Positions 1 through 64,000 of a DNA stretch of 64,000 nucleotides are shown one piece after another (the first letter of the stretch is position 1; each line of letters starts with the position of its first letter). The notes beneath the pieces are model-generated. The model had not been told where the DNA came from. It saw only the letters and a program-made list of their open reading frames with translations, and searched no databases. The stretch is taken from positions 1 to 64,000 of the IMG/VR virus record IMGVR_UViG_3300002460_000002, one strand, 5' to 3'. This DNA comes from an uncultured virus (IMG/VR IMGVR_UViG_3300002460_000002) (lineage: Duplodnaviria > Heunggongvirae > Uroviricota > Caudoviricetes). Made by a program: the position numbers and the translations under genes.

Positions 1-42
1 CCATCAGCAGCCCCGCGGCGACGACAACCGCCCCGATGGCGA

Positions 43-519
43 CTACAGCGCCCAGGCGCGCTCGCGGTCGCCGATGAGCAGCGGCGCGACCTGCACGAGC
101 ACCTGAACGAAGACGGGTGAATTGGTGATTGCCCATATTGTCTGGTACCCCGACAGGATGATCTCGTACGGGATCGCAGGTGCGATCGGAAATCCGCCCG
201 GATTTGGAGACTCGCCGCCACCACCGGCTCCGACACCGATGAAGACACCGAACGCGATGTCGGGCGTCGTGATGCGCACGGAGCGACTGGCGCGGTCGGG
301 GCCTACCAGCATCACGCCGCCGACACGATTGCTGACCTGGACACCGTAGACGCGTGTTGCCGGAGGAACACCGGTCACGGCCCCGAGCGGCTGCGAATTC
401 GGCTGCGGCTCAAGGTCGTCACCCGACCTGGACGCGACATCGGCCTGACTGTCGAGGCCCCCGAGCAACAACCGAAGTTGTCCGAAAACCTCTCCGATCG
501 CGCTCTTCGCTTCGCTCAA
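43..519 (-). CDS. Small beta-rich virion protein (possible penton/minor jelly-roll protein)
   Basis: 158-aa ORF with alternating hydrophobic beta-strand pattern (RSVRITT, FGVFIG, YEIIL, VQVLVQV), directly downstream of the two capsid-like genes. Confidence 0.45.
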   Translation of the reverse strand: MSEAKSAIGEVFGQLRLLLGGLDSQADVASRSGDDLEPQPNSQPLGAVTGVPPATRVYGVQVSNRVGGVMLVGPDRASRSVRITTPDIAFGVFIGVGAGGGGESPNPGGFPIAPAIPYEIILSGYQTIWAITNSPVFVQVLVQVAPLLIGDRERAWAL

Positions 520-528
520 GAGCGGCTC

Positions 529-1041
529 CTACAGCGCCCGCGGCTGCAGCAAGTAGCCCACGAGGGATATGTCAACCGTGGTGGGGTTGACGGCATCGAG
601 ATTGTCCGCGCGGATCTGAACGGTCCCCCCCTTCGGCCGGACGATCCAGGGAAAGGGGTCCATCGCCCACGCACCGGTGTTGTTGTCGACGAGCAGTGCC
701 ACCATCGACGGGTTGTTCTGCATGTTCTGCGCGAACGTGCCGTCGAGGATCGACACGCGCCAATCACGGAAGGTGTGCGCGGCGTCCTGTGAAAACTTGA
801 TCTTGTGCACCTCGAACGGGTACTCGAGACCGAGCTGGAAATCGGTCGCGACCAGCGGCACGTTGTTGGCGCCGGCTGGGATCACCTGCGACACGGCAAG
901 CGGCATCGCGAATGGGAATCGGATGACCGGCTGATCGACAAGCGGCTGAAGCTTGTCCATCTGCTTTTTGAGCCAAGGCGCGACCTGCATGATCGAGGCG
1001 GCCAGGCCATTCGAGGCTGCGATTTCTGCTTCGGTGGGCAT
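529..1041 (-). CDS. Putative small single-jelly-roll capsid protein
   Basis: Likely start ATG 1041 (MPTEAEI), after a TTGCCA-17-CAAGAT promoter. All-beta pattern: YPFEVHKIKF, WRVSI, PFPWIV, VQIRADN, VDISLVGY. Confidence 0.5.
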   Translation of the reverse strand: MPTEAEIAASNGLAASIMQVAPWLKKQMDKLQPLVDQPVIRFPFAMPLAVSQVIPAGANNVPLVATDFQLGLEYPFEVHKIKFSQDAAHTFRDWRVSILDGTFAQNMQNNPSMVALLVDNNTGAWAMDPFPWIVRPKGGTVQIRADNLDAVNPTTVDISLVGYLLQPRAL

Positions 1042-1100
1042 CGTGTGAACATCTTGCCGGAACTCGTTGAAAATGGCAACGGCGTAGAGCCGCAACAGGC

Positions 1101-1146
1101 CAAAAAGAAAAAGGCGGAGCGGCCGAAGCCACCCCGCCTTTTTCCG
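1101..1146 (-). terminator. Intrinsic terminator after the large capsid-like gene
   Basis: Minus strand AAAAAGGCGGGGTGGC-TTCG-GCCGCTCCGCC followed by TTTTTCTTTTT. Confidence 0.85.
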
Positions 1147-1176
1147 CCTGTTCTCACAGGCAACGCAGTGGGGTTG

Positions 1177-1935
1177 TCACACCACGGGACGTTTGATCAA
1201 GCCTTCCAGGGTCACCCGAACGTCGAACCCCATGGCGACGGGGGTCGTCAGGCCGGTCCAGTCGGTGTACCCAGCGACCGACCCCGCCACGCCGGCAACA
1301 CCGAGTGGTGCGCACGGGTTGAGCAGGGCGCGGAACCCGATGTTGTCCCGCAACCAGATCGGCAGCACGAGCGCCGACTGATCCCGGGGTGACGGAATAC
1401 CGTTCCCCGCGACCTCGACGTTGGTTCCCGTGCTGAACACGTGCAGGCCCGAGCCCTGCGGATACTCCGAGATCGGTCCCTCGGAGTTGACCTTCTGGTT
1501 CACGGAGAACTTGAAGTACGTCTTCCGCAGGAAGTCGAACAACACGCCTCCGTTGACCACCGTCGGATCGTACCCACCGACGTGCGGCGGGCGCGACAGC
1601 TGCACCAGGTTGGTGTCCTGCAGCTCGAAGTTCGCGTTGGCCGCGGTGCGACCCATCTCGCGCGTGACCTCGACCTGGATGCTGTAGATGAGCGCTTCGT
1701 AGCCCATCTGCAGACCCGTGTCGCCGCCGCGAACGAGGTTGGTGTCGACCAGCGTCAGCACGCGAGTGCCGCCGGGGATCTGATTGCCCTCGGCGCCGAC
1801 GAACGCCTGAAGAGCGTTGGTGTCGCCGCCTTGGAACTCGACCGTGTGGTACAGGCGGTCATGGGTCCAGTCCCCGAAGATGATCGGGTACGGAACGCCC
1901 TGAACGCGGATTGCCAGTGTGCCTTGGTTGTCCAT
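1177..1935 (-). CDS. Putative major capsid protein, single-jelly-roll type
   Basis: 252 aa, beta-rich (LYHTVEF, DTNL..G..GL, ALIYSIQVEV, FKFSVNQK, VRVTLEGLIKRPVV). Strong RBS (GGAGAAAAGGAC), strongly biased codons and its own terminator, as expected of a highly expressed virion gene. Confidence 0.55.
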   Translation of the reverse strand: MDNQGTLAIRVQGVPYPIIFGDWTHDRLYHTVEFQGGDTNALQAFVGAEGNQIPGGTRVLTLVDTNLVRGGDTGLQMGYEALIYSIQVEVTREMGRTAANANFELQDTNLVQLSRPPHVGGYDPTVVNGGVLFDFLRKTYFKFSVNQKVNSEGPISEYPQGSGLHVFSTGTNVEVAGNGIPSPRDQSALVLPIWLRDNIGFRALLNPCAPLGVAGVAGSVAGYTDWTGLTTPVAMGFDVRVTLEGLIKRPVV

Positions 1936-1990
1936 GTGTCCTTTTCTCCTGTTTTTCTGTGATGAATTTGTTTGAACGTGTCGCTACGAA

Positions 1991-2488
1991 CTAGCGACCC
2001 ACGCTCGCGAAGTTGGCCCCGAAGCCGGAATTGCCCAGCATCTCGACGGGAGCCGGAGCACCCATCCCCTGTTCGGCGGTGTGCACGCCCATCCCTGCGT
2101 AGTTTCCGTTGCCGGAATCCAGCAGCTCGACGGGAGCATCCGCTCCGAACGCGCCCTGCATCTGCTCCGGCGTGATCACGCCGAAACCGTCCTTCATGGT
2201 CCCGCCCATCATCAGCTCTTCCAGCTGACGAGGAAGCGCGACCAGNCCTGCCGTCACGAGGCCGGCGATGCCGATCCCGCGCGTGCTCTTGCGAGCGGCC
2301 AGGATGCCGGAGACGATTCCCCCCAGCACGAAGCCGATCGTCGGCGCCCACTTGTTGATCGCGGGACGTGTCTTCCCGAAGATCAACCTGGCCGCCAGAG
2401 TGCCCACCTGTGTGACGCCACCGCCGACCAGAGGCCCTGCCAGGCCTTCGGACAGCGAGCCGTCGAATCCGAAATCGTGATACCGCAT
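1991..2488 (-). CDS. Virion membrane protein with three hydrophobic segments
   Basis: Hydrophobic segments plus a Gly/Met-rich tail with repeated FG/MG/LG. One ambiguous base (n) at 2246. Confidence 0.6.
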   Translation of the reverse strand: MRYHDFGFDGSLSEGLAGPLVGGGVTQVGTLAARLIFGKTRPAINKWAPTIGFVLGGIVSGILAARKSTRGIGIAGLVTAXLVALPRQLEELMMGGTMKDGFGVITPEQMQGAFGADAPVELLDSGNGNYAGMGVHTAEQGMGAPAPVEMLGNSGFGANFASVGR

Positions 2489-2537
2489 TTGCTGTTCCTT
2501 TGTTGGTGTTGAGAAAAATCTGTTGAGGTCTTCCGCC

Positions 2538-2636
2538 TTATCGGCGCTTGCGGGCTCGCTTGTGCTTCAAGCAGCCGCCCTTGCGACGACCCTTCTTCAC
2601 GATCCCGTGCTTGCAGTGACGCTTTCGACGTGCCAT
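2538..2636 (-). CDS. 32-aa protamine-like basic peptide (not in ORF track)
   Basis: ATG at 2636 after AAGGACAAGGAAC; translates MARRKRHCKHGIVKKGRRKGGCLKHKRARKRR. Confidence 0.75.
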   Translation of the reverse strand: MARRKRHCKHGIVKKGRRKGGCLKHKRARKRR

Positions 2637-2666
2637 GTTCCTTGTCCTTTTGTTGGGGTTTCGATC

Positions 2667-3161
2667 CTACAGAGAAGCTCCGACCTGAATTCCGTTCGGC
2701 CATCGCAGGATGACGGCCTCGCCGCGCGCGAGAGACGCGAGCGGGCCGCCGACCAGAGCCGACGGAAGATTGGTGAGGCCCATCGCGCGCATATTTTGGG
2801 CGACCTGTCGCGCGCCGGCTGCGACGGCCTGTGCCTGGACGGTGTTCGGATTGCCGTCGATGTTGAATTGCCTGACGGGACGACCATCGGGGGCCTGTCC
2901 AAGGAGCACGCCCGCGGTCGGCACCGACGCGGCCGGTACGTTCGGAGTGAACGCATTCCCGCTCGGAATTCCACCCGGCGCCATGCCGACCGGAATTCGG
3001 ACCATGTCCTGCACGTAGTTGGCTTTGATATCGTGCCGGACACCCATCGGGTCGAACGGCGCGACGGCACCCGTCGACATGATGTTGTACGGGAGTGAGC
3101 CGCCGCCGGGCCCGTATCCACCGTATCCCCACTTCGGTTTTTGTTGCTGTCCCAACATCAT
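2667..3161 (-). CDS. Gly/Pro-rich putative virion protein, first gene of the structural operon
   Basis: Probable start ATG 3161 (MMLGQQQKPKWGYGGYG). Confidence 0.55.
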   Translation of the reverse strand: MMLGQQQKPKWGYGGYGPGGGSLPYNIMSTGAVAPFDPMGVRHDIKANYVQDMVRIPVGMAPGGIPSGNAFTPNVPAASVPTAGVLLGQAPDGRPVRQFNIDGNPNTVQAQAVAAGARQVAQNMRAMGLTNLPSALVGGPLASLARGEAVILRWPNGIQVGASL

Positions 3162-3183
3162 TTTTGTCTGACCCCCAAAATGC

Positions 3184-3220
3184 AAAAAGGCGCTTTCACC
3201 GCCATCGCGGTAAAAGCGCC
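3184..3220 (-). terminator. Terminator/attenuator in the 5' leader of the structural operon
   Basis: Minus strand GGCGCTTTTACCGC-GATG-GCGGTGAAAGCGCC then TTTTT. Confidence 0.8.
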
Positions 3221-3273
3221 AGTTGTCTGGTAGCCCTGAGCGGGATTCCGACGAATCCCTATTTCGAGATCAC

Positions 3274-3302
3274 AAGGTACAGGAGACGCTGAGCGGCGTC
3301 AA
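3274..3302 (-). promoter_or_regulatory. Sigma70-like promoter for the structural operon
   Basis: TTGACG-17 nt-TACCTT on the minus strand. Confidence 0.65.
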
Positions 3303-3312
3303 GAGGGGGTCT

Positions 3313-3654
3313 CTACTTGACCATCGAATGGTTGTAGATGATCTCGAACTCAGCTGCTGTGCTCGCTGCTGTGACCACTAGATCGATGCTGTTCGCGTCG
3401 TTATCCGCGACTTGTGCCAAACCTGAAGTACCCGGCAAACTCCTGCAGTTGACTGAAATATTCATGTTGAAATTGGTGAACCCGGTCATGGAAGCAAGTG
3501 CCCTCAAATAGGCCTTGAGCGGACCAGCGGCGCAGTCACCGATCATCTGCGTCCGTGTTCGGTTTTGTGTGCCGCCACCGGCACCGTCCGCGGTCAACCG
3601 ATAACGGAGCCGGTGCGGACTGGTTCCAATAACCACGAAATTTCCGACGGCCAT
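3313..3654 (-). CDS. Small beta-rich hypothetical protein (possibly structural)
   Basis: 113-aa ORF; TACACT -10 box 7 nt before the ATG. Confidence 0.55.
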   Translation of the reverse strand: MAVGNFVVIGTSPHRLRYRLTADGAGGGTQNRTRTQMIGDCAAGPLKAYLRALASMTGFTNFNMNISVNCRSLPGTSGLAQVADNDANSIDLVVTAASTAAEFEIIYNHSMVK

Positions 3655-3667
3655 GCGCCGAAGTGTA

Positions 3668-5290
3668 CTACGAGAACACCTTCCGCCACAACGGAGCTAC
3701 GGCTTCCCACGTGTTCTCGACGAGAGTCCGGCGCCGGCCTTCTTCAGCTACGGCAAGACGATCCGACTCGTGCATGAGTAAATGTACGATCCGCTTGGCC
3801 GCGGCGTCGATAAAGGCTTCTGAAGTAACGGGAGGTCGGATGCAGTACCCACCTTTGACAAGCTCTGGGAGACAACCGACCGCGGCCACGACCGGAACGG
3901 CGCCTACGGCCTGGGCCTGGAGAACAACCTCGCAGCGGTACGGTTCGTCGAGGGGGACGTGCAAGAAGATCCTGCTGCGCTCTAGGTAGTGATCTTCACC
4001 AGGACCGCGAACATCATCACCAACACCGGCACGATCTATGATCTCTTGCTCGACCTCGTTCGGCGCATCACTAACCGCTACCCACGGCATTTTTCCGATG
4101 TCCTTGTCAAGCTTCATGTTGAAACCGAGCGGACACACCTTGATGAAGTCCGCTGACAGAAATGGGTACGCGCGCCGGTACTGTTCAGCCTGGAATTCAG
4201 AAACGGCGATCAAACCCCGGGCACGATGCAGGCCTGCAAGCTCCACCGGGTCCAGGGACGGGCGTCGGTCGAGGGGGAGGACGCACGAAAACTGTGCCCC
4301 TACCTTCGGAATGCTTGCAGCCGTGGCGTAGATCCTCTCATGACTCAAAATACTTTTCTTCGGTGGCGGATCGAACACCTCCGACAAGGGTACGACGATT
4401 TCCTGCGGCACCTCGGTATCGAAACCGACGATCGACCGACGCTGAAGCGCCTCTTGCGTCTGTATCCTCATGGAGTACCGCGGCAAAGCAGTATCCGTCG
4501 GACTCGCCTGTTCCAGTATCCGCAAAAACTTCTTCGCTTTTTCTAGATCTGGAGGCTCGGATTGCAAACAGATGTCAAGACCAAGGAGAGCCGGACGCAC
4601 AAAACGCGCTCTTTTATCCCACGGAAGAATGCTCAAAATCTCCTCGGCGGCAAGAAAACCGCGTTCGAGATGCTGGAGCGACTGGAACGACGACTCATAC
4701 CGAGCGCACGAAGCGAGTCCGAAAAAGGCATCCGGCAGCGCTGCCACAAGACTCGCCTGCGCGAACGCAGCGAACGCTTTATCATCGGCAGAATCCAAAA
4801 GCGCGTTCCCCTCCCGCACCAACTTCGCCGCCAACAACACTCCACTCTCCTCATGCGGCGGTCGATGCTGAACGACCGGTCCCCCCGACGTGAACACGTT
4901 CGACGCCACGAAGCCGTGATAGTTCACGAGCCCCATCAACTTCGACGGGTCCACGGTCGGCCAAAGAAAGTCTTCCAACCGCTCGGGAAGAGGCTTCCGG
5001 GCGAAACGCAACCGGTACGTGGTCTCGACTCGCTCATGGGGCATGAGGACGACGCGCTTGTTCTCTGAGATCATCTTGGCGAGCGCGTCACCCAGGGGGC
5101 CATTGATCTTCTCGTGGAGGCAAAAGAACCCGACGATGTCCGCATCGGTCTTCGCCGCGGCTTCCTTCCACTTCTCTATTTCGTGAGGCTCCCCAAAAAG
5201 ATAAACGACTTCGTCGAAACTCAAATACTCCTCGGGAAAATTCTCGTCGAAGAAGCCTTCCAACCCCATCACCAGCGCGATGGTCTTCAT
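3668..5290 (-). CDS. Glycosyltransferase-like protein (GT-B/GT4-like C-terminus) with helical-repeat middle
   Basis: LIAVSEFQAEQY and E.Y..VVLQAQAVGAVPVVAAVGCLPELV resemble the GT4 signature. Confidence 0.55.
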   Translation of the reverse strand: MKTIALVMGLEGFFDENFPEEYLSFDEVVYLFGEPHEIEKWKEAAAKTDADIVGFFCLHEKINGPLGDALAKMISENKRVVLMPHERVETTYRLRFARKPLPERLEDFLWPTVDPSKLMGLVNYHGFVASNVFTSGGPVVQHRPPHEESGVLLAAKLVREGNALLDSADDKAFAAFAQASLVAALPDAFFGLASCARYESSFQSLQHLERGFLAAEEILSILPWDKRARFVRPALLGLDICLQSEPPDLEKAKKFLRILEQASPTDTALPRYSMRIQTQEALQRRSIVGFDTEVPQEIVVPLSEVFDPPPKKSILSHERIYATAASIPKVGAQFSCVLPLDRRPSLDPVELAGLHRARGLIAVSEFQAEQYRRAYPFLSADFIKVCPLGFNMKLDKDIGKMPWVAVSDAPNEVEQEIIDRAGVGDDVRGPGEDHYLERSRIFLHVPLDEPYRCEVVLQAQAVGAVPVVAAVGCLPELVKGGYCIRPPVTSEAFIDAAAKRIVHLLMHESDRLAVAEEGRRRTLVENTWEAVAPLWRKVFS

Positions 5291-5844
5291 CGGCCCCTGA
5301 TCGGCCCGAGGTTTCGGACCACGGCGATCTCGATGTTCGTTTCGAGCGGCGTAGCCGGGGTTCGGGTGATGAGGGTCTCGATCGAGACCTTGCCTTCAAC
5401 TTGTTCAACGACAAGATGCTGAACAGTTCGACCATGTGCCTGCACGAGAACTAGACTGCCTGGATCTCGTGGCTGTACGATCGTCTTGAGACCATCACGC
5501 CAGGTCGGCGCTGCTGAATCTCCGCTTCCACCAACCTTGCCTTTCTCATCAAGCACAATACTCGAAAGCAGATCTGGCTCCCCCTCACGGTACACGCGTA
5601 CTTTCAGATCTGACCCCGGGTGGTACCCGTTCAAGGTGTTGAAGGTCCGGATGTCGAACACCAAACCCGTGAGCCCCCGATCGACGACCGCAACCCGATT
5701 CGGCGTCACTGTCTCGACGAACACGAACGGTCGTGGACCGGGCTCTACCACCAATTGGTAGACGTTCATGCCGACCTTGTCGATCACGCAACCTTGGGGC
5801 TCGCGCTTTCGGTCTCCGTAGCGACTGATGACGGCGGTGATCAT
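5287..5844 (-). CDS. Hypothetical protein
   Basis: 185-aa ORF overlapping both neighbours by 4 nt. Confidence 0.55.
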   Translation of the reverse strand: MITAVISRYGDRKREPQGCVIDKVGMNVYQLVVEPGPRPFVFVETVTPNRVAVVDRGLTGLVFDIRTFNTLNGYHPGSDLKVRVYREGEPDLLSSIVLDEKGKVGGSGDSAAPTWRDGLKTIVQPRDPGSLVLVQAHGRTVQHLVVEQVEGKVSIETLITRTPATPLETNIEIAVVRNLGPIRGR

Positions 5845-6071
5845 CGGGTCGGCTCTAGAGCATGCAACAATTTCTCGGGTGACTTCGCAGATACCGCATT
5901 CTTCTTGAAGCTTTCATCCCCGTGTGAAACCACCGTCCAATCTTGATTCAACGCCACGATTTCAACACAGATTAAACAAACAAGACCAAGCCCGTCATCG
6001 ACCGCGTACTCCGCTGGTGCACCAACAAACTCGCTAAGAACAAGACTCAACTGCTTGGCGGTAAACCTCAT
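5841..6071 (-). CDS. Hypothetical protein
   Basis: 76-aa ORF with ATGA overlaps. Confidence 0.5.
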   Translation of the reverse strand: MRFTAKQLSLVLSEFVGAPAEYAVDDGLGLVCLICVEIVALNQDWTVVSHGDESFKKNAVSAKSPEKLLHALEPTR

Positions 6072-6784
6072 TCCCGCCTCCGAATCGCGGCCTCGATGCG
6101 CGGCAACCTCTCCAGATCGTCTGGACCGTCGATGTCGTCGATGTAGTCCCAGAGATCCACATCGACCACGGTCGCCCCGAGATTATCCTCGGCCATGTGC
6201 ATGAACCGCCAAAGCCGCGCGTTCTTCTCGACGATGTCCGCGATCCGATCAGGGTCATCTACTCCGCCGCGGTGCAACGTCTCCTTAAGCGTTTCTACTT
6301 CAGCGAGCACGATCTCAAGCTGGTGAACGACCAGGCCGCGTTTGCTGGCCGAAAACGAGAACCCGTACAGCTCCCCGGCCGGCCGCCCGGTATGGATGTT
6401 CGGCGAAAATCGCCCGGCGAACGTGATCGGGACCGACGGGTCGATCAACTTGGTGAGGATGGTCGGCGAGAAGACGACGTCCCCACACAGCACGAGGTAC
6501 CGGTCGATCGCGTGAGATTCGAGCGGAAGCGCCCCGGCGACGGCCGCGAGGAAAAGCGGGTCCACGCTGTCCACGCGTTCGGCTCTTGCGTCAGACGCGA
6601 ACATGATCCAGTCGGGCGTTGGTGGCGCCACAACGCGCACAATCACCCGGTTGACCTCACGCAACATCCGTACCGTTCGGTCCACATTCGGTTCACCGTT
6701 CACCGGAACCAGCTGCTTCGCGCCCTCGTAGGATCCCATACGGGTCTGCTTCCCGCCGCACATGAGGAGAACGAAGAGGTTCAC
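6068..6784 (-). CDS. Nucleotidyltransferase (NTP_transferase/MobA-like)
   Basis: LLMCGGKQTRMG...KQLVPVNGEP, LCGDVVF, DIDGPDDL. Likely GTG start at 6784 after TTGACC-17-TAGCAA. Confidence 0.75.
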   Translation of the reverse strand: MNLFVLLMCGGKQTRMGSYEGAKQLVPVNGEPNVDRTVRMLREVNRVIVRVVAPPTPDWIMFASDARAERVDSVDPLFLAAVAGALPLESHAIDRYLVLCGDVVFSPTILTKLIDPSVPITFAGRFSPNIHTGRPAGELYGFSFSASKRGLVVHQLEIVLAEVETLKETLHRGGVDDPDRIADIVEKNARLWRFMHMAEDNLGATVVDVDLWDYIDDIDGPDDLERLPRIEAAIRRRE

Positions 6785-6816
6785 TGCTAGTTTGCTAACA
6801 TAGTAGCAAAGCCCGG

Positions 6817-7593
6817 TCAAGTCTCAATCAACGCCGCCCCCGGCCCGAGCCCGAGCGTCAACACCAGCACCTTCCGGCCTTCGGGAAGGTGGGCCCTGGC
6901 GCACTCGGCCGCCAGCTCGGCGTCGTTGATGACGTAGACCTGGGTGTCCGCCGGCACATCCGCCAACACTTCATCCACGAAAGTCTTGTGCCCGGCCACT
7001 CCGTACGTGCTTTCACCCGGCACCAGGTCATCCCCAATCGGAAACGGCAGGCTCAAAAGCAGCGGCACGTTCGGAAGCATCGTCGAAGCCTCTCGAACCG
7101 CATCCCGAATGAACCAAATCGACCGCTCTTGCTTCCCAAGCACGTCTTCAATCGGAATGGTTGAAAAATCCCGAGCGACGACGAAGCTGGCGCCGGGCGA
7201 CGCGTAACACTTCACCGAAGTCTGTCCCACATCGACCACGACCATCAGATCCTTGTTCGCAAAAAGCGCCTCTTTCGCGGTCCAGGCGTAGTTTCGACCG
7301 GCGAACATCCAGACTGGTGGCGCTCGCAGCATGTCCTGCAGCCCGAGCATCTCGGCACCGCCGCCTGCCAGGAACACGGTGTCAAACTCATGCTCCCGCT
7401 GAATAACCCCACACCCGCGAATAATACCGCTGGCGACGATACTCGCGGCTTCGGTTCTTGAATACTTGCGCGACAGGTCTTCGGTCAGACGCGCTCCGAC
7501 TACTTCCCAAAACTTCTGCCCGCTGCCGACATCCAGATCCCAGACCTGCAGCGGTCGGACACCCGGGCACGAAAGCCGAACGATCCGGCTCAC
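6817..7593 (-). CDS. ROK/ASKHA-fold sugar kinase-like protein
   Basis: VVDVGQTSVK, INDAELAA, LTLGLGPGAA. GTG at 7593 overlaps the upstream stop. Confidence 0.65.
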   Translation of the reverse strand: MSRIVRLSCPGVRPLQVWDLDVGSGQKFWEVVGARLTEDLSRKYSRTEAASIVASGIIRGCGVIQREHEFDTVFLAGGGAEMLGLQDMLRAPPVWMFAGRNYAWTAKEALFANKDLMVVVDVGQTSVKCYASPGASFVVARDFSTIPIEDVLGKQERSIWFIRDAVREASTMLPNVPLLLSLPFPIGDDLVPGESTYGVAGHKTFVDEVLADVPADTQVYVINDAELAAECARAHLPEGRKVLVLTLGLGPGAALIET

Positions 7594-8285
7594 AACGTCA
7601 GGGCATCGAAGCCCTCTCCTCGAAATGAAGTCGCCTTCCGGTTGACCTTCGGCACCCATGAAAACACCGACGAGACTTCACCCACGTGCTCGACGAGATT
7701 CGGAACATGCAGCGCGTACTCGGTCCAGGGTGAATAGAGGAGCTGGTGCGAGAAGAGCGCGTCGGCTGAATGCTTGTTCGGGACCTCGTCGACCCAGTAG
7801 CGCGCGTTCTCGACGAGATACTTCATCGTGCGCTGCGGGAACATGACTGCCTGGGTTCCCCAGAAGCCTCGCCCGTCGGCTCCCATCACAGGGACTTTTC
7901 GCAGGCCGTCCGCTGCGCCGTACGGGCAGTCCTTCATGTCGAAGAAACTGATGAACGCGCAGTCGTCGGGGACGCCGATCTGGCGCATGCGGTGAACGGC
8001 GCTCTTGCAGGCGACCACGTCATCCTCGAAGAAGAGCATGCGGTCGAACTCGGCGCCGAAACGAAACGCCGCAAAAACCGCCTTAAGATTTCCAACAGGT
8101 CCACCCGGTATCGGAACAATTCCCCAACCAGTAGACAAAGCAGTACTACGAATCGTCTCATCCGGCTCGCCGTCGACAATCACGATCTTCTGATCTGCCC
8201 CCGCACGATCGAGCGACGCCAATGTGTCCTTCAGATAAGACTTCCCGCGGTTCGGGGTGGTCAGGACGACAAGGACATCGCGCAT
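7590..8285 (-). CDS. GT-A fold glycosyltransferase
   Basis: IVIVDG, LFFEDDV (DxD-like), LVEHVGEVSS. Similar to the C-terminal domain of 16145..17986. Confidence 0.65.
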   Translation of the reverse strand: MRDVLVVLTTPNRGKSYLKDTLASLDRAGADQKIVIVDGEPDETIRSTALSTGWGIVPIPGGPVGNLKAVFAAFRFGAEFDRMLFFEDDVVACKSAVHRMRQIGVPDDCAFISFFDMKDCPYGAADGLRKVPVMGADGRGFWGTQAVMFPQRTMKYLVENARYWVDEVPNKHSADALFSHQLLYSPWTEYALHVPNLVEHVGEVSSVFSWVPKVNRKATSFRGEGFDALTL

Positions 8286-8290
8286 CGAGG

Positions 8291-9289
8291 TTACCGGCGT
8301 CGGCGACGCTTGCGCTTGTAGATGAAAAAGGCACCGGTGCCGGCGATGACCGCAAGACCTGTAAGCAATGCGCCGGTTTTGAAATTGGACTGTCCTGCGA
8401 CCGCTCCGTACATCTCTTCCGAATACTCGGCTTGCGGCTCGAACTGTGGTACGGCTTCAGGAACGTAAGAAGCAGCGGCTGGCGGAATATAAGCCGAAGC
8501 CTCTGGAGGAACGTAAGCTGAAGCGGCTTGCTGCGCGTATTGTGCCGCCGACGGAACCGGTGCACCCGGTTGGTAGCCAGGCACGTTACTGGCCGCGTAC
8601 GCCTGTACGGTCTGAGATGCGATCTCCCCAGCCGCCCCCGCCTTCTTAAGAACGTTGTTCAAGAGAAGCGTCAGCGGTGGAAGTGAAGCCGCGATCAAAC
8701 TCATCGTTGCCGGATCCACGCCAAGATTCGTCGACATTCCAAGACCGTTCACACAAAACGGCGTGTCCGCCCCGGCGAAGAGCGCCAACAGATAACCCTG
8801 TGGACCTCCGCTCTTGAGCTTTGCTTTTGTCCAGCCTGCGGCTTCGTTGTTTTCGGCGGCGGTCGGAACGTTCGACTTTCGCCGCAACTGAGCCAGCTTG
8901 AGCGCGCGCCCCTTCTTCAACGAAGTGACGCGATTCCTGAGCGGCGAAACCAGCTTGTTGAAGACGGCCGCCGAAACAGCCACGATCGGTTTGGTGACGA
9001 CCTTTGCAACGGTCTTCGCACCGGAAGCGACCTTTTGCAACGCGCTCTTCTCCGGCATGTGGCAGATCCACTTGCGTTGAGCCGGATTCCAATACTGTGT
9101 CTTCGGAGACTTGCACTGCGCCGATGGCGGACAGTAATAGGAGCCGTACTGCGGAAAAGGGGCTCTCCCGTCCGGGCAACGTGTCCCAGGCGGGGGAGCA
9201 CGTTTCGCCGCTTGAGCCGCCAGATCTCGTTCAAATCGAGTGGGTGGCGCAACACCGAACCCGTTGATCGAAACTAGCCCCGTGTCCAC
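8291..9289 (-). CDS. Membrane-anchored protein with C-terminal TM and poly-basic tail
   Basis: Likely GTG start 9289 (TTGACC-17-CATGAT-7-GTG). Cys-rich N-part, Ala/Pro repeats, ends ALLTGLAVIAGTGAFFIYKRKRRRRR. Confidence 0.65.
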   Translation of the reverse strand: MDTGLVSINGFGVAPPTRFERDLAAQAAKRAPPPGTRCPDGRAPFPQYGSYYCPPSAQCKSPKTQYWNPAQRKWICHMPEKSALQKVASGAKTVAKVVTKPIVAVSAAVFNKLVSPLRNRVTSLKKGRALKLAQLRRKSNVPTAAENNEAAGWTKAKLKSGGPQGYLLALFAGADTPFCVNGLGMSTNLGVDPATMSLIAASLPPLTLLLNNVLKKAGAAGEIASQTVQAYAASNVPGYQPGAPVPSAAQYAQQAASAYVPPEASAYIPPAAASYVPEAVPQFEPQAEYSEEMYGAVAGQSNFKTGALLTGLAVIAGTGAFFIYKRKRRRRR

Positions 9290-9368
9290 GGGCTTCATCA
9301 TGCCGAATCGCGGCGTCTGGGTCAACCGACCTTGACGGATCGGGCATTTACGGCGCATTCTATCGAGG
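9290..9368. promoter_or_regulatory. Back-to-back divergent leaderless promoters
   Basis: Plus strand: TTGACG(9332)-18-CATTCT-7-ATG(9369). Minus strand: TTGACC-17-CATGAT-7-GTG(9289). Confidence 0.6.
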
Positions 9369-9881
9369 ATGTCTGCGCCGCAACTCCGCGCCCACACCGT
9401 CTACACGCTGGAAGATCGCGTGAAGATTCTGCGGCGGTTGGTCTGGGCACCGGAAGGTGGACTGAGAGACCCGCTCATGCGCCGGCTCGGGCTCGCGGTC
9501 ACTCAAGGCGTGAAAGCTCGCGACGACATGGGTGAACTCGGCGCGATCTTCGATGCCGTCGTGAAAAATGTCCGCTACACCGGAGACATCGCAAGCAAAG
9601 ACACGTTCCAGACCGCGCTTCGGACGCTACAGTTCGGTGGAGGTGACTGTGATGATCATGCGACGCTTTGCGTCACTCTCGCGATGGAAAACGGATTTGA
9701 GAGTAAGTTCCGGATCACATCTAACACCGGCAACAGCTGGGACCACATCTACGCGATGTGTGGTGTTCCAAAACACAAGCCCTCTCGCTGGGTCGCGCTC
9801 GACACCACACTAGGTATCGGCAAGTTTGGACGCCAACCCCCGATGGCGAAATATCGTGACTTCGCAGTAGGTAGCGGATGA
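9369..9881 (+). CDS. Transglutaminase-like cysteine protease
   Basis: GGGDCDDHA (Cys), WDHIY (His), WVALDTT (Asp) triad pattern. Confidence 0.8.
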   Translation: MSAPQLRAHTVYTLEDRVKILRRLVWAPEGGLRDPLMRRLGLAVTQGVKARDDMGELGAIFDAVVKNVRYTGDIASKDTFQTALRTLQFGGGDCDDHATLCVTLAMENGFESKFRITSNTGNSWDHIYAMCGVPKHKPSRWVALDTTLGIGKFGRQPPMAKYRDFAVGSG

Positions 9882-10075
9882 ACTCAAACACTCGACGACT
9901 CATCCTCCCTACCGGAGACTTCTTCGATCTACCGATGCCCCGCGACGGCGGCCGGTTCGTGCAGAAGCCTCAACTTCTCGGCGCCGTCGTCGCTACCGAC
10001 ATCATCATCCCCGTGGCGATCGGTCTCGCCATCGGCGGCATCGCAGCCTTCGCTCTCTACAAGGCTTTCAAGTGA
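9878..10075 (+). CDS. Small single-TM protein
   Basis: C-terminal hydrophobic segment IIIPVAIGLAIGGIAAFALYK. Confidence 0.6.
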   Translation: MNSNTRRLILPTGDFFDLPMPRDGGRFVQKPQLLGAVVATDIIIPVAIGLAIGGIAAFALYKAFK

Positions 10076-10230
10076 CCTTTCCCGCGTTCTGGCAGTTGTT
10101 CACGAAGGTTGTCGGGCGTCTGATTAACGAGAAGGCGCACACCGAAGTCACCATCACCCTGCGCGACGGCCAGATCCAACTCGTGCGGATCAACCGCACG
10201 TACTCTCCGGAAAACCTGCCGAACGTGTAG
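10072..10230 (+). CDS. 52-aa small protein (not in ORF track), weak DUF2292-like look
   Basis: GTG overlaps the previous stop; MTFPAFWQLFTKVVGRLINEKAHTEVTITLRDGQIQLVRINRTYSPENLPNV. Confidence 0.5.
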   Translation: MTFPAFWQLFTKVVGRLINEKAHTEVTITLRDGQIQLVRINRTYSPENLPNV

Positions 10231-10233
10231 TCG

Positions 10234-10263
10234 TTGACGGAAGCGCCCCGCCCGGGGTACTCT
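10234..10263 (+). promoter_or_regulatory. Sigma70-like promoter
   Basis: TTGACG-18-TACTCT. Confidence 0.55.
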
Positions 10264-10304
10264 GTCTCTGTCCTCGGTCGAAACCAATCCCAGGAGAATT
10301 CACG

Positions 10305-10490
10305 ATGCCATCCAAAAGAGGCGGCGGAAGCGCCCCACAGCATTGCAAGACTGCGGTCAAGAGCTGCTTGAAGTCGGGCCCGGCGTTGAGCGCGTCGACC
10401 GGCCGCACCTGCTTCAAGGCGTTTAACCGCTGCCGCTCCTCGGGCCGCAAGCGGAAATCAACCAGCCGTCGCCGCAAGAGCCGCCGGTAA
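10305..10490 (+). CDS. Small Cys/Arg-rich protamine-like protein
   Basis: AGGAG RBS; four Cys; ends SSGRKRKSTSRRRKSRR. Confidence 0.7.
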   Translation: MPSKRGGGSAPQHCKTAVKSCLKSGPALSASTGRTCFKAFNRCRSSGRKRKSTSRRRKSRR

Positions 10491-10496
10491 CATCCC

Positions 10497-12167
10497 TTGA
10501 TGATGTCACCGTTCGGGTACCAACGGCTCGGGTATCCCGGCATGGGATACCAGCAACTGGGCGCGAGCAGCCCAGCCGAAGCGGCCCTTCAACGGGCTGT
10601 CGTCGCCCTCGGCATGCTCACGAACGACGGCCGTCTGGCCCTGAAAGTTGACGGCATCGTCGGTCCGGGAACGGCCGCGGCCGTCAACCGGGCGCTGTCG
10701 GTCTACGCAACCACGGCCCCGGCAGCCGCGCGCACCGGCAAGCTCACGGTCGCGACGATCAAGGCCCAGGTCGCCGCCCTGACGAACCTGATCGCGACCG
10801 AAGCCAACCGACGCCAGGCCGGCAAAGCCCCGGTGGCGAAAACCCCTGCCGCCGCAGCCCCGACCGCGAGCAAGGCCGCTGTCGCGACTCTTCAACGCGC
10901 GGTTGCCACGCTCGGTGCCCAGCGCAACGACGCAACCCTCAAGATCGCGACCGACGGTCTCATCGGACCAAAAACAGTCGCGGCCACCAACCGCGCTCTG
11001 ACTCGCTACGTTTCAAGTGCACCGGCCAACATGCGCACGGGATCGCTCAACACCGCCCAGGTGCAGAGCAACGCCGCGATGATTGCCACCTACGTCGAGC
11101 GTGAGATCGCCGCGTTCAAGGCGAAGCCGGCCACGACACCAAAGGCTGCCCCGGCAATCTCCAAGACCGCTGGACTCGCGCTGCAGAATGCCCTTCGCTC
11201 GCTCGGAAACGCAACCAAGGACGCGGTTCTGAAGATCGCCGCGGACGGGATCGTCGGCCCTCGTACCCTCACCGCCGTCAACCGTGCGCTGACTGCCTAT
11301 CTGGGCAAGGCGCAGACGGACATGAACGGCATCAAGGCCAACATCGCCGCCCTCACATCGATGATCTCGTCCGAAGCCACGAAACGTGGATCCACTGCAC
11401 CGGTGGCGGCGACCCCTGGTGCGAAAGCCGCTGTTCCCGGCGGCGTCGCCAACCTCACCGTCGCGCGCATGCAGCGGGCGCTGATCGATCTCGGTGCCCT
11501 GGTCGGTGACTCTGTCCTGCGGATCGCATCGGACGGCATCGTCGGCCCGAAGACGACCGCGGCCATCAACAAGGCAATCTCGTCCTACATCCCGAACGCG
11601 CCTGCCGGGCTCAAGCAGAAGCTCTCCGCCGGCCAGGTCTCGGCCATGGCGGACGTCATCGCGTCCCAGGTCGAAGCCGCGGTCGCAGCGAAACGCGCGG
11701 TCGCTGCTCGAGAAGAAGCAAAGGGCAACGGCCCGGGGCCAACAGCAACACCGGAAGAGGCCCAGGCCCCGGTGCCGGACATCGGTCCCGCACCACGTAT
11801 CCAAGAGCCCGCGTACACCGCGCCGACACCGGCTGCGGTTCCATCTGAACCTTCCTACACACCGTCGCCGTCCGAAGCCGCTTACGCACGGCAGACGCAA
11901 CAGGCGCCGGCTCCCACATACGCTCCTTCATCTTCAACACCTGACTACTCAGCGATGTTGCCACCGTCCGCTGTACCTGGCGGAGGTCAAGAAATCGCAC
12001 CGACCCCGGGCGCCGATGTGCCCGCACCGGCCGAAAAGAAGAAATTCCCCTGGATGTGGGTTGGCGTCGGTGCCGGTGTGGCCGTTCTCGGCGGCATCGC
12101 CATCATCGCTTTCTCCAAAAAGCGAAGGCGCACGGCTCGACGTCGCCTGGTTCCGGCGCACGCCTAG
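10497..12167 (+). CDS. Membrane-anchored protein with four peptidoglycan-binding-like repeats
   Basis: Four LQ.A...LG...L.I..DG(I/L)(V/I)GP.T..A(V/I)N repeats, Pro-rich stalk, C-terminal TM, basic tail KKRRRTARRR. Confidence 0.7.
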   Translation: MMMSPFGYQRLGYPGMGYQQLGASSPAEAALQRAVVALGMLTNDGRLALKVDGIVGPGTAAAVNRALSVYATTAPAAARTGKLTVATIKAQVAALTNLIATEANRRQAGKAPVAKTPAAAAPTASKAAVATLQRAVATLGAQRNDATLKIATDGLIGPKTVAATNRALTRYVSSAPANMRTGSLNTAQVQSNAAMIATYVEREIAAFKAKPATTPKAAPAISKTAGLALQNALRSLGNATKDAVLKIAADGIVGPRTLTAVNRALTAYLGKAQTDMNGIKANIAALTSMISSEATKRGSTAPVAATPGAKAAVPGGVANLTVARMQRALIDLGALVGDSVLRIASDGIVGPKTTAAINKAISSYIPNAPAGLKQKLSAGQVSAMADVIASQVEAAVAAKRAVAAREEAKGNGPGPTATPEEAQAPVPDIGPAPRIQEPAYTAPTPAAVPSEPSYTPSPSEAAYARQTQQAPAPTYAPSSSTPDYSAMLPPSAVPGGGQEIAPTPGADVPAPAEKKKFPWMWVGVGAGVAVLGGIAIIAFSKKRRRTARRRLVPAHA

Positions 12168-12180
12168 AGCGTCCCGGTGT

Positions 12181-12581
12181 CAACCTGTTGAGCAAGGTTT
12201 TCTGCCTGCTACGCGTGCTTCTTCGACGACGCGAAGAGCCCCTGGTCTCAACTTCCAACCTGTTGAGCAAGGTTTTCTGCCACACCGATTGCTTGCACCC
12301 CTGAATTCCATCAAGGAACGGTCTCAACTTCCAACCTGTTGAGCAAGGTTTTCTGCAAAAGCTCACTCTCAAACAGGGTTCCAGGGATCGCCGTCTCAAC
12401 TTCCAACCTGTTGAGCAAGGTTTTCTGCAACACCCAGTCAAGCCCCCATCGAGCCTCGTCGAGCAGGCGAGTCTCAACTTCCAACCTGTTGAGCAAGGTT
12501 TTCTGCTCTGCGCGCGAGTTCCAGGAACGGCTGGACAAGGCGCTCGTCTCAACTTCCAACCTGTTGAGCAAGGTTTTCTGC
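12181..12581 (-). CRISPR. CRISPR mini-array: 5 full 36-bp repeats, 1 degenerate terminal repeat, 5 spacers (39, 40, 36, 42, 39 bp); no cas genes seen
   Basis: Repeat GTCTCAACTTCCAACCTGTTGAGCAAGGTTTTCTGC at 12245, 12321, 12393, 12471 and 12546; only its last 25 bp at 12181. Minus-strand form ends in GTTGAGAC and has an AACCT/AGGTT hairpin. Confidence 0.97.
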
Positions 12582-12746
12582 TGCCCCATTGATTTATGCC
12601 ACAATTTCACGTCTTTGACTCCGGTCTTTCGAGCGCCTGTCTTTCATGACCGTTACTTCTCTCCTCGTTCATCCAAAACCGCCGCAACATCTTGAAATCA
12701 CTTATGCGAGCGCCTCCCGGGCTTTCGACACCACCGAACCGCTCGC
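12582..12746 (-). promoter_or_regulatory. CRISPR leader
   Basis: Non-coding, AT-richer, on the side opposite the degenerate repeat. Direct repeat CGAGCGCCT (12630, 12707) and inverted pair GCGAGCG(12706)/CGCTCGC(12740). Confidence 0.7.
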
Positions 12747-13546
12747 TAGAGCACCCCGGTAAACGCGCCGAACTTGGCGCCTTCCGGCAACTGCTTCAAG
12801 AACGTAGATCGTGACGTGGCTTGGGCCGCGGCCTTGGCAGCTCTCGGCGAAAGCAACAGGACGTCCCCAAACTCAGGAACCTGGTGCACCGGCAGGACCC
12901 ACATCGCGTGAGGCAGGTTCGGCTCATGCGGGAGCTTCAAGTCAGGCGCAAAAGAGATGAACTCGAGATCATCGTCGAGAACGACGGTACGGATGAAATC
13001 GAACGAAAGTTTTTTCTCTTCGTCAACTACAAGGATCTTGAGAGAAGCCGCAACCGAATCAGCGTCGTCATCCCGCTTCGACTCCACTACCTCCCCGAAG
13101 GTACAACGAGCGAAAAACCGCGCAGGCGCCTGAAAATTGATCTCCCGCAGCGGGATCCGGTGCTCCCACTCCTCGCGGATCTCTCGTCGAATGGCTTGAA
13201 GACGTGCCTGGCGGCCGGCCGCTACTTTGGAGTCGTCGAAGCGCCGGACCGCAGTACAAGCACACGCAAGCTCATACCAGTGCAGCGCGCTATCGAGATC
13301 TCCTGTATCTTGACAGATGTCCCCGAGAAGACAGAGTGCGTCGACGGAGGGACCGTCGTTCAGAGCGCGAATGGCCCAAACCTCGGCCAGCTCAAACTCT
13401 CCACGCGCGACTGCATCTCTTGAAAGTCGAACCGCTTGATGCTGCCGCTCGTCTGAGAAGACCATCCGAGGCCCGATGATCTTCCGAAACTCCATCGTCT
13501 TTTCTTCGTCTCCGAGTGCAGCCTTGTACGTGTCGTAATCCATCAC
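12746..13546 (-). CDS. TPR-like repeat protein
   Basis: AEVWAIRALNDGPSVDALCLLGDI...ALHWYELAC module shared with neighbouring genes. Confidence 0.65.
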   Translation of the reverse strand: MMDYDTYKAALGDEEKTMEFRKIIGPRMVFSDERQHQAVRLSRDAVARGEFELAEVWAIRALNDGPSVDALCLLGDICQDTGDLDSALHWYELACACTAVRRFDDSKVAAGRQARLQAIRREIREEWEHRIPLREINFQAPARFFARCTFGEVVESKRDDDADSVAASLKILVVDEEKKLSFDFIRTVVLDDDLEFISFAPDLKLPHEPNLPHAMWVLPVHQVPEFGDVLLLSPRAAKAAAQATSRSTFLKQLPEGAKFGAFTGVL

Positions 13547-14493
13547 TTGCTCCTCATCCTGTCTCGCTCGGGTGCGAACTCAACCGCCTTTGCCCATGTC
13601 TCGGCGGCGGTTGAATCCCCCCGAAGTTTCGCCAACTCCGTGAGCAGCGCGAACGCATCCGGGTGTGGGCCATCAAACAACGCCCGCACCGCCCACATCT
13701 CCGCCGCTAAGATCTCCCCCTCTTCCCCGTACCGCTGTCCGACAGCGACACACAACGTGGCGCGACTGTCCGAAAACTCTCCGTGTGCTAGCTGGGACGC
13801 CAGATACTTTTCCGCCCACTTCGCGCCTTGACCGAGGTTTCCAAGAAACGTGTCGTGCTTTGCTAGGTGGTAGATGGCGTTCTGATCACCTTCTTCCGCC
13901 AACGGCCGCAACAACTCCATACCAGCGTTGCGCTGCTCGTTCCGACGCTGGTTGTCTTCTGTCGATCGCAAAGACGTGTCCTGAATGACCTTCGCCTCGA
14001 TCGGAAAATCCGGTCTCGCGCCCGGCAACTGATTATGCGTTGGAGACCGCCAACGCAAGTGCGCTCGGGCAAAGCGCGTCGGGTCACGAAACTCGAAATT
14101 CGCTGTCGCTCGCCACACCGAAAACGAATTGTACGGCGTGAACATGTAGCGGCCAGCTAACGCACGAAGATCGACCCGGCACTCCAGGTACTCGTCAGAA
14201 TCGAAGTGCATGATCCAAGGGGATCTGACGCGGGCCCATCCAAGATTCCTCGCGTTCGCGAAGTGAATCAGCCCGGCCTGCCACTGCTCCGCAGAAAGAC
14301 CAACATCCGCGTGTCCAAACGTCCACACCGACGATGTGAACTTTTCCGCGACCTTCCGTGTGTCTGGGTCCGTTGTACGGTCATCGATGCCGATGTCGAT
14401 CTCATCTACGTGCACCTTGGCCGACTCCAACGCACGTTCCAGACTTCGGGCGTCGTTCCGGACGATCATGCACAAGGCAATGAGCGGTTTCAT
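13543..14493 (-). CDS. GT2 glycosyltransferase with C-terminal TPR
   Basis: IALCMIVRND, HFANARN, WIMHFDSDE, THNQ. Confidence 0.85.
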   Translation of the reverse strand: MKPLIALCMIVRNDARSLERALESAKVHVDEIDIGIDDRTTDPDTRKVAEKFTSSVWTFGHADVGLSAEQWQAGLIHFANARNLGWARVRSPWIMHFDSDEYLECRVDLRALAGRYMFTPYNSFSVWRATANFEFRDPTRFARAHLRWRSPTHNQLPGARPDFPIEAKVIQDTSLRSTEDNQRRNEQRNAGMELLRPLAEEGDQNAIYHLAKHDTFLGNLGQGAKWAEKYLASQLAHGEFSDSRATLCVAVGQRYGEEGEILAAEMWAVRALFDGPHPDAFALLTELAKLRGDSTAAETWAKAVEFAPERDRMRSK

Positions 14494-15482
14494 CGTCGCA
14501 ACTCGTCTCGGCGCAAGAACCGTTTGGTGACCAACTCAGGAATACCAAACTCCTCCGACGGTAGCGTGATGCACGCGATCTCGTGCCACGCCAGCGCGTC
14601 TTTTTTTCGTCCGCGCAGGTCCGCGATGTCACCGAGCAAATAGAACGCTTCAAGACTCGGACCGTCCATCAGCGCCTTGACCGCCCACGTCTCGGCTGTC
14701 GCATAGTCCTTCTTGTCGAAGAAACCGCAAGCAACGAGGATCGCGAGTTGTCTACGCTCCTTCGCTGCAAGGCCGTGCACCTCTGTAGACAATCGAAACT
14801 CGTTCACCAAAGCGACGTGATCTTCGGATCCGGCATGCGTGGCGTGTTTCGCGACGTGGTACAGGGCGGCCAGATCTCCGGCCTTTGCATCGACTTTCAG
14901 ATCTTCGTTGGCGGCATCACGCTGTTTTCGACGACGCTCTTGCTCTGCTTTAGATCGGAGATCGAGTTGCTGAAAGACGTGGGCTCCCTGGTAGACGGTG
15001 TATTGCCATTTTTCCGGAATCACGAGTTGATTGTGGGTATGTGCCCTCCAACAGAACTCAGACCTAGCGATGCGGTGGTGATCGAGCGTGATACTGTCTC
15101 CCAGGTGCACGGGAAGAGCAATGGCACCAACGATGTCCGGCAGGCTCTTAACAAACGCGCGCAGATCGACAACGCACTCGAGAAACTCGTCCGAGTCGAT
15201 GACAAGGGTCCACGGCGTCTTCACCCGAGCGCGGCCGAGATTACGAGCCGCAGCGAAATTGATCTTGTCAACGGCCCAGGCTTCGTCTGAGAGCCCGATG
15301 TCTCCCTTCTCAAAGCCCCAAACTTCATCCGCCAATTGACCGGCCATGATGACGGTCTCTGCGTCCGACCGGCCGTCAACACCGACGATCACTCGATCGA
15401 CGTGAGGGCGGGCGCTCTTGATCGCGCGCTCCAGGCCGGCCGCGTCCGACCGAGCAATCATGTCGAGGGTGAGAAGGTCCAA
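14490..15482 (-). CDS. GT2 glycosyltransferase with C-terminal TPR (paralog of 13543..14493)
   Basis: LDMIARSD, NFAAARN, WTLVIDSDE, THNQ. Confidence 0.85.
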   Translation of the reverse strand: MDLLTLDMIARSDAAGLERAIKSARPHVDRVIVGVDGRSDAETVIMAGQLADEVWGFEKGDIGLSDEAWAVDKINFAAARNLGRARVKTPWTLVIDSDEFLECVVDLRAFVKSLPDIVGAIALPVHLGDSITLDHHRIARSEFCWRAHTHNQLVIPEKWQYTVYQGAHVFQQLDLRSKAEQERRRKQRDAANEDLKVDAKAGDLAALYHVAKHATHAGSEDHVALVNEFRLSTEVHGLAAKERRQLAILVACGFFDKKDYATAETWAVKALMDGPSLEAFYLLGDIADLRGRKKDALAWHEIACITLPSEEFGIPELVTKRFLRRDELRR

Positions 15483-15483
15483 A

Positions 15484-15519
15484 GCAAAAAGGCCCGAGGT
15501 ATTAATACCCCGAGCCTTT
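15484..15519 (-). terminator. Intrinsic terminator
   Basis: Minus strand AAAGGCTCGGGGTATTAATACCTCGGGCCTTTTT. Confidence 0.75.
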
Positions 15520-15552
15520 CTACTTTGCTAGCAAAATAGCTAGCCCGAAGTC

Positions 15553-16050
15553 CTACGCGTCATAGCTGTGCACGCGCCGGGCGTACACCATGACCCGCGC
15601 GGTGGCCGCGGCCGAGCCGCGCTTGGTCGCACGCGCCGCGAAGTGCCGCGTGAGGATCGGCGTCGCACCGTCAGTGTCCAGCGTCGCGGCCGCACCGGTG
15701 ATCGGATTGTTCGTCTTGATCAGCGACGTCTGCAGAATGGTCGCTGCTGCGGCCGCCGTGGTGGCGGTCACGAAGTCGAGCGCGATCCGCAACGAAGCGG
15801 TGCTGGTCGCAACCGCGCCAGTGGCCGCGATCAGACGCTCCCAAAGGGCAACGTCGTTCAACTGCTTCCGCCAGCCGGGCGAACCGACCGTCAACGGCGC
15901 CAGATCCTGGAGCACGTTGCCGAACATGTCACCGGTGTAGCTTCCGGTTGACCGAAACTGGGTCAACGGAAAAACCCGGATCGGGTTCAACGAGGCGTTG
16001 ATGAAGTCGGCGTAGAAACAGAGCTTCTTGCGTTGCACAGCGCTGGCCAT
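15553..16050 (-). CDS. Ala/Thr-rich hypothetical protein, possibly structural
   Basis: Strong AAGGAG RBS, upstream TTGACG, own terminator, strongly biased codons. Confidence 0.65.
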   Translation of the reverse strand: MASAVQRKKLCFYADFINASLNPIRVFPLTQFRSTGSYTGDMFGNVLQDLAPLTVGSPGWRKQLNDVALWERLIAATGAVATSTASLRIALDFVTATTAAAAATILQTSLIKTNNPITGAAATLDTDGATPILTRHFAARATKRGSAAATARVMVYARRVHSYDA

Positions 16051-16144
16051 GATGATCTCCTTGAGGATTCCCGACCACGGTTACGGGTACTCCCCGGAGC
16101 CGTCAAGTCGTCCCCGCAACTAGACCACACCTCTGCCCGCTGTG

Positions 16145-17986
16145 TCAAATCAGTGTCATCGCATCAGCGTCAACTCCTATAAATGTTGAAGACTTACGGA
16201 TCTCGGTCTCACCCACCAACGATTCATCCCCCATGTGTTGAACCAACCCAGGGAAGTGCAGCGCGGCCTTCGCACCCGGAAACGCCTTGGCATAGGCCAT
16301 GTCTCCTGCATGGCGCTCGGACCAATTTTTGACGACACCAGAATCCAGAATCTTCTGGGCCGTTTCGCACGACATCGAGATCGCCACGTTGCGGATGAAG
16401 GCATCCGTGAACAGGTACATTGGCGGTCCCTGGCGAAACGGCGCACCGAGTTCGCTCCACCAAACCGTGATCGGCGCATCTTCTGAAGGCACCACTCGCG
16501 CGATGTAATCGAGCGCGTTCTTCGCCAGGACGACATCGTCCTCGAACAGGGTGAGGCGCTTGGCGCCGAGAGCGATCGCAGCACGAAGCCCACGAAAAAA
16601 AGTTTTGGCTTGGCCTTGATCCCGTACTCCCTCTGCAATCCATCCCGGGCTGGGCGCACCAACACCCGTACCATCCACTATCAAGATTCTTGGCCCTCTC
16701 CATCGCCCTGCACCGGCCGCGTCTAGGCTCGCGAGCGTCTGCTCCCGTAGCTTGTCTCGCCCTTCTGTTGTCTGCACCACCAACGCGTGACTCTCGTCGT
16801 CCGGCGGACCGAAACGAACCGGCCGCACGTTCTCAACAGACTCGCGCCGGATCTCTTCCAACCGGCCGGGCTCAGACGCCACCAAAGAGATCGGCGGCTC
16901 GTGCGTGATCGCGCCTGCGGCCTCGTACCATCCGATCGCGGACTCGTAGTCCATTCGATCCAAGGCAATCTCCCCGAGCAGCTTCAACGCGTCCGCCCGA
17001 AAATTTCCATGCAACGACCGAAGTGACCATTGCTCGGCCTCGGCCAGTTGTTCCTTGTTGTAGTAGGCCAACGCCAGGGTAAGCGCCGCCAAGCCCCGCT
17101 CAACCGCGCCTGCATCCGGTCGCAGACGAATCTCCTTCACCAAAGCCTCCGCCACCACAAGATCTCCAGCGTTGATGGCTTGACTCAAATTCATTCGCGT
17201 TTTCTCCTTCACCTGAAAATATCGCCGCGCGATGTAATCTTCCGGGATCTCGTACTCCATCACCCGCTCAAAATTTTCTTGAATAGCTGGCAACATCGAC
17301 TCGTACCGCTCACGGGACAACCCCTTCACAGTGAAGGTCTCATCTAATTTGATGATCCCCGCTGGATTGAAGAAATCGCCGATGTCCGGTGCGCCGCAGT
17401 AGATCGGCACGGTACCGGTCGCGAAACAGTCGAGAATCTTCTCGGTGAAGTAACCGGCCGAAACCGCATTCTCCATCGCCACCGAAAACATGTAGTCACA
17501 GAGTCCCTCCTCTTTCATTCTGATACTGGAGTCGAGACCGAACACGTCGATCATATTCTGGTGTGCCCGCGCCCACCGAACCCGCTCCCGGTGCCCAGGC
17601 AACGCCGTCTTCGCTGACGTGATCATCGAACACAGCTTCGTCTTCGGATGAATCCGCATGTCCTTGATCCAGATTCCGGATGCTGGCGCCCAATAACACT
17701 TGATGCCGTTGTTGGCCATTACCGTCGAATGCGTGAAGATCTTTTCAAACCGGTTCATCAGCGGCGCGAGCTTCAACAACACACGATCCGTCCAGGCCGG
17801 AGTCTCCAACACCCAGGCGTAATGGGGACCGGCACCTTTCAGCTCCGGCTCCAACGCGTTCATGTCTACGTGAAACGTCGGCGCGGCTGACCTACATGAA
17901 TGATCCCACGTTACTAGTTTGGCGCTCTTGCCGGCGCACGTGCTGGGGGCGCCTTTGAAAGCGACGCCGTCGACGTTCCAGATCAT
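16145..17986 (-). CDS. Multidomain glycosyltransferase: GT10 fucosyltransferase-like + TPR + GT-A
   Basis: YMFSVAMEN...YFTEKILDCFATGTVPIYCG matches the GT10 motif; central TPR; C-terminal LFEDDV and LVQHMG. Confidence 0.8.
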   Translation of the reverse strand: MIWNVDGVAFKGAPSTCAGKSAKLVTWDHSCRSAAPTFHVDMNALEPELKGAGPHYAWVLETPAWTDRVLLKLAPLMNRFEKIFTHSTVMANNGIKCYWAPASGIWIKDMRIHPKTKLCSMITSAKTALPGHRERVRWARAHQNMIDVFGLDSSIRMKEEGLCDYMFSVAMENAVSAGYFTEKILDCFATGTVPIYCGAPDIGDFFNPAGIIKLDETFTVKGLSRERYESMLPAIQENFERVMEYEIPEDYIARRYFQVKEKTRMNLSQAINAGDLVVAEALVKEIRLRPDAGAVERGLAALTLALAYYNKEQLAEAEQWSLRSLHGNFRADALKLLGEIALDRMDYESAIGWYEAAGAITHEPPISLVASEPGRLEEIRRESVENVRPVRFGPPDDESHALVVQTTEGRDKLREQTLASLDAAGAGRWRGPRILIVDGTGVGAPSPGWIAEGVRDQGQAKTFFRGLRAAIALGAKRLTLFEDDVVLAKNALDYIARVVPSEDAPITVWWSELGAPFRQGPPMYLFTDAFIRNVAISMSCETAQKILDSGVVKNWSERHAGDMAYAKAFPGAKAALHFPGLVQHMGDESLVGETEIRKSSTFIGVDADAMTLI

Positions 17987-18867
17987 CGGATGAGGCTCGC
18001 GTAGAACTTGGAGGCTTCTTCACAGGCACGCACGTGCGTCGGAATGCCGTCAGGTTGCTGAAACCGTTGCGTCCACGAGTGATCCTTGTACAGCAAATCG
18101 TTCTGAACTCGCTTCCCATTGAGAAAAGCCTGCGCCAAAACGTCCAGCTCCGTCTCAGGAACCGTCTTCCAGGGCGCACCGAATCTACCCGCTGTCGTGC
18201 TTTCCTTGTTCACCTGCCAGGTCATGCAACACGGTTTACTGGGCCCGACGTGCCGACGGTTTCGCCACAGATGAGGATGAGTGACTCCGATCGTCTCAAG
18301 ATGATTCGGAGTCAGGCTCTGTTTTTTCCACTCGAGCCCTGCCTCGGCCGCGGCCGCGGCACCATCGAGAACACGAAGGTAGTCTTCACGACAGTAGAGG
18401 GCGCCGTCTGAGTGCCAAAGGTAACCATGATCTCGTCCGGGGCTGTTCTCACGAAGCCAGTAACCTCCGCGATGTGGATTTGGATGGTGCCAATCTGGAT
18501 CACCGAGACGCCACGACCACACAAAGGCGTATCGTTCAACCAAAACAGAAACAGCGTATCGAAAATCGGCAGGCCGGTAATAGATCTGGTCGTCGACGTT
18601 GATGCAAACGTACGAACCGTCCGGTGCAGTTCGGACCGTGTCCTCGAGCGCGGCCGCAAGACCAAAACCCCTCCCCTCTTGGATGAAAGTCGTCGAGACT
18701 TTCCGCTCTTCACTCATCAGTCTGGTGTACGCATCTTCATGTAACTGGCCCGTCGCTCGGCAGATGACCGTGATGTGGTTGATACCGGTGCACATATCGT
18801 CCATCGACCGCAGCAGTGACTCACACTGCATGGCCCGATCCATCGAGAAGATGATGGTTTCGATCAC
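17983..18867 (-). CDS. GT-A-like glycosyltransferase
   Basis: IIFSMDRAMQCESLLRS, CINVDDQIY. Confidence 0.55.
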   Translation of the reverse strand: MIETIIFSMDRAMQCESLLRSMDDMCTGINHITVICRATGQLHEDAYTRLMSEERKVSTTFIQEGRGFGLAAALEDTVRTAPDGSYVCINVDDQIYYRPADFRYAVSVLVERYAFVWSWRLGDPDWHHPNPHRGGYWLRENSPGRDHGYLWHSDGALYCREDYLRVLDGAAAAAEAGLEWKKQSLTPNHLETIGVTHPHLWRNRRHVGPSKPCCMTWQVNKESTTAGRFGAPWKTVPETELDVLAQAFLNGKRVQNDLLYKDHSWTQRFQQPDGIPTHVRACEEASKFYASLIR

Positions 18868-19469
18868 AGATGGTCCTTCAACACTGAAAGCGCCGCTTGC
18901 ATCACCTTTTGTGAAATGTGGTTTTCGTCGATGTAGAGATCCGGATCAGACCCATCTCCAAAAGGAATCGACATGAACCATTCTCCCCACCGCTCTCGAA
19001 GACCAGCGTTGAAAGCGGCCGTGATAATGTTTCGCTCTCGACAGGTTCCAACAGCACGGCTCGCTGGCGCCGTGGGAGACGACGGCACCACGTTCCAGAT
19101 CAACACCTGAACCCCGAGTTTCCAGATCTCGTCAATCACGCCGCAGTACCGATCAAGGCACGGCTCTACTGCAGCCTTCGGAGTCCCCCCACTCTCAAGC
19201 CAGCGGCGCGTGATGTGAACCCGGCAATCAATCTCCCCGGACACCAGCATCACCTTGCTACCCGGATTCAGTGTACCCAAAATCTTGAACAACTTCTCTC
19301 GACCCCCTGATGTACTGTTCGGCTTGCAAAGGTTGTACGCCAGCACCGCACCCAGACGGTACGATCGAAACTGTGGAAGCCGATTCGATGCTGGCGTCGG
19401 CCACTCGGGTTGCACCGCGTCTTCACCAGAAAAGAAACTGGTGTGGCTGTCACCAATGCAGTGGATCAT
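18864..19469 (-). CDS. SGNH/GDSL hydrolase-like protein
   Basis: CIGDSH, GEIDCR, DENH. Confidence 0.75.
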   Translation of the reverse strand: MIHCIGDSHTSFFSGEDAVQPEWPTPASNRLPQFRSYRLGAVLAYNLCKPNSTSGGREKLFKILGTLNPGSKVMLVSGEIDCRVHITRRWLESGGTPKAAVEPCLDRYCGVIDEIWKLGVQVLIWNVVPSSPTAPASRAVGTCRERNIITAAFNAGLRERWGEWFMSIPFGDGSDPDLYIDENHISQKVMQAALSVLKDHL

Positions 19470-20761
19470 ACCGACGCCTCTAAAATCCCGCGCCGAAGCG
19501 CGCCGTGGAGCCGGATTCGGTACTCGAGATTGACCCGCTTCACCATCGCGACCAGCTCCTCAACAGTCGGGTAACCTTCCGCGCCGAAGCTCAATAGATC
19601 ATCGATGAACAGTGTGTGGTCTCGTCGCGGCGCACCTATGAGCGCCTCCATCTCTGCCCTAATCGCCGTCGAAGTCGCGCCGGCCGAAGTCTTGCCGCCG
19701 GAATAGTGCGCATCAAGCCACAAGGTCGCGCGTCGGCCTTCTAGCCCGGCAAGAATCCCCGGCAATAATGCCCCAGAATCCCCATGAAGAATGTGGACAC
19801 CTGAAACATCCGCAAACCGCTCGACCCCTTGCCGCCACAGTGACTCAGAAATCTCGACGGAGATCACGGTGTCAAACACGGCTCGCGCAACAGACGTTGA
19901 CAAGCCTCGATAAAACCCAGTCTCGATGAACATCGTCGACGTCGCTGCGGCCTTCTTCAGGAGATGCAACGGCACGCTGTACGGCTCGAACGTGGTACCG
20001 AGCGGAGGCATCTCGGTTTCATCCGGTAGACCCCCAAACGACCGCGGGATTCCCCAGAAGAGCATGTAGTTGTTGGGACCGGTGAGTGGTACCTCTGGGT
20101 ATCGCTGCACCCCCAACGGGCCGAACAAGCCCGGCAACAGGTCCGCCGCAGCGTTGGCCGAGATGTACCCGCGGGGGCAGTTCATGGCAACTCGAGAGAC
20201 GTACAGCTTGATCACATCTGGCGGAAGTTCGCTCAGGGCGTAGTTGCTGATGAAAAGATCGGCTTCGATCTTCTGCGGCAACTCGAACGCGTTCACTAAA
20301 TGCGCTTCGGTGCCGAGCGTGTGCAGGTACTTCTGGGCAAGAGCGAGCGGCTCCGGCAAGTCAATGATTGTGTAGTCACTACTCGGCCAACGGGCCTTCA
20401 CGAGCCGAGCCAAGCCACCATACCCACCACCAACCTCCACGATTCGAGCCCCATTCAGGTCGCCAAAAAACCACGCTATGTCTGAAACATTCTTCGCGTA
20501 TCGAAGCGTCGTCGGGGATACCCGTCCAGCTTGGAGATACTCTTGTCTAACTGGCGATCCGATCGAATCATTCGTCTGCCACACATCGGGACGAAACTCA
20601 CCGGATGAAACACACTTTGCGTACTCAATACCCTGCTCCGGCGTCACGTGCTCGAGAATCCGCGTGTACTCCGGTCGTTGTCGAAATGTCGCGAACACCG
20701 CCGGATCTGCGACGGCCTGCCGGCAAAGCTCGCAGTAGTCAGTGTAATTGATGTCTGTCAT
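19466..20761 (-). CDS. Double SAM-dependent methyltransferase (sugar O-methyltransferase-like)
   Basis: IVEVGGGYGGL, FISNYALSE; second domain FIETG, GDSG, WLDAHYSGG, IDD. Confidence 0.8.
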   Translation of the reverse strand: MTDINYTDYCELCRQAVADPAVFATFRQRPEYTRILEHVTPEQGIEYAKCVSSGEFRPDVWQTNDSIGSPVRQEYLQAGRVSPTTLRYAKNVSDIAWFFGDLNGARIVEVGGGYGGLARLVKARWPSSDYTIIDLPEPLALAQKYLHTLGTEAHLVNAFELPQKIEADLFISNYALSELPPDVIKLYVSRVAMNCPRGYISANAAADLLPGLFGPLGVQRYPEVPLTGPNNYMLFWGIPRSFGGLPDETEMPPLGTTFEPYSVPLHLLKKAAATSTMFIETGFYRGLSTSVARAVFDTVISVEISESLWRQGVERFADVSGVHILHGDSGALLPGILAGLEGRRATLWLDAHYSGGKTSAGATSTAIRAEMEALIGAPRRDHTLFIDDLLSFGAEGYPTVEELVAMVKRVNLEYRIRLHGALRRGILEASV

Positions 20762-22830
20762 GGTCTCTCAAGCCTCGGATACGGCTTCCGCGAGAAGACC
20801 AGGTCACGCACGCGGGTCTGCCCCATCGGGTCAACCTTGTGGTCGTTGTCCGGCGTCTCCATGTTGTACCTATAGAGGATCTCCGGAATGTGGACCGCAC
20901 GCTCACGGGCCATCTCCAACATCGGAATCATGAGCGCCACGTCGCCGCCAGTTGTGAACCATTCCCCGGCGTCGTCCTTGAAATCAACCAAGTCGATCTT
21001 GTCAAACAAGAACCGCTTGAACGTTTTCAAGTGCGAACCGGCCCATGGAACCTGACGGTGAAGACCTTCGCGCGCGACCTTTGCCGGGTACGCGTTCATC
21101 CAGGTGAGCTTCCCCAAGGTGTCGCACCACGAGCCGTAGGTCATCCAGGCGCCGGCCTGGTACGCCTTCTCTACGTCCACTAGAACGCCGGGGTTCGCGA
21201 GCCAATCGTCGCCGTCGAGAACCACGCAGACATTCTCAGGATCATTCGCTCCGATGCTGGTCAAACCGTTTCGGATGTTGTGAAGAGACCCAAGCCGCAT
21301 CCCGTTACCCATGAACATGAAACTGTGTCGAATCGGTCTCTTGTTGATGAATGCTTGGATCTCTCTCACAGTGCCGTCGGTTGAAGCGTCATCAACCACA
21401 ACGCAATTAACATCAACGCAGATCTGGCCCTCAACAGACTCCAGGCACCGTCGAATCCACTTCTCCGCGTTCCTGACTGGAACAACCACGACGTACTTCG
21501 GTGGAGACTTCCCCGGCATCAACTTTGGGTCCAACTCCTTCTGGATCTCCGCTAGACGTTCCTCTCGCTCATCCACTAGTTGTGAAATCTTGACCCGGGA
21601 CCGCGTCTCGGGAACCACGCAAGCCAACTGATACCAGTCCCGCGCGATCTCGTCGCTATCTTCAATTTCACCCAAGAGACACATCGCGTCCGTTCGTGGA
21701 CCGTTCGCCATCGAAGCCAGCGCCCACTCTTTCGCCTTGGAAAAGTCTTCCCTCCCGTAGTACGTCGCCGCCAACTGGATCGCGGCGCCGGCAGCGACCT
21801 CGGGCTGCTCCGCCAAGGCTTGGACAGCGATCTCAGCCTTGTCCAGGTTGCCGCTGATCAAGGCCTGTTGAAACGCGGCGTGTACCTGATGAATCGTCGG
21901 TCCCTGTGGCTGGGCCTGAACGCGTGTGTTCGTGCTGTGAATGAGCCCCAGGATCAACGCCGTGAACTTCTTCGACTGCTCGGCACCGTCGAGGTGTCGT
22001 TCAACATACGCACGGTATTCCCCCGAATGATACGGGCTATCAATCAAGTCTCTTAACCGCTTGAAATCTCTCCACACCCAAAGTGGATTCCAGTTCGTCG
22101 TAGCCCCTGGGAAGTCGTGGATCAACGGCTTGATCCCAAGCGCCATTGCTTCCGCGACCGTGTACGAGAGCGTCTCCCAGATCGACGGGAGCAGCAGAAA
22201 ATTTGCGTCGATCGCGTCGAGCCAGGTCGCGGTGTCAACCATCCCGGTCAAGAAAACATTTGACGGTGCGGAGTGCTCCAGGTAGCGGACCAGCCTCGGA
22301 TTCTGCTCTGCCAGGGCGAGCGTCACATGCAACTGATGTTGCGGATTCTGCCTGGCCCACTCCATCGCGAGCTGGTAGCCCTTGTCGGATGTTGCCCTAG
22401 CCACGAGCGCAAAGACGTTGCCAGGTTTGCGCTCTTTCCACGGGAACTTCGTCAGATCGATCCCCGCCGGCATCACATAGGTCAACATCTTGTTCTCGAT
22501 GAGCGGGAACTGCTCCGCCGCCAACGTCTTCAACGTCTCACTCTCGTAAACCAGCGCGTCTACGTTCGCCCAGTTCAGTTGATTGAGCGGAAACCAGACG
22601 TCGTAACCACGCATCCTGAGCACGAGGCGCTTGCAGACACCTGACGCCGCGGCCTCGAACGCAATCTCGTTGCACCACTCAGACCACACCAGATCTGCTG
22701 CCGCGCACTTCCGGGCGTCGAAAACGTGGAGGATCTCAACCTCATGCCCGTTGTTGCGTAGGTGTGCGATGACCGGCTGTGAGAAATAGGCCGGGGAGAT
22801 CGAGCCGATGTCGAGAACGATGAACTTCAT
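20758..22830 (-). CDS. GT4-like + TPR + GT2 multidomain glycosyltransferase
   Basis: PSIWETLSYTVAEAMALG; VVVPVRNAEKWI, VVDDASTD, LDGDDWL. Confidence 0.85.
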   Translation of the reverse strand: MKFIVLDIGSISPAYFSQPVIAHLRNNGHEVEILHVFDARKCAAADLVWSEWCNEIAFEAAASGVCKRLVLRMRGYDVWFPLNQLNWANVDALVYESETLKTLAAEQFPLIENKMLTYVMPAGIDLTKFPWKERKPGNVFALVARATSDKGYQLAMEWARQNPQHQLHVTLALAEQNPRLVRYLEHSAPSNVFLTGMVDTATWLDAIDANFLLLPSIWETLSYTVAEAMALGIKPLIHDFPGATTNWNPLWVWRDFKRLRDLIDSPYHSGEYRAYVERHLDGAEQSKKFTALILGLIHSTNTRVQAQPQGPTIHQVHAAFQQALISGNLDKAEIAVQALAEQPEVAAGAAIQLAATYYGREDFSKAKEWALASMANGPRTDAMCLLGEIEDSDEIARDWYQLACVVPETRSRVKISQLVDEREERLAEIQKELDPKLMPGKSPPKYVVVVPVRNAEKWIRRCLESVEGQICVDVNCVVVDDASTDGTVREIQAFINKRPIRHSFMFMGNGMRLGSLHNIRNGLTSIGANDPENVCVVLDGDDWLANPGVLVDVEKAYQAGAWMTYGSWCDTLGKLTWMNAYPAKVAREGLHRQVPWAGSHLKTFKRFLFDKIDLVDFKDDAGEWFTTGGDVALMIPMLEMARERAVHIPEILYRYNMETPDNDHKVDPMGQTRVRDLVFSRKPYPRLERP

Positions 22831-23477
22831 AGAGTTACCCACCAAGACCGTACTCCTAATTCGCCAAGAAAAAGACGAGGCTCACAACCGAAAAAATCAT
22901 TGACCGCTTTAGCAACACCGTTGACTGACGGTCGAAGCGGCGGAAACTCAGGGTAATAATCGTGCCCTGCAAGAACTCCTCCAGAACGAATCTTAGTACT
23001 TGCAACAGAAAGCTCCAGCATGACGTGTTCATACGAATGATTTCCATCAAGAAACACGAACCCCAGAGAACCGTCACGGTACTGATTTAATGCCTCTACT
23101 GAGTCCTTTCGACACACATTCACGTTTTGCCAAGCACCATGCCGCTTCATAAAGAACTCGAACGCAGCAAAAAACCCTTCGGCCTGCTCACACAACTCGA
23201 ACAAGATCGGGATTTGGGTCGAGGGCCATGCTGGATCCCATAGGTCAATTGCATCGATCTTGACCTTCTTATTTGCTTCAGTACAAGCGTCTACGAAAAA
23301 CGCGATCGAAGCACCAAAAAGAGACCCGACCTCTACTACATGATCACCGTCTCTCAATTGTACAACCGCTTCACGGTACAGATTTTGAAAATCAAACCGA
23401 CCAGGAATCCCCTTGTAGAACGTGACTGTTTTTTCTGGTCTTTCTTCGTAACGCTTGAGGTCTTCAAGATCAATCAT
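22827..23477 (-). CDS. Class I SAM methyltransferase (Methyltransf_24-like)
   Basis: VEVGSLFGAS, FVFLDGNHSYE, GGVLAGHDY; lower GC than flanks. Confidence 0.85.
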   Translation of the reverse strand: MIDLEDLKRYEERPEKTVTFYKGIPGRFDFQNLYREAVVQLRDGDHVVEVGSLFGASIAFFVDACTEANKKVKIDAIDLWDPAWPSTQIPILFELCEQAEGFFAAFEFFMKRHGAWQNVNVCRKDSVEALNQYRDGSLGFVFLDGNHSYEHVMLELSVASTKIRSGGVLAGHDYYPEFPPLRPSVNGVAKAVNDFFGCEPRLFLGELGVRSWWVTL

Positions 23478-23540
23478 TGATACCCTTTCCTGTTACAGTC
23501 ATTCCAGAACTCCGCCAAACAACTAGCGAGAGGATGGCTG

Positions 23541-24098
23541 TCACTGTTGCTTTGCGCACAAACGCGTTCCAAGATTTTCCATAGGTCCGGCACCAGTGCC
23601 GTCGCAGTGGTAGCGGACGGTCCCTATGTTACGGTACGAGGCCGATCGTGTTCCGTCGCCATTTGTAACGATCTCATCATCAATGCAGCCCAGACACGGA
23701 CCGTTCCAATCAGAAGCCATCGCAACCGCGACATCGAACGGACACTTGACGTTGACGCCGTTGAGCCGCCCTTTTATACATTCCCATCCCGGATATGCCA
23801 TCGGTGCGCACCACTTCACGTCGAGAAGCTTGACACCTCCACCAGTACATGAAGGTAGACACGAACCGCCGTAGTACTCCCCACCAGAACACGGCGTCCA
23901 GTCATCCTGAGAACCACTGACCCCACCAGTCCCACCGCTTCCTACCGCGCCAAGATCCACCTCCTGCACAGCATCGGACACCTGCTTGCCCCCTTTGATG
24001 ACGTGTCCGACATCATCGACACCGCTGTCAGAACCACCAGCCAGGCCGGTCATGTCCATCCCACCACACCCAACCAAGAAAAGCACCAACCACTTCAT
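23541..24098 (-). CDS. Cys-rich lipoprotein
   Basis: Start MKWLVLFLVGC (lipobox-like), many Cys. Confidence 0.6.
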   Translation of the reverse strand: MKWLVLFLVGCGGMDMTGLAGGSDSGVDDVGHVIKGGKQVSDAVQEVDLGAVGSGGTGGVSGSQDDWTPCSGGEYYGGSCLPSCTGGGVKLLDVKWCAPMAYPGWECIKGRLNGVNVKCPFDVAVAMASDWNGPCLGCIDDEIVTNGDGTRSASYRNIGTVRYHCDGTGAGPMENLGTRLCAKQQ

Positions 24099-24364
24099 TT
24101 GACTTTCTCCGTCTTGAACTCGAACCCGGCACCGTAGCAATCCTTGAAAACATTTTGAGCAGTCACGGCCTCCACAGCCGACATCTTGTCACCTTCGAGA
24201 TACGCCCAACCCTGACCGCCAGCAGTTACACCGGCCCACATCCCCTTCGGCCACTTTCGGAACCGGGGGTGGGTCGCGCTGCGCGGCCTGACGTAGAGGA
24301 GGTACTGGACCTTCTGGGCGCGCTTCCGACGGCGAAGTGGGGTCAGCTTAGATGTCATCAGCAC
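24095..24364 (-). CDS. Hypothetical protein
   Basis: ORF coupled to neighbours. Confidence 0.5.
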   Translation of the reverse strand: MLMTSKLTPLRRRKRAQKVQYLLYVRPRSATHPRFRKWPKGMWAGVTAGGQGWAYLEGDKMSAVEAVTAQNVFKDCYGAGFEFKTEKVK

Positions 24365-24533
24365 ACGCCTCTTGGCACTTCGTACAGCAGTTGCACTTGA
24401 AATTAGGATCGTTGTTGACGTCTGACTGGTACGGACACTCGTGTAACTTAGTGCCGATATTTTCGCAGTACGTTTTTTGACACCGTGGAAGCGACTTCTT
24501 TTTCTTCGGCATCAGTTCACCATCCCTGTCCAC
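24348..24533 (-). CDS. Small Cys-rich protein
   Basis: HECPY...CNCCTKCQEACADDI. Confidence 0.55.
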   Translation of the reverse strand: MDRDGELMPKKKKSLPRCQKTYCENIGTKLHECPYQSDVNNDPNFKCNCCTKCQEACADDI

Positions 24534-25120
24534 GACTCATCCACCGGCGTGTCAACCGTCTTCCGCCCGGTCCGGATCGCTTCGGCAATTGCGAACGCAT
24601 AAAACGCGTTGTCGGAAAACTCGAGATCGTCCAGCTTCGCGTCGTACGCGGCGAACGCAGCCCCGATCAAGAGCGCCTGTCCAACCACGTCGCTCCGGAG
24701 ACCGCGGCGGACGAAGCGGTTGATCAAGACCTTGACGTCGTGGAAGGCGTCTGCCACGGCTCGCTCTTTCTCTCGACGTTTCACGGTGTCACCTCGGTCT
24801 GGTCTGCCTCGATCTCCGGCGGGCTTCCACCGTTCCCCATCAACACCAGGACGCACAACGCTGCGATGGAAACTGCGACGGCAACCAGGGAAAGGTTCCG
24901 TCGCTCGACAGAGCACTGCCGGCAAAGACGGTCGGAGCCGAGCGGGGAGCAGTTGAAGCAATTCATCGCAAAATCTCGTAGATGCCGAAGACCGTTGCCG
25001 TCAGGGTGACCATGAACAACATCCAGGCTGCGGGCTCCTTGCGAAGCTCCTGGACCAAAATCCAGCGGTTGATTCGGTCGAGAGGGGGGATCAACATCGG
25101 TTCTTCCTTTCTATCAAAAC

Positions 25121-25135
25121 GTTAGCTTGTTAGCA
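25121..25135. promoter_or_regulatory. Operator-like 15-mer identical to 36113-36127
   Basis: GTTAGCTTGTTAGCA, intergenic at both sites. Confidence 0.55.
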
Positions 25136-25140
25136 AATAT

Positions 25141-25359
25141 TCATGTGCGCCAAAAATCCAGCCGATCCTGCATCTGATCAACCGCACTCCGCTGTGGAAC
25201 GCCTCGGGCCGCGCCTTCGGCCGCGTACAACGCCACCCACGCTTCAATTAGATAGCGCTCGACGGCACACTTGCCATCCTGGCACCCATGCTCCCGTTGG
25301 TGTCTCTCTACAAGTTTGTTGAGGCGCCACCGAAAAGCAGAAATAGGATGCGGCTTCAT
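25141..25359 (-). CDS. Hypothetical protein
   Basis: MKPHPISAFRW after a GAGGA RBS. Confidence 0.5.
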   Translation of the reverse strand: MKPHPISAFRWRLNKLVERHQREHGCQDGKCAVERYLIEAWVALYAAEGAARGVPQRSAVDQMQDRLDFWRT

Positions 25360-25759
25360 GTCTTCCTCGACACCGTCGTCCCGCACCCGCGGCACAAGCC
25401 AAGTTCCAACACAACACCAGGCTCGCCGGTTTCCTGGATCCCGATCGCGAGCGTCTGGTAAAATAGATCGGTCTTGATGCGATCGTGGTAGGTCGTATCA
25501 GCCTTGCATCGATCGTCGTGCTTGAACGCTTTCCAGCAGTACCGCGCTTTCGGATAGGCTGCGGCATCGGGAAACCACCGGTTGTTCCCGCACCACACCC
25601 ACCACACACCATCGCGCAATTCCGTGTGTTCGACGCGTGCACCGCGGTGTGAACTCGGCCGCCACATTTCGATCAAGGCACCGACCATCGGCTCGACCGA
25701 TTCACCTGGACCGCGGGGGCCTGGGTCGACGAAGTACCCGTAGTCAGACGCAGGGCGGG

Positions 25760-26158
25760 TCACGACGACACCACCGAGATCTCGAACGCCCTTCGCACTC
25801 GTGCCGCGTCCCCATCTTCGGCCGCGTTCATGGCCTCTGTCCACACCCAAGGCGGCAAATTGTCCGTCAGGGCCTCCCTGAAAGTCTCGATCACCGTGGG
25901 CGATGGTGCGTCGTAGATCCAGCCTTCAACGTCATCAACGTTGCCGGAGAACTCGACAAGATCTTTGGCCAGCCCTTCCGCGTCTTCAAGCGCCCGGCGG
26001 ATCACGTCTTCGTCAAACTCGACCTTGCGCGGGTTTTTCTTGTGCTGCAGCATGTGCGAGAGCGCCTCGATGATCAGGTCCAGGCTCTTTCCGTTGACGC
26101 CGGGGTTGATGTCGGTGCCAAAATTCCACGGTTTTCTCTTCGTTTCAGGCTTTGACAT
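25760..26158 (-). CDS. Acidic hypothetical protein
   Basis: Likely start MSKPETKRKPWNFG at 26158. Confidence 0.55.
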   Translation of the reverse strand: MSKPETKRKPWNFGTDINPGVNGKSLDLIIEALSHMLQHKKNPRKVEFDEDVIRRALEDAEGLAKDLVEFSGNVDDVEGWIYDAPSPTVIETFREALTDNLPPWVWTEAMNAAEDGDAARVRRAFEISVVSS

Positions 26159-27077
26159 TGGCCGCCCCCGCGATCTCACGCGCGACCGCGATCGAATTCT
26201 GATTTCTGTATCCCTGCCATGCTCCGGAAGTCGGCGACCACCTGAACCCGCACGACTTGAGACGGGTTCGGATCTCGACCGCGGGCTTGCCCGGGAAGTA
26301 GAGCCGCACACGGTTGTCGGCCGGGGCGTCTTCAAAGCGCGCGTTCGTCCCCTCGACCGAGCTGTCGGAAATCGCCTGATTCCGCTCGACGATCGCAACG
26401 CGGCCCTTCAACCGGCGGATGTTCGCCGCGTTGTTGGTCAACTCGTAGGCCGGGAAGCCGATGCGCCCGGCGAAATCCGGCTTCAGCAACGCGTACGCGA
26501 TCTGTTCACTCAGGCCGAGAGCCTGCAACGCGGCGACCTGTGAATCGTGGCCCTTGTGTCGGCGGATCGCGGCGTTGACGAGACGCATGTGCTCTTGTTT
26601 CGCTTCCAGCTTCGCGATCTTGTCGGTCAGGCGCTCGCCTGCGTCCGCGTCACCGGTCATGATCGGCTGTAGTTCAGGCTGCAAGATCTTCCGGATCGCG
26701 GCCAGCGCGCGCTCGCGGAATTCGATTAGTTCTTGCGTGCGTTTGTCGGCCGAGTCGCCGGACTTCGCGTGTCTACGCGTGTTGAAGTTCGACGGGCCCG
26801 CGATCATGGTCGAGACGCACCGAGACTTCGCGGCCAGCATCGCCACGTACCGTTGACGGTAGCCCTGCCGATACCTGTCGAACTCCGCCGGGAACGCGGC
26901 GCGCTTCTCGTCCGTGTCGGCCAGGGCCAAAAGCCGGTTGAAGTCCTGGGTGAGAGTGGCCTCGTAGCCAGCGCGCTCTTGGGCACCGCGCTCGCGGGGG
27001 GAGAAGGATGTCCCCTGGTGGGCGTGTTCGGCCAGATCGACCGGGATGTCGTCACAGAAGTCAGGACAGGTCAGCAT
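26145..27077 (-). CDS. Polyvalent-protein-type domain protein (DUF3560/LPD-like)
   Basis: MIAGPSNF, FPAYELTNNAANIRRL, DNRVRLYFPGKP...LKSCGFRWSP...AWQ. Confidence 0.6.
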   Translation of the reverse strand: MLTCPDFCDDIPVDLAEHAHQGTSFSPRERGAQERAGYEATLTQDFNRLLALADTDEKRAAFPAEFDRYRQGYRQRYVAMLAAKSRCVSTMIAGPSNFNTRRHAKSGDSADKRTQELIEFRERALAAIRKILQPELQPIMTGDADAGERLTDKIAKLEAKQEHMRLVNAAIRRHKGHDSQVAALQALGLSEQIAYALLKPDFAGRIGFPAYELTNNAANIRRLKGRVAIVERNQAISDSSVEGTNARFEDAPADNRVRLYFPGKPAVEIRTRLKSCGFRWSPTSGAWQGYRNQNSIAVAREIAGAANVKA

Positions 27078-27104
27078 GGGCGGGACTCCTCTCAGGTTCA
27101 GGGT

Positions 27105-27533
27105 TTACGTACCAGCACAAACGGGTCCAAGCCCCGTCAAAATCGACTCCGGAACGGTCAACTTCCGGCCACACTTGCCGCACCGGCCTGAATGGTAAAT
27201 CTCCACCGGACTGATATCAGCACCGGTGCACACCCGGGCCCACACCCACGCAAAGACGCGGGCGGACGGCGCGTCCGGCGAGATCCGACTCTTGGCAGTC
27301 ACCCGGAACGTCACACCGTCGAAGATGCACCCCAGATAGGTAAAATCCCCCTCGTTGTCCTGACCAGTCAGCACTTTGACGAAGTGTGGCGCACCCTCTT
27401 TTTTGCCCTTCATGATCTTGTAGGTGAATCGGTTACCTGTGATCGGGTTTTGAAAAGTCGCGGTCGCGTTACCGGCCAGCAAGTAAGCCTTTACCGCTGA
27501 AACAGATTCGATCTTCTTGCCATCTTGCGTCAT
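27105..27533 (-). CDS. DUF6011-like zinc-finger protein
   Basis: TGNRFTYKI...CGKCGRKLTVPESILTGLGPVC. Confidence 0.7.
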   Translation of the reverse strand: MTQDGKKIESVSAVKAYLLAGNATATFQNPITGNRFTYKIMKGKKEGAPHFVKVLTGQDNEGDFTYLGCIFDGVTFRVTAKSRISPDAPSARVFAWVWARVCTGADISPVEIYHSGRCGKCGRKLTVPESILTGLGPVCAGT

Positions 27534-27722
27534 GTTTATCTATCCTTCCTGTATCTGAGACTCTAGCGTCTTCCCAGGCATTCACCAAATAAAAACGTTT
27601 TATTTCAGCTTTTACGCGTTGTGATAGCGTTTCCTACGTGAATATCTCCCGCACCGTGCTAGTCTCATGAATAATAGACACACAACGGCCCACGCAAGTG
27701 GCCATATAAAAGGAAAGACCAA

Positions 27723-28856
27723 ATGAACACGGAAACCATCGCCCCCGCCACCTACATCCCCCCGACTTTCGGAGGCGTTCGCGCCAACGATCCACGGTCG
27801 CGGGCTTTCGCACAGGACCGGCTGCAGCAGTACATCCAGACCGGTCTACCGGTCGCCCAGTCGATCGTCAACCGGGTGATGACGCAGGTCCCCAGCGACG
27901 CGGTCGTGCGCGCGCCTGCGCTGCGCTTCGCTCCCGGCACCGGTGGGGTGTCGATCGGCTTCGGCTCCGCGGAGCGCACCCTGCACCGCAACGCCCTCGG
28001 GCAGATGGCCGGCCGCGCCGGGATCCCGCTGGCCTACGTGGACGGTCTGGCCGCGGGTGACGCCTGGAAACGCGACCTGCTCGCCCACACCCTGACCCAG
28101 CACTTCGGCCACGATGACGGCCGCTACCTGATCCGGTCGATCGGCTCGGACGTGCGCGGCTTCATGAGCGATCGGTACCGCCGGATCGACTGCCGCCCGG
28201 TCCTGGAGACCCTGATCCAGGCCGCGAGCAAGGCCGGCGCGCTGGTGGTGAACGGCACCGCATCGGACACCCGGGCCAGCCTGAAGATCATCCTCCCAGA
28301 GATCTTTGAGGCGGTCCCCGGCGAATTCGTCGCGTGGGGGCTCTCGTGGACCAACAGCGACTTCGGCAAGGGCGCGAACCAGCTCGAGGTCTTCGGCGTC
28401 CGTCTCGTGTGCTGGAACGGCATGGTGGCGGAAAAGGCCGTGCGCCAGATCCATCTCGGTCGCCAGATCGACGACGCGATCGAGTTTTCGGAACGCACGC
28501 TGCGTCTCGACACCGCAACTGCGGTCTCGGCCGTCAACGACGTCGCGGGTCACTACCTGTCACGCGACACGGTCAAGGGCTACCTCGGCGCCATCGTGGC
28601 GGCGAACGCGGCCCAGGTCGACGGCAAAGCGGCCGAGGCAGCGCTGGCCAAGCGCACCACGAAGGGGATCGCGGCCACGGTCGTCAAGGCCTTCAACGGC
28701 GCCGACGTGGTCGAGTTGCCCCCGGGCAACACCGATTGGCGCTGGTCGAACGCGATCTCGCTGGTCGCGCGCGACACCGCGGACGCGGACACGAAGATCG
28801 ACCTGGAAAGGCTCGCGGGCGATGTGCTCTCGCGACACGGGTTGAAGGCGGCGTAG
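27723..28856 (+). CDS. DUF932-like protein
   Basis: RGFMSDRYRRID, NSDFGKG, RLVCWNGMV; strong RBS and terminator. Confidence 0.7.
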   Translation: MNTETIAPATYIPPTFGGVRANDPRSRAFAQDRLQQYIQTGLPVAQSIVNRVMTQVPSDAVVRAPALRFAPGTGGVSIGFGSAERTLHRNALGQMAGRAGIPLAYVDGLAAGDAWKRDLLAHTLTQHFGHDDGRYLIRSIGSDVRGFMSDRYRRIDCRPVLETLIQAASKAGALVVNGTASDTRASLKIILPEIFEAVPGEFVAWGLSWTNSDFGKGANQLEVFGVRLVCWNGMVAEKAVRQIHLGRQIDDAIEFSERTLRLDTATAVSAVNDVAGHYLSRDTVKGYLGAIVAANAAQVDGKAAEAALAKRTTKGIAATVVKAFNGADVVELPPGNTDWRWSNAISLVARDTADADTKIDLERLAGDVLSRHGLKAA

Positions 28857-28872
28857 ACCTACATCACCATCA

Positions 28873-28910
28873 GAAAAAGACCGGGCTCCTAAAGGGGTCC
28901 GGTCTTTTTT
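28873..28910. terminator. Bidirectional intrinsic terminator
   Basis: GAAAAAGACCGGGCTCC-TAAA-GGGGTCCGGTCTTTTTT. Confidence 0.85.
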
Positions 28911-28931
28911 CGTTGTGGTATACCTACAAGC

Positions 28932-29003
28932 TGCGGGGTCGCCAAGTAGCAAGGCACCGGGCTCATAACCCGGCACGCGGCGGTGCAAATCCGTCTCCCG
29001 CTA
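28932..29003 (+). tRNA. tRNA-fMet (initiator), anticodon CAT, no encoded CCA
   Basis: Acceptor TGCGGGG/TCCCGCT with 1:72 mismatch; anticodon arm CCGGG-CTCATAA-CCCGG with three G-C pairs; T arm GGCGG-TGCAAAT-CCGTC. Confidence 0.85.
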
Positions 29004-29261
29004 CTAACCTGACACGATCTTGTGCAGCTGCAGCGCCTGCACGTTCGACAAGATCGGGTGCAGACCGGCCGCCATGCGCGCCGCGACTCCGGGCGCCAAC
29101 TTTTTGATCTTCATCCGCTGCCAGAGCGACAACGATCGACCCTTGCTCCGGACTCCGAGATCTTCCAGCAGTGTGCGCGCCTGTGCCACTTGCGCCGCAC
29201 TCACTCTCGACACGGGAACCGTCGGGTCACTGACCGATCGTACCGGAGCCCCGAGGATCAC
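29004..29261 (-). CDS. Hypothetical protein
   Basis: 85-aa ORF starting MILGA. Confidence 0.5.
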   Translation of the reverse strand: MILGAPVRSVSDPTVPVSRVSAAQVAQARTLLEDLGVRSKGRSLSLWQRMKIKKLAPGVAARMAAGLHPILSNVQALQLHKIVSG

Positions 29262-29605
29262 TTCTTGGCCCTCGCACCGTCGATGAACGCCCGCACGCTC
29301 TGATTCGTACCGGGCCAGGTCTCATCCGTCGGCAGTGGATACACGGTTGCCGGATAGGCCATGGCCAAGATCCCGGCCGCCGTCTTCGGCAATCCGAGCG
29401 CTCTCGCCCCTTCCGCTGCAAATTTCGCTTGCGTGTTCATCGCTCCTGCGTTTTGCGTACCGAAGATCGCGAGAATCCTGTGCAACAACACTGTAGGCGT
29501 TATCCCGACAGCGCCCGCCGGCACGACCCGGTTCTTGTAGCCTACAAGTGCCCCGAAACCCGCAATTCCGGCGATGACGCCGAGAGCGGTCAGAATGGCC
29601 TTCAT
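29258..29605 (-). CDS. N-terminal TM protein
   Basis: MKAILTALGVIAGIAGFGALVGY; promoter TTGACG-18-TAGTCT-6-ATG. Confidence 0.65.
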   Translation of the reverse strand: MKAILTALGVIAGIAGFGALVGYKNRVVPAGAVGITPTVLLHRILAIFGTQNAGAMNTQAKFAAEGARALGLPKTAAGILAMAYPATVYPLPTDETWPGTNQSVRAFIDGARAKK

Positions 29606-29649
29606 GACCGCAGACTAAACCAAATGGTGGTTGGACGTCAACCCCGTCA

Positions 29650-31497
29650 CTAACCCGGCAATCTCTTCTGCAACGCCTCGACCACTTCCTCGATAAATTC
29701 GTCGTCTTCTTCCGGCAAAAGCCGCTCGACCAGGACCTCGAACTGCCGCACCTTCAGCAACTCCATGGCCTGGGGAAACTCGTTTTTCTTGTGCAGGTCT
29801 GCCTGCGCACCCAGAATCGCATTCGCGACGTCGTTGGCATCAAGTTGATCAGCCGCGACCGCCATACGTAACGGTCCGATCGACGGAAAAACACTGCCAA
29901 AGAATACGCCGTCGGGCGTGTCTTGCACCAAGCCGCGGACCGCATCCGGTGTCGCTTGCGCCATTTCTGTGTAGGCCGCCGACACTTCTGCGGCCGTGAT
30001 CCCAGCCGGGATAACAGCATCCGGCTCGACGGAAATCGGCTTCACAATCGGATACACTCGCGCTGCGGCCGCCTCCCGCAACGCGTTCGGATCGTTCGGG
30101 TCAATTGGCTTCGCCGGTGTCACCGGTGTAGCAGGCTCGGCCGCCCGAAATTGTTGCCCTGGAGGTGCAACCGCCGCATCTCGTACCGGCGAAGAAACCG
30201 CGACAGGACGCCGCGGCGGTTGGTACTGCGGCTGTTGCTGCTGTCGAGTCAAGTACGCCTGACCGAGACCTCCGATCTGGTCGATGCCTCGCTGGATCAT
30301 GCCGACCCAAGCCGGTTCACCCTGGTCACCGGCCTCGCGCTGCAGCTTGACGATGTCCTGCATCATCCCCCACATACTCCGCATGCCTTCAAGCATTATG
30401 CTTTGTTCAGGGCCCTTGTCTTTCGCGAGGGTGAGCAACTCCATGATCTTCTCGGGCGGCATGATCCGATCCGCCAGCGCGCGAGTTGATTCCTGACTCG
30501 CGTGAGCCTGGACCGACGTCGCCTTGTCCATGGCCGACATCAGCGCGGTCGTACCTTGCTGGTTCGTTGACATGATCTGCGTGAGCAGGGCTGACAACGG
30601 CGCGATCGGGTCCGGCTTGTGGCTGGTCGCCTCCCGCATCATGTTTTCAAGCCGGTTGTTGGTCGCCGTGATCTCGGCCCGCAGTGTGTCGTCGCGGTGC
30701 CTGGCCGCCGCTTCCCGTTTCTCGTCCTCGAGCCGGCGCTCGGTCGTGGCCAGCTGCGCCTTCAGCATCTCCATCTCAGGGCTCGGGCCCGCAGGCTTTG
30801 CCGACAACTTCTCGAGCAGATCCTCGTAGCGCTTCGCCTGGGCTTCCTGCGCGAGACGAAACTCGGTCCGCAGATCTTGTTCTCGTCGTTGCTCGCGCTC
30901 GCTGCGCAACATGTCCATGACCGCGCTCTCCCCCGGGGCCGGCGTCATCGAGATCCCCATGCTGCCGACGGGCGAGGCCGGCGCGGCACCGAAGCCTCCC
31001 AACCCCGGCAACGGCATGCCCTGGCTCCACTCCATCATGGTGCGTTGAGGCGTTGTGAGAATGCCCTTCGTCGGATCGTGGGGAAACAACGTCAACCAGA
31101 AACCGTTGCCGATCTGCATCGGTTGACCCGGTGTCGCGCCGAAAGCCGTCCCGTTGCTCGGTGCCTGTGTTCCTGGATTCATCACGTCTGAGACCATCCC
31201 TTCATCCACCTGGTTTCCGAAAATCACGGCCCACTTGTCTTGTTCCCCGCCCTCCATGTCGGCGACGGTGAACTCGAACGCACCGGGCCCGTCTGTCCGC
31301 GCGACCTCGTCCATCATCTTGAACACGTCGTCAACCTTCTCAACCTTGACGCCGTTGCGGATCATTTTGTTGTTGCCGACGCCCTTCTGGCGCTTCACAC
31401 AAGTGAGACGAGGATCCGCCATCGGAATGATCTTGGCGGGATCCGGCAACGACTTCAGTTTGATTGGTTCGGCGCTCATCACCGTAAACTCTTGCAT
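29650..31497 (-). CDS. Large coiled-coil/Pro-rich hypothetical protein
   Basis: 615 aa, central E/R/Q-rich helical region flanked by Pro-rich linkers. Confidence 0.7.
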   Translation of the reverse strand: MQEFTVMSAEPIKLKSLPDPAKIIPMADPRLTCVKRQKGVGNNKMIRNGVKVEKVDDVFKMMDEVARTDGPGAFEFTVADMEGGEQDKWAVIFGNQVDEGMVSDVMNPGTQAPSNGTAFGATPGQPMQIGNGFWLTLFPHDPTKGILTTPQRTMMEWSQGMPLPGLGGFGAAPASPVGSMGISMTPAPGESAVMDMLRSEREQRREQDLRTEFRLAQEAQAKRYEDLLEKLSAKPAGPSPEMEMLKAQLATTERRLEDEKREAAARHRDDTLRAEITATNNRLENMMREATSHKPDPIAPLSALLTQIMSTNQQGTTALMSAMDKATSVQAHASQESTRALADRIMPPEKIMELLTLAKDKGPEQSIMLEGMRSMWGMMQDIVKLQREAGDQGEPAWVGMIQRGIDQIGGLGQAYLTRQQQQPQYQPPRRPVAVSSPVRDAAVAPPGQQFRAAEPATPVTPAKPIDPNDPNALREAAAARVYPIVKPISVEPDAVIPAGITAAEVSAAYTEMAQATPDAVRGLVQDTPDGVFFGSVFPSIGPLRMAVAADQLDANDVANAILGAQADLHKKNEFPQAMELLKVRQFEVLVERLLPEEDDEFIEEVVEALQKRLPG

Positions 31498-31527
31498 GAG
31501 AGAACGTTTTTTGGCAAGGTCTCAATT

Positions 31528-31953
31528 GTGAGCGGCAACGGCGATGACGTCCCAGACGACAAAAACCCGAAGGAGCGCGAGCTTCTCAACTCCGGCTGGA
31601 AACCGATCACGGTCACCGGCGGCGGAGGCCCCGACGGCGTCAAGGGCCTGGTTCAGCAGGTCACAGGGATCCAGACGAAGCCGTGCAACATGTGCCGGTC
31701 ATGGGAAAAAAACGATCGTCGCATCCGAGAGGTCGTGCACGCGGCGAAGAACATTGTGCTTCTTCCCGACGGCACGATGAAGCACAAGATCGATCTCGAT
31801 GTACCCGATCGTCAGACACAGACTTTCAACATCAACGATTTCGGTTGGTGTCGGTACTGGACCCAGCTCGCGCAGCAGCTTGCCAGTTGCGAGATGTGGA
31901 CCCCAACGCGCACCGTTTCCGACCTCATGAGGAAACTACCATCTCAACGTTGA
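31528..31953 (+). CDS. Hypothetical protein with CxxC
   Basis: Likely GTG start 31528; CNMC...GWC...SCEMW. Confidence 0.55.
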   Translation: MSGNGDDVPDDKNPKERELLNSGWKPITVTGGGGPDGVKGLVQQVTGIQTKPCNMCRSWEKNDRRIREVVHAAKNIVLLPDGTMKHKIDLDVPDRQTQTFNINDFGWCRYWTQLAQQLASCEMWTPTRTVSDLMRKLPSQR

Positions 31954-32309
31954 GATTAAACATCGAGCACTTGGTGATCCTGGGACTGCTGTGCGCCTCG
32001 GTGCATTGGCTGATCGCGCGCTCTCTGATCTTCGAGTGGCTTTGGTCGCGTGTGACGGGGTGGGGCCAGAGGTTGTTGAGCTGCCCAGCCTGCTGCGGGT
32101 TCTGGATTGCTCTCGCGCTAGGGGTAGCAGGGGTGCGGCCGGTGACGGGGTTGAGATGGTGGGTGGAAGTGACTGCGGCCGGGCTCTTGGGGGTGTACCT
32201 GACGCCAGTAGTAGAGGGTACGCTGTTGTGGGGCCTTGCAAGGTCATCTATGGTCATGACTACCGATGACACTACACCGGTAGTCACATATGGCAATGAC
32301 GATACGTGA
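31950..32309 (+). CDS. DUF1360-like membrane protein
   Basis: LLSCPACCGFWIA within hydrophobic helices. Confidence 0.6.
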   Translation: MRLNIEHLVILGLLCASVHWLIARSLIFEWLWSRVTGWGQRLLSCPACCGFWIALALGVAGVRPVTGLRWWVEVTAAGLLGVYLTPVVEGTLLWGLARSSMVMTTDDTTPVVTYGNDDT

Positions 32310-32325
32310 CCATCGGGGGTAAAGC

Positions 32326-32574
32326 GTGCCTATTCGGTCACCGGCCTGCTTTGAAATGCTCGCGACGCTAGAAGAGCACCAAGTCCTCACGGCGCGTGAA
32401 ATGGCCGACATCCTCGACATCCCCATACGCGCCGTCGCAAGACGTTTTTGGCGCGCGCGTCGCTACGGGCATCCACTAGTGAAGCGAAACCGAAAAACCG
32501 GCCGCCACTGGTTAACTGAAGCTGGCGCCATCCGTCTGGCTTGGTACCGTCTCAACTCTGAGAACGATAATTGA
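32326..32574 (+). CDS. Winged-helix DNA-binding protein
   Basis: LTAREMADILDIPIRAVARR...HWLTEAG. Confidence 0.65.
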   Translation: MPIRSPACFEMLATLEEHQVLTAREMADILDIPIRAVARRFWRARRYGHPLVKRNRKTGRHWLTEAGAIRLAWYRLNSENDN

Positions 32575-32607
32575 CACATCTGTAGTCGCTCTGCTACAGG
32601 TGTAGTC

Positions 32608-34335
32608 GTGAAGACGATCCACCTCGCCGATGGGCTTGATCTGCCGGCTGCGCAGGCCGCGGCCCAGCGCTACAGCTTTTTCGGCAAACCCGGATCCGGG
32701 AAATCAAACGCGCTCGGGGTGCTGATTGAAGGCCTCCTCGATGCCGGCGAGCAGGTCATCATCTTCGACCCGGCATCGATCCATTGGTCGTATCGCGTCG
32801 GGCGCGACGGGAAAAAACCTGCCCACAACATCGCCGTCATCGGTGGCGAACACGGCGACATGCCCCTGGTCCCGTCTTCTGGTGGACTCTTGGCCGACGC
32901 TCTTGCCGCTAGCTCGACATCAGCCGTCATTGATTCGTCCGACCTGACACTCGGGGATCAACGTCGTCTCGTCACTGACTTTTTCGAGCGGTTCTTCCAG
33001 GCCAAGAAGCGACACCGAACACCGGTGCTGGTCGTTCTTGAAGAAGCGCATGAGTACATCCCGCAGAACGTCCAACCCGGCGAAGCGCGAATGTTCGGCG
33101 CGATCCAACGCGCAGCAAAGATCGGCCGCAACTACGGCATCGGCCTTGCCACTGTTGACCACCGGCCGCAGGAGGTCAACAAATCGATCGTAAACCTCTC
33201 CGAGTTCATGGCCAACTTCCAGCTGGTCGGCGCGCACGAGCGTAAAGCCGTGAAGGAATGGATCACAAACAACGATCCAGAGCGTGCCGGGCTCGAGAAC
33301 GAGTTACCGACGTTGCCCCGCGGCACCGCACAGGTCTACTCCCCGACGTGGTTGAAGGTGTACGGAAAATTCGCGTTTCCTCTCAAGCAAACCTTCGATG
33401 CTGGCAAGACTCCCGAACGTGGCGCAGCCCAGGTCAAGCTCAAACCGATCGACATCGCGGGGTTGCGCACGTCGATGGAGACCGTCGAGAAAGAAGCTGA
33501 AGCCAACAATCCAAAGGTGCTGCAGAAGCGCATCGTCGAGCTAGAAAAGCAACTGGCCGCGAAACCTACCGCCGCAACAAAAACCGTCGAAGTCATCAAG
33601 GAGGTGCACGTGATTCCCCCGAAACTGAAAGCTGATCTAAAGGCGGTTCGCGCGAGTCTCATCAAGATCACGCACAATCTTGAGCAGACGATGACCGTCA
33701 TCCACGAAAGTGCGGCGAAGCTCGAAAAAATCGACGGCGGAAGTTTCGGTGGTGAATACTTAGAGACGCGACCGCATCCGGCCCAGGTCTCGCCACAGAA
33801 ACGTTTCGTGGCACCGGTACGACGTCCTGAATCTACTGACGGAGTGAAGCTGAAGTACGGTTGTATCAAGATGATCAACGCCATCGCCACCAGCAAGACT
33901 GGCACTCGCACCGCCTCTCAGATCGCGACACTCACCGGAATCAAAGTCACCGGTAGTACGTTCGCGAACTACAAGTCGTCCCTGGTAACCGGTGGTTACG
34001 TCGAAATCCTCGGAAATGAATGGGTACTGACTACGGCCGGTGACCGGCTCAAAAACACTGAACACGTTCCTGAAACCAACGAAGACCTCCTCACCTATTG
34101 GCGCCCTAAACTTAAAGCTGGTGCGCACAAGCTTCTCCATTACATCGTGCAAGAGGTTGGCGCCGGAAAAACCATCGAAAAAGAGGAATGGGCTTCGGCA
34201 GTTTCCAAACACGACGGTGAACCGCTCAACCCCGACGGCAGCACGCTGGCAAACTACATCTCGTTGCTGGTCACGAACGGCTTGGTCGTCAAAACCGGCC
34301 GTGGTGAGTTCACGCCCGGGGACGTGTTCACATGA
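32608..34335 (+). CDS. HerA/FtsK-superfamily ATPase (DUF87-like) with coiled coil and two C-terminal winged helices
   Basis: Walker A GKPGSGKS, Walker B LVVLEEAH, GRNYG, HRPQ; promoter TTGACA-18-TACAGG-7-GTG. Confidence 0.8.
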   Translation: MKTIHLADGLDLPAAQAAAQRYSFFGKPGSGKSNALGVLIEGLLDAGEQVIIFDPASIHWSYRVGRDGKKPAHNIAVIGGEHGDMPLVPSSGGLLADALAASSTSAVIDSSDLTLGDQRRLVTDFFERFFQAKKRHRTPVLVVLEEAHEYIPQNVQPGEARMFGAIQRAAKIGRNYGIGLATVDHRPQEVNKSIVNLSEFMANFQLVGAHERKAVKEWITNNDPERAGLENELPTLPRGTAQVYSPTWLKVYGKFAFPLKQTFDAGKTPERGAAQVKLKPIDIAGLRTSMETVEKEAEANNPKVLQKRIVELEKQLAAKPTAATKTVEVIKEVHVIPPKLKADLKAVRASLIKITHNLEQTMTVIHESAAKLEKIDGGSFGGEYLETRPHPAQVSPQKRFVAPVRRPESTDGVKLKYGCIKMINAIATSKTGTRTASQIATLTGIKVTGSTFANYKSSLVTGGYVEILGNEWVLTTAGDRLKNTEHVPETNEDLLTYWRPKLKAGAHKLLHYIVQEVGAGKTIEKEEWASAVSKHDGEPLNPDGSTLANYISLLVTNGLVVKTGRGEFTPGDVFT

Positions 34336-34529
34336 GCGACACCTTCACCACCGTCAGGATCAAGATCGGCAGCCATGAAAAAGCCCGGGAGATCGCCCAG
34401 TACGCGATGAAGAACGGTTGGGCCTCCCTCAACGCGACTTCCGACGATCGCGCTTCAATCTCCTCGGTGATCGCCGTCGCGATCGAGTGTCTGCACGAGC
34501 GCTTGAAGAAAGGACCGACCGCACCATGA
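34332..34529 (+). CDS. Small hypothetical protein (RHH-like pattern)
   Basis: TTVRIK...helix...ISSVIAVAIECL. Confidence 0.45.
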   Translation: MSDTFTTVRIKIGSHEKAREIAQYAMKNGWASLNATSDDRASISSVIAVAIECLHERLKKGPTAP

Positions 34530-34939
34530 CCGACCCCGTCGACAACCTACTTTCTCAACCGGTCACGATCCTGAATTCGTTTCTCGCCCAGGCGAAGGCC
34601 GCGCACATGGCCGTGGTGGTCTTCGCCGGCTTCGTGGAGAACAACGCAGCCAGGTTCATCTCTAAACACACCTTGAACGAAGGAACCGAAAAAGCCTTCC
34701 TCGGGAAGTTCCTGGCGACGGACGAGCACGCGGTGGACGCCGCGGCGATTGCCATCGCCAAAAGCTTCGGCGGCATACTTGGCAAGATGGGACCACCGCT
34801 AGGAGGTGATTTTGTTTGGAGCGACCTCAGCGACGACCAAAAAGAGCGCCTTCAAGCAGCCGCCCGCGCCGCCATCGAAGCCGCCCGCAGTCCTGAGCGC
34901 TCGAAAATTATCGGGCCTGGGGGTAAAGTACCATCATGA
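34526..34939 (+). CDS. Hypothetical protein
   Basis: ATG overlapping the upstream stop. Confidence 0.55.
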   Translation: MTDPVDNLLSQPVTILNSFLAQAKAAHMAVVVFAGFVENNAARFISKHTLNEGTEKAFLGKFLATDEHAVDAAAIAIAKSFGGILGKMGPPLGGDFVWSDLSDDQKERLQAAARAAIEAARSPERSKIIGPGGKVPS

Positions 34940-35196
34940 TCTCCCCCGAACTCACCCAGCTCCTCGGCATGATCGAAGCCGAATTTCAGAAACGCGGCTT
35001 GGTCTCCTACGTCCTCGCCGTGCACGACACGCCGGTTGATCTCGCAGGCAAGCGCAAGATCGATCCAACCACGACCAAGCCGTTCAACGAAGTTGCATTC
35101 CGCTCCAGCAACCCCGGCGTCATGCGGCCGTTCGTCGCGCAGAAACTCGAACTCGAAGATCCGTCGAACACGGTGCAGTGGGGCGGCGGGCGCTAG
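34936..35196 (+). CDS. Hypothetical protein
   Basis: ATGA-coupled ORF. Confidence 0.55.
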   Translation: MISPELTQLLGMIEAEFQKRGLVSYVLAVHDTPVDLAGKRKIDPTTTKPFNEVAFRSSNPGVMRPFVAQKLELEDPSNTVQWGGGR

Positions 35197-35217
35197 ATCG
35201 GCGCAACGTTGATGCCC

Positions 35218-35502
35218 CTAAATGTCTTTCGTTAACCCGTACAAAACCTCACCCGCGCGCAGCATGGCATCTGCGCAAACAGCCTCTTTCCCGTTAACGC
35301 GCATCATTCCATCTCGACGAATCTCCCAGATGCCGTCCTGCCACACGCAAAGGCGCCAGCGGTTGACAACGGCGCACAGGTGCCAGGGATCAGCGTAGGT
35401 ATCCCATTTAATTGTAATGCCGTGTAATCGGGTGTACGTGCTGATGGCGCCCGGCATTTTTCGTTTTCGTGCCGGCGCCTTTTTGGTCTTGTCTTTGCTC
35501 AT
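35218..35502 (-). CDS. Hypothetical protein
   Basis: AAGGA RBS. Confidence 0.5.
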   Translation of the reverse strand: MSKDKTKKAPARKRKMPGAISTYTRLHGITIKWDTYADPWHLCAVVNRWRLCVWQDGIWEIRRDGMMRVNGKEAVCADAMLRAGEVLYGLTKDI

Positions 35503-35526
35503 CTGTTTTTCCTTCTCATCGTCGCA

Positions 35527-35763
35527 TCAAACAGGCTTCGCCCACTTCTCCCACAACTCGACCATGAACGCCGAGATCTCCTCGCGCTCGGCCTGGGTCA
35601 GCAACGGCTCGCGCCGATCCACGTCCGGGTCGAAGATTTCAACCTCGCCGTCGTACCCCTGAAACAGATCGCGGCTTCCGTCCGCCGAGATGCCGAGGAT
35701 CCCACGGTTGGCTTTGATCTCGCGACCGGTCGCCAACTCGAAAACACCTTTTCGGGATTTCAT
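35527..35763 (-). CDS. Hypothetical protein
   Basis: ATGA-coupled ORF. Confidence 0.55.
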   Translation of the reverse strand: MKSRKGVFELATGREIKANRGILGISADGSRDLFQGYDGEVEIFDPDVDRREPLLTQAEREEISAFMVELWEKWAKPV

Positions 35764-35963
35764 GTGTGAAACTCCTTCAACTCCTCATACGCACGAATCA
35801 TCGCCACAAGATCTCCCTCGACCAACGCCTTCGTTGCGTCATCGAGCGCCTTACGCATCATCGTGAGTGCGAATGTGCCTGCGAGACCGATCTCCATGTA
35901 GGCCGGCATGACCTTGTCGCGAACCCGCGCCATCTCGGCCGGAAGAGCTTCACCCAGGTTCAT
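35760..35963 (-). CDS. Hypothetical protein
   Basis: ATGA-coupled 67-aa ORF. Confidence 0.55.
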   Translation of the reverse strand: MNLGEALPAEMARVRDKVMPAYMEIGLAGTFALTMMRKALDDATKALVEGDLVAMIRAYEELKEFHT

Positions 35964-36109
35964 GCCTTCTTGACCTTCTGCTTCGGGATCGCCTTGTCTA
36001 GCGCCACTTCCACGACGTCCTGGATCGTCTGCCCTGACTCGGCCGCGTGCACCCGGATGCGGTGGTGCAGCTCGGGGTCGACCCGCACGGCCATGATTTT
36101 CTTTTCCAC
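35960..36109 (-). CDS. Ribbon-helix-helix regulator, 49 aa (not in ORF track)
   Basis: MEKKIMAVRVDPELHHRIRVHAAESGQTIQDVVEVALDKAIPKQKVKKA. Confidence 0.75.
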   Translation of the reverse strand: MEKKIMAVRVDPELHHRIRVHAAESGQTIQDVVEVALDKAIPKQKVKKA

Positions 36110-36112
36110 TGG

Positions 36113-36166
36113 GTTAGCTTGTTAGCATGTTAGACGCCTGCGTGTCAACCGTGGTACCTTCCCCAC
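36113..36166. promoter_or_regulatory. Divergent promoters with three GTTAG repeats at 8-bp period (operator)
   Basis: Minus TTGACA-18-TAACAA overlapped by GTTAG at 36113, 36121, 36129; plus TAGACG-18-TACCTT-6-ATG(36167). Confidence 0.6.
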
Positions 36167-36772
36167 ATGCGAACCACCGACCTCTCGCTCCTACACCCGA
36201 TGATGCGCGCGGCCTCACTCGAACTTGAGTCTGCCCTCGCCCGCGAAAAGATCCCGATGCGCCGTTTCGAGGGCTGGCGCGCGCCGCGGGACCAGGCCGA
36301 CATCTACTTCTCCGGCCGCGTCCCTGGCTTCGGTGTGCCGGGCAAGTTCAAGACCTTCGCCAAACCCTGGAACGGCCGGCACCAGTATGGTCTCGCGGAA
36401 GACTGGGTTTTCTTCGTCCACGGCGTTTGGACCTGGGTTGAGCCCGAAAAAAGCATGTGGGACCGGTACCACGTGATCGCCCAGACCCTCGACCTGACGC
36501 CCCTAAAGTTCGAGCAACCCCACGTTCAGATTTCCGGCCTACAGACATCCGAGCTTCGCGCCGGCCACTACCCTCCGCTCGGGGACCACACCTGGGAAGC
36601 CAACTTGACGGCCGCGATCCGGCTCTGGGGCCCGGAGACCCGGCTCGAGCACGGAATCACGTTTCAAGGGGCCCCGCCTGCACCAGAAGGCGACGATGCG
36701 GAGCGGCCGGACATCGAGGTGCCCGCGGGTCTGGTCTACGACGAAGAGGCAGGGGTTTGTAGGCCAGCGTAG
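36167..36772 (+). CDS. M15-family peptidase (endolysin-like)
   Basis: EGWR...Q...; GRHQYGLAED; EQPHVQ zinc-peptidase motifs. Confidence 0.75.
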   Translation: MRTTDLSLLHPMMRAASLELESALAREKIPMRRFEGWRAPRDQADIYFSGRVPGFGVPGKFKTFAKPWNGRHQYGLAEDWVFFVHGVWTWVEPEKSMWDRYHVIAQTLDLTPLKFEQPHVQISGLQTSELRAGHYPPLGDHTWEANLTAAIRLWGPETRLEHGITFQGAPPAPEGDDAERPDIEVPAGLVYDEEAGVCRPA

Positions 36773-36838
36773 GTTCTAAGGCTTCTATGTCGCCGTCTCG
36801 GCAAAAAGATACGGTGCGCGCGCTGTTTCTCGAAGATT

Positions 36839-37192
36839 TCAGCAATTCGTGACTTCCCCAGCACGAATGAAGCCGTGCCAACCCGGCCCCCACGTGCCGC
36901 CCGGCTCTAAACACTCTCCCTTCAACAACACGCTGCTCGACCCCGCGACCAGCGTCAGGTCATCGAAGCCGGTGCCTTGAAACTCCCAGCGGCCCGGCAC
37001 CGGCGTGGTCGTCTGCGGCACGTGCGGTCGCCAGCAGATCACGGAGTGCGTTCCTACAGGGCCTTTGTTCGCGAGGATACACTTCGGGCACAAGAAGATG
37101 ATTCCGTCAGCCTCGGTGAAGGTGACGCCTCTCTGGAAAGTCTTGTCGTCGAGACGCTTGAGGAAGCTGGGCTCAAGAGCGGTGAGGCGCAT
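36839..37192 (-). CDS. DUF6527-like protein
   Basis: IFLCPKC..H, RWEFQG..LTL..S.L, WHGFIRAGEV; start 37192 after TACCCT. Confidence 0.6.
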   Translation of the reverse strand: MRLTALEPSFLKRLDDKTFQRGVTFTEADGIIFLCPKCILANKGPVGTHSVICWRPHVPQTTTPVPGRWEFQGTGFDDLTLVAGSSSVLLKGECLEPGGTWGPGWHGFIRAGEVTNC

Positions 37193-37267
37193 GAGGTAGG
37201 GTACCACTGCGGTGACGGTGAAGGCTAACGTCGGCCCACCACGCCGCGCCGCGCTCGGCGGCGACGG

Positions 37268-37428
37268 CGGCGGTCCAGTACGGGCTCTAGCGCGCGGCGA
37301 CGGCGGTCCAGTACGGGCTCTAGCGCTCGGCGCCGACGGCGGTCTAGGTAGTTGGCTGGCGCCGACGGCGCACCGGTGTGGGTAGTAGGCCCGGCCCAGC
37401 CCAGCCCGGCCCAGCCCGGCCCGGCCCA
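37268..37428. repeat. GC-rich repeats: a 26-bp direct repeat (2 copies) and a (GCCCR)8 tandem
   Basis: CGGCGGTCCAGTACGGGCTCTAGCGC at 37268 and 37301; GCCCG/GCCCA x8 at 37389-37428. Confidence 0.9.
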
Positions 37429-37560
37429 GCGCCCGCCAACTTACCCACACCCCGTTACCAAAGAAAAAGGCCCATCACTTTCGTGTGGGCCTTCCCCTTA
37501 CCCTTGCCAGAGTGAGGTCAACCTAACGCACCTCTACTGGGCTTGCAACCACAAAAATTG

Positions 37561-38026
37561 TTAACGCAGTACAACGATCGCATAACGCAGTACAATGATC
37601 GTAACGCGGTACAATAGCGCAGTACAACATAAAATCGAAATAGCCCTGCCTGATCAGGAGACCTGCACCTATCTCAATTGAGTTAACCTTACGCAGTACA
37701 GCAGGTAACACGGTACAGGGGGGGTGTGCCAATATTACTTAGAAGGATCGTTGTTTAAAAAATTTATGTACCACCGTAGCTTGTTGACTACCTAAAGTTG
37801 TACTGCGTTAAATTTTCCCTTATTCTTCAATGATATTCTATATTGACTCGGTACAACACAATTTCTTATGTTGTACTGAGTTAATTTATTAGATAATAAA
37901 ATCATAGAGTTAACGCGGTAAACCTTCTCAGTGCATTAATGGTACCGGCAGAGTAAAGCTGTACTGCGTTATCGTTAGCACCTATCTGAATTGAGTTCGC
38001 CCTGGTTAACGCGGTACACCTTCTCA
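37561..38026. repeat. Putative replication origin: AT-rich region with about 12 TAACGCRGTACA-like iterons in both orientations
   Basis: Copies near 37562, 37583, 37602, 37615, 37689, 37706, 37845, 37910 and 38006 (+), and 37797, 37870 and 37959 (-); directly upstream of the primase. Confidence 0.7.
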
Positions 38027-38125
38027 ACGTGTTAACTGAATTGTACAGGTGTCACGCCTAAAAGCAGTTTTTCTGTTTTTCTTGACTCGTTTACGGGCTT
38101 GAGTGTACTTTCTGCTGCCCTTGCC

Positions 38126-38635
38126 ATGAAAATCAGCTTTTTTCCCGAGATCACCAACAATGAGCCCGTGCCCTTGGAAATCACCTGGGACGGGTTCGTG
38201 GAGAGCCTTAAAAAGCACACTTTTACCTACACTGACAAGCTCAAGGTCCCGGCCTTCTCGCCAGCCGAGTACCCAGACGGCGCGCGGCGCGCGCGGGCCA
38301 ACGTCAAGTGCGTGCACTTCGGGGTGCTGGACCTCGACAAGCTCACGGACGCGCAGATGGACGTGCTGCGTGGGAAGCTGGATGGTACCGAGTACGTCTA
38401 CTACACGACGTGGTCCCACCAGAAGAATTTTCCGCTCTGGTGTGGCCGATTGATCGTGCCTTTTTCCCGTCCGGTTCTGTTGTCTGAGTGGGACCTTTTC
38501 TGGCCGCGGTTGAACCGGCGATTTGGTGGTCTAGGGGATTCTGCGTGCAAAGATCCTTCGCGTCTCTACTTCTATCCCGCGGCGCCGGATGGAACTCAGG
38601 GGATGGAAATTTTTGATCACCAGGTGGAGCAGTGA
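38126..38635 (+). CDS. AEP-type primase domain
   Basis: VLDLD, YYTTWSH, RLIVPFSRP, DPSRLYFYP; ATG at 38126. Confidence 0.75.
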   Translation: MKISFFPEITNNEPVPLEITWDGFVESLKKHTFTYTDKLKVPAFSPAEYPDGARRARANVKCVHFGVLDLDKLTDAQMDVLRGKLDGTEYVYYTTWSHQKNFPLWCGRLIVPFSRPVLLSEWDLFWPRLNRRFGGLGDSACKDPSRLYFYPAAPDGTQGMEIFDHQVEQ

Positions 38636-40509
38636 TCAATGTTGACGAGTTGCTGCGAGAGCAGCTACGGGTTGACGACGTTGCGGTCGAGAGCGTGTCG
38701 CGCAAAGAGGTAGAGGCGCAGGTCAAGAGCTTGAAGCGGCGCAAGTCCGTGCATTACCAGAAAATGGGCTGGTGCCTGGAGCAGGTTCTTGCGGGAGAGC
38801 CGTTCGCGGAAGAAGGGGACCGAGACGAAACGATTTTTCAGTTGACCAGCATCTTGGTCGAGACCTGGCCCCGCGCGGACGCGCATGGCTTGGCGGGGTA
38901 TTTCACCCAATCGATCGCGAAGATGATGGTGGCGGCACCGAAGTGTCCGACGGTGGACGAAGTAGAAAAGAAGATCCGAAGGCACCAAGAGTCGCAACTA
39001 GAAACAGAAGCTGCAAAAGAAAATGAGTACACCCAGGCCAGGGCCCTGGAGATCCGCCGAGCCTTCGCCAACGGAAGAAGTCATCCGTACACCGAAGAGG
39101 AGTTGAATGGCTTCGCGAGCGAGGCGGGGATCTCCCGCGATGCGTTCAATAGGAGATGGTTGGTGCAGCGAGGGCGGACTTTCTACCTGTACTTCAACGG
39201 GTCGTACCTACCGCCGGTGACGGATGCGGACGTGGCTGTGGCTGCGGTTCGAGACTTGGCGCCTGCGCATTCGGCCGGCGTGGATTTGTTCAAGGTTGGC
39301 GCCCGTGGGGAGATCTCTCTCAAGAACTCGGCGGACATGATGAGGGATTACGGCACCGTCGCGTCGAACATCGTTGTGGACATGACTGCTCAGGTCGCGC
39401 ACTTCGATGACGCGACCAGGACGTTCATCGAGGCGCCGTGTCCGTTGCGGAAATTGAAACCGACGTACGATCCCGAGGTGGATGAGTGGATGACCTGGAT
39501 GGCCGGTCCTCAAAACTACGAGACGCTGGTGAACTGGATCGCGGTTGTGACGAAGCTGGAGGAGGCGTGCGCGGCCTTGTACTTGTGCGGGGTGCCGGGC
39601 TCAGGGAAAACTTTGTTTGCTGAGGGGTTGGCGAGGTTGTGGACCGAAGAGAAGCCGACACCGCTGGAAGAAGCGATGGGGCCCTTCAATCAGACCATCA
39701 TGACGTGTCCGTTGGTGTTGGCTGACGAAATGATCCCGCGGGATTTTCGAGGCAGGGCGCGGACAGCGGAGCTTAGGCAATTTATCCAAGCCCGAAGCAG
39801 GCCGCTGTCGCGCAAGCACATAGCGAATGCATCGCTGCGGGGGGCGGTGAGGTTGATCATCACGGCGAACAACCAAGACCTGCTCACGTCAAACGAATCT
39901 CTTACTACCAACGACATCCAGGCGATCGTCGACAGAATCATCTACATCGAGTGCCCGGTGAATTCAGCGCGGTACTTGAAGACCGTGAACACCCGGAGCT
40001 TCGTGACGGAGAATCGGATCGCGAAGCATGCGTTGTGGTTGGCTGAAAACCGGGTTGTTCAAAGTGGTCGACGGTTTCTCGTAGAAGGTTCAGATTCGTC
40101 GCTGCACCGGACCTTGACGACGTCGTCGGGGCTGCGGTCGGCGGTGTGTAACTGGTTGGTGTCGTACTTGTTGTCACCAAAGAATGTGGATTCCACGAAG
40201 AAATTACTGGTGCGGAGACACGAAGGGATGCTGCTCGTGACGTCCCGCGGGGTTTCAACGGGGTGGAACACGTACCCAACTAACGAGCCGTCGCCGACCG
40301 CGGGTCGAGTGAGTCAGGCGTTAGCGGGGTTGAGTAAGGCTGCGAAAGTGAGCTTGCGGGATGGGGAGGGCCGGCGGACGCACTACTGGGTGATCGACCC
40401 ACAGAATCTGATCACGTGGGCGGACCGGAACGGGTTCGCGACCGATGAAGTCATCGTGGAGGCGCTGCAGGCGAAAGAAAGTTCGGGAGCGATGGCGGTT
40501 TTTCATTGA
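38632..40509 (+). CDS. Primase C-terminal domain plus SF3 (D5-like) helicase
   Basis: GDRDETIF, Walker A GVPGSGKT, LVLADE, RLIITANN. Confidence 0.8.
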   Translation: MINVDELLREQLRVDDVAVESVSRKEVEAQVKSLKRRKSVHYQKMGWCLEQVLAGEPFAEEGDRDETIFQLTSILVETWPRADAHGLAGYFTQSIAKMMVAAPKCPTVDEVEKKIRRHQESQLETEAAKENEYTQARALEIRRAFANGRSHPYTEEELNGFASEAGISRDAFNRRWLVQRGRTFYLYFNGSYLPPVTDADVAVAAVRDLAPAHSAGVDLFKVGARGEISLKNSADMMRDYGTVASNIVVDMTAQVAHFDDATRTFIEAPCPLRKLKPTYDPEVDEWMTWMAGPQNYETLVNWIAVVTKLEEACAALYLCGVPGSGKTLFAEGLARLWTEEKPTPLEEAMGPFNQTIMTCPLVLADEMIPRDFRGRARTAELRQFIQARSRPLSRKHIANASLRGAVRLIITANNQDLLTSNESLTTNDIQAIVDRIIYIECPVNSARYLKTVNTRSFVTENRIAKHALWLAENRVVQSGRRFLVEGSDSSLHRTLTTSSGLRSAVCNWLVSYLLSPKNVDSTKKLLVRRHEGMLLVTSRGVSTGWNTYPTNEPSPTAGRVSQALAGLSKAAKVSLRDGEGRRTHYWVIDPQNLITWADRNGFATDEVIVEALQAKESSGAMAVFH

Positions 40510-40588
40510 CCGAGGAAATGAGATGGCGCATAGATGCAATCAACGATCTCGTCTCGTGGGATTGATAGAAGGTAGAAGGACCTGACCT

Positions 40589-41953
40589 GTGCTAGGTGAA
40601 GATCTATTTCCAGACCCTGACGGCGATTACATCTCGCCGAGTCAGATTGAATCCTGGCGACTGTGTCGCAGGAAGTGGGCATGGAACAAGATCGACAAGA
40701 TCCAAGGCCTAGGGAACGTCGCGGCCGAGAAGGGGACCATCATCCACGAGGTGTTGGAAGCCTGGTTGAAGGATGGGCGGGCTATCGATCCGGATGAAGT
40801 TCGGACGTTGAGTGATGGAACGATGTTTAAGCCGGGGCCGATCGCGGCTGCGGGGTTGAAGCATCTACCGATGCCGAAGACGTGCGGCACCGAGCGTTTC
40901 ATCCATGTGAAAACGCAAAAGGCGAAGTACCACGGGTACATCGACTGGGACCTGAAGGGCGACGTGCCGGTGGTTGGTGATCACAAAAGCACGTCGGATT
41001 TCAAGTGGGCCAAGACCGAAGACGATCTGAGGAAAGACCCCCAGGCGACGATCTATGCGGCGGCGATCATGGCCGAGACCGGCGCCGTGCAGGTCGAGTT
41101 GCGGTGGGTGTACTACCAGACGAAGGGCGCCGCGAAGTCGAAGAAGGTGTCGTTGGTGGTGTTGAAGGAAGACGTCGAGCGGAACTTTGATGAGCTGGAC
41201 GTGACCGCGTTGGAAATCAACGAGGCGCGGCGGACGGCGAAGACGGCGCTGGATCTCGAGCCGAACGTGCGCGCTTGTGACAACTTCGGCGGGTGTCAGT
41301 ACCGGGAGAACTGCAATCTTTCGTCGACGGATCGGATCAAGGGTTTGATGGCCCAGGAGAGCCTGGCCGAGAAGATGGAAAAACGGAAACACGGGATTGA
41401 AACCAACGAAAAGGAGACAGACATGGAAACTCTGGCAGAGAAGATGAAACGACGGGCGGCGGAGAGTGCGGGGAAAACTCCTGCGCCGGTGAACGGGGCA
41501 AGTGCGAGCGGTGGGGCCGAGAAGATGGCCGGGGCGACTCTGGGGAAGGGGATCAACCCGCCCGAGGGCTCGACGACGCGGGAAGCGGTACCGCTGGCAC
41601 TGGTGCCGCCCGCGGGTGAAGCAGTGGCAGTGCCTCCGGCGGCAAGGAAGAATCGTTTGTCGAGGCCGGCGGCGGTGGGGGCGACACCGGCGGGGACACT
41701 GGCAACGGGACCAGTGGTACCGACTTCGACCGCGCCGGTTGCGGGGGCGACGACAGATGCGTCGGCGAGGGCCGGGATCACGGTCATCGCGGTGGCGAAG
41801 CTGGGTATGGTGCCGTTCACATTGTACGTGAACTGCGTCCCGTCGAAGTTCAAGGGACTGATCATGTGCGTGAACACGCAGACGCCCGAAGGGGTGGCGG
41901 CGCTCGGGGTGTTGGAGTCGTTGGCGACCGACGTGGTGAGGGCGATCGGGTAA
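40589..41953 (+). CDS. PD-(D/E)XK Cas4-like nuclease with long Ala/Pro tail
   Basis: SPSQI...C.RKW, GTIIHEVLE, GYID...VGDHKS, Q..IY, ACDNFGGCQYRENC. Confidence 0.8.
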   Translation: MLGEDLFPDPDGDYISPSQIESWRLCRRKWAWNKIDKIQGLGNVAAEKGTIIHEVLEAWLKDGRAIDPDEVRTLSDGTMFKPGPIAAAGLKHLPMPKTCGTERFIHVKTQKAKYHGYIDWDLKGDVPVVGDHKSTSDFKWAKTEDDLRKDPQATIYAAAIMAETGAVQVELRWVYYQTKGAAKSKKVSLVVLKEDVERNFDELDVTALEINEARRTAKTALDLEPNVRACDNFGGCQYRENCNLSSTDRIKGLMAQESLAEKMEKRKHGIETNEKETDMETLAEKMKRRAAESAGKTPAPVNGASASGGAEKMAGATLGKGINPPEGSTTREAVPLALVPPAGEAVAVPPAARKNRLSRPAAVGATPAGTLATGPVVPTSTAPVAGATTDASARAGITVIAVAKLGMVPFTLYVNCVPSKFKGLIMCVNTQTPEGVAALGVLESLATDVVRAIG

Positions 41954-42270
41954 TGGCGTTACTACATTTTCATTCGGCGCATCTTCCTGTAGCAGAGTTT
42001 ACTTATAGTGCAGGAGAGGCACGAAGGGCATTAGAACAGGGTTGTTTTTATTGCAGTAAGAAATTCAATCCTGAAGTAGCGGCGGTCTTGTGGAGTGGGA
42101 ACGGGGCAGAATGCTTGTACCTACACGCTACTTGTGTGAGCCCTCTTTTCATACGTTTGGCGCGTGATGTTCTTGAATGGGAAAACGTTTTTGCTCATGG
42201 CACAAGGCGTTTAGACCAAACAGAAATGGCGGGATGCGTAGATTTACGAGACGGGAATCCTGTTTATTAA
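41953..42270 (+). CDS. Small Cys-containing hypothetical protein
   Basis: TAATG-coupled start; CFYC...HATC; lower GC. Confidence 0.5.
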   Translation: MALLHFHSAHLPVAEFTYSAGEARRALEQGCFYCSKKFNPEVAAVLWSGNGAECLYLHATCVSPLFIRLARDVLEWENVFAHGTRRLDQTEMAGCVDLRDGNPVY

Positions 42271-42273
42271 CAA

Positions 42274-44127
42274 ATGAGCATCCTCGCGAACATGCTCTCC
42301 CGTGTGGGTAAGTCCGAGCAGGACTTCAAGCCCAACACGCACATGGGCAAGATCTTCCGCCGACGCGGCGTGACCCGGTCGAGTGAACTCGATCGCGTTC
42401 ACAATCTGCCGCGTCGGCAGTGGGAAGATTCGCAGTCAATCCACGCGGAGTTGACGGCGTGGTTGAAGAGACCAAGGGGAACGATGGAGTTGCGACCGGT
42501 GCAGGCCGCGGCGTTGTCGGACCTGCACGACTTCGGGGGGTTGTTGGCCCCCGTTCGCGTGGGTGGTGGCAAGACCCTCTGCAGCTTGCTCGCGGCCGAA
42601 GTGGTGGGAGCGAAGCGGCCGTTGCTTTTGATCCCGGCGAAGTTGAAGCGCAAGACCCAGATCGAGATCCGACGGTACGCAGAGCACTGGCGCTTCAAAC
42701 CCCCGGAGATCGTGACCTATGAGTGGCTCGGTCGTGTCCAGGCCGACGATGAAAAAGATGAAGACGGAGAGGTTACGAAATCCGGATTTCTCCGACGGTA
42801 CGCGCCGGACCTGATTATCGCTGATGAAGTTCACAAACTCCGAGGGAAAAAAAGTGCGGTGACCCGGCGCGTGTCCCGGTACATGGACGAATTTAGTCCG
42901 AAGTTCGTCGCGATGTCCGGCACGATCACGAAGCGGTCGATCAAAGACTACGCCCACATCGCGGAGTGGTGCCTGCGGCGGGTCGCACCGGTGCCGTTGA
43001 CCTGGCCGGTCTTGTCTGAGTGGGCGGATGCTCTCGATGAGAAGGTCAGGCCGGAGAATCGTCTGGCGCCGGGGGCGTTGCTATTGCTCTGCAACCCGGA
43101 AGAGATTAGCACCATCCAGAAAGATTCGCTTGGGTCGCTCCGCAAGGCGTACCGGCGCCGGCTCGTGGAAACCCCCGGGGTTATCGCGACCAGCGAGACA
43201 TTCGTGGACTGTTCCCTGGTGATCTCGGCGGTGGAGCTGGTGTTGGGCCCGAAGATCGACGCCGCGTTCGATCACATGAAGATGTACTGGGAGACGCCCG
43301 ACGGCTGGCCGATTTCAGATGCTGTCTCATTGTGGAGACATGCTAGAGAAATGGCTTGTGGTTTCTGCTATCGATGGGACCCTTATGCGCCACAACTGTG
43401 GCTGTCTGCACGCAAGGAGTGGTGCGCGGCGGTGCGGGAGATCATCAAGCACAAGGACCTCGACAGTGAGTTGCAAGTCGCGAACGCGATCGTGCAGGGG
43501 CGTGTTGAAGATCCCGAGTCGAAGCGTCTGGACAAGGAAGGTCGGTTCATCGGCGGCACCGTCTACGAGAACTGGATTGCGATCAAGAACACGTTCGTGC
43601 CGAACACCGTGCCGGTTTGGATCGACGACGGCACACTGAAGTTCTGTGCAAACTGGATGAAGACCCACAACGGCATCGTCTGGGTGGAGCACGTCGTGTT
43701 CGGCGAGCGGCTCGCAGAGATGACCGGACGACCATTTTTCCATCGTAAGGGGGAAGATAACCAGCGGCGTTTGATCGACGAGACGACGCCGGCAGAGGGC
43801 TCCATCATCGCGTCGATTGCGAGCAATTGTGAAGGCCGAAACCTGCAAGCCTGGTCGGAGAATCTGATCGTGTCCCTGCCCCCGACGGGGAGCACTTTCG
43901 AGCAGCTCTTGGGTCGGGAGCATCGAGACGGCCAGCTTGCGGACGAAGTCTCGTTCGACGTGATCTTGGCCTGCATCCAGCAGTGGAGCGGGTTTCAGCA
44001 GGCCCTGGCGGATTCCAAGTACATTCAGGATTCGACGGGGCAGTTGCAAAAACTTCAGTATGCGGACGTGGACGTTCCAAGTCCGTCGGAAATGGCCACC
44101 CGCACTGGTGCGCGGTGGACCGCGTAG
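42274..44127 (+). CDS. SF2 helicase
   Basis: LRPVQ, VGGGKT, IIADEVH, MSGT, EGRNLQ, EQLLGREHR. Confidence 0.85.
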   Translation: MSILANMLSRVGKSEQDFKPNTHMGKIFRRRGVTRSSELDRVHNLPRRQWEDSQSIHAELTAWLKRPRGTMELRPVQAAALSDLHDFGGLLAPVRVGGGKTLCSLLAAEVVGAKRPLLLIPAKLKRKTQIEIRRYAEHWRFKPPEIVTYEWLGRVQADDEKDEDGEVTKSGFLRRYAPDLIIADEVHKLRGKKSAVTRRVSRYMDEFSPKFVAMSGTITKRSIKDYAHIAEWCLRRVAPVPLTWPVLSEWADALDEKVRPENRLAPGALLLLCNPEEISTIQKDSLGSLRKAYRRRLVETPGVIATSETFVDCSLVISAVELVLGPKIDAAFDHMKMYWETPDGWPISDAVSLWRHAREMACGFCYRWDPYAPQLWLSARKEWCAAVREIIKHKDLDSELQVANAIVQGRVEDPESKRLDKEGRFIGGTVYENWIAIKNTFVPNTVPVWIDDGTLKFCANWMKTHNGIVWVEHVVFGERLAEMTGRPFFHRKGEDNQRRLIDETTPAEGSIIASIASNCEGRNLQAWSENLIVSLPPTGSTFEQLLGREHRDGQLADEVSFDVILACIQQWSGFQQALADSKYIQDSTGQLQKLQYADVDVPSPSEMATRTGARWTA

Positions 44128-44160
44128 AAGACCAAACAAAAGAAAGAAGAGGGTAGAAGT

Positions 44161-44593
44161 CATGGGTTTGTTTTCAGGCATTCGGGACGCGAAGGTTGGC
44201 GCCGGGGGGGTGTACTTCCTGGCGGGTTTGTACAAGGTCGAGATCATCAAGGTCATGACCTTGAACAGCAGGAAGAAGGAAGATCTGTTCATCGTTGAAG
44301 CCAAGATCTTGGAGAGCGACAACAACGAGCGTCGTGCGGGGTCACAGTGTTCCTGGGTCGTGAACCTCAAGCAGGACGCGGCGCTGGGCAACATCAAGGG
44401 CTTCATCGCGGCGTCAAACGATATCGACCCGAGCAATGAAGATGAGGTCAACAACGAGGTGACGGAGGACGCGGTCGAGTTCGCTTGCTCGAACGATAAT
44501 CCGTTGAAGGGCGCGGTTCTGCGACTGGAGTGTGTCGCGATCAAGACCCGTGCCGGTGGAGATTTCACGCTGCACAAGTGGGCACCGCTGTAG
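44161..44593 (+). CDS. Putative single-stranded DNA-binding protein
   Basis: Acidic, beta-rich, between helicase and polymerase; assignment is by context. Confidence 0.45.
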
Positions 44594-44612
44594 TCAACCT
44601 GGAGTCCTGTCC

Positions 44613-46595
44613 TTGACCCCTCTGGCCCTCGACACCGAAACCGCTCTGATCAAGATCGGTTTGCTCGCGCCGCCGTTGACTTGCGTCAGCTGGGCGGACG
44701 GCGAGCATGTTGGGCTGGAGTGGGTCGGGGATACAGGGCCTTGTTATAGGCTCGTTCGAGAGAGTTTGGAAACGGACACGCTCTTCATCGGTCTCAACAT
44801 CGCGTACGACTTCGGCGTGATCGGGGCAGAGTGGCCGAACCTGCTCCCGTTGATCTTCGCGGCGTACGAGAGCGACCGAGTGACGGACGTCGGTCTTCGG
44901 CAGAAGTTGATCGACATCGCGAAGGGCCAGTTTCGAGGCTACACCGACGGAATGACGGAGGTGTACACCTCGCACGAATACTCCCTGGCGAAGCTGGTCG
45001 AGCGACATTTCAAGATGCAGATGGACAAGTCCACGCATCGGCTCGGTTTCGGTGAACTCAGAAACGTTCACCCGAACCAGTGGCCGGCAGGTGCTGCAGA
45101 GTACGCGATGGGGGACGCGCAGATGACCATGAAGCTGTGGCAGTTGCAGGAGTCAACAGATGCCGGACTTCTGCAAGACCAGTTTAGGCAGGCGCGTGCG
45201 GCCTGGGGCCTGCACTTGATCTCGTGCTGGGGCATCAAGACATCGGCGCCGAACATCGAGAGATTCAAGATCAAAACGGTGGCGGATCACGCAGCGGCCT
45301 TGAAGGTTTGCAAAGAGAAGGGGTTGGTACGGCCTGGAGGAACACGAGACACGAAGAAGGCCCGGACGCTCATGGTCCAGGTCATGGAGCAGCTGGGAGA
45401 GCCGACGAAGAAGACCGAAGCCTTCATCGATCTTCGCCGGAAACGAGACAAGCACGAGTTGTTGACTCCGAAGGATGAAAAAAATCTGGAGGATCCGTTG
45501 TTCGGGATCTCCGTCGATGAAGAGGCGTGCGAGGCGTCGTTGGATCCGACGTTGGTCGCGTACTCCAAGGTCACGAGCTTGACGACGGTCGTGGACACGC
45601 ACATCCCCGCACTCGAGAACGGGATCAAGTACCCAATTCAGCCGCGGTTCGATTCGTTGGTGGAGACCGGTCGAACGTCGTGCAAGGGCCACGACGGGCG
45701 CCAGCCGACGAACGGCTACCAGCTCCAGAACGTCCGCCGGCTTCCGGGCATCCGGGAGTGCTTCGAGGCCCGACCAGGAACCGTGTACGTCGAGGCGGAT
45801 TTTTCCGGTCTGGAACTTCACACCTGGGCGCAGACGTGCTTGTGGGCGGTCGGAGAAAGCCGGATGGCGGCGGCGTTGAACGCCAAGATTGACCCGCATC
45901 TGGTGATCGCCTCGACCATGCTCGGGACTTCGTATGACGAAGCGAAGGCGAGGTACAAGGCCGGAGATGAAGAGGTGGCCGGGCCTGACGGGACTCGGCA
46001 GTTCGGCAAGATCGGGAACTTCGGTTTCCAGGGCGGCATGGGAGAGAAAACTTTCCGGGCATGGGCGCGGGTCCAGTACAAGACCAATTTTTCGGAAGAG
46101 CAGACGCACTTCATCAAAGAGTCGTGGAAGCAGACCTGGCCGGAGCAAGAGGCGTATTTCAAGTGGATCCAAGTTCAATGTGAGCAAGGCGGTGGGTACG
46201 CGACGATCGAGCAGTGGTTGAGCAAGCGCGTGCGCGGTTTAGTTTCGTTCACGGTCGCGGCCAACGGGTATTTTCAGGCGCTCGGTGCAGACGCAGCCAA
46301 GGCGGCATTGTTTGCGGTGCAGAGGGAATGCTACGTCGATGAATCGTCGCCGCTGTTCGGGAGCAGAGCGGTTAACTTTGTCCACGATTCTGTGTGTCTA
46401 GAAGTTGAAGATGACCTGCACAAGTACAACGCCGCAGCGAAACGACTCGTCGAGGTGATGATCGAAGAAGGTACGAAGTGGCTACCGGATGTGCCGCCGC
46501 GGGCCGAGGTGACGGTTTCACGTAATTGGAGCAAGTTAGCCAAGCAGGTGAAGAACGCGGAGGGGTTGTTGATCCCGTGGGAGTACACGCCTTGA
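44613..46595 (+). CDS. polA: Family A DNA polymerase with 3'-5' exonuclease domain
   Basis: ALDTET, NIAYD, YAMGDA; TGRTS; motif A ADFSGLEL; motif B RQFGKIGNFGFQGG; motif C FVHDS. TTG start after GGAG. Confidence 0.92.
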   Translation: MTPLALDTETALIKIGLLAPPLTCVSWADGEHVGLEWVGDTGPCYRLVRESLETDTLFIGLNIAYDFGVIGAEWPNLLPLIFAAYESDRVTDVGLRQKLIDIAKGQFRGYTDGMTEVYTSHEYSLAKLVERHFKMQMDKSTHRLGFGELRNVHPNQWPAGAAEYAMGDAQMTMKLWQLQESTDAGLLQDQFRQARAAWGLHLISCWGIKTSAPNIERFKIKTVADHAAALKVCKEKGLVRPGGTRDTKKARTLMVQVMEQLGEPTKKTEAFIDLRRKRDKHELLTPKDEKNLEDPLFGISVDEEACEASLDPTLVAYSKVTSLTTVVDTHIPALENGIKYPIQPRFDSLVETGRTSCKGHDGRQPTNGYQLQNVRRLPGIRECFEARPGTVYVEADFSGLELHTWAQTCLWAVGESRMAAALNAKIDPHLVIASTMLGTSYDEAKARYKAGDEEVAGPDGTRQFGKIGNFGFQGGMGEKTFRAWARVQYKTNFSEEQTHFIKESWKQTWPEQEAYFKWIQVQCEQGGGYATIEQWLSKRVRGLVSFTVAANGYFQALGADAAKAALFAVQRECYVDESSPLFGSRAVNFVHDSVCLEVEDDLHKYNAAAKRLVEVMIEEGTKWLPDVPPRAEVTVSRNWSKLAKQVKNAEGLLIPWEYTP

Positions 46596-47080
46596 ACCTT
46601 CTCTCGATCGATCCCGGGCTCGTGTGCTGTGGCTGGGCAATCTGGCGGGACAGTCAGCTTTTTCGGTGCGGCCTCTCACGCACGAAAGGGAAAACACTCG
46701 AATTCCGAATCCAAGTTCATGCGAAGACGTTTCACAGAATGAGTCTAATGGCTCATGTATTGGTGATTGAGAAGCCGGAGATCTACCAGCAGCGGTTCTT
46801 GAAGGGAGACCCGAGAGATCTAGCCAATCTCGCAGCCGTGGTCGGGGGCATCGTCGCTGCGTTTCCTTCAGGTGACGCGCGCATGGTCTACCCAAAGGCT
46901 TGGAAGGGACAAATTCCGAAAGAAGTGTCCGAGCGGCGGACTCTATCGAAGCTGTCCGAAATAGAAAAACAGGTTTTGAAAAAACCGCAGGTTTTCGGGG
47001 CGCCAACCACGGCGCCGTCGAGCCTGCTTCACAACATGATGGATGCAGTCGGTCTTGGTCTCTATTTTCTTCAACGGTAG
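46592..47080 (+). CDS. RuvC-like Holliday junction resolvase
   Basis: SIDPG..CGWA, LVIEKP, PKAWKG, HNMMDAVGLG. Confidence 0.75.
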   Translation: MNLLSIDPGLVCCGWAIWRDSQLFRCGLSRTKGKTLEFRIQVHAKTFHRMSLMAHVLVIEKPEIYQQRFLKGDPRDLANLAAVVGGIVAAFPSGDARMVYPKAWKGQIPKEVSERRTLSKLSEIEKQVLKKPQVFGAPTTAPSSLLHNMMDAVGLGLYFLQR

Positions 47081-47089
47081 AGGGAGCAC

Positions 47090-47950
47090 ATGGAATTCAA
47101 ACACAACAATCACAGGATAGCGGGAAAGTGTCACGTCTCAACTTGTGCCGCAGCGACGGCCGCAATCGCGGACGGTAAGACTTTCTTCTCGAAGAGGGCT
47201 CCGATGATTGAGCTTTGCGAGGAGCACTTGTTCACGGCCCAGGACATGGCCAAGCAGCAAGGGCAAGAGCTGGTGTGGAAAGAGTATGTAGCGGCAGTCG
47301 TAGGTGTAGATCTGACAGGGGTTACTGAAAAGACGCCAGATACCTCTCTCGTCCCCGTCGAGAAGGTCAAGGCCGAGCTGGTCCAGGAAGTCACTCAGGC
47401 GGAGCAGGCCTTGACCCAGATCCGGACCTTCACGATCGAAACCAAGGAAGATCTCGAGTTCGCCGCGGAGATCCTCACCGACACCAAGCAGAGCATCAAG
47501 CGTCTGGACGACAAGCGGAAAGAGATCACGGACCCGATGAACAAGGCCCTGAAGGCAGCCAACGCGCTCTTCAAGCCGGCCATCACGTTCTACGAGGAGT
47601 GTGAGAGGCTCATCAAGTCTAAGATCGTCGAGGCCCACAAGAAAGCCGAGGATGCAGCCCGGATCGCGCTCGAAAGCGCGGGCGCTGCGGCAGTTGAAGG
47701 GGACGCAGGGGCGTTGACGACTGCGTTGCAGGTGCACGATGCCGCGGTGGAGTTTCCGGCCGCCGATGGTCTCCAGTACCGCACGTCGTGGAAGTTCGAG
47801 ATCATGGACGAGGCGTTGATCCCGCGCGAGTACATGACGCCGAACCTGGCGTTGATCAAGGGCGTGGTTACACACAAGAAGGGCGCGACCGAGATCCCAG
47901 GCGTCCGGGTGTACGAGGACAAGATCGTGGCGAGTGTAGGGTCGGCATGA
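47090..47950 (+). CDS. Conserved phage coiled-coil protein
   Basis: RKEITDPM...WKFEI.DEALIPREYM...IPGVRVYE. Confidence 0.65.
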   Translation: MEFKHNNHRIAGKCHVSTCAAATAAIADGKTFFSKRAPMIELCEEHLFTAQDMAKQQGQELVWKEYVAAVVGVDLTGVTEKTPDTSLVPVEKVKAELVQEVTQAEQALTQIRTFTIETKEDLEFAAEILTDTKQSIKRLDDKRKEITDPMNKALKAANALFKPAITFYEECERLIKSKIVEAHKKAEDAARIALESAGAAAVEGDAGALTTALQVHDAAVEFPAADGLQYRTSWKFEIMDEALIPREYMTPNLALIKGVVTHKKGATEIPGVRVYEDKIVASVGSA

Positions 47951-48507
47951 TCCCCCAGCATTCCTCTGTCTCGAACGAGCACTATACTCCGGCGCATGTC
48001 GTGGAGGCGGCCCGGGGTTTGCTCGGAAGGTTTGATCTTGACCCGGCGTCGTGCTTGGCCGCGAACGAAACCGTGCAGGCTGAGAAGATCTTCACGATCG
48101 AGGACGACGGTCTGAATCAGCCTTGGTTCGGAAAGGTTTTCCTGAATCCTCCAGGGGGCAAGTTGAAGCTGGTTGACGGCCGGTGGGTGCCCGTCGCCAA
48201 GGGGCCAGGGACATCCAGCATGCAGGTGTGGTGGAACAAGTTAGCAACCGAGTGGGAGAGTGGAAACGTCAAGGAAGCATTCTTCGTCGGGTTTACTCTC
48301 GAAGTTTTGCGATTGTCCCAGCGGTGCCTTCGACCCGTTCAAGACTTTCCGCGGTGCTACCCGGTGGAGCGGCTTTGTTTCGTCGGTGCTGACCCGACGC
48401 ATGCAAACGTGCTCGTGTACCTGCCGCCGGATGAAGATGAAACGCATGTTGAGAGAATGGACGAAGCCTTTTCAGGAATCGGTGTTTGCGAAGGAGGACG
48501 ACGGTGA
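47947..48507 (+). CDS. Phage Dam-like N6-adenine DNA methyltransferase (NPPG variant)
   Basis: EHYTP, FDLDPAS, DGL.QPW.G.VFLNPPG. Confidence 0.7.
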   Translation: MIPQHSSVSNEHYTPAHVVEAARGLLGRFDLDPASCLAANETVQAEKIFTIEDDGLNQPWFGKVFLNPPGGKLKLVDGRWVPVAKGPGTSSMQVWWNKLATEWESGNVKEAFFVGFTLEVLRLSQRCLRPVQDFPRCYPVERLCFVGADPTHANVLVYLPPDEDETHVERMDEAFSGIGVCEGGRR

Positions 48508-49094
48508 CTTCAATCCTAGGCCCAGGGCGCTTCTGGTCCATCCACAGAAAAGTGTTTGATGCTCTTCATCCAGAGCTTTCAGATCTCGATGTACTGAACC
48601 TGGAAGACATCGCGATCAGCCTCGGGAACATCTGCCGGTTCGGGGGTCATCTCAGAATTTTTTATTCGGTAGCTTGTCATTCTCGTTTTGTCGCGCGCAT
48701 CCTCCAGGCCCGTCGTTTTCCGAACGAGGTTGCGTTCGCAGGCCTGGTTCACGACGTCGTCGAAATCATTACAGGGGATGTGATCAGCCCCATGAAACCG
48801 GTGTTCGGGGAGGGCCTGAAAGAAGTTGAAAACTTGTGGACACCTGTCGTCGAGAAGTGGTTTGGTCTGCCGGAGGGAGCGACGAAGGCCCCTGAAGTGA
48901 AGGATGCTGACCTGACCGCGTACTACATCGAGAACAAGATCTTGCGTGGTTGGGAGGGGCAGCACGTCGATCATCTGGAAGACATTGCTCTTCCGATAGC
49001 AGCTCTGGCGTATGCCGATCTGTTGCACACTCCGCTGCTACCGCAACCTGCAGGTCAAGAGTGGTACCTGGAAGTTAAGAGGCGCAGATCATGA
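48504..49094 (+). CDS. HD-domain phosphohydrolase (YfbR-like)
   Basis: EDIAISL..ICRFGGH...YSVACHS, LVHD..E...GD...PMK. Confidence 0.8.
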   Translation: MTSILGPGRFWSIHRKVFDALHPELSDLDVLNLEDIAISLGNICRFGGHLRIFYSVACHSRFVARILQARRFPNEVAFAGLVHDVVEIITGDVISPMKPVFGEGLKEVENLWTPVVEKWFGLPEGATKAPEVKDADLTAYYIENKILRGWEGQHVDHLEDIALPIAALAYADLLHTPLLPQPAGQEWYLEVKRRRS

Positions 49095-49276
49095 TCCCCT
49101 CCACCTGGCTCAACATCGGCCGTGTCATCCAAACTGTGCGCAAGGGCGACCTCATCTCCATCGAGGTCCAGGGCGGCTTCGTCCGCAAACCCGCGCCGTG
49201 CGCCGGCCTCATGATCGAAGACAGAAACCAAATCACGATGTTCGTCCCGGACGAACTAGGAGTTTTGAAAAAGTGA
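49091..49276 (+). CDS. Small hypothetical protein
   Basis: ATGA-coupled ORF. Confidence 0.5.
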   Translation: MIPSTWLNIGRVIQTVRKGDLISIEVQGGFVRKPAPCAGLMIEDRNQITMFVPDELGVLKK

Positions 49277-49387
49277 CGCCCCGAAGGTCTGTTAAACCGG
49301 GAAAGGCGCCCGACGGAGGCTGCGTCATTGTTGGCGTGGTCGGAGTTCCGTCGGGTGCCGGGCGACTTTGCAAGAAAAAGGAATCTA

Positions 49388-50540
49388 CATGACCACCATC
49401 CCCATCGAAGACGAAAAAGATCTCCGGTTGATCGCCGACATGGAGTTCGCCAACGACACGTCGCCGGAGGAAAAAACACTCCTACGGAAGTGGACGAAGA
49501 TGTTCGAGGAGGTTCGAGACGTCCGGCTCGAAATCACTCGCTGCAAGGAAATGATCCAGGACAAGACTCTTCCGGGAGTGTTGTCTTCATGGCTAACAGA
49601 TCCGTCGCTCGCCGCACACATCAAAGGCGAAGAAGTCCGCGCCGACAAGATCGACGCCGAGATGAAGCCGTTGTGGGCCGAGTACGAGGTGTTGCGTGAC
49701 AGGATGGTGCCGGTGCGGAGGGAGAAAGCAGAGCGGGTACAGAAGTTGTTGATGAATCACGGGGTTCAAAGAGCACAAGAGATCATCGACAACGGTTGTA
49801 CAGGGTTGTTTCGTCTGTTTTTGCCTTCTGATGAGGAAGGACCAATCGGATTTGCGAGTGGTATCCATTCAAGTCTTCAAGAAGGGAAAGAAGAGACCGC
49901 GATCGAAACCGTCAGATTCGTCCGCGAGAACATGGGTGGCGCCCGCGTTTCTCTCCCGTGTTACGTTGGTCCCGATCGTTACTGCTTGATCCACCAGACG
50001 ATCGGCGGTCTTCAGTTTGGACAGAAGGCGTTGCACGCGGACCAAGTTCGCTACATCTCTCGCGACCTGACCCCGGAGGAAAAAGGCCACGTTAACCTGG
50101 TTGAGAACGTGCGACGGCGCGAGGGGAACATGCGCGACGGCAAGGCGATCTTGACCGGGCAACGGGTTCCTGATGATCTCGGCATCGAGAGTCTGTCGCC
50201 TCAAGACGCGGCCTTCAAGAGACAGATGGATGCCGCGGGTGTTTCGTCTCCGGGGGTGGTCGTACCAGAAGTTCCACCTTTCACCTGCCCCGAGCACGGC
50301 GCAATCTCGTGGGGGTGTCGGTACTGTCTCGCCCAGGCGTTGGTCAACGGGCCGTTGGAGGTTGAAATTACCGCGCAGGCCACGATCGCGACGATTGAGG
50401 GCCAAGGCACAGGCCCGCTTCAGACCGTGGCCGCGAGTGGTATGGCCGCATACCTGGAGAATCTCGATGCCGGCGGCGCCCACGAGGTCAAGGTCTACGC
50501 CAAGGTGGCATCGTTCCGACGCAAGCTCGCGATGGACTGA
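49388..50540 (+). CDS. Hypothetical protein
   Basis: Long ORF with AAGGA RBS and CPEH..CRYC. Confidence 0.65.
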
Positions 50541-50786
50541 CGTGAAATCAACTTGCTCTGTCTTCTCGTCCTCTCTTCTGGAATTCGCGCGTTGCGCGTC
50601 TCCGGCGGATTGGACGTTATTGCTCTTGATCGTGTTGATCACGACTGGACCCATCATTGCTTTGTGCGTGCGGATTGCGCGGAAAGGGAGCACCGGTGGA
50701 ACTGACCGCTGAAGGCTACCCCGCGTCAGGGTCGTGCAATTCGTGGTTGTCGGCGGGGAGAACAAACAAAATGTGGAAGGAGCAAC

Positions 50787-50999
50787 ATGGGCATCACTAT
50801 CACGGTTAAGGGACCGCATAACTCAGGCAAGACGACGGCGGCCAACCTCATCAAGATGTTTCTGGAGGAGAATGGCTACCAGGACGTGAAAGTGGAAGAC
50901 GTGCCGCCGATGCCGGTAGATCAGAAGCCGCAGTTCTGGGATCGGTTCACGAAGAATCGAGAGCGGTCGGTGCGGATCAAAGTTGAGCTGGAGGAATAG
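50787..50999 (+). CDS. Small P-loop-like protein
   Basis: GPHNSGKT in a 70-aa ORF with AAGGAG RBS. Confidence 0.55.
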   Translation: MGITITVKGPHNSGKTTAANLIKMFLEENGYQDVKVEDVPPMPVDQKPQFWDRFTKNRERSVRIKVELEE

Positions 51000-51001
51000 T
51001 C

Positions 51002-52000
51002 ATGGCTTTTGAATGCAAGATCGCGGCTGACAGCTTGGCACCTTGCGGGGCGCGCTTGACGACATTCATCGTCACGTACCCCCGAGCAATTCACTCAGAG
51101 ATCATGACGCACAGGATCTTGACGAAGTCGTCGGCGTCATCGCGCGCGATTCCGACGGAGAAGCTAATCGAGCGTGTGAAGATGGATCCCTGGATTCCAG
51201 ACTACATCGGAGCGAATCAAAAGGGCATGCAGCCGGGTGAAGAGTTGAGCGGAATTGATCGAACGGCAGCGGTAGTGGAATGGTTGCAGGCGCGCAACCG
51301 TGCGGTCGAGCATGCGCGCAATCTAATCACGCTGAAGGTTCACAAGGGAGTCATCAACCGCCTGCTCGAACCCTGGATGTGGATCACGGTCATCATCTCT
51401 GGCACCGAGTGGGAAAATTTCTTCGGCCTGCGTTGTCACGAAGCTGCCGAGCCGCATTTTCAGCACATCGCTCGGATGATGAAAACTGCGCGGGACGCGT
51501 CGGTGCCGAAGAAACTTGGTCTAGAAGAGTGGCACTTGCCGTTGATTTTTCAGGAAGACTGGGATGCGGTGTTGTCTCAGGAGACGGAAAAAAGAACGAA
51601 ACGAGAAGAAATGACGGAAAAAGCAGAAGCGTTATTGATCAAGGTCTCCGTCGGTCGTTGTGCTCGCGTCTCGTATCTGAACCACGAAGGCAAGCGCGAC
51701 CTACAAGCCGACATCGAGCTTCACGATCGTCTGATGGTCCAGCGACCGTTGCACGCCGCGCCGGCAGAACACGTTGTGCAGGCGATGGATTGGCCGGAGT
51801 GGTTCCGAAGGTCTTCGCTCGGTGATTTCACACCCGCAGAGGTTCGGACTCGGTATCTCAAGCAGGACGCGACCTTTGGACATCTTGAAAAAGCACAGGT
51901 TGCCGTCGTGCTTGATGAGATGCAGTCCGGCAACTATCTAGGCTTCAAGCAGTACCGCAAGACCCTGGTCGACGAACACATCGGAGGCTTGATGCCATGA
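51002..52000 (+). CDS. thyX: FAD-dependent thymidylate synthase
   Basis: IHSEIMTHR..SSASSRAIP, NRLLEPW, NFFGLR, RCARVSY, HAAPAEH. Confidence 0.85.
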   Translation: MAFECKIAADSLAPCGARLTTFIVTYPRAIHSEIMTHRILTKSSASSRAIPTEKLIERVKMDPWIPDYIGANQKGMQPGEELSGIDRTAAVVEWLQARNRAVEHARNLITLKVHKGVINRLLEPWMWITVIISGTEWENFFGLRCHEAAEPHFQHIARMMKTARDASVPKKLGLEEWHLPLIFQEDWDAVLSQETEKRTKREEMTEKAEALLIKVSVGRCARVSYLNHEGKRDLQADIELHDRLMVQRPLHAAPAEHVVQAMDWPEWFRRSSLGDFTPAEVRTRYLKQDATFGHLEKAQVAVVLDEMQSGNYLGFKQYRKTLVDEHIGGLMP

Positions 52001-52239
52001 AAACAGAATTCAAGATAGGTGTGTACGAGCACTATAAGGGAGGCAAGTACCTGGTACTCGGCCTTGCTGGCTCTTCTGATGAGGCGACGGACGGTCAATT
52101 GATGGTCGTCTACGTCTGTCTGTACACCGACAAGGGAGGACCGTACATGCGGGTGCGGTCGTTTAAAGAATTTACCGAGCCGGTTAGTACCGAGAAATAT
52201 TTTGGGCCGCGCTTTCGGTACATCGGAGACGGGACATGA
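51997..52239 (+). CDS. DUF1653-like protein
   Basis: YEHYKGGKY.V...MVVY..LY...VR...F. Confidence 0.75.
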   Translation: MKTEFKIGVYEHYKGGKYLVLGLAGSSDEATDGQLMVVYVCLYTDKGGPYMRVRSFKEFTEPVSTEKYFGPRFRYIGDGT

Positions 52240-52658
52240 CCCGTCCTTCCTTCGAGCACATCCACATGGAGATGGCGAAGCTCATCGCCAGGCGGTCGAC
52301 GTGCGCCCGTCTCCAGGTTGGTTGCGTGATCACGTCGTCTGACTACTGGAAAGTGCTTGCTGTGGGGTACAACGGCAACGCTGCCGGTCTTCCGAACGGT
52401 TGCGATTCCGAAACTCCTGGCTCTTGTGGTTGCGTACATTCAGAAACGAACGCACTCGTAAAATGTGACTGCCCCCGGTCGACGGAGAAGATCATCTTCG
52501 TTACCGACCTCCCGTGCAAGATGTGCGCGAAGTTGATCGTGAACCTCGGCAACGTCAAGAAGGTGTACTACGGCCGAGACTACCGACTGCGTGAGGGTGA
52601 AGAGGTTTTGAAACAGGCAGGAATTTCAATCGAGAAATTTGAGGGAGATCCAACATGA
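52236..52658 (+). CDS. dCMP deaminase
   Basis: RSTC.R.QVG, GYNG, HSETNA, PCKMC. Confidence 0.9.
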   Translation: MTRPSFEHIHMEMAKLIARRSTCARLQVGCVITSSDYWKVLAVGYNGNAAGLPNGCDSETPGSCGCVHSETNALVKCDCPRSTEKIIFVTDLPCKMCAKLIVNLGNVKKVYYGRDYRLREGEEVLKQAGISIEKFEGDPT

Positions 52659-53071
52659 ATGAGCAAGAGCGAACGTTCGTAAGAGAAGCGGCACCCCGAG
52701 GCGAGTTGATGATTCTTCCGCACATCTCAGCAGACCGCGACTTCCGCGCCTGCATGGAGGCGTGTGACAAGCTGTTGACCCAGAAAGGCGCCGACTACGA
52801 AGTGAAGGCGTTGACCGCGAAGGAGCAGGAAGATCGCGACCGGCAGCGTGTGAGCAACTTCTACGCCGAGGCCGCGTCCCTTGGGCTCACGCCGTTCCAG
52901 GTGCTTGGGGTGTACATGCACAAGCACCAGCGTGCGATCGATAAGTTTCTCGCGACGGGCTCGGTTGCGAGTGAGCCGATCGAAACGCGAATTTTCGACA
53001 ACATAAATTACCTGTTGCTGGCTTACAAACTTTGCAAGGTTGAGGAGCGTGCGAAGGCCGGCACTCCGTGA
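52655..53071 (+). CDS. Alpha-helical nucleotide-modification-associated/MazG-like protein
   Basis: KGADY...SNF...KH...EPIETRIFDNINYLLL. Confidence 0.55.
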   Translation: MNEQERTFVREAAPRGELMILPHISADRDFRACMEACDKLLTQKGADYEVKALTAKEQEDRDRQRVSNFYAEAASLGLTPFQVLGVYMHKHQRAIDKFLATGSVASEPIETRIFDNINYLLLAYKLCKVEERAKAGTP

Positions 53072-53343
53072 CCCGCGCTCTCGTCCGCTACATCCCCCCA
53101 CCGAAAGGTCCCATCATGCCCGTCCAAGTCTGTACCCACTGCAAGCGCCCGACCGGGGCGCACTACCGGGTGACCCGGTTCGACGCCTCTTCAAATGAGA
53201 AGGGCTCGGTGGTAGTCTGTTCGTTGCTTTGCCTCCTCAACTGGGTGTACGCATACAGCACGGCTCAGGGTCTGCAGTTGGCCCAGGGGGTCAGCAACGC
53301 CTTCCAGCAGGTGGTAGAGGCTTTCCGAGGGCTGAAAAAGTGA
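53068..53343 (+). CDS. Small zinc-finger protein
   Basis: CTHC...CSLLC. Confidence 0.55.
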   Translation: MTRALVRYIPPPKGPIMPVQVCTHCKRPTGAHYRVTRFDASSNEKGSVVVCSLLCLLNWVYAYSTAQGLQLAQGVSNAFQQVVEAFRGLKK

Positions 53344-53582
53344 CCCGGCTCTTCGTCGGCAACCTGCACTACGACGCCACGGAGAAAGACTTGCAGGAGT
53401 ATTTCGAGTCGTTGACCTGCACCGTTGCCAGCGTGAAGATCATCATCGACAAGGAGACCACTCGCAGCAAGGGTTACGGCTTCGTCGAGGTGAAGGAAAC
53501 CTTGGAAGAGGCGCTCCGGTTGACCGAAAACACGGTCTTCTTCAATCGGCCGCTCCGGGTCGAGGCTGGCAACCGGAAGTAA
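53340..53582 (+). CDS. RRM RNA-binding protein
   Basis: RNP2 LFVGNL and RNP1 KGYGFVE; GTG start 53340. Confidence 0.9.
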   Translation: MTRLFVGNLHYDATEKDLQEYFESLTCTVASVKIIIDKETTRSKGYGFVEVKETLEEALRLTENTVFFNRPLRVEAGNRK

Positions 53583-53609
53583 GGCGCGACGCCTACATAT
53601 AGTGCGTGC

Positions 53610-53638
53610 TTGACGGCGTGAAGCATTGGACCTAGGAT
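53610..53638 (+). promoter_or_regulatory. Sigma70-like promoter, leaderless to ATG 53645
   Basis: TTGACG-17-TAGGAT-6-ATG. Confidence 0.65.
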
Positions 53639-53644
53639 GGCTGC

Positions 53645-54076
53645 ATGATCTTGGGCCAGACAGCGAATCGAATGTCCGATTTTACGCGTCCTCAAGACGC
53701 CAATTTCTACAACCCGACGCTGATGAAGACGGCTTTTTACAGCCACTTCACCCCGTTCCGACAGCACTTGCTGCCGATGGCGTCGTTCCGGCCGAACCTG
53801 CCGGGGTTGCCGGGAAGGATGCGGCCGGTGCCGACGCAACAGTCGTTCGCGCCGGGTGTTCCATCCGCACCGACGATGCTGAAGGGCTTCGGTCATGCTC
53901 CGGGCGTTTCACCGTTCGCGTTCATGGACACCGACCCATCGCGCACGATGCGCTCGGGTGCCTGGATGTCGGTGACTCCCGGTGGTGTTCGTCAGGGCGT
54001 CACGCAGTCCGGTCAGTTCCTGACTCGCCAGATGACCGGGTACGGCCCCGGCTTCCGCCCCGCCGGTCAGTTTTAG
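53645..54076 (+). CDS. Pro/Gly-rich hypothetical protein
   Basis: Starts MILG; low complexity. Confidence 0.55.
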   Translation: MILGQTANRMSDFTRPQDANFYNPTLMKTAFYSHFTPFRQHLLPMASFRPNLPGLPGRMRPVPTQQSFAPGVPSAPTMLKGFGHAPGVSPFAFMDTDPSRTMRSGAWMSVTPGGVRQGVTQSGQFLTRQMTGYGPGFRPAGQF

Positions 54077-54084
54077 GAGCCGCT

Positions 54085-54339
54085 TTGCGGTATCCGAATC
54101 CCGACAACATCGTACGGTACGGCGGCGGAATGCCGCAATACGTGCCTTATTTGACGACGCAGGCCGGGGCGCCTGGTGTTCCGATCCACGACCACCGCGG
54201 GTACATCGACGTGAACAAGAACGGCGTGACCGACACCGTGGCGTCGCACTACCACAACATCCGAGCCGGCCGAATCGTGCCGAGCGACCGCGACGGGCAC
54301 ACACACAAGATGACCTGGTTGCCGACGGGAGCTGGGTGA
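54085..54339 (+). CDS. His-repeat (HxH) protein
   Basis: TTG start after AGGAG; HDH, HYH, HTH. Confidence 0.55.
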   Translation: MRYPNPDNIVRYGGGMPQYVPYLTTQAGAPGVPIHDHRGYIDVNKNGVTDTVASHYHNIRAGRIVPSDRDGHTHKMTWLPTGAG

Positions 54340-54557
54340 TGGCGAAGTGGTACGCGGTCTCCACGGGTAGCGGATTCGTTGTCGGGAAGACAAGTCGTCC
54401 CGCAGGCGGCCGGTACGCCTTCGGTCCGTACCGCAGCAAGAAAAAAGCGTGTGAGGTCGGTTGTTATCAGGGTCAGGCTCGTACGCCGCGGGGATGTCCG
54501 GTAAATGCGTGCGCGCATCCGACGTTTTCAGGTGCTCGTCGCCGGAGGAAACGTTGA
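54336..54557 (+). CDS. Small basic protein with C-terminal Arg tag
   Basis: Ends FSGARRRRKR. Confidence 0.65.
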   Translation: MMAKWYAVSTGSGFVVGKTSRPAGGRYAFGPYRSKKKACEVGCYQGQARTPRGCPVNACAHPTFSGARRRRKR

Positions 54558-54751
54558 TGAAAAAACGCCGTCGCCGTCGAATCCACCTGGGTGAAGTCTC
54601 CAAAAAGGACTTCATCTCGATCGCCGACGTTCTCTGCCGGAACAGCGCTTCGTCGGCCGTCGTCAGCGGGCTTGCACACTACTTCGGCAGCCAGAATCCG
54701 CGCTTCGACCAGAATCGTTTCGTCGCTGCCACATCGAAGTGCCGAGCGTAA
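54557..54751 (+). CDS. Small phage protein (NPRFD motif) with N-terminal Arg tag
   Basis: MKKRRRRRIHLG followed by EVSKKDFISIADVL...NPRFDQNRF. Confidence 0.7.
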   Translation: MKKRRRRRIHLGEVSKKDFISIADVLCRNSASSAVVSGLAHYFGSQNPRFDQNRFVAATSKCRA

Positions 54752-54754
54752 TCC

Positions 54755-55192
54755 ATGTCCGCCAACCTTTTTAGAAATCAGCCTCTGACGGTCAGCTTCG
54801 TCGCGTCGAAGCCGTTTTCGATCGTCGGCAACAAGATCGTCCTCGATTGGACGTTGGTTGTGGCGACCGGTACCACTCAGGTCAGGTGGTACTTCGAGTT
54901 CTGTGGTCCGCGCCAGGACGCCGACGATCCGAATGATGCCGCGACGACGTGGTTCCGTGAGGTTGACGAAGTTGATGCCGGCAACGGTGTAGTGAGCATG
55001 GCCCAGGTCATTCGGTCGTTGCATGTCAACGGCGGAACCACGGGCTTGACCGTCGGGACGCACAACATCCACATGGAGTTCGAGCGGATCGCAGCCTTCG
55101 GTCGGATCCAGCTCGAGTTGATCACCGGTGCCGGTACTGTCATCGCGACGGTAGATGAAGAGCTTGGAAGCACGCCGCAGTCGTCCTCGTAG
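54755..55192 (+). CDS. Beta-rich hypothetical (possible virion) protein
   Basis: Alternating beta pattern. Confidence 0.55.
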   Translation: MSANLFRNQPLTVSFVASKPFSIVGNKIVLDWTLVVATGTTQVRWYFEFCGPRQDADDPNDAATTWFREVDEVDAGNGVVSMAQVIRSLHVNGGTTGLTVGTHNIHMEFERIAAFGRIQLELITGAGTVIATVDEELGSTPQSSS

Positions 55193-55229
55193 TTGACCGG
55201 GACGGCCTCGGGGGCGTATCGTAGCCCTC

Positions 55230-55700
55230 ATGGAAGTCTTCTCGATCTCCGGCTGGGGTGGCGGTCTTGGTGCCGCGTCCTGCCCGGCCGGCTGGGTCGT
55301 GACCCCGAACGGGAATTGTGGAGGCTCTGCAGCCGCCGGCTACAAGCACCCGCAGGCGACGGCACTGCAACAGGCGCTCAACACGAAAGGCGCCGGTCTC
55401 GTCGTCGACGGTGTGATCGGACCGCTGACAGCCACCGCAGTCAACCGCGCGCTGGGTGTGAATTTGGCGTTGTCGGATGTCGCCGCCCAGGCCGCGCTTC
55501 TCACCAACCGGGTGTTGACCACAGGCGCGACTTCGATCGCACCCGTGATCAAACCTTCGGTGGCGATCGGCCCGGCGGTAATCACACCGCTGCCGGTCCA
55601 GGTCATGCCCGGGGAGTTGCCGCGCGGCGGGGGCTGGGCCCTGGTCGCGTTGAACGCGATGGTAGCCGGTGTCGGAGCGTACTTCATCACCACGAGGTAA
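55230..55700 (+). CDS. Peptidoglycan-binding-like domain protein with C-terminal TM
   Basis: ALQQALN...VDGVIGPLT; promoter TTGACC-18-TATCGT-7-ATG. Confidence 0.7.
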   Translation: MEVFSISGWGGGLGAASCPAGWVVTPNGNCGGSAAAGYKHPQATALQQALNTKGAGLVVDGVIGPLTATAVNRALGVNLALSDVAAQAALLTNRVLTTGATSIAPVIKPSVAIGPAVITPLPVQVMPGELPRGGGWALVALNAMVAGVGAYFITTR

Positions 55701-55703
55701 AAC

Positions 55704-56138
55704 ATGGCGAAGCGTCGTCGGACAAATTTCGGCTCATCAAGTGTTGGTAGTTGGCTGTTGTGGATTGGCGGCGGTATCGCAGCGGTTGTTGTTGTTGGAT
55801 TGGCGATGGTGGCCAGAGCCAAAGCCAGTACGCGATCTGCCGCGATTGCGCCGACAGTTCCATCGCAGAGCCCGTATCTCCGGAAAGACGTCGGGTTCAA
55901 CCAAGTCTGGCAACTGCCGCCGATCCCGGGACAAGCGATGACCACGGCGTGTTTCTCGACGCCCGATGGCATCACATCGTCGTGTGTGGTGCATCAAGCG
56001 GGACAGGGAATCGCCGCGGCGAACGTCCCGCCCGGGATGGGCCCGAACACGCGGCACACGAACGAGGTTCTTGTAGTCCAGGCCGCGGCGCTCGGGTTCA
56101 AGCCCGATCCGTTGCAGCCGGGATGGATTCGCGCGTGA
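55704..56138 (+). CDS. Membrane protein with N-terminal basic tag
   Basis: MAKRRRTNFG followed by a TM helix. Confidence 0.65.
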   Translation: MAKRRRTNFGSSSVGSWLLWIGGGIAAVVVVGLAMVARAKASTRSAAIAPTVPSQSPYLRKDVGFNQVWQLPPIPGQAMTTACFSTPDGITSSCVVHQAGQGIAAANVPPGMGPNTRHTNEVLVVQAAALGFKPDPLQPGWIRA

Positions 56139-56434
56139 AGCGTCAGCGAAAAACATCGCTCGGGCACTCACCGAAAGAGCACGCGCGCAGGGCGAAGCTC
56201 ACAGGCCGTCGCGTGATCGAGTACGCGACCCAGGCCACGTACTACGCCAAGCAGCAGAATTGCTCGACGGCGTTCAAGAAGTACGAGACCGCCCTCGAAA
56301 TGACCGGCGCCATGACGGCCAACATGCTCGCCGTGGGTAGGGGCTTGTCGTTCAATCGCTCGCGCGCGGCGGTCAAGTTGGCCGAAGCGCGCCGCGCGCT
56401 CGGGGACAAGTGCATTTACTTGGGAGGCCGATGA
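56135..56434 (+). CDS. Small basic helical protein
   Basis: GTG start MKRQRKTSLG; ends KCIYLGGR. Confidence 0.6.
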   Translation: MKRQRKTSLGHSPKEHARRAKLTGRRVIEYATQATYYAKQQNCSTAFKKYETALEMTGAMTANMLAVGRGLSFNRSRAAVKLAEARRALGDKCIYLGGR

Positions 56435-56736
56435 TGGCTCTCGGCTCTGGTCGCATCTATCACGCCAAGGGTGCGCGTGCGGTGTACAAACTCGCGATGA
56501 AGGGCTTCGACGACACGATTGCAGAAGCCACGTCGGGGGCTTGCATGAAGGCTCATGATGCGTTGGCGGTCGCGAACCAGGATTTCGGGTCGTTCTTCAC
56601 CGAGTTCAAGCATGCCGTGGGATCGGCGACTCGTCACAGTTTTAGCCCCATGGGCGCACCCCGTATGCGTGCGGCGCTTTCCAGCAAACGCTCACAGGCG
56701 CAGAATGTGTTCGCGAAGAAATGCGTGGTGCGGTGA
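56431..56736 (+). CDS. Small helical protein, probable paralog of 56135..56434
   Basis: MMALG...H...C..A...KKC. Confidence 0.6.
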   Translation: MMALGSGRIYHAKGARAVYKLAMKGFDDTIAEATSGACMKAHDALAVANQDFGSFFTEFKHAVGSATRHSFSPMGAPRMRAALSSKRSQAQNVFAKKCVVR

Positions 56737-56948
56737 TGCCCAAGCGCAAGTCTCGTCGTGATCCTGCCGTGGCCTGCCGCTGGGTAGTCGAAGCCGATTA
56801 CAGCACCGGCGTGAATCTCGGTACGCGTCGAGGCTGGCAGAGAATTTATTGCGCACGTTCCAAAAAGAAGGCTCAGGGCGACGCGCGCAAGTGGCATGGC
56901 GACACCAAGATGGTTACACGAGTGTCGCGCAATCCGGAGGGGCGTTGA
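56736..56948 (+). CDS. Small basic protein
   Basis: TGATG-coupled; starts MPKRKSRR. Confidence 0.6.
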   Translation: MPKRKSRRDPAVACRWVVEADYSTGVNLGTRRGWQRIYCARSKKKAQGDARKWHGDTKMVTRVSRNPEGR

Positions 56949-57325
56949 TGTCATCTTTCCGCACACCGAAAGGTTGTGTCGTGAAATGGGTCGAGCTTCA
57001 CGCCAAGGGGGAGCACGTGGACTTGAGCATGGACTGCGGCGGTGGTGGTCGTGGATCTTTTCCGTCACCGGATGGGGGCACGAGCAACTATCCGAAGGCG
57101 CGCGTGAAAGGTGTCCGGCGTGTTCATGTTCCAGGTACGAGCGTCAGCATCGGCGGCAACTTCATGGGAAATTGGGGTCATCTTCCCGACGTCGGTGTCG
57201 TGCGTCTCGATTTCGTGTTGAGCCCGCGGCATGTGACATGTCGGAAGAAAGAGAAGGATACCGAGTTGTCGTGTGTGATTCATGACGGCAAGACGGTGTT
57301 GTCCGGCGGCCGGAGGAAGCGCTGA
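56948..57325 (+). CDS. Small basic protein with C-terminal Arg tag
   Basis: Ends VLSGGRRKR. Confidence 0.65.
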   Translation: MSSFRTPKGCVVKWVELHAKGEHVDLSMDCGGGGRGSFPSPDGGTSNYPKARVKGVRRVHVPGTSVSIGGNFMGNWGHLPDVGVVRLDFVLSPRHVTCRKKEKDTELSCVIHDGKTVLSGGRRKR

Positions 57326-57600
57326 TGGCCAAGGATCTTCGTTGGGGGCATTTAGTACAGCCTCGCGAGCTTGTTTGTATCCGCAAAGGAACTTCGGTCA
57401 TCCGTAAAGTTCGCGGAAGATGGGTCAAAACCAAGCCCGTGGTTCTGGAAAAAACTGTGTGCGGTCGTGCGCACGGCGAAGCAGTAAGCTATTCGTGGGG
57501 CGGTCAGGGAATGGGCGTGGTTACAGTGAAGCGCCAGCAGTACGCTGTGCGGCCTAAAGATCTTTTCGTAGCTGGTCGAATTCCTGGAAGGCGTCGGTGA
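57325..57600 (+). CDS. Small basic protein, paralog of 58095..58349
   Basis: CIR.G...GRW...VCG...WGG...YAVRP; ends IPGRRR. Confidence 0.65.
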   Translation: MAKDLRWGHLVQPRELVCIRKGTSVIRKVRGRWVKTKPVVLEKTVCGRAHGEAVSYSWGGQGMGVVTVKRQQYAVRPKDLFVAGRIPGRRR

Positions 57601-57794
57601 TGGCCTACCTCGTTTTCAAGAACGGCAAGAAGATCTCCTCCGGTGTTTCAGGCCGGGCGGCTCCGTACGTCTGGACGAAGCGTGAGGTCGATCGCCTGCG
57701 GCGTGGTTCGGGCTGCTTCAAAGTCGCGAACACGCGCACGCAGCGGGTTTTTCACGTCGGCGCCTCGTGCAAGCGCCGTCGGAGGTCGCGTTAG
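57597..57794 (+). CDS. Small basic protein with C-terminal Arg tag
   Basis: Ends VGASCKRRRRSR. Confidence 0.6.
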   Translation: MMAYLVFKNGKKISSGVSGRAAPYVWTKREVDRLRRGSGCFKVANTRTQRVFHVGASCKRRRRSR

Positions 57795-57795
57795 C

Positions 57796-58095
57796 ATGAC
57801 CATCCGTCTCATCGCCAAAGGCCCGTTGAAGTCTGTCAAGCGCGCGGCCAGCCGTTATGGCGTTGCAGCGCGCTGCCGAAACTACGGCGGCCAGATCAAT
57901 CCACCGTACCTGGGACAGCGCAACGAGGTTTCTTGTGAAGCACCCTGCACGGCCGCGATCAAGGTGAACCACTGGTACGCGGAGCGTGCTACCACCAAAA
58001 GAGGCCGTGGGAACACACCCGGCACGTTGCTTTATTTTGATGTGCGGCAGTGTGCGACTTTGGGTGGCGCTAGTCGTCGTCGGAGGAAACGCTAA
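57796..58095 (+). CDS. Small basic protein with C-terminal Arg tag
   Basis: Ends TLGGASRRRRKR. Confidence 0.65.
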   Translation: MTIRLIAKGPLKSVKRAASRYGVAARCRNYGGQINPPYLGQRNEVSCEAPCTAAIKVNHWYAERATTKRGRGNTPGTLLYFDVRQCATLGGASRRRRKR

Positions 58096-58349
58096 TGCCT
58101 GTTCAGTTCTTCTGCATCCGGCCGGGCCCGGCGTTCGAGAGATCGCACGGCCGATGGAAGCACGTGACGCTGCCAAAAGCAGTCTGCGGTCAAGCACGCT
58201 CAGGTTTCATCCGTGGTGGCTGGGGAGGAATGTCCGTGGCCGTGATCAAGGTGCGAGGGAAAGAGTACGCGGTACGGCCGGGAAAATCACTCTTCGCTCC
58301 GAAGCGCGGTTTGTCAGGCGCCGGTCGACGTCGTCGGAGGGCACGCTGA
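58095..58349 (+). CDS. Small basic protein with C-terminal Arg tag
   Basis: Ends GLSGAGRRRRRAR. Confidence 0.65.
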   Translation: MPVQFFCIRPGPAFERSHGRWKHVTLPKAVCGQARSGFIRGGWGGMSVAVIKVRGKEYAVRPGKSLFAPKRGLSGAGRRRRRAR

Positions 58350-58627
58350 TGGCCAAAACCAAAAAAGATCCGCCCGACTGCCGTATCTCCTCCGGTTTTC
58401 CGGATCAGAGACTCATTTTCAAATCTCGATCTGGCAATCACGCTTTGTGGGCGTACCGGCGTTCTGATACTGGAAAGGAGAGTGTAGTGGCCCTCAACTG
58501 CCTATCCGGCTTCACAGATTATCCGATTAGATATGATGACGGGGGCGTAGGCTGGGATCGTCCAGAGGCGTTTCCTGCGTCTTTTCGTAAGAGCGTCCAG
58601 AGGTTGTTCGGCCGGAGGCGACGCTAA
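58349..58627 (+). CDS. Small basic protein with C-terminal Arg tag
   Basis: Ends LFGRRRR. Confidence 0.65.
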   Translation: MAKTKKDPPDCRISSGFPDQRLIFKSRSGNHALWAYRRSDTGKESVVALNCLSGFTDYPIRYDDGGVGWDRPEAFPASFRKSVQRLFGRRRR

Positions 58628-58815
58628 TGGCCAAACCCACTTGCAAAGTAGTCTTCGGCCACGACAGGGTTGGTCCGTTCGCGATGAGCGTCAGGGTGTG
58701 GCCATCGGGTGTCATTCAACGCGAGACCAGCAACGCGATCAACTTCCCGCGCGGGACTCGTCTGACGGTGCGGAAGCGCCAGGCCGCGCGTCGGGCGTTG
58801 TGTGGAGGTCGGTGA
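58627..58815 (+). CDS. Small basic protein
   Basis: TAATG-coupled; ends LCGGR. Confidence 0.6.
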   Translation: MAKPTCKVVFGHDRVGPFAMSVRVWPSGVIQRETSNAINFPRGTRLTVRKRQAARRALCGGR

Positions 58816-59009
58816 TGAAGGGCAACCTGTCGCGTGCAGAAGTCCGAAAGCTTTCGCGCGCGTTGAAGTCACAAGGCTTGAAGTTGCCGCGTGCCGGTTG
58901 GTGCACACGATTGAATGCGCCGGTTGGTGATGTGCACGGACGCCTTCGTCCGGAAGTTTGCCGCGACAGGCACGGGTACTACTACGTCGGCGACAAGGGG
59001 TACGCGTGA
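58815..59009 (+). CDS. Small basic protein
   Basis: TGATG-coupled; starts MKGNLSRAEVRK. Confidence 0.55.
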   Translation: MKGNLSRAEVRKLSRALKSQGLKLPRAGWCTRLNAPVGDVHGRLRPEVCRDRHGYYYVGDKGYA

Positions 59010-59211
59010 TGAAAAAATTCTGCGCGCCGTCGGAGGTGTCGTAGATGAAGCGCATCGGCACCAACCTCCTCGCCGGTCTCGGCCTCTTCGCCGCCGGTGC
59101 GCTCGTGCACCTAGGCTGGGCCCTGGGTGGGTACCTCATCAAGCGGTTGTTCTGATGTCACAAGAAGACCCACCGCGGCTGTCAGCACCTCTCCCCGAGC
59201 GCCGGCAGGGC

Positions 59212-59379
59212 ATGAACCGCGGCATGCACGTCGCGCTTTTTCTGGCGGGTGGTGCCTTCCAGGCGATCTCGGCGTTCGAGGCGCCTTGGGTCGCAGATTA
59301 CCGGGCGGGGCTTCTCGTGTTCGCGGGCGTGCTGCTCTCGGCTGCCAACGTCCGCGGCGCTCTCGGCCGTCGTTCTTGA
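59212..59379 (+). CDS. Small two-TM protein (holin-like size)
   Basis: MNRGMHVALFLAGGAFQ...LLVFAGVLLSAANV. Confidence 0.45.
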   Translation: MNRGMHVALFLAGGAFQAISAFEAPWVADYRAGLLVFAGVLLSAANVRGALGRRS

Positions 59380-59412
59380 CACGCCGCACCGCGCGCAAGT
59401 ATCATCTATGAG

Positions 59413-59955
59413 ATGGATTCGTGGCCAAAACTCCGACCGCTTCTCGTCGTGACGGGGGCGCTTTCGTTTCGGCAGGTCGGTGAGGCCCAGAAGAGTGACC
59501 GCAACACAGCCACGGTCATCGTGGCCAAGTTCCGACGCCGACTCGCGCGGATCGCCTTGTTCGAGACCCCGTTCGGCACCATCGTGCTCGCGGCCCGGCT
59601 CAAGGAAGCGCGCAAACTGTTCCGGGACACGACCCACGAGGTCACCGGTTACAATACCGGCCGCACCTGCCAGCTCGACAATTTCCTCTTGTGGGAGCGC
59701 CTGGAAGGCAACCGCCGCGTCGCCGTCGAGGGTTGGGTGCTCGCGAACAGAGATGTCGATCGTGTTGAAGAGGCGCTTGAGCCTACCGACAACGGCGCTA
59801 GTCTAGCGGCCGAGCCGACAACGATTGAACTGCCGCATGCACCCGCTGGCCTTGTTCCGGCCGCCCCGCCCCTTCATGCACTTGGAGAGGGAGGTCTTGC
59901 AGTGGCCGGGGGCCCTGGAAGCACCGAGAGCAGCACCGGAGAGACGACGCTTTGA
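59413..59955 (+). CDS. Hypothetical protein
   Basis: Promoter TTGACA(59376)-18-TATCAT-7-ATG. Confidence 0.6.
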   Translation: MDSWPKLRPLLVVTGALSFRQVGEAQKSDRNTATVIVAKFRRRLARIALFETPFGTIVLAARLKEARKLFRDTTHEVTGYNTGRTCQLDNFLLWERLEGNRRVAVEGWVLANRDVDRVEEALEPTDNGASLAAEPTTIELPHAPAGLVPAAPPLHALGEGGLAVAGGPGSTESSTGETTL

Positions 59956-59979
59956 CATGGTCCGAGAGTAGCCCGGTCG

Positions 59980-60276
59980 TCAAGAAATTACCAGTACCTG
60001 CTCAAACATCTTGGTGATCTCGGCGTCGTTGACCGCACCTTCGAGTCGGATCATGCGCCCGCGGGAGGTGATGCCGATCGTGGTCGGTGTTGCGCGAACC
60101 CTGTATTGATTGGCGTAACGTCGGGCGTTCGCGTCTCGGGCAACATCACCCAGGTGCACGGGGATCTTCCGGCCAGCGAGCCGTGAAGCGATCGGGCCGA
60201 AGCGCTTCTTGTACTCCTTGCAGAAGTGACAATTTTCAGCGACGAAGACCAGGACGCGGGGGCCGTTCATACTCAT
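59980..60276 (-). CDS. Thioredoxin-like protein
   Basis: AENCHFCK, YRVRATPT. Confidence 0.8.
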   Translation of the reverse strand: MSMNGPRVLVFVAENCHFCKEYKKRFGPIASRLAGRKIPVHLGDVARDANARRYANQYRVRATPTTIGITSRGRMIRLEGAVNDAEITKMFEQVLVIS

Positions 60277-60301
60277 AGTTTACCGCAACTGAAGTGAAAA
60301 G

Positions 60302-60497
60302 TACCCCTGACGGGATTTGAACCCGCATCACACGCGCAAGAAAACTTCTTTGGAAACGCGCTTCCCTTCCAAACTCTCTCGAACCTGGTTCGGTGCATCC
60401 GCAACCACTGTTTTCTCCGACTCGTCAGTCGTCACGTGGGCCAGTTACGGCGCCGGTTCCGTTTTTCCGGTGGATATCCTCTTTTTCCTACAGGGGT
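60302..60497 (-). ncRNA. 196-nt tRNA-shaped structured RNA with a large branched insertion
   Basis: Acceptor ACCCCTG/CAGGGGT plus discriminator A; T8-A9; D arm GGA...TCC with GG in the loop; T arm GCGGG-TTCAAAT-CCCGT; about 120 nt of extra helices; own promoter. Confidence 0.7.
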
Positions 60498-60507
60498 ATG
60501 AATGACA

Positions 60508-60533
60508 TTGTCACGACAAACTATTCGTGACAA
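60508..60533. promoter_or_regulatory. Palindrome forming two symmetric divergent promoters
   Basis: TTGTCACGA-CAAACTAT-TCGTGACAA; plus TTGTCA-17-CAAGCT-7-ATG(60544); minus TTGTCA-17-CAATGT-7-RNA start. Confidence 0.7.
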
Positions 60534-60543
60534 GCTCTTTCTC

Positions 60544-60723
60544 ATGCCCGCGAAACTCGCTCCTCATGAAGAGACTGTTGTGGTTCAGTTCAAGATCCCG
60601 GCGACGTTGAAGCGTAAGGCGGCGAAGCTGGCGAAGGAATCGGGCGACGGGGACGTGTCGCACTGGATCCGTCGGCAGATTCACAACGCGTGGAAGGCTG
60701 CGGAAGCGCAAGAAGAGCGTTAA
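60544..60723 (+). CDS. Ribbon-helix-helix (CopG-like) regulator
   Basis: VVVQFKIPATLKRKAAKLA...DVSHWIRRQI. Confidence 0.65.
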   Translation: MPAKLAPHEETVVVQFKIPATLKRKAAKLAKESGDGDVSHWIRRQIHNAWKAAEAQEER

Positions 60724-60980
60724 CGCCCGGTCCCGCACTTGTCGACGGTATCGCAGTCCAGCGCCGTCGACATGCATTGTAGATCGAGAGTGATCATGCC
60801 GCTGCTACGGGCGTTCATACAGACGTCTTCGCAGCTAACCCCGTGTGGAGTTGGTTTTCCGGCTTCGCAGCCGAGAGCGCGCATGCGATCACAAGCCATC
60901 GCGCAGGTTGGACCCGGCGCGGTTTCCGGTCCGGTCTTGCACGTCGAAAGCAGAACGGCGATCAAGATGAACGACTTCAC
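60720..60980 (-). CDS. Cys-rich secreted/lipoprotein-like protein
   Basis: Signal-like N-terminus; CAMAC..LGC..CEDVC..C..C..C. Confidence 0.65.
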   Translation of the reverse strand: MKSFILIAVLLSTCKTGPETAPGPTCAMACDRMRALGCEAGKPTPHGVSCEDVCMNARSSGMITLDLQCMSTALDCDTVDKCGTGR

Positions 60981-61726
60981 GCGCTGTACCTCGCGGCTTT
61001 TTCGACGATCCAGAGGTCACCGGTTTCTGACCACTTGATGTAGTCGGCCGAGAAGAGAATGAAGCCGGCGTTTCCGAAATTTTCGCCCCATGAGTTGACG
61101 ATGCGAATCGCGTCTCCTGCGTGGTCTACGGCTGTCAGCAGGTGTCCACCTCCCCAGGCTTCACCAACCGGAGGATCGAGCGGAATGCCGAACGGAGCTG
61201 TGCCAAATGTTCTAGCGATCTGTGTGCCGAACACAACAAGATGACGTGTAGCCAGCGCGCGCTTCACGGCATCTACCCGGGCCGAGCCGGTCTCGAAAAT
61301 GCGTCTGTAGCTCGTGGGGGCTTTCTGATCGTAGGCGGCTCTGAGTGCTCGCGCGCTTGGATCTGCATTTAGAGGTTCGTCGTATGGCCAGATCTCTTCA
61401 GGGCAGAATCCGATCTTGTTCAGCGCATCGAAGCAGGATCGGATGTACGTGCCCTCGTCCGCGTCACCCTGATGATTTGCGTTTCGGGCGAGCCTGTAGA
61501 GCATCCGACGAGACAGAAGAGGCGGATTCAACGCCCCCTGCAAGACGTGGTTGGCCCTGATAGCTTGGGCGATTCCGTTCGCGGTGCAGTCTTGATTGGT
61601 CTGGGCAAGAATGGAAAGGATCAAGTCGCCGTTGCTGGACGACGCCGGCACCGGTCCTGCACCAAACAGCTCCGAGGCTGAATGGTCCCGCGGGTCGTGC
61701 GGGTCTTTGAGCCAGCCTAACCTCAT
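60977..61726 (-). CDS. Papain-like (C1A) cysteine protease
   Basis: Q.NQDCTA (Gln/Cys), GGHLL (His), IVNSWG (Asn). Confidence 0.85.
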   Translation of the reverse strand: MRLGWLKDPHDPRDHSASELFGAGPVPASSSNGDLILSILAQTNQDCTANGIAQAIRANHVLQGALNPPLLSRRMLYRLARNANHQGDADEGTYIRSCFDALNKIGFCPEEIWPYDEPLNADPSARALRAAYDQKAPTSYRRIFETGSARVDAVKRALATRHLVVFGTQIARTFGTAPFGIPLDPPVGEAWGGGHLLTAVDHAGDAIRIVNSWGENFGNAGFILFSADYIKWSETGDLWIVEKAARYSA

Positions 61727-62259
61727 GCGGGTACTTTACCACGGCGCTTGCGAGGCACACTACCTGGCGCAGCTTCACCAAAATCAACGAGACCGTGCAG
61801 ACTCTTGCAGGATTCTCCCCCTACGATGACGTGATCAAGAACCGGGATCCCGATGAGACGGCCTGCGTCGATCAAGCGCTTCGTCAAGGTGATGTCGCTA
61901 GAAGACGGTTCGGGATTTCCCGAGGGGTGATTATGCGACACTATTACACTCGAAGCGTTGGAGAGAATCGCGCCTTTGAATAACTCCCGCGGGTTGACTT
62001 CGACCGATCCAACGGCACCTTTGGAGACCTCCTCGAATCCTACGACGCGATGACTAACGTCCAGGTGAAGGGCGTAGAAACTCTCGCGGTCGGCCGCGCC
62101 GATCTTCTTTTCGCGGAAGAAAGCACAAGCGTCGTCTCCGTTTTTCACTGTTTGTGAGAGGGGGGCCTGCTTGGTCATGCAGAGCCGAACTGTCGAGTTG
62201 GGCCCGACCGGGCCGCAGCTTGTCTCTGTTCCCGGGTCCGTCTTCTTGCGAGGCGCCAC
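61723..62259 (-). CDS. radC: RadC-like JAB domain protein
   Basis: RESF..L, VNPRELF, SHNHPSGNPEPSSSD, VLDHVIVG. Confidence 0.9.
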   Translation of the reverse strand: MAPRKKTDPGTETSCGPVGPNSTVRLCMTKQAPLSQTVKNGDDACAFFREKKIGAADRESFYALHLDVSHRVVGFEEVSKGAVGSVEVNPRELFKGAILSNASSVIVSHNHPSGNPEPSSSDITLTKRLIDAGRLIGIPVLDHVIVGGESCKSLHGLVDFGEAAPGSVPRKRRGKVPA

Positions 62260-62281
62260 GGTGTCAGGATACCATGACCCA

Positions 62282-62764
62282 GTGGTCAGGAAAATCCTGC
62301 GGTACCCCGAAGCGCGGCTGAAGGAAGAATCGTGGCCGGTGACCGATTTCGCGGCACTGCCTGCGCTGGTTATCGACTTGGTGGAAACGATGGGCTCTGT
62401 GAAAGGACTTGGGTTGGCTGCGATTCAGATCGGAATTCCGTTACGGGTGTTCGTGATTCACCCCGAGCTATCGCTGACCAATCAAGTATTCGTGAACCCT
62501 GAAATCGTGTCTGGTAACGGGGCTACTTTCGATGAAGAAGGCTGTCTTTCGTTCCCGAAAATTCGCGTGCAGATCCAGCGAAAAGAGCACGTGCGGATGA
62601 AGGCCAAGGATTCAATCGGCACGGAATTCGTGGTTGACGCCGATGGTCTGTTAGCTCGGGCGTTGCAGCACGAGATTGATCACCTGGATGGGCGCCTGTT
62701 GACCGACTACGTGAGTTCGTCACGATGTGGTCGAATCAGGCAACAGCTTTTGCGCGGCGGTTGA
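62282..62764 (+). CDS. def: Peptide deformylase
   Basis: GLGLAAIQIG, EGCLS, QHEIDHLDG; GTG start 6 nt after TACCAT. Confidence 0.92.
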   Translation: MVRKILRYPEARLKEESWPVTDFAALPALVIDLVETMGSVKGLGLAAIQIGIPLRVFVIHPELSLTNQVFVNPEIVSGNGATFDEEGCLSFPKIRVQIQRKEHVRMKAKDSIGTEFVVDADGLLARALQHEIDHLDGRLLTDYVSSSRCGRIRQQLLRGG

Positions 62765-62901
62765 GTCGAAGTTTTGGGACTCCTACGGGATTTTTGTGCC
62801 CTCGTGGTTTAGGGCAACGGGGTAGACGTCCGAGCCGTTTTGGGCGACGCACCAGGGGAAGCTTGCCATCGGGGTAGAAAACCTGCAAGAATGCCTCCCA
62901 G

Positions 62902-64000
62902 ATGTCTCTCGCCAACCAGGTCGTAGAGTCCTTCAACAACGCTGCTGGCGTCACGTTGTCTCGCGGCATGATCGTGCGCGGAACGACCGGAGTCCGGCAG
63001 ACGGTGCTGGCCCAGGCCGACACGTTGGCGCATCTGGCATCGATTATCGGCGTCGCCAACAACGGGACGGGGCCGACCGGGCTTTACTTCGCGACCGTGG
63101 CTGGCGAGGTCGAGGTTTTGCTCGAGACTGGTCTGACACCTACAGCGACGCAGATCGTGTACGTGTCTGCTTCCGTAGCCGGACGTGGGACGACGGCGGC
63201 TCCGACTCTGGCAATTCCGATGGGAGTGATCACAGACGCGTCTTCATACTCTCTCAGCGGCCGGGTGATGGTTTCGCTGTTCGCGTTATTTGCGTCTAAC
63301 GCGACGCCAGCCCCACCGTGGGACCCGACCCTGGTCCGGTACTGGTTCATCGACAACGAGAACGGCAACGACGCGAATGTCGGCTACATCGATGCCGCGG
63401 CATTGACGATCTTCACACCAGCGCAAACCAGTCCGGTGGCACTCAGAACATCAGAAGAGATGCGGAAACGGCTCCCGCGCTTCGGACAGGCACTTAGTAC
63501 GGTCGCACTCTACAAGCCGCGTTCCGACAACGGCAACTACCTGAACAAGGCTGGAGCCAGTGACTACTTGGACACCGGGTATGCTGGGTACGCGTACATC
63601 GCGTTTCGCGCATCGGATCTCACAAACAGTGTGAATGATCGATCTGACATGGCGGGCGTTACAAGCTCCGCCGGTCCGAATGCGGATGGTTCGTGGACAG
63701 CGACCGGTATGGTCGGCTATACGATCACGAATGGTGCAGGTGTCCTTCCCGCGACCGACACGGTTGCCGGACTCAAAGTCGAGTACCAAGGCAACGTCAC
63801 GGCGGGTCTCCGCAATATCGGAAACACAGTTGTTGATCGAACCGGTGCTACGCTACTTGATACCGGTGTAGGTACGACACTGGCAGCCCTTGCCAACGGA
63901 GATCAATACTACCTTCGCGCGCCTGGTGTGAGGTTTACTCGTCCTGTGATTCCGTTCGGCGGCCTCAACGGGCCCAACAACTACAATGGGCAGTTTCCGG
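62902..64000 (+). CDS. Spike/fibre-like virion protein, truncated by the window end (not in ORF track)
   Basis: Open frame from ATG 62902 (MSLANQVVESFNNAAGVTLSRG...VYVSASVAG...YWFIDNENGNDAN) to the end; Gly/Thr/Ala-rich. Confidence 0.65.
   Translation, partial: MSLANQVVESFNNAAGVTLSRGMIVRGTTGVRQTVLAQADTLAHLASIIGVANNGTGPTGLYFATVAGEVEVLLETGLTPTATQIVYVSASVAGRGTTAAPTLAIPMGVITDASSYSLSGRVMVSLFALFASNATPAPPWDPTLVRYWFIDNENGNDANVGYIDAAALTIFTPAQTSPVALRTSEEMRKRLPRFGQALSTVALYKPRSDNGNYLNKAGASDYLDTGYAGYAYIAFRASDLTNSVNDRSDMAGVTSSAGPNADGSWTATGMVGYTITNGAGVLPATDTVAGLKVEYQGNVTAGLRNIGNTVVDRTGATLLDTGVGTTLAALANGDQYYLRAPGVRFTRPVIPFGGLNGPNNYNGQFP

Follow-up and report, generated by a model that had tools for sequence, protein, structure and literature searches.

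A CRISPR array without recognizable cas genes in a complete 96-kb phage genome from soil and groundwater

Results

We analyzed a window of 64,000 nucleotides, which comprises bases 1-64000 of a 96,328-bp virus record that has 76-bp direct terminal repeats and a completeness rating of 100%. At 12170-12581, the window contains a repeat-spacer array in which a 36-nt repeat occurs five times without change and once more, in degenerate form, at one end, with five spacers in between (Table 1). The plus-strand repeat, GTCTCAACTTCCAACCTGTTGAGCAAGGTTTTCTGC, occurs in five exact copies that start at 12245, 12321, 12393, 12471, and 12546; among dinucleotide-preserving shuffles, the mean number of repeat matches was 0.00 and none of 100 reached five. 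On the minus strand, the repeat reads GCAGAAAACCUUGCUCAACAGGUUGGAAGUUGAGAC and ends in GTTGAGAC, as stated in the original prediction, which was also right about the coordinates and about five spacers of 36-42 bp (39, 40, 36, 42, and 39 nt). The spacers are all different and mutually unrelated, and their GC contents of 0.53-0.67 bracket that of the phage (0.59). The repeats are spaced variably, at 75, 76, 72, 78, and 75 nt.

Structurally, a CRISPR array has at least three near-identical direct repeats of ~23-47 nt, unique spacers of similar length, and a degenerate end repeat with a noncoding leader at the opposite end. In the phage, we found five exact 36-nt copies, spacers of 36-42 nt that are all different, and both a degenerate end repeat and a leader-like noncoding stretch opposite to it. 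The degenerate copy matches the repeat at 27 of 36 positions overall and is exact over the 25 nt at 12181-12205 that adjoin spacer S1. Read on the minus strand, its first 25 nt are those of the repeat while its last 11 nt have diverged and, consequently, the 3′ arm of the repeat hairpin (see below) is gone. This copy begins 3 nt past the stop codon of the convergent plus-strand gene at 10497-12167. Elsewhere in the 96-kb genome, there is no further repeat copy with an identity of at least 22/36. We conclude that the repeat-spacer structure at 12170-12581 is a genuine CRISPR array.

Table 1. Features of the array and its two neighboring genes. For the array and the putative leader, the strand given is that of the probable transcript.
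Feature	Position	Strand	Observation
Peptidoglycan-binding, endolysin-like protein, 556 aa, convergent neighbor	10497..12167	+	PG_binding_3 6.4e-18, PG_binding_1 4.3e-9; PHROG endolysin families
Degenerate terminal repeat	12170..12205	-	25/36 nt in one exact run, outer 11 nt diverged
Spacer S1, 39 nt, leader-distal	12206..12244	-	Best exact match in own genome 13 nt; 24-nt core with 0 matches in IMG/VR
Five identical repeats with S2-S5 interleaved	12245..12581	-	Exact-copy count compared with shuffles
Spacer S2, 40 nt	12281..12320	-	0 matches
Spacer S3, 36 nt	12357..12392	-	0 matches
Spacer S4, 42 nt	12429..12470	-	0 matches; plasmid alignment with E = 0.4 over the spacer/repeat border, a chance alignment
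Spacer S5, 39 nt, leader-proximal	12507..12545	-	0 matches
Putative leader, between the stop codon of the TPR gene and the first full repeat	12582..12745	-	164 nt, no ORF, lower GC
TPR protein, 266 aa, upstream neighbor, not Cas	12746..13546	-	Three relatives, one with PF13432; Atlas TPR clusters 0.92

The surroundings of the array (11400-13400) are present in 20 DNA runs from groundwater and soil, which belong to 14 studies, and eight of these runs contain at least half of the sampled words. In contigs from four independent groundwater/soil runs, S1, S2, S3, and S5 are reproduced with zero differences (S4 is uncovered in the listed contigs), and the contigs of these four runs contain neither alternative spacer ends nor signs of spacer turnover. 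Because these spacers recur in independent runs, the array is not an assembly artefact; rather, it is real and stable across sites. The contigs in the four runs break at the repeats, as in short-read graphs. In one run, the unitig of the 36-nt repeat has a depth of 126.7 compared with 26.1-26.9 for the flanks and, in a second run, a depth of 56.7 compared with 7.7-10.8. These ratios roughly correspond to the five copies in the phage itself, but depth does not equal copy number and the values were left out of the argument. Using the two genes that flank the array, we found no related locus in IMG/VR.

The putative leader is located at the array end opposite the degenerate repeat and has a GC content of 0.524 compared with 0.592 for the genome, which places it at the 10th percentile among 164-nt windows. 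A consensus scan of 12582-12745 detected no sigma-70-type promoter. CRISPR arrays usually decay at the leader-distal end. Because the degenerate repeat lies at the low-coordinate end and the 164-nt noncoding stretch of lower GC lies opposite to it, we place the leader at 12582-12745 and read the array on the minus strand. Based on the positions of the degenerate repeat and the leader, the array is probably transcribed from this strand, and it would then come after a long minus-strand glycosyltransferase operon. In the minus-strand repeat, CUCAAC and GUUGAG form a weak 6-bp hairpin 2 nt from the 3′ end (-6.1 kcal/mol, z = 0.02). The fold of the whole array transcript is less structured than those of shuffles (z = +2.33) and has no consistent repeat hairpin.

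The original prediction assigned the array to a host type III or type I system. By general typology, a 36-nt repeat with spacers of variable length (36-42 nt) fits type III or some type I arrays, and the repeat end GUUGAGAC may resemble an AUUGAAAC-type 8-nt handle; it is on this typology that a type III or type I assignment would be based. The layout may also be type V-like, as the hairpin next to the spacer may resemble that of some type V crRNAs. Neither Rfam nor our genome and metagenome scans placed the repeat in a family associated with cas operons of type III or type I; with no match to an Rfam CRISPR-DR family and no cas-linked array carrying the repeat, the proposal of a type III host system is unsupported. 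It had further been suggested that each spacer encodes a plausible peptide on the plus strand and that minus-strand crRNAs would, thus, be antisense to mRNA. The quoted peptides can indeed be read from the plus strand. They are uninformative, as the spacers are open in two to three frames on both strands, and ~99% of random 36-42-nt fragments of the genome contain at least one open frame. The antisense argument was built on the same open frames and has to be given up.

Based on length and third-position GC, we called 140 ORFs of at least 60 aa over the whole genome and scanned 104 ORFs against Pfam, 139 against PADLOC, 22 against NCBIfam, and 30 against PHROGs. Across the 96,328-bp genome, these four collections identified no Cas effector, Cas6, Cas5/7, Cas1, or Cas2, and Pfam and PADLOC gave no RuvC, HEPN, HNH, or TnpB family match in 139 ORFs. 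A CRISPR-Cas locus would have cas genes in the same genome, and we found none. Thus, the earlier statement that the window contains no cas gene was borne out and extends to the complete genome; a cas operon elsewhere on the record, which would have spoken against a Cas-less array, was looked for in all 96,328 bp and was absent. The description as a Cas-less viral CRISPR array, accordingly, holds for a complete, terminally repeated virus genome with no recognizable cas gene in 139 ORFs. The only cas-related signal consisted of weak matches to Cas4 models (best E = 3.6e-5) in a 454-aa PD-(D/E)XK nuclease (40589-41953, plus strand). This nuclease also matches PHROG exonuclease families, has cysteines at positions 26, 230, 236, and 242, and is encoded between the primase/helicase and helicase genes; from its sequence, it is predicted to be a Cas4-like recombination exonuclease of the replication module.

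The TPR protein encoded upstream of the array (12746-13546) has no match in PADLOC, NCBIfam, Pfam, or PHROG. In its AF2 model, the N-terminal half is helical with a block pLDDT of 75-94, and the C-terminal half is unmodelled. The four largest ORFs without a family (739, 788, 513, and 630 aa) are rich in A, G, T, and V with 5% K+R, which is a fibre-like composition; they contain neither CxxC pairs nor HEPN-like motifs in pairs. The Atlas gave weak tail-fibre leads for the 788-aa ORF, and a PDB sequence search with the 739-aa and 788-aa ORFs returned no matches. Based on their size, we had considered these two ORFs as candidates for a Cas12j/CasPhi-like effector; we rejected this on account of the 5% K+R and, for the 788-aa ORF, of the weak Atlas tail-fibre lead. 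A 615-aa ORF (29650-31497, minus strand) comes from an uncharacterized family and has 107 relatives by exhaustive HMMER, and none of the 40 members scanned had a PHROG match. In its AF2 model (mean pLDDT 75.6), a beta domain is combined with long coiled coils and with a C-terminal domain that is helical and modelled with confidence; Foldseek gave no PDB match for the model at E ≤ 0.001. Judged by this model, nothing in the protein appears nuclease-like, and it may be a virion or scaffold protein.

The original prediction called for a search of the spacers against viral genomes. We carried out this search, and none of the five spacers had a match in GenBank phages, IMG/VR, plasmids, or the phage itself. 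Specifically, blastn of the whole array against GenBank phages gave no match at E ≤ 1; 0/5 exact 24-nt spacer cores matched in IMG/VR, a search that targets with mismatches within the core would escape; and the only plasmid alignment was a chance one (E = 0.4) across the S4 spacer/repeat border. Thus, none of the spacers yielded a protospacer from which a location on the transcribed strand, as in type III, or a shared PAM, as in type I, could be read. Within the phage genome, there are no self-targets, the longest exact match being 13 nt and the longest with one mismatch 15 nt. The spacer GC contents that bracket the phage GC and the absence of a self-match fit guides directed against other elements of similar host range.

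The repeat was also expected to identify the host, and this expectation failed in genome, metagenome, 401-genome, and Rfam searches, none of which yielded a matching array. When a single genome from each bacterial and archaeal species was scanned with the pattern GTCTCAAC-N9-GTTGAGCAAG, we obtained nine single chance matches with 22-24/36 identity, none of which is in an array. A scan of metagenome contigs with a 20-position pattern gave one match, which is non-array. Among 401 genomes from the phylum of one Myxococcales MAG, none matched the repeat with up to three mismatches; we chose this phylum because the named homologues of the phage peptide deformylase include Sandaracinaceae and Myxococcales. 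A 25-nt part of the repeat has no second occurrence in IMG/VR, Rfam, with its CRISPR-DR families included, gave no match to 12100-12760 at E ≤ 10, and full-text searches of the literature with the 7-8-nt repeat end yielded nothing beyond primers and papers on other subjects. The scans for the repeat demanded exact identity at 18-20 positions or at most three mismatches and covered one genome per species. CRISPR arrays assemble badly. For these reasons, the negative results for the repeat are weak ones.

The phage encodes a family-A DNA polymerase, a DUF5906 primase/helicase, a DEAD-type helicase, the PD-(D/E)XK exonuclease, ThyX, and a dCMP deaminase for replication as well as a HerA/FtsK-like ATPase, the endolysin-like protein with peptidoglycan-binding domains, an SLT transglycosylase, and fibre-like proteins. 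Isolated phages are only distantly related, with best identities among GenBank phages of 27.8% for the DNA polymerase and 30.4% for the HerA-like ATPase. The HerA/FtsK-type ATPase (32608-34335, plus strand) matches DUF87 in Pfam, HerA models in PADLOC (down to 7.5e-20), and phrog_2666, a terminase family, in PHROGs and, based on these matches, may be the packaging ATPase of a tailed phage. Outside the window (record positions 76176-78509 and 82398-83183), a ParB-like protein, a 213-aa tyrosine recombinase, and two DNA methyltransferases are encoded. The sequences of the tyrosine recombinase and the ParB-like protein hint at a possible temperate or plasmid-like state, in which the array could protect the lysogen.

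The array is located at the 3′ end of a minus-strand run of glycosyltransferase and methyltransferase genes that extends over ~10 kb (13543-23477; GT2, GT1, GT10-like, and Methyltransf_24). Near this glycan cluster, at 3668-6820, the phage also encodes a GT1-like protein and a MobA-like nucleotidyltransferase. For a 96-kb phage, the glycan-synthesis/modification cluster is unusually large. The genome also contains accessory host-like genes (53229-53582, 59980-60276, 61723-62764, and 28932-29004) for an RRM-domain RNA-binding protein, a thioredoxin, a RadC-like JAB protein, a peptide deformylase, and tRNA-Met. The peptide deformylase (Pfam 6.6e-43) has nearest homologues of cellular length that are 44-52% identical; the few named ones are from Sandaracinaceae, Myxococcales, Acidiferrobacterales, Gammaproteobacteria, and Burkholderiaceae. 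At these identities and with the named homologues scattered too widely across taxa, we rejected the assignment of a host by this gene.

In an AT-rich intergenic region at 37450-38099, the 12-nt motif TAACGCRGTACA, with up to one mismatch allowed, occurs 11 times over the two strands, compared with a chance expectation of 0.19. Gene orientation and GC skew both change sign at this region, which immediately precedes the replication module, and the region probably serves as an origin or as several operator sites. Tandem repeats at 37258-37430, which consist of a 33-nt unit present 2.5 times and GCCCA pentamers present 8.4 times, adjoin this region and lie inside or at the end of the minus-strand ORF at 36839-37450. 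The record contains single N bases at 2246, inside the ORF at 1991-2488, and at 95155, inside the ORF at 94747-95241.

Discussion

We favor, with somewhat better than even confidence, an explanation in which the phage carries a Cas-less array with its own leader that was captured from a cellular locus and is served by host Cas proteins against competing mobile elements. According to this model, the phage would have captured the leader-proximal end of a cellular CRISPR locus, and the array would be transcribed on the minus strand from the putative leader at 12582-12745. The pre-crRNA would then be cut and loaded by Cas proteins of the infected, possibly lysogenized, host, and the five guides would direct the host Cas machinery at other mobile elements in competition for this host. 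Because the phage has no cas genes of its own, host machinery is most likely borrowed. Of this model, the strand that is transcribed, the reliance on host Cas proteins, and the kind of target are inferred. By the original prediction's own reckoning, the absence of a matching host repeat would count against borrowing from a host; no such repeat was found, a weak negative given the 18-20 exact positions, and host borrowing stays a proposal. The anatomy of the locus and the lack of cas genes and of self-targets agree with the known class of Cas-less phage arrays considered below; we regard the locus as a compact array of this class that was probably captured from the leader end of a host locus and for which host Cas proteins would act in trans.

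The reuse of host CRISPR machinery by a phage with a Cas-less array is an already documented strategy, and among the known cases cyanophage N-1, whose array is likewise Cas-less, comes closest. As described by Chenard et al. (2016, PMC4916379), this Nostoc cyanophage is a lytic tailed phage without cas genes and has an array of ~400 bp with five 37-bp repeats, four unmatched spacers of 29-37 bp, and a leader of ~120 bp. According to the same report, the N-1 array is transcribed during infection, and its authors proposed that it was captured from a host and uses host Cas proteins against competing phages (PMC4916379). The two arrays are alike in having no cas genes, five full repeats, a leader, and unmatched spacers. 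They differ in that the N-1 array is described as transcribed and its repeat as clustering with the DR5 family of cyanobacterial hosts, whereas the present repeat matches no known family or host and the present array was read from DNA alone; the N-1 phage repeat is, however, also described as different from host repeats (PMC4916379).

For phage arrays, the survey of Al-Shayeb et al. (2020, PMC7162821) gives a median of six repeats and describes them as compact; many of the phage systems come without interference genes and may use host Cas proteins. The array studied here resembles these huge-phage arrays, which are from metagenomic phages including groundwater ones and are compact and in many cases without interference and adaptation genes, and its six repeats fit this compact class (PMC7162821). 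By contrast, the phages in that account are >200 kb, with some repeats matching the host, while the present phage has only 96 kb and its repeat matched no host in our scans. Among archaeal viruses, SPV1 and SPV2 of Sulfolobales are reported to carry Cas-less mini-CRISPR arrays that exploit host Cas proteins in virus-virus conflict (Medvedeva et al. 2019, PMC6858448) and, like the array described here, these arrays are Cas-less and in viral genomes. PMC11656645 defines a mini-array by a count of one or two spacers, by repeats that are the same as in the host, and by spacers against related viruses. The present array departs from this in having five spacers; as for the other two points, 0/5 spacers matched a virus (blastn against GenBank phages; exact 24-nt cores in IMG/VR), and no scanned array carried its repeat at 18-20 exact positions or with at most three mismatches.

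Some phages use CRISPR repeats as counter-defence, and the array could accordingly produce decoys or regulators, in the manner of an RNA anti-CRISPR or Cracr array, that occupy host Cas proteins or silence host cas genes. We consider this unlikely. Phage repeat mimics are reported to inhibit CRISPR-Cas (PMC10651486), multi-spacer Cracr arrays are reported in phages (30 arrays with two to three spacers; bioRxiv 10.1101/2024.10.29.618823), and both resemble the present array as CRISPR repeats without cas genes in phages, sometimes stacked. That no spacer matches any virus in GenBank phages or IMG/VR also leaves room for host targets. However, Racrs are described as solitary repeat units, and Racrs and Cracrs together as solitary repeats or arrays of two to three pseudo-spacers matching regulatory sites of host cas genes (types I and V-A), whereas the phage array has five regular full-length spacers and no stand-alone repeat (no further copy with at least 22/36 identity in 96 kb). 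For a Cracr, part of the spacer is stated to match a host CreA/CreR target, with at least 9 PAM-proximal bp, at cas or toxin promoters (bioRxiv 10.1101/2024.10.29.618823). Moreover, the Cracr arrays in that account are of types I-C, I-E, and I-F, with single Cracrs also of types V-A and I-B, and their repeats resemble known host CreA/CreR RNAs, while the repeat of the phage array resembles no known family in Rfam. Somewhat less probable still is that the array is an inert passenger, i.e., a fragment of a host array that was gained by illegitimate recombination and is functionless in the phage. The array end inside a repeat, 3 nt past the stop codon of a gene, would agree with such an origin, as would the lack of a detected promoter, of detected targets, and of spacer differences among the four runs. 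What speaks mildly for function is that all five full repeats are still 36/36 identical and that the leader-like stretch has been kept; the unchanged array in phage populations from several groundwater/soil studies argues mildly in the same direction, and compact phage genomes seldom retain 570 bp of useless DNA.

The remaining alternatives dispense with a host Cas system. It is very doubtful that the array belongs to a self-sufficient system with an unrecognized effector among the phage's own unannotated proteins, even though the repeat matches no known family or host, the majority of phage ORFs are without a family, and the hairpin 2 nt from the spacer-proximal end of the repeat may resemble that of some type V crRNAs. 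No candidate adjoins the array, with neighbors that are the TPR protein and the endolysin-like protein; the large ORFans are fibre-like, with 5% K+R and neither CxxC pairs nor paired HEPN-like motifs; the 615-aa ORF is, by its model, a coiled-coil protein; and RuvC, HEPN, HNH, and TnpB family matches are absent from 139 ORFs. The least probable explanation, to which we give hardly any credence, is that the repeats have nothing to do with CRISPR and are protein-binding sites such as a centromere or iterons for the ParB-like protein; the phage does encode this protein outside the window, and there is a 6-bp inverted repeat within each repeat unit. Against this, the spacing of 75, 76, 72, 78, and 75 nt is unphased and the intervening sequences are mutually unrelated; point by point, including the degenerate end repeat, the architecture is that of a CRISPR array; the gene for the ParB-like protein is ~70 kb from the array along the linear record or ~26 kb across the terminal repeats; and the real iteron-like cluster of the phage is elsewhere, at 37562-38018.

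The Cas-less array served by a host, which we favor, leaves one unusual point, namely a repeat without relatives in the collections searched. Because the repeat has no Rfam CRISPR-DR match and no occurrence in the scanned genomes and contigs, we also considered that it represents an undescribed CRISPR repeat family, which might mark an uncatalogued CRISPR-Cas variant in an unsampled soil/groundwater host or among the phage ORFans. We regard this as improbable; if true, an abundant phage would provide a handle for finding the variant.

Altogether, Cas-less arrays illustrate how phages turn the immunity of their hosts to their own use, be it to fight rival elements or to counter the defence of the host itself. 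To a list in which huge phages and archaeal viruses predominate, the array described here adds a complete, widely distributed soil/groundwater phage of 96 kb. Should the same metagenomes yield the host together with its Cas system, the five spacers would become a direct, testable map of the competitors of this phage.

What the first reader, a model, noticed from the sequence alone, without database searches (positions are those of the whole stretch)
54336..59009. Array of small unrelated proteins carrying poly-Arg tags behind a Gly linker: candidate cargo-loading system
Seen: about 15 tightly packed genes. Many end in hydrophobic-(S/G)-G plus Arg run (FSGARRRRKR, LSGGRRKR, LGGASRRRRKR, LSGAGRRRRRAR, LFGRRRR, IPGRRR, VGASCKRRRRSR). 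Others start with a basic run ending in LG/FG (MKKRRRRRIHLG, MAKRRRTNFG, MKRQRKTSLG). The bodies differ, apart from two paralog pairs. One body (SKKDF...NPRFD..RF) resembles a small phage protein family that, from memory, normally starts at that point without a tag. RadC also ends DFG...PRKRRGK. Inference: a portable basic tag loads diverse effector proteins into the virion core by binding DNA, and cleavage at the Gly motif releases them for delivery at infection. I know of no description of such a system.
Basis: partly seen in the sequence, partly recalled or inferred. Interest (0 to 1): 0.88.

Follow-up and report, generated by a model that had tools for sequence, protein, structure and literature searches.

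The report
Arginine end tags on viral proteins
In an uncultured, probably tail-less bacterial virus, a row of small unrelated proteins each carries a short arginine run at one end and exactly two cysteines; this most likely sticks them to the viral DNA, but whether they travel inside the virus particle is untested.

Summary
Window 54339-59009 holds 16 translationally coupled small genes. Seven of the 16 end in an arginine run (shuffle mean 0.57; reached in 0 of 5000) and 4 begin with one.

Part of each tail is a by-product. Codons CGG AGG form the Shine-Dalgarno site of the next, overlapping gene. The remaining arginines, the N-terminal tags and a tailed GNAT enzyme with no downstream gene are not explained that way.

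Three related viral contigs have longer arrays of the same kind. In the one body with many relatives (g2, 58 aligned), the tag is N-terminal in 36, C-terminal in 11, at both ends in 2 and absent in 13.

New here:
- 64 of 72 array proteins have exactly 2 or 4 cysteines, and none has zero.
- A thioredoxin-fold CxxC gene lies beside each array.
- The virus has a jelly-roll capsid protein and a HerA-type ATPase, so it is probably not a tailed phage.

Best reading: a portable polycationic nucleic-acid tether, plausibly carrying the proteins into the virion core. Packaging and cleavage are unshown. The two proteases in the window are missing from a 99%-complete tagged relative.

Earlier AI notes of this scan describe similar tails on other viral DNA.

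The parts
54339..54557 (+). g1, 72 aa, net +15, 4 Cys, C-tail ...FSGA-RRRRKR
   Evidence: The tail codons cgt cgc CGG AGG aaa cgt tga overlap the start of g2. Orthologs in G001 and G002 lack the tail.
54557..54751 (+). g2, 64 aa, N-tag MKKRRRRR-IHLG followed by a three-helix body; 2 conserved Cys
   Evidence: 80 relatives. Tags counted. AF2 model with pLDDT 88.6: helices 16-28, 33-46 and 52-63, residues 1-15 coil. No PDB fold match.
54755..55192 (+). g3, 145 aa, acidic, no tag; conserved in G001 and G002
55230..55700 (+). g4, 156 aa, weak peptidoglycan-binding match plus a C-terminal membrane helix; no tag
   Evidence: Pfam PG_binding_3 E 0.0016, below cut-off. PHROG endolysin E 1.4e-4. TM-like segment 135-153.
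55704..56138 (+). g5, 144 aa, MAKRRR-TNFG followed by an N-terminal membrane helix (signal-anchor-like)
   Evidence: TM-like segment 12-30.
56135..56434 (+). g6, 99 aa, N-tag (GTG start) MKRQRK-TSLG; ends LGGR, with the SD in the Gly-Gly frame
   Evidence: Ortholog in G002 begins MKRRRKIRLG.
56434..56736 (+). g7, 100 aa, no tag here; the G001 ortholog begins MKRRRVNLG
56736..56948 (+). g8, 70 aa, N-terminal MPKRKSRR; ends PEGR
56948..57325 (+). g9, 125 aa, C-tail ...VLSGG-RRKR
   Evidence: No relatives in viral contigs.
57325..57600 (+). g10, 91 aa, C-tail ...RIPG-RRR; paralog of g13
57600..57794 (+). g11, 64 aa, C-tail ...VGASC-KRRRRSR
   Evidence: The G002 relative ends YVGAC-KRRRRKR.
57796..58095 (+). 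g12, 99 aa, C-tail ...LGGAS-RRRRKR
   Evidence: The L012 relative ends FFNGA-KRRRRRR.
58095..58349 (+). g13, 84 aa, C-tail ...GLSGAG-RRRRRAR
58349..58627 (+). g14, 92 aa, C-tail ...RLFG-RRRR
   Evidence: The last 46 residues are 87-91% identical in G001 and G002.
58627..58815 (+). g15, 62 aa, MAKPTC...; ends CGGR; the G001 ortholog begins MAKRRC
58815..59009 (+). g16, 64 aa, basic, no tag
59980..60276 (-). Thioredoxin-fold protein with CxxC (CHFC), next to the array in G000, G001 and G002
   Evidence: Pfam Thioredoxin_2 E 3.3e-7. CxxC and the cis-Pro TPT are invariant in the 3 orthologs.
9369..9881 (+). Context: transglutaminase-like cysteine protease fold, conserved in the tagged relative G002. 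Candidate processing enzyme, untested.
   Evidence: Pfam Transglut_core E 9.2e-10. Sequence read. 69% identical in G002; no match in G003 or G004.
1177..1935 (-). Context: probable major capsid protein with a jelly-roll fold
   Evidence: 233 homologs; the 120 listed are 58-81% identical apart from the window's own record. AF2 pLDDT 73. Best match is the SPV1 capsid protein 6oj0: Foldseek prob 0.98, E 7.5e-3; VIA Z 8.3, rmsd 3.8, 145 aligned.
32608..34335 (+). Context: HerA/FtsK-superfamily ATPase, candidate genome-packaging ATPase
   Evidence: PDB HerA 8ziq E 2.1e-11. Pfam DUF87 E 4.9e-6.

Best explanation
The arginine runs are a real, protein-level, portable module. Each is 3-8 Arg/Lys at the very end of the chain. 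At the C-end it is joined to the body by a hydrophobic-x-Gly-(Ala/Ser/Gly) hinge.

The module decorates a fast-changing set of small, basic proteins that carry two cysteines each. These proteins are encoded in one long, translationally coupled operon. The virus is uncultured and has a jelly-roll capsid protein and a HerA-type ATPase.

Mechanism I commit to:
1. The run is a sequence-independent nucleic-acid tether of the 'molecular sled' kind. It keeps otherwise unrelated proteins on the viral DNA.
2. The most likely consequence is that they are condensed and enclosed with the genome and delivered to the next cell.
3. The cysteine pair stabilises them outside the cell.

The virus has economised by writing two of the arginines as CGG AGG, which doubles as the ribosome-binding site of the next gene.

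Shown: the tag exists, is terminal, is enriched, is mobile between ends and between orthologs, and exceeds what the Shine-Dalgarno site demands; the two-Cys rule; the neighbouring thioredoxin-fold gene; the jelly-roll capsid fold.

Inferred: nucleic-acid binding (my odds 0.7), co-packaging (0.4), clipping at the Gly hinge (0.15).
For: 1. Enrichment. 7 of 16 C-tails in the window against a shuffle mean of 0.57, reached in 0 of 5000. In relatives: G002 14 of 180 genes against 3.3, G001 9 of 68 against 1.3, L012 8 of 31 against 0.6. A control phage has 2 of 70 against 0.8.

2. Terminal placement. 29 of 33 runs of at least 4 R/K lie at a chain end.

3. Not only the Shine-Dalgarno site.
- Where GGAGG lies in the Arg-Arg frame (29 junctions), positions -5 and -6 are still basic in 55% and 48%. 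The figures are 0% and 22% where it lies in the Gly-Gly frame (9 junctions), and about 22-31% where there is none (217 junctions).
- In the window, 4 tails have 4 basic residues outside CGG/AGG codons.
- A GNAT acetyltransferase of G002 (Pfam E 8.4e-8) ends ...SLAG-RRRR with CGN codons only. It is convergent with the next gene, so no downstream start exists.
- N-terminal tags cannot be Shine-Dalgarno sites.

4. Portability. Among 58 aligned g2-family members: N-tag 36, C-tail 11, both 2, none 13; Fisher p 0.0015. The tree needs at least 4 changes of the C label and 5 of the N label across well-supported branches.

5. Hinge. Gly lies within 3 residues before the run in 20 of 24 C-tails, against 6.2 expected. 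In the g2 model the tag is coil outside a three-helix body.

6. Common fate of array proteins. Exactly 2 Cys in 56 of 72 (18.3 expected) and none with 0 Cys (8.8 expected). 2 or 4 Cys in 64 of 72, against 66 of 234 other small proteins, p 1e-20. Spacing is never under 11 residues, so they are not CxxC zinc knuckles. A conserved CxxC thioredoxin-fold gene flanks the array in G000, G001 and G002.

7. Virus type. Jelly-roll capsid protein and HerA-type ATPase. A conserved 32-aa super-basic peptide lies in the capsid gene block.

8. Physical plausibility. Peptides KRRR, RRRR and even RRR bind and slide on DNA (PMC4797294, passages read).
Against: - No experiment: no binding, virion proteome or clipped form is available.
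- The array lies after the replication and nucleotide-metabolism genes on the same strand, not in the capsid block. That position is typical of non-structural accessory genes.
- The bodies are basic throughout, so the tag may add little.
- Part of the tail is forced by a conserved junction. Among 20 tails with a 1-base overlap, position -4 is CGG in 15, -3 is AGG in 17 and -1 is CGC in 14. The last four residues may therefore carry no protein-level meaning.
- A HerA-type ATPase suggests DNA is pumped into a preformed shell. That makes passive co-entry of DNA-bound folded proteins harder.
- The capsid fold match is moderate. Z 8.3 is close to the level the tool calls common for unrelated models.
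- Gene starts in the relatives come from my own simple caller. It mis-called several starts, which can distort N-tag and Cys counts.
- N-tags alone are only weakly enriched in G000: 9 against 4.0, shuffle maximum 11.
Confidence: 0.45

Rival explanations
1. Intracellular tether only. The proteins are early or middle accessory factors (anti-defence, nucleoid or RNA remodelling). They use the arginine run to stay on DNA or RNA inside the infected cell and are never packaged.
For: - Position directly after the replication, ThyX, dCMP-deaminase and RRM genes on the same strand.
- Rapid turnover between relatives: only 54 of 174 G000 genes have a match in G001 or G002.
- High basicity of whole proteins.
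- A tagged GNAT enzyme in G002 looks like an effector rather than a structural part.
Against: It does not explain why 64 of 72 array proteins have exactly 2 or 4 cysteines, and none has zero, while the rest of the small proteome shows no even-number bias (87 odd against 68 even). A paired-cysteine rule is unexpected for proteins that stay in a reducing cytoplasm.
Confidence: 0.3
2. By-product. The tails are what a standard junction (Shine-Dalgarno site, spacer, overlapping stop and start) happens to encode, lengthened by slippage of CGN repeats and tolerated because the chain end is disordered. They have no function of their own.
For: - Junction consensus CGN CGN CGG AGG ARR CGC TGA TGG. Among 20 tails with a 1-base overlap: CGG at -4 in 15, AGG at -3 in 17, CGC at -1 in 14 (CGC is about 30% of Arg codons elsewhere).
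- AGG makes up 16-22% of Arg codons in tails against 5-10% in bodies.
- Tail length varies between paralogs and orthologs.
- Almost every array tail sits on a coupled junction.
Against: - Gly-Gly-frame junctions have no CGN run upstream of the same Shine-Dalgarno site.
- The tailed GNAT has no downstream gene and no AGG.
- N-terminal tags exist, and in the g2 family N and C tags tend to exclude each other.
- The conserved Gly hinge lies upstream of the junction.
Confidence: 0.1
3. Cleavable cargo tag. The tag loads the proteins into the virion, and a viral protease cuts at the Gly motif to free them.
For: - The hinge is directional. It reads hydrophobic-x-Gly in the same order in C-tails (20 of 24) and in some N-tags ([LF]G within 6 residues in 6 of 18).
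- A transglutaminase-like cysteine-protease fold with Cys, His and Asp is conserved in G000 and G002.
- Adenovirus offers a precedent. [quoted passage not shown]
Against: - The papain-like peptidase and RadC of the window are absent from G002.
- Only 2 of 24 hinges fit (M/I/L)XGG|X or (M/I/L)XGX|G.
- No clan CE protease was found by Pfam in the ORFs scanned.
- The transglutaminase-like gene sits beside lysis-type genes and could equally act on the cell wall.
- No clipped form is known.
Confidence: 0.15
4. Released cationic peptides. The proteins act outside the cell after lysis, or on membranes, as disulfide-stapled polycations that bind envelopes, extracellular DNA or competitors.
For: They are small, strongly cationic and carry one Cys pair each. 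[quoted passage not shown] That arginine runs themselves carry peptides across membranes is recalled.
Against: - No signal peptides and no amphipathic or hydrophobic segments, except in g4 and g5.
- It is hard to see a benefit large enough to keep 15-25 such genes per genome.
Confidence: 0.05

Closest known systems
Adenovirus core and precursor proteins with the pVIc 'molecular sled' and the adenovirus protease (AVP). PMC4246237 and PMC4797294: passages read. PMC4740752: abstract only.
   Same: - Arginine-rich peptides at chain ends that bind DNA without sequence preference.
- The sled is a short basic peptide with a KRRR core that is cleaved from a viral precursor protein. That it sits at the precursor's C-terminus behind a Gly-containing site is recalled.
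- A virus with a jelly-roll-type capsid protein (that adenovirus also has one is recalled, not from a call).
- DNA held in a protein-rich core.
   Different: - The host is prokaryotic: Shine-Dalgarno sites and overlapping genes.
- The tags sit on dozens of fast-changing accessory proteins, not on a fixed set of structural precursors.
- Only 2 of 24 hinges fit the AVP consensus.
- No adenain-type protease was found.
- The capsid protein matches single, not double, jelly-roll proteins best.
- No cleavage is known.
T4 internal proteins with the capsid targeting sequence. PMC3012670 and PMC7697877: search listing and start of abstract only. Details of the leader and of locus variability are recalled.
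   Same: A shared address label on otherwise unrelated, basic, fast-evolving small proteins that (in T4) are packed with the DNA and injected.
   Different: - The T4 label is a specific N-terminal leader that binds the scaffolding core of an HK97-type head and is removed by the prohead protease.
- Here the label is compositional (an Arg run), at either end.
- The capsid is jelly-roll.
- No prohead protease or scaffold was found.
Protamine-like and arginine-rich genome-condensing proteins of viruses and sperm. PMC6163548: abstract only. Protamine disulfide cross-links are recalled.
   Same: Small, arginine-rich, with cysteines that could lock a condensed nucleoprotein.
   Different: Here the arginines are concentrated in a short terminal tag on folded, mutually unrelated bodies, and each protein has just one Cys pair.
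Shine-Dalgarno sites embedded in the 3' end of an upstream overlapping gene (general knowledge of translational coupling).
   Same: GGAGG 5-8 nt before an ATG that overlaps the stop fixes two codons of the tail.
   Different: It accounts for two, at most four, residues. It does not account for the upstream Arg run, the Gly hinge, the N-tags or tails without a downstream gene.

Membership tests
Adenovirus-type core maturation (AVP with Arg-rich precursors) | Arg-rich, DNA-binding terminal peptides on virion precursors | tested here: inconclusive
   Terminal Arg runs are present. DNA binding and virion location are not testable here.
Adenovirus-type core maturation (AVP with Arg-rich precursors) | Cleavage consensus (M/I/L)XGG|X or (M/I/L)XGX|G at the tag boundary (PMC4246237) | tested here: not met
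   2 of 24 pooled C-tail hinges fit (g9 LSGG|R and g13 LSGA|G). The rest have F, T, S or other residues at P4, or lack Gly at P1'.
Adenovirus-type core maturation (AVP with Arg-rich precursors) | Clan CE (adenain-type) cysteine protease in the genome | tested here: inconclusive
   No such Pfam family was found in the ORFs scanned (45, 36 and 54 ORFs, with some overlap). A papain-like peptidase and a transglutaminase-like fold are present instead. A divergent protease could have been missed.
Adenovirus-type core maturation (AVP with Arg-rich precursors) | Jelly-roll major capsid protein with an FtsK/HerA-type packaging ATPase | tested here: met
   Capsid protein model best matches SPV1, HHIV-2, HCIV-1 and P23-77 capsid proteins (Z 8.3 to 6.2; Foldseek prob 0.98). 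ATPase matches HerA at E 2e-11. Strength is moderate, and the best matches are single jelly-roll.
T4-type capsid-targeting-sequence internal proteins | One conserved N-terminal leader sequence shared by all cargo | tested here: not met
   The tag is a compositional Arg run of variable length at either end.
T4-type capsid-targeting-sequence internal proteins | HK97-fold head, scaffolding core and prohead protease | tested here: inconclusive
   None was detected by Pfam or PHROGs. The best capsid candidate is jelly-roll.
Embedded Shine-Dalgarno by-product | SD of the next gene lies inside the tail at working distance from an overlapping start | tested here: met
   CGG at -4 in 15 of 20, AGG at -3 in 17 of 20; spacing 8 with a 1-base overlap and 5 with a 4-base overlap.
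Embedded Shine-Dalgarno by-product | All basic residues of the tail are accounted for by the SD and spacer, and there are no tails without a downstream gene | tested here: not met
   Extra Arg at -5 and -6 (55% and 48%) occurs only in the Arg-Arg frame class. The GNAT in G002 ends SLAG-RRRR with no downstream gene. N-tags exist.
C-terminal sorting signals (LPXTG, PEP-CTERM, GlyGly-CTERM type) | Signature motif, then a membrane helix, then a basic cluster | tested here: not met
   None of the 7 window tails has a hydrophobic helix between hinge and Arg run. TM-like segments occur only in g4 and g5. The 344-aa protein at 8291-9325 does have TM + KRKRRRRR and is a separate class.
Twin-arginine (Tat) or Sec signal peptide, for the N-tags | Basic n-region followed by a hydrophobic h-region | tested here: not met
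   Only g5 has a hydrophobic segment after the run. g2 residues 1-15 are coil in front of a soluble three-helix bundle.
Molecular-sled peptides (pVIc-like) | Three to four or more basic residues in a short unstructured peptide | tested here: met
   Tails of 3-8 R/K. KRRR, RRRR and RRR slide on DNA in PMC4797294.
Molecular-sled peptides (pVIc-like) | Measured one-dimensional diffusion on DNA | not testable with these tools
   Needs single-molecule or binding assays.

The most novel reading that the evidence does not exclude
A widespread, uncultured lineage of 40-150-kb bacterial viruses with jelly-roll capsids loads a fast-evolving arsenal of effector proteins onto its genome and into the virion. 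It does this with a generic address label: a terminal arginine run on a Gly hinge. One disulfide per protein, served by a virus-encoded thioredoxin-fold enzyme, stabilises the cargo. A transglutaminase-like cysteine protease may clip the label. That would be an adenovirus-like core and maturation logic in viruses of bacteria, joined to a T4-like injected anti-defence arsenal.
Probability: 0.25. Interest if true: 0.85.

Novelty: new variant of a known kind. Interest (0 to 1): 0.68.

Why it matters
If the tag is an address label for the viral DNA or core, three things follow:
- It gives a simple, transferable rule for which accessory proteins of an unexplored virus group travel with the genome.
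- It gives a ready-made minimal tag for loading foreign proteins.
- It links bacterial jelly-roll viruses to the arginine-rich cores of adenovirus-like viruses.

The two-cysteine rule is a separate, testable clue. It suggests that a whole class of phage-encoded small proteins is built for life outside the cytoplasm.

Even on the modest reading, this is a clear case of a protein tail and a ribosome-binding site sharing the same codons, which bears on how C-termini in tightly packed operons should be interpreted.

Tried and rejected
**Family and similarity searches that found nothing useful**
- Pfam and PHROGs on the 17 array ORFs: nothing above cut-off; only weak peptidoglycan-binding matches for g4.
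- Pfam on 39 proteins from the relatives (38 tagged or array-neighbour proteins plus the GNAT): only the GNAT matched.
- blastn of the region against 50,697 phage records: no match.
- DNA polymerase by tblastn: best match 27.8% identity.
- The search for related loci in viral contigs for g3 and g9: none.
- Word-index homolog search for g2: only itself.
- Genome-contig scan for the g2 family: none, so no host clue.
- Alignment A1 was too divergent for the search for related loci. I repeated the scan with 10 close sequences.
- Fold search of the g2 model: no PDB match at E <= 0.001.
- Protein atlas for g12: its own model has pLDDT 0.49 and gave no usable lead.
- PDB sequence search for the 788-aa and 252-aa proteins: none.

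**Claims and ideas set aside**
- Sortase-type sorting signals and Tat/Sec signals: rejected for lack of a hydrophobic segment.
- CxxC zinc knuckles: rejected because the smallest Cys spacing is 11 residues.
- ClpX-type basic degron: considered from memory; no test was possible and it gives no reason for the Cys rule.

**An error of mine, corrected**
- I first read the g2 orthologs of G001 and G002 as untagged. My gene caller had taken an internal ATG. The in-frame upstream sequence carries a basic tag.

**Literature and earlier notes**
- Literature searches with the terms turned up no description of such tags in phages. The library lacks most subscription journals.
- Earlier notes of this scan: no note exists for this genome, and no look-alike of g2 or of the capsid protein appears in other windows.
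- L012's full contig is not held, so the protease and thioredoxin co-occurrence could not be checked there.

Full report
**What is there**

The window is the first 64 kb of a 96,328-bp virus record. The record is classed as complete, with direct terminal repeats.

Between 54339 and 59009 on the + strand lie 16 small genes of 62-156 codons. Most are joined by TGATG, TAATG or ATGA overlaps.
- Seven genes (g1, g9, g10, g11, g12, g13, g14) end in an arginine run.
- Four (g2, g5, g6, g8) begin with a basic run.

None of the 17 ORFs tested matches a Pfam or PHROG family above cut-off. g10 and g13 are paralogs (42% identity, E 9e-15). No second pair was found.

**Is it more than chance?**

Yes.
- With residues shuffled within each protein, a mean of 0.57 of the 16 would have at least 4 R/K in the last 7 residues. 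Seven do, a value reached in 0 of 5000 shuffles.
- N-terminal runs are weaker: 4 of 16 against 0.96, reached in 46 of 5000.
- Genome-wide, 15 of 174 called genes carry a C-tail against 2.6 expected. A GC-similar control, Mycobacterium phage JacoRen57, has 2 of 70 against 0.8.

**The Shine-Dalgarno question**

I took 20 tails from four genomes whose stop overlaps the next start by one base. The codon at -4 is CGG in 15, at -3 AGG in 17, and at -1 CGC in 14. Position -2 is Lys or Arg in 19.

The junction therefore reads CGN CGN CGG AGG ARR CGC TGA TGG. GGAGG lies 8 nt before the next ATG, or 5 nt with a 4-base overlap. Two arginines are thus the ribosome-binding site of the next gene, and the last four residues may be fixed at the nucleotide level.

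Four results show this is not the whole story.

1. I classed all 265 overlapping junctions of the four genomes by the frame in which GGAGG falls.
   - Arg-Arg frame (29 junctions): positions -5 and -6 are still basic in 55% and 48%.
   - Gly-Gly frame (9 junctions, e.g. g6 ...LGGR and g15 ...CGGR): 0% and 22%.
   - No GGAGG (217 junctions): about 22-31%.
   The same ribosome-binding site therefore does not need CGN codons upstream of it.

2. A 137-aa protein of relative G002 is a GNAT acetyltransferase (Pfam E 8.4e-8). It ends ...SLAG-RRRR, written cgc cgt cgt cgt taa. It is convergent with the next gene, so there is nothing to couple to.

3. N-terminal tags cannot be ribosome-binding sites of a downstream gene.

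4. The Gly hinge lies upstream of the junction. It is present within three residues of the run in 20 of 24 array C-tails, against 6.2 expected.

**Relatives**

No cultured phage is close. One body, g2, has 80 relatives in the 1.8-billion-protein representative set.

I aligned 57 of them. The 23 left out were the 21 of 91 aa or more and two 43-aa fragments. Counting at least 4 R/K outside the conserved body gave N-tag 36, C-tail 11, both 2 and none 13 of 58.

N and C tags tend to exclude each other (Fisher p 0.0015). On a poorly resolved tree of the 50-column body, well-supported branches still force at least 4 changes of the C label and 5 of the N label.

C-tailed members end in the same style as the window's other genes, for example ...KLSG-RRRRRR. 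Untagged members are the most distant ones. They include the copies in two complete, unrelated phage records, G003 and G004.

An AlphaFold model (pLDDT 88.6) puts residues 1-15 in coil ahead of a three-helix bundle, which has no PDB match.

Caveat: predicted starts in metagenomes can hide N-tags, as happened to my own caller for the G001 and G002 orthologs (corrected).

**Arrays in related viruses**

Three related contigs carry longer arrays of the same kind. They are G001 (41 kb, 61% complete), G002 (95 kb, 99% complete) and L012 (part of a 150-kb contig, 68% GC).
- C-tails include ...SLSGAH-RRRR, ...GLNGS-RRRRRRKR, ...FLGGA-RRRRRKR, ...FFNGA-KRRRRRR and ...LHGSA-RRRRRR.
- N-tags include MKRRRKIRLG and MAKRRRKTK.

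Enrichment holds in each: 14 of 180 against 3.3, 9 of 68 against 1.3, and 8 of 31 against 0.6.

Of 72 array proteins pooled, 42 carry a tag: 27 C, 18 N, 3 both. Of 33 runs of at least 4 R/K, 29 are at a chain end.

Tags come and go on orthologs:
- The g1 tail is missing in G001 and G002.
- g7 has no tag in G000, but its G001 ortholog begins MKRRRVNLG.
- g15 begins MAKPTC against MAKRRC in G001.
- The g11, g12 and g14 relatives found (one each, in G002, L012 and G001) also end in basic tails.

Only 54 of 174 G000 genes have any match in G001 or G002. The arrays are among the least conserved parts.

**A second shared property, not noted before**

Array proteins almost all have exactly two cysteines. 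The count is 56 of 72, against 18.3 expected from the pooled Cys frequency. None has zero, against 8.8 expected.

Two or four Cys occur in 64 of 72 array proteins, against 66 of 234 other small proteins of the same genomes (p 1e-20). Outside the arrays there is no even-number bias: 87 odd against 68 even.

The two Cys are 11-69 residues apart and never form CxxC. Typically one lies near each end. In the g2 family both are conserved.

A thioredoxin-fold gene with an invariant CxxC and cis-Pro lies next to the array in G000, G001 and G002 (59980-60276 in the window).

A paired-cysteine rule confined to one gene class points to one disulfide (or a bivalent cross-link) per protein. That suggests a life stage outside the reducing cytoplasm. 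This is inference, and the gene sets of the relatives rest on my own caller.

**What kind of virus?**

Pfam and PHROGs find replication and nucleotide-metabolism genes, many glycosyltransferases, an integrase and a ParB-like protein. They find no portal, HK97-type capsid or tail genes.

The 252-aa protein at 1177-1935 has 233 homologs; the 120 listed are 58-81% identical apart from the window's own record. Its model (pLDDT 73) matches viral jelly-roll capsid proteins:
- SPV1 is best: Foldseek prob 0.98; VIA Z 8.3, rmsd 3.8, 145 aligned.
- HHIV-2, HCIV-1 and P23-77 VP17 follow.

The tool warns that Z near 8 can arise by chance, so this is moderate evidence. The 575-aa ATPase at 32608-34335 is HerA-like (E 2e-11 to PDB 8ziq).

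Together these suggest a tail-less virus of the jelly-roll lineage. An earlier AI note (e1-5867214) made the same suggestion for a different genome with the same kind of tails; I tested it here only as described.

A 32-aa, net +17, two-Cys peptide in the capsid gene block is conserved in G002 with synonymous changes.

**Proteases**

Both are absent from G002, so they cannot be a required part of the tag system.

A transglutaminase-like cysteine-protease fold at 9369-9881 (Pfam E 9.2e-10) is conserved in G002 at 69% identity and absent from G003 and G004. Inspection of its sequence shows candidate Cys, His and Asp residues. With two tagged and two untagged genomes, this co-occurrence is weak.

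Only 2 of 24 hinges fit the adenovirus protease consensus quoted in PMC4246237.

**Reading**

The tag is real, terminal, selected and mobile. Peptides such as KRRR, RRRR and RRR bind DNA and slide on it (PMC4797294), so a nucleic-acid tether is the simplest mechanism (my odds 0.7).

The array-specific Cys pair, the flanking thioredoxin-fold gene, the super-basic peptide in the capsid block and the jelly-roll lineage make co-packaging with the genome the most likely consequence (0.4).

Against this stand the array's position after the replication genes and the pump-type ATPase. Clipping at the hinge is possible but unsupported (0.15). A pure by-product reading keeps about 0.1.

**Known or new?**

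The closest known systems are:
- adenovirus core precursors with the pVIc sled;
- T4 internal proteins with their capsid targeting sequence;
- protamine-like condensers.

This case fails the defining tests of membership in the first two. The literature searches I ran found no description of such tags in phages.

Earlier AI notes of this scan report similar Gly-hinged arginine tails in three other viral genomes. Those are unchecked leads, not independent support.

Noticed in passing
window 54339-59009; G002 85500-91700; G001 24600-30400; L012 5200-8860: Array proteins obey a two-cysteine rule. 56 of 72 have exactly 2 Cys, 8 have 4 and none has 0. Spacing is 11-69 residues and never CxxC. Other small proteins of the same genomes show no such bias.
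   Followed up: yes
window 59980-60276 (-); L007 5198-5443 (-); L008 3350-3595 (-): A thioredoxin-fold gene with conserved CxxC (CHFC or CPAC) and cis-Pro lies beside the array in all three genomes, on the opposite strand.
   Followed up: partly
window 1177-1935 (-) and 32608-34335 (+): A highly conserved 252-aa protein folds as a viral jelly-roll capsid protein (best match SPV1), and a HerA-type ATPase is present. No portal, tail or HK97 capsid genes were found. The record is probably a tail-less virus of a large uncultured group; the longest contig carrying each listed homolog ranges from about 1 kb to 133 kb.
   Followed up: partly
window 2538-2636 (-): A 32-aa peptide with net charge +17 and two Cys sits inside the conserved capsid gene block. 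G002 has a 29-aa version with its own ribosome-binding site and synonymous changes. It may be a DNA-condensing core peptide.
   Followed up: partly
window 8291-9325 (-): A 344-aa protein ends in a membrane helix followed by KRKRRRRR. This is a tail-anchor with a polybasic cytoplasmic (or DNA-facing) end, a different class from the Gly-hinged tags.
   Followed up: partly
L036 7830-8243 (-) (G002): A GNAT acetyltransferase carries the tag ...SLAG-RRRR at an operon end with no downstream gene. It is the only tagged protein with a recognised enzyme domain.
   Followed up: yes
window 3668-23477 (-): A cluster of at least eight glycosyltransferase- and methyltransferase-domain genes. In L012 the array is followed by collagen-repeat proteins (L012 8868-12554) and a glycosyltransferase. 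This hints at glycosylated fibres on the particle.
   Followed up: no
window 62171-62764 (+), 53340-53582 (+); L001 7255-7710 (-): Auxiliary genes: peptide deformylase (Pfam E 6.6e-43); an RRM RNA-binding protein just upstream of the array, conserved in G001 and G002; and a dual-specificity phosphatase.
   Followed up: no
L018 22-147 and L022 1995-2120: A 41-aa Ala/Arg/Lys-only peptide (MAKARAAKR...RAKRRAARKAGRSR) lies directly upstream of the g2 homolog in two short metagenome contigs. It is protamine- or histone-H1-like.
   Followed up: no
G002 88690-88902 (L007 8690-8902): The tail ...VGAC-KRRRRKR keeps the CGG AGG AAA CGT TGA junction, but the usual overlapping ATG reads AAG and the next called gene is 271 bp away. 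It looks like a decayed junction that kept the tail.
   Followed up: no
window 59009-59379: After the array come an 11-codon ORF and two tiny membrane-helix ORFs of 36 and 55 aa, each with its own GGAGG site.
   Followed up: no
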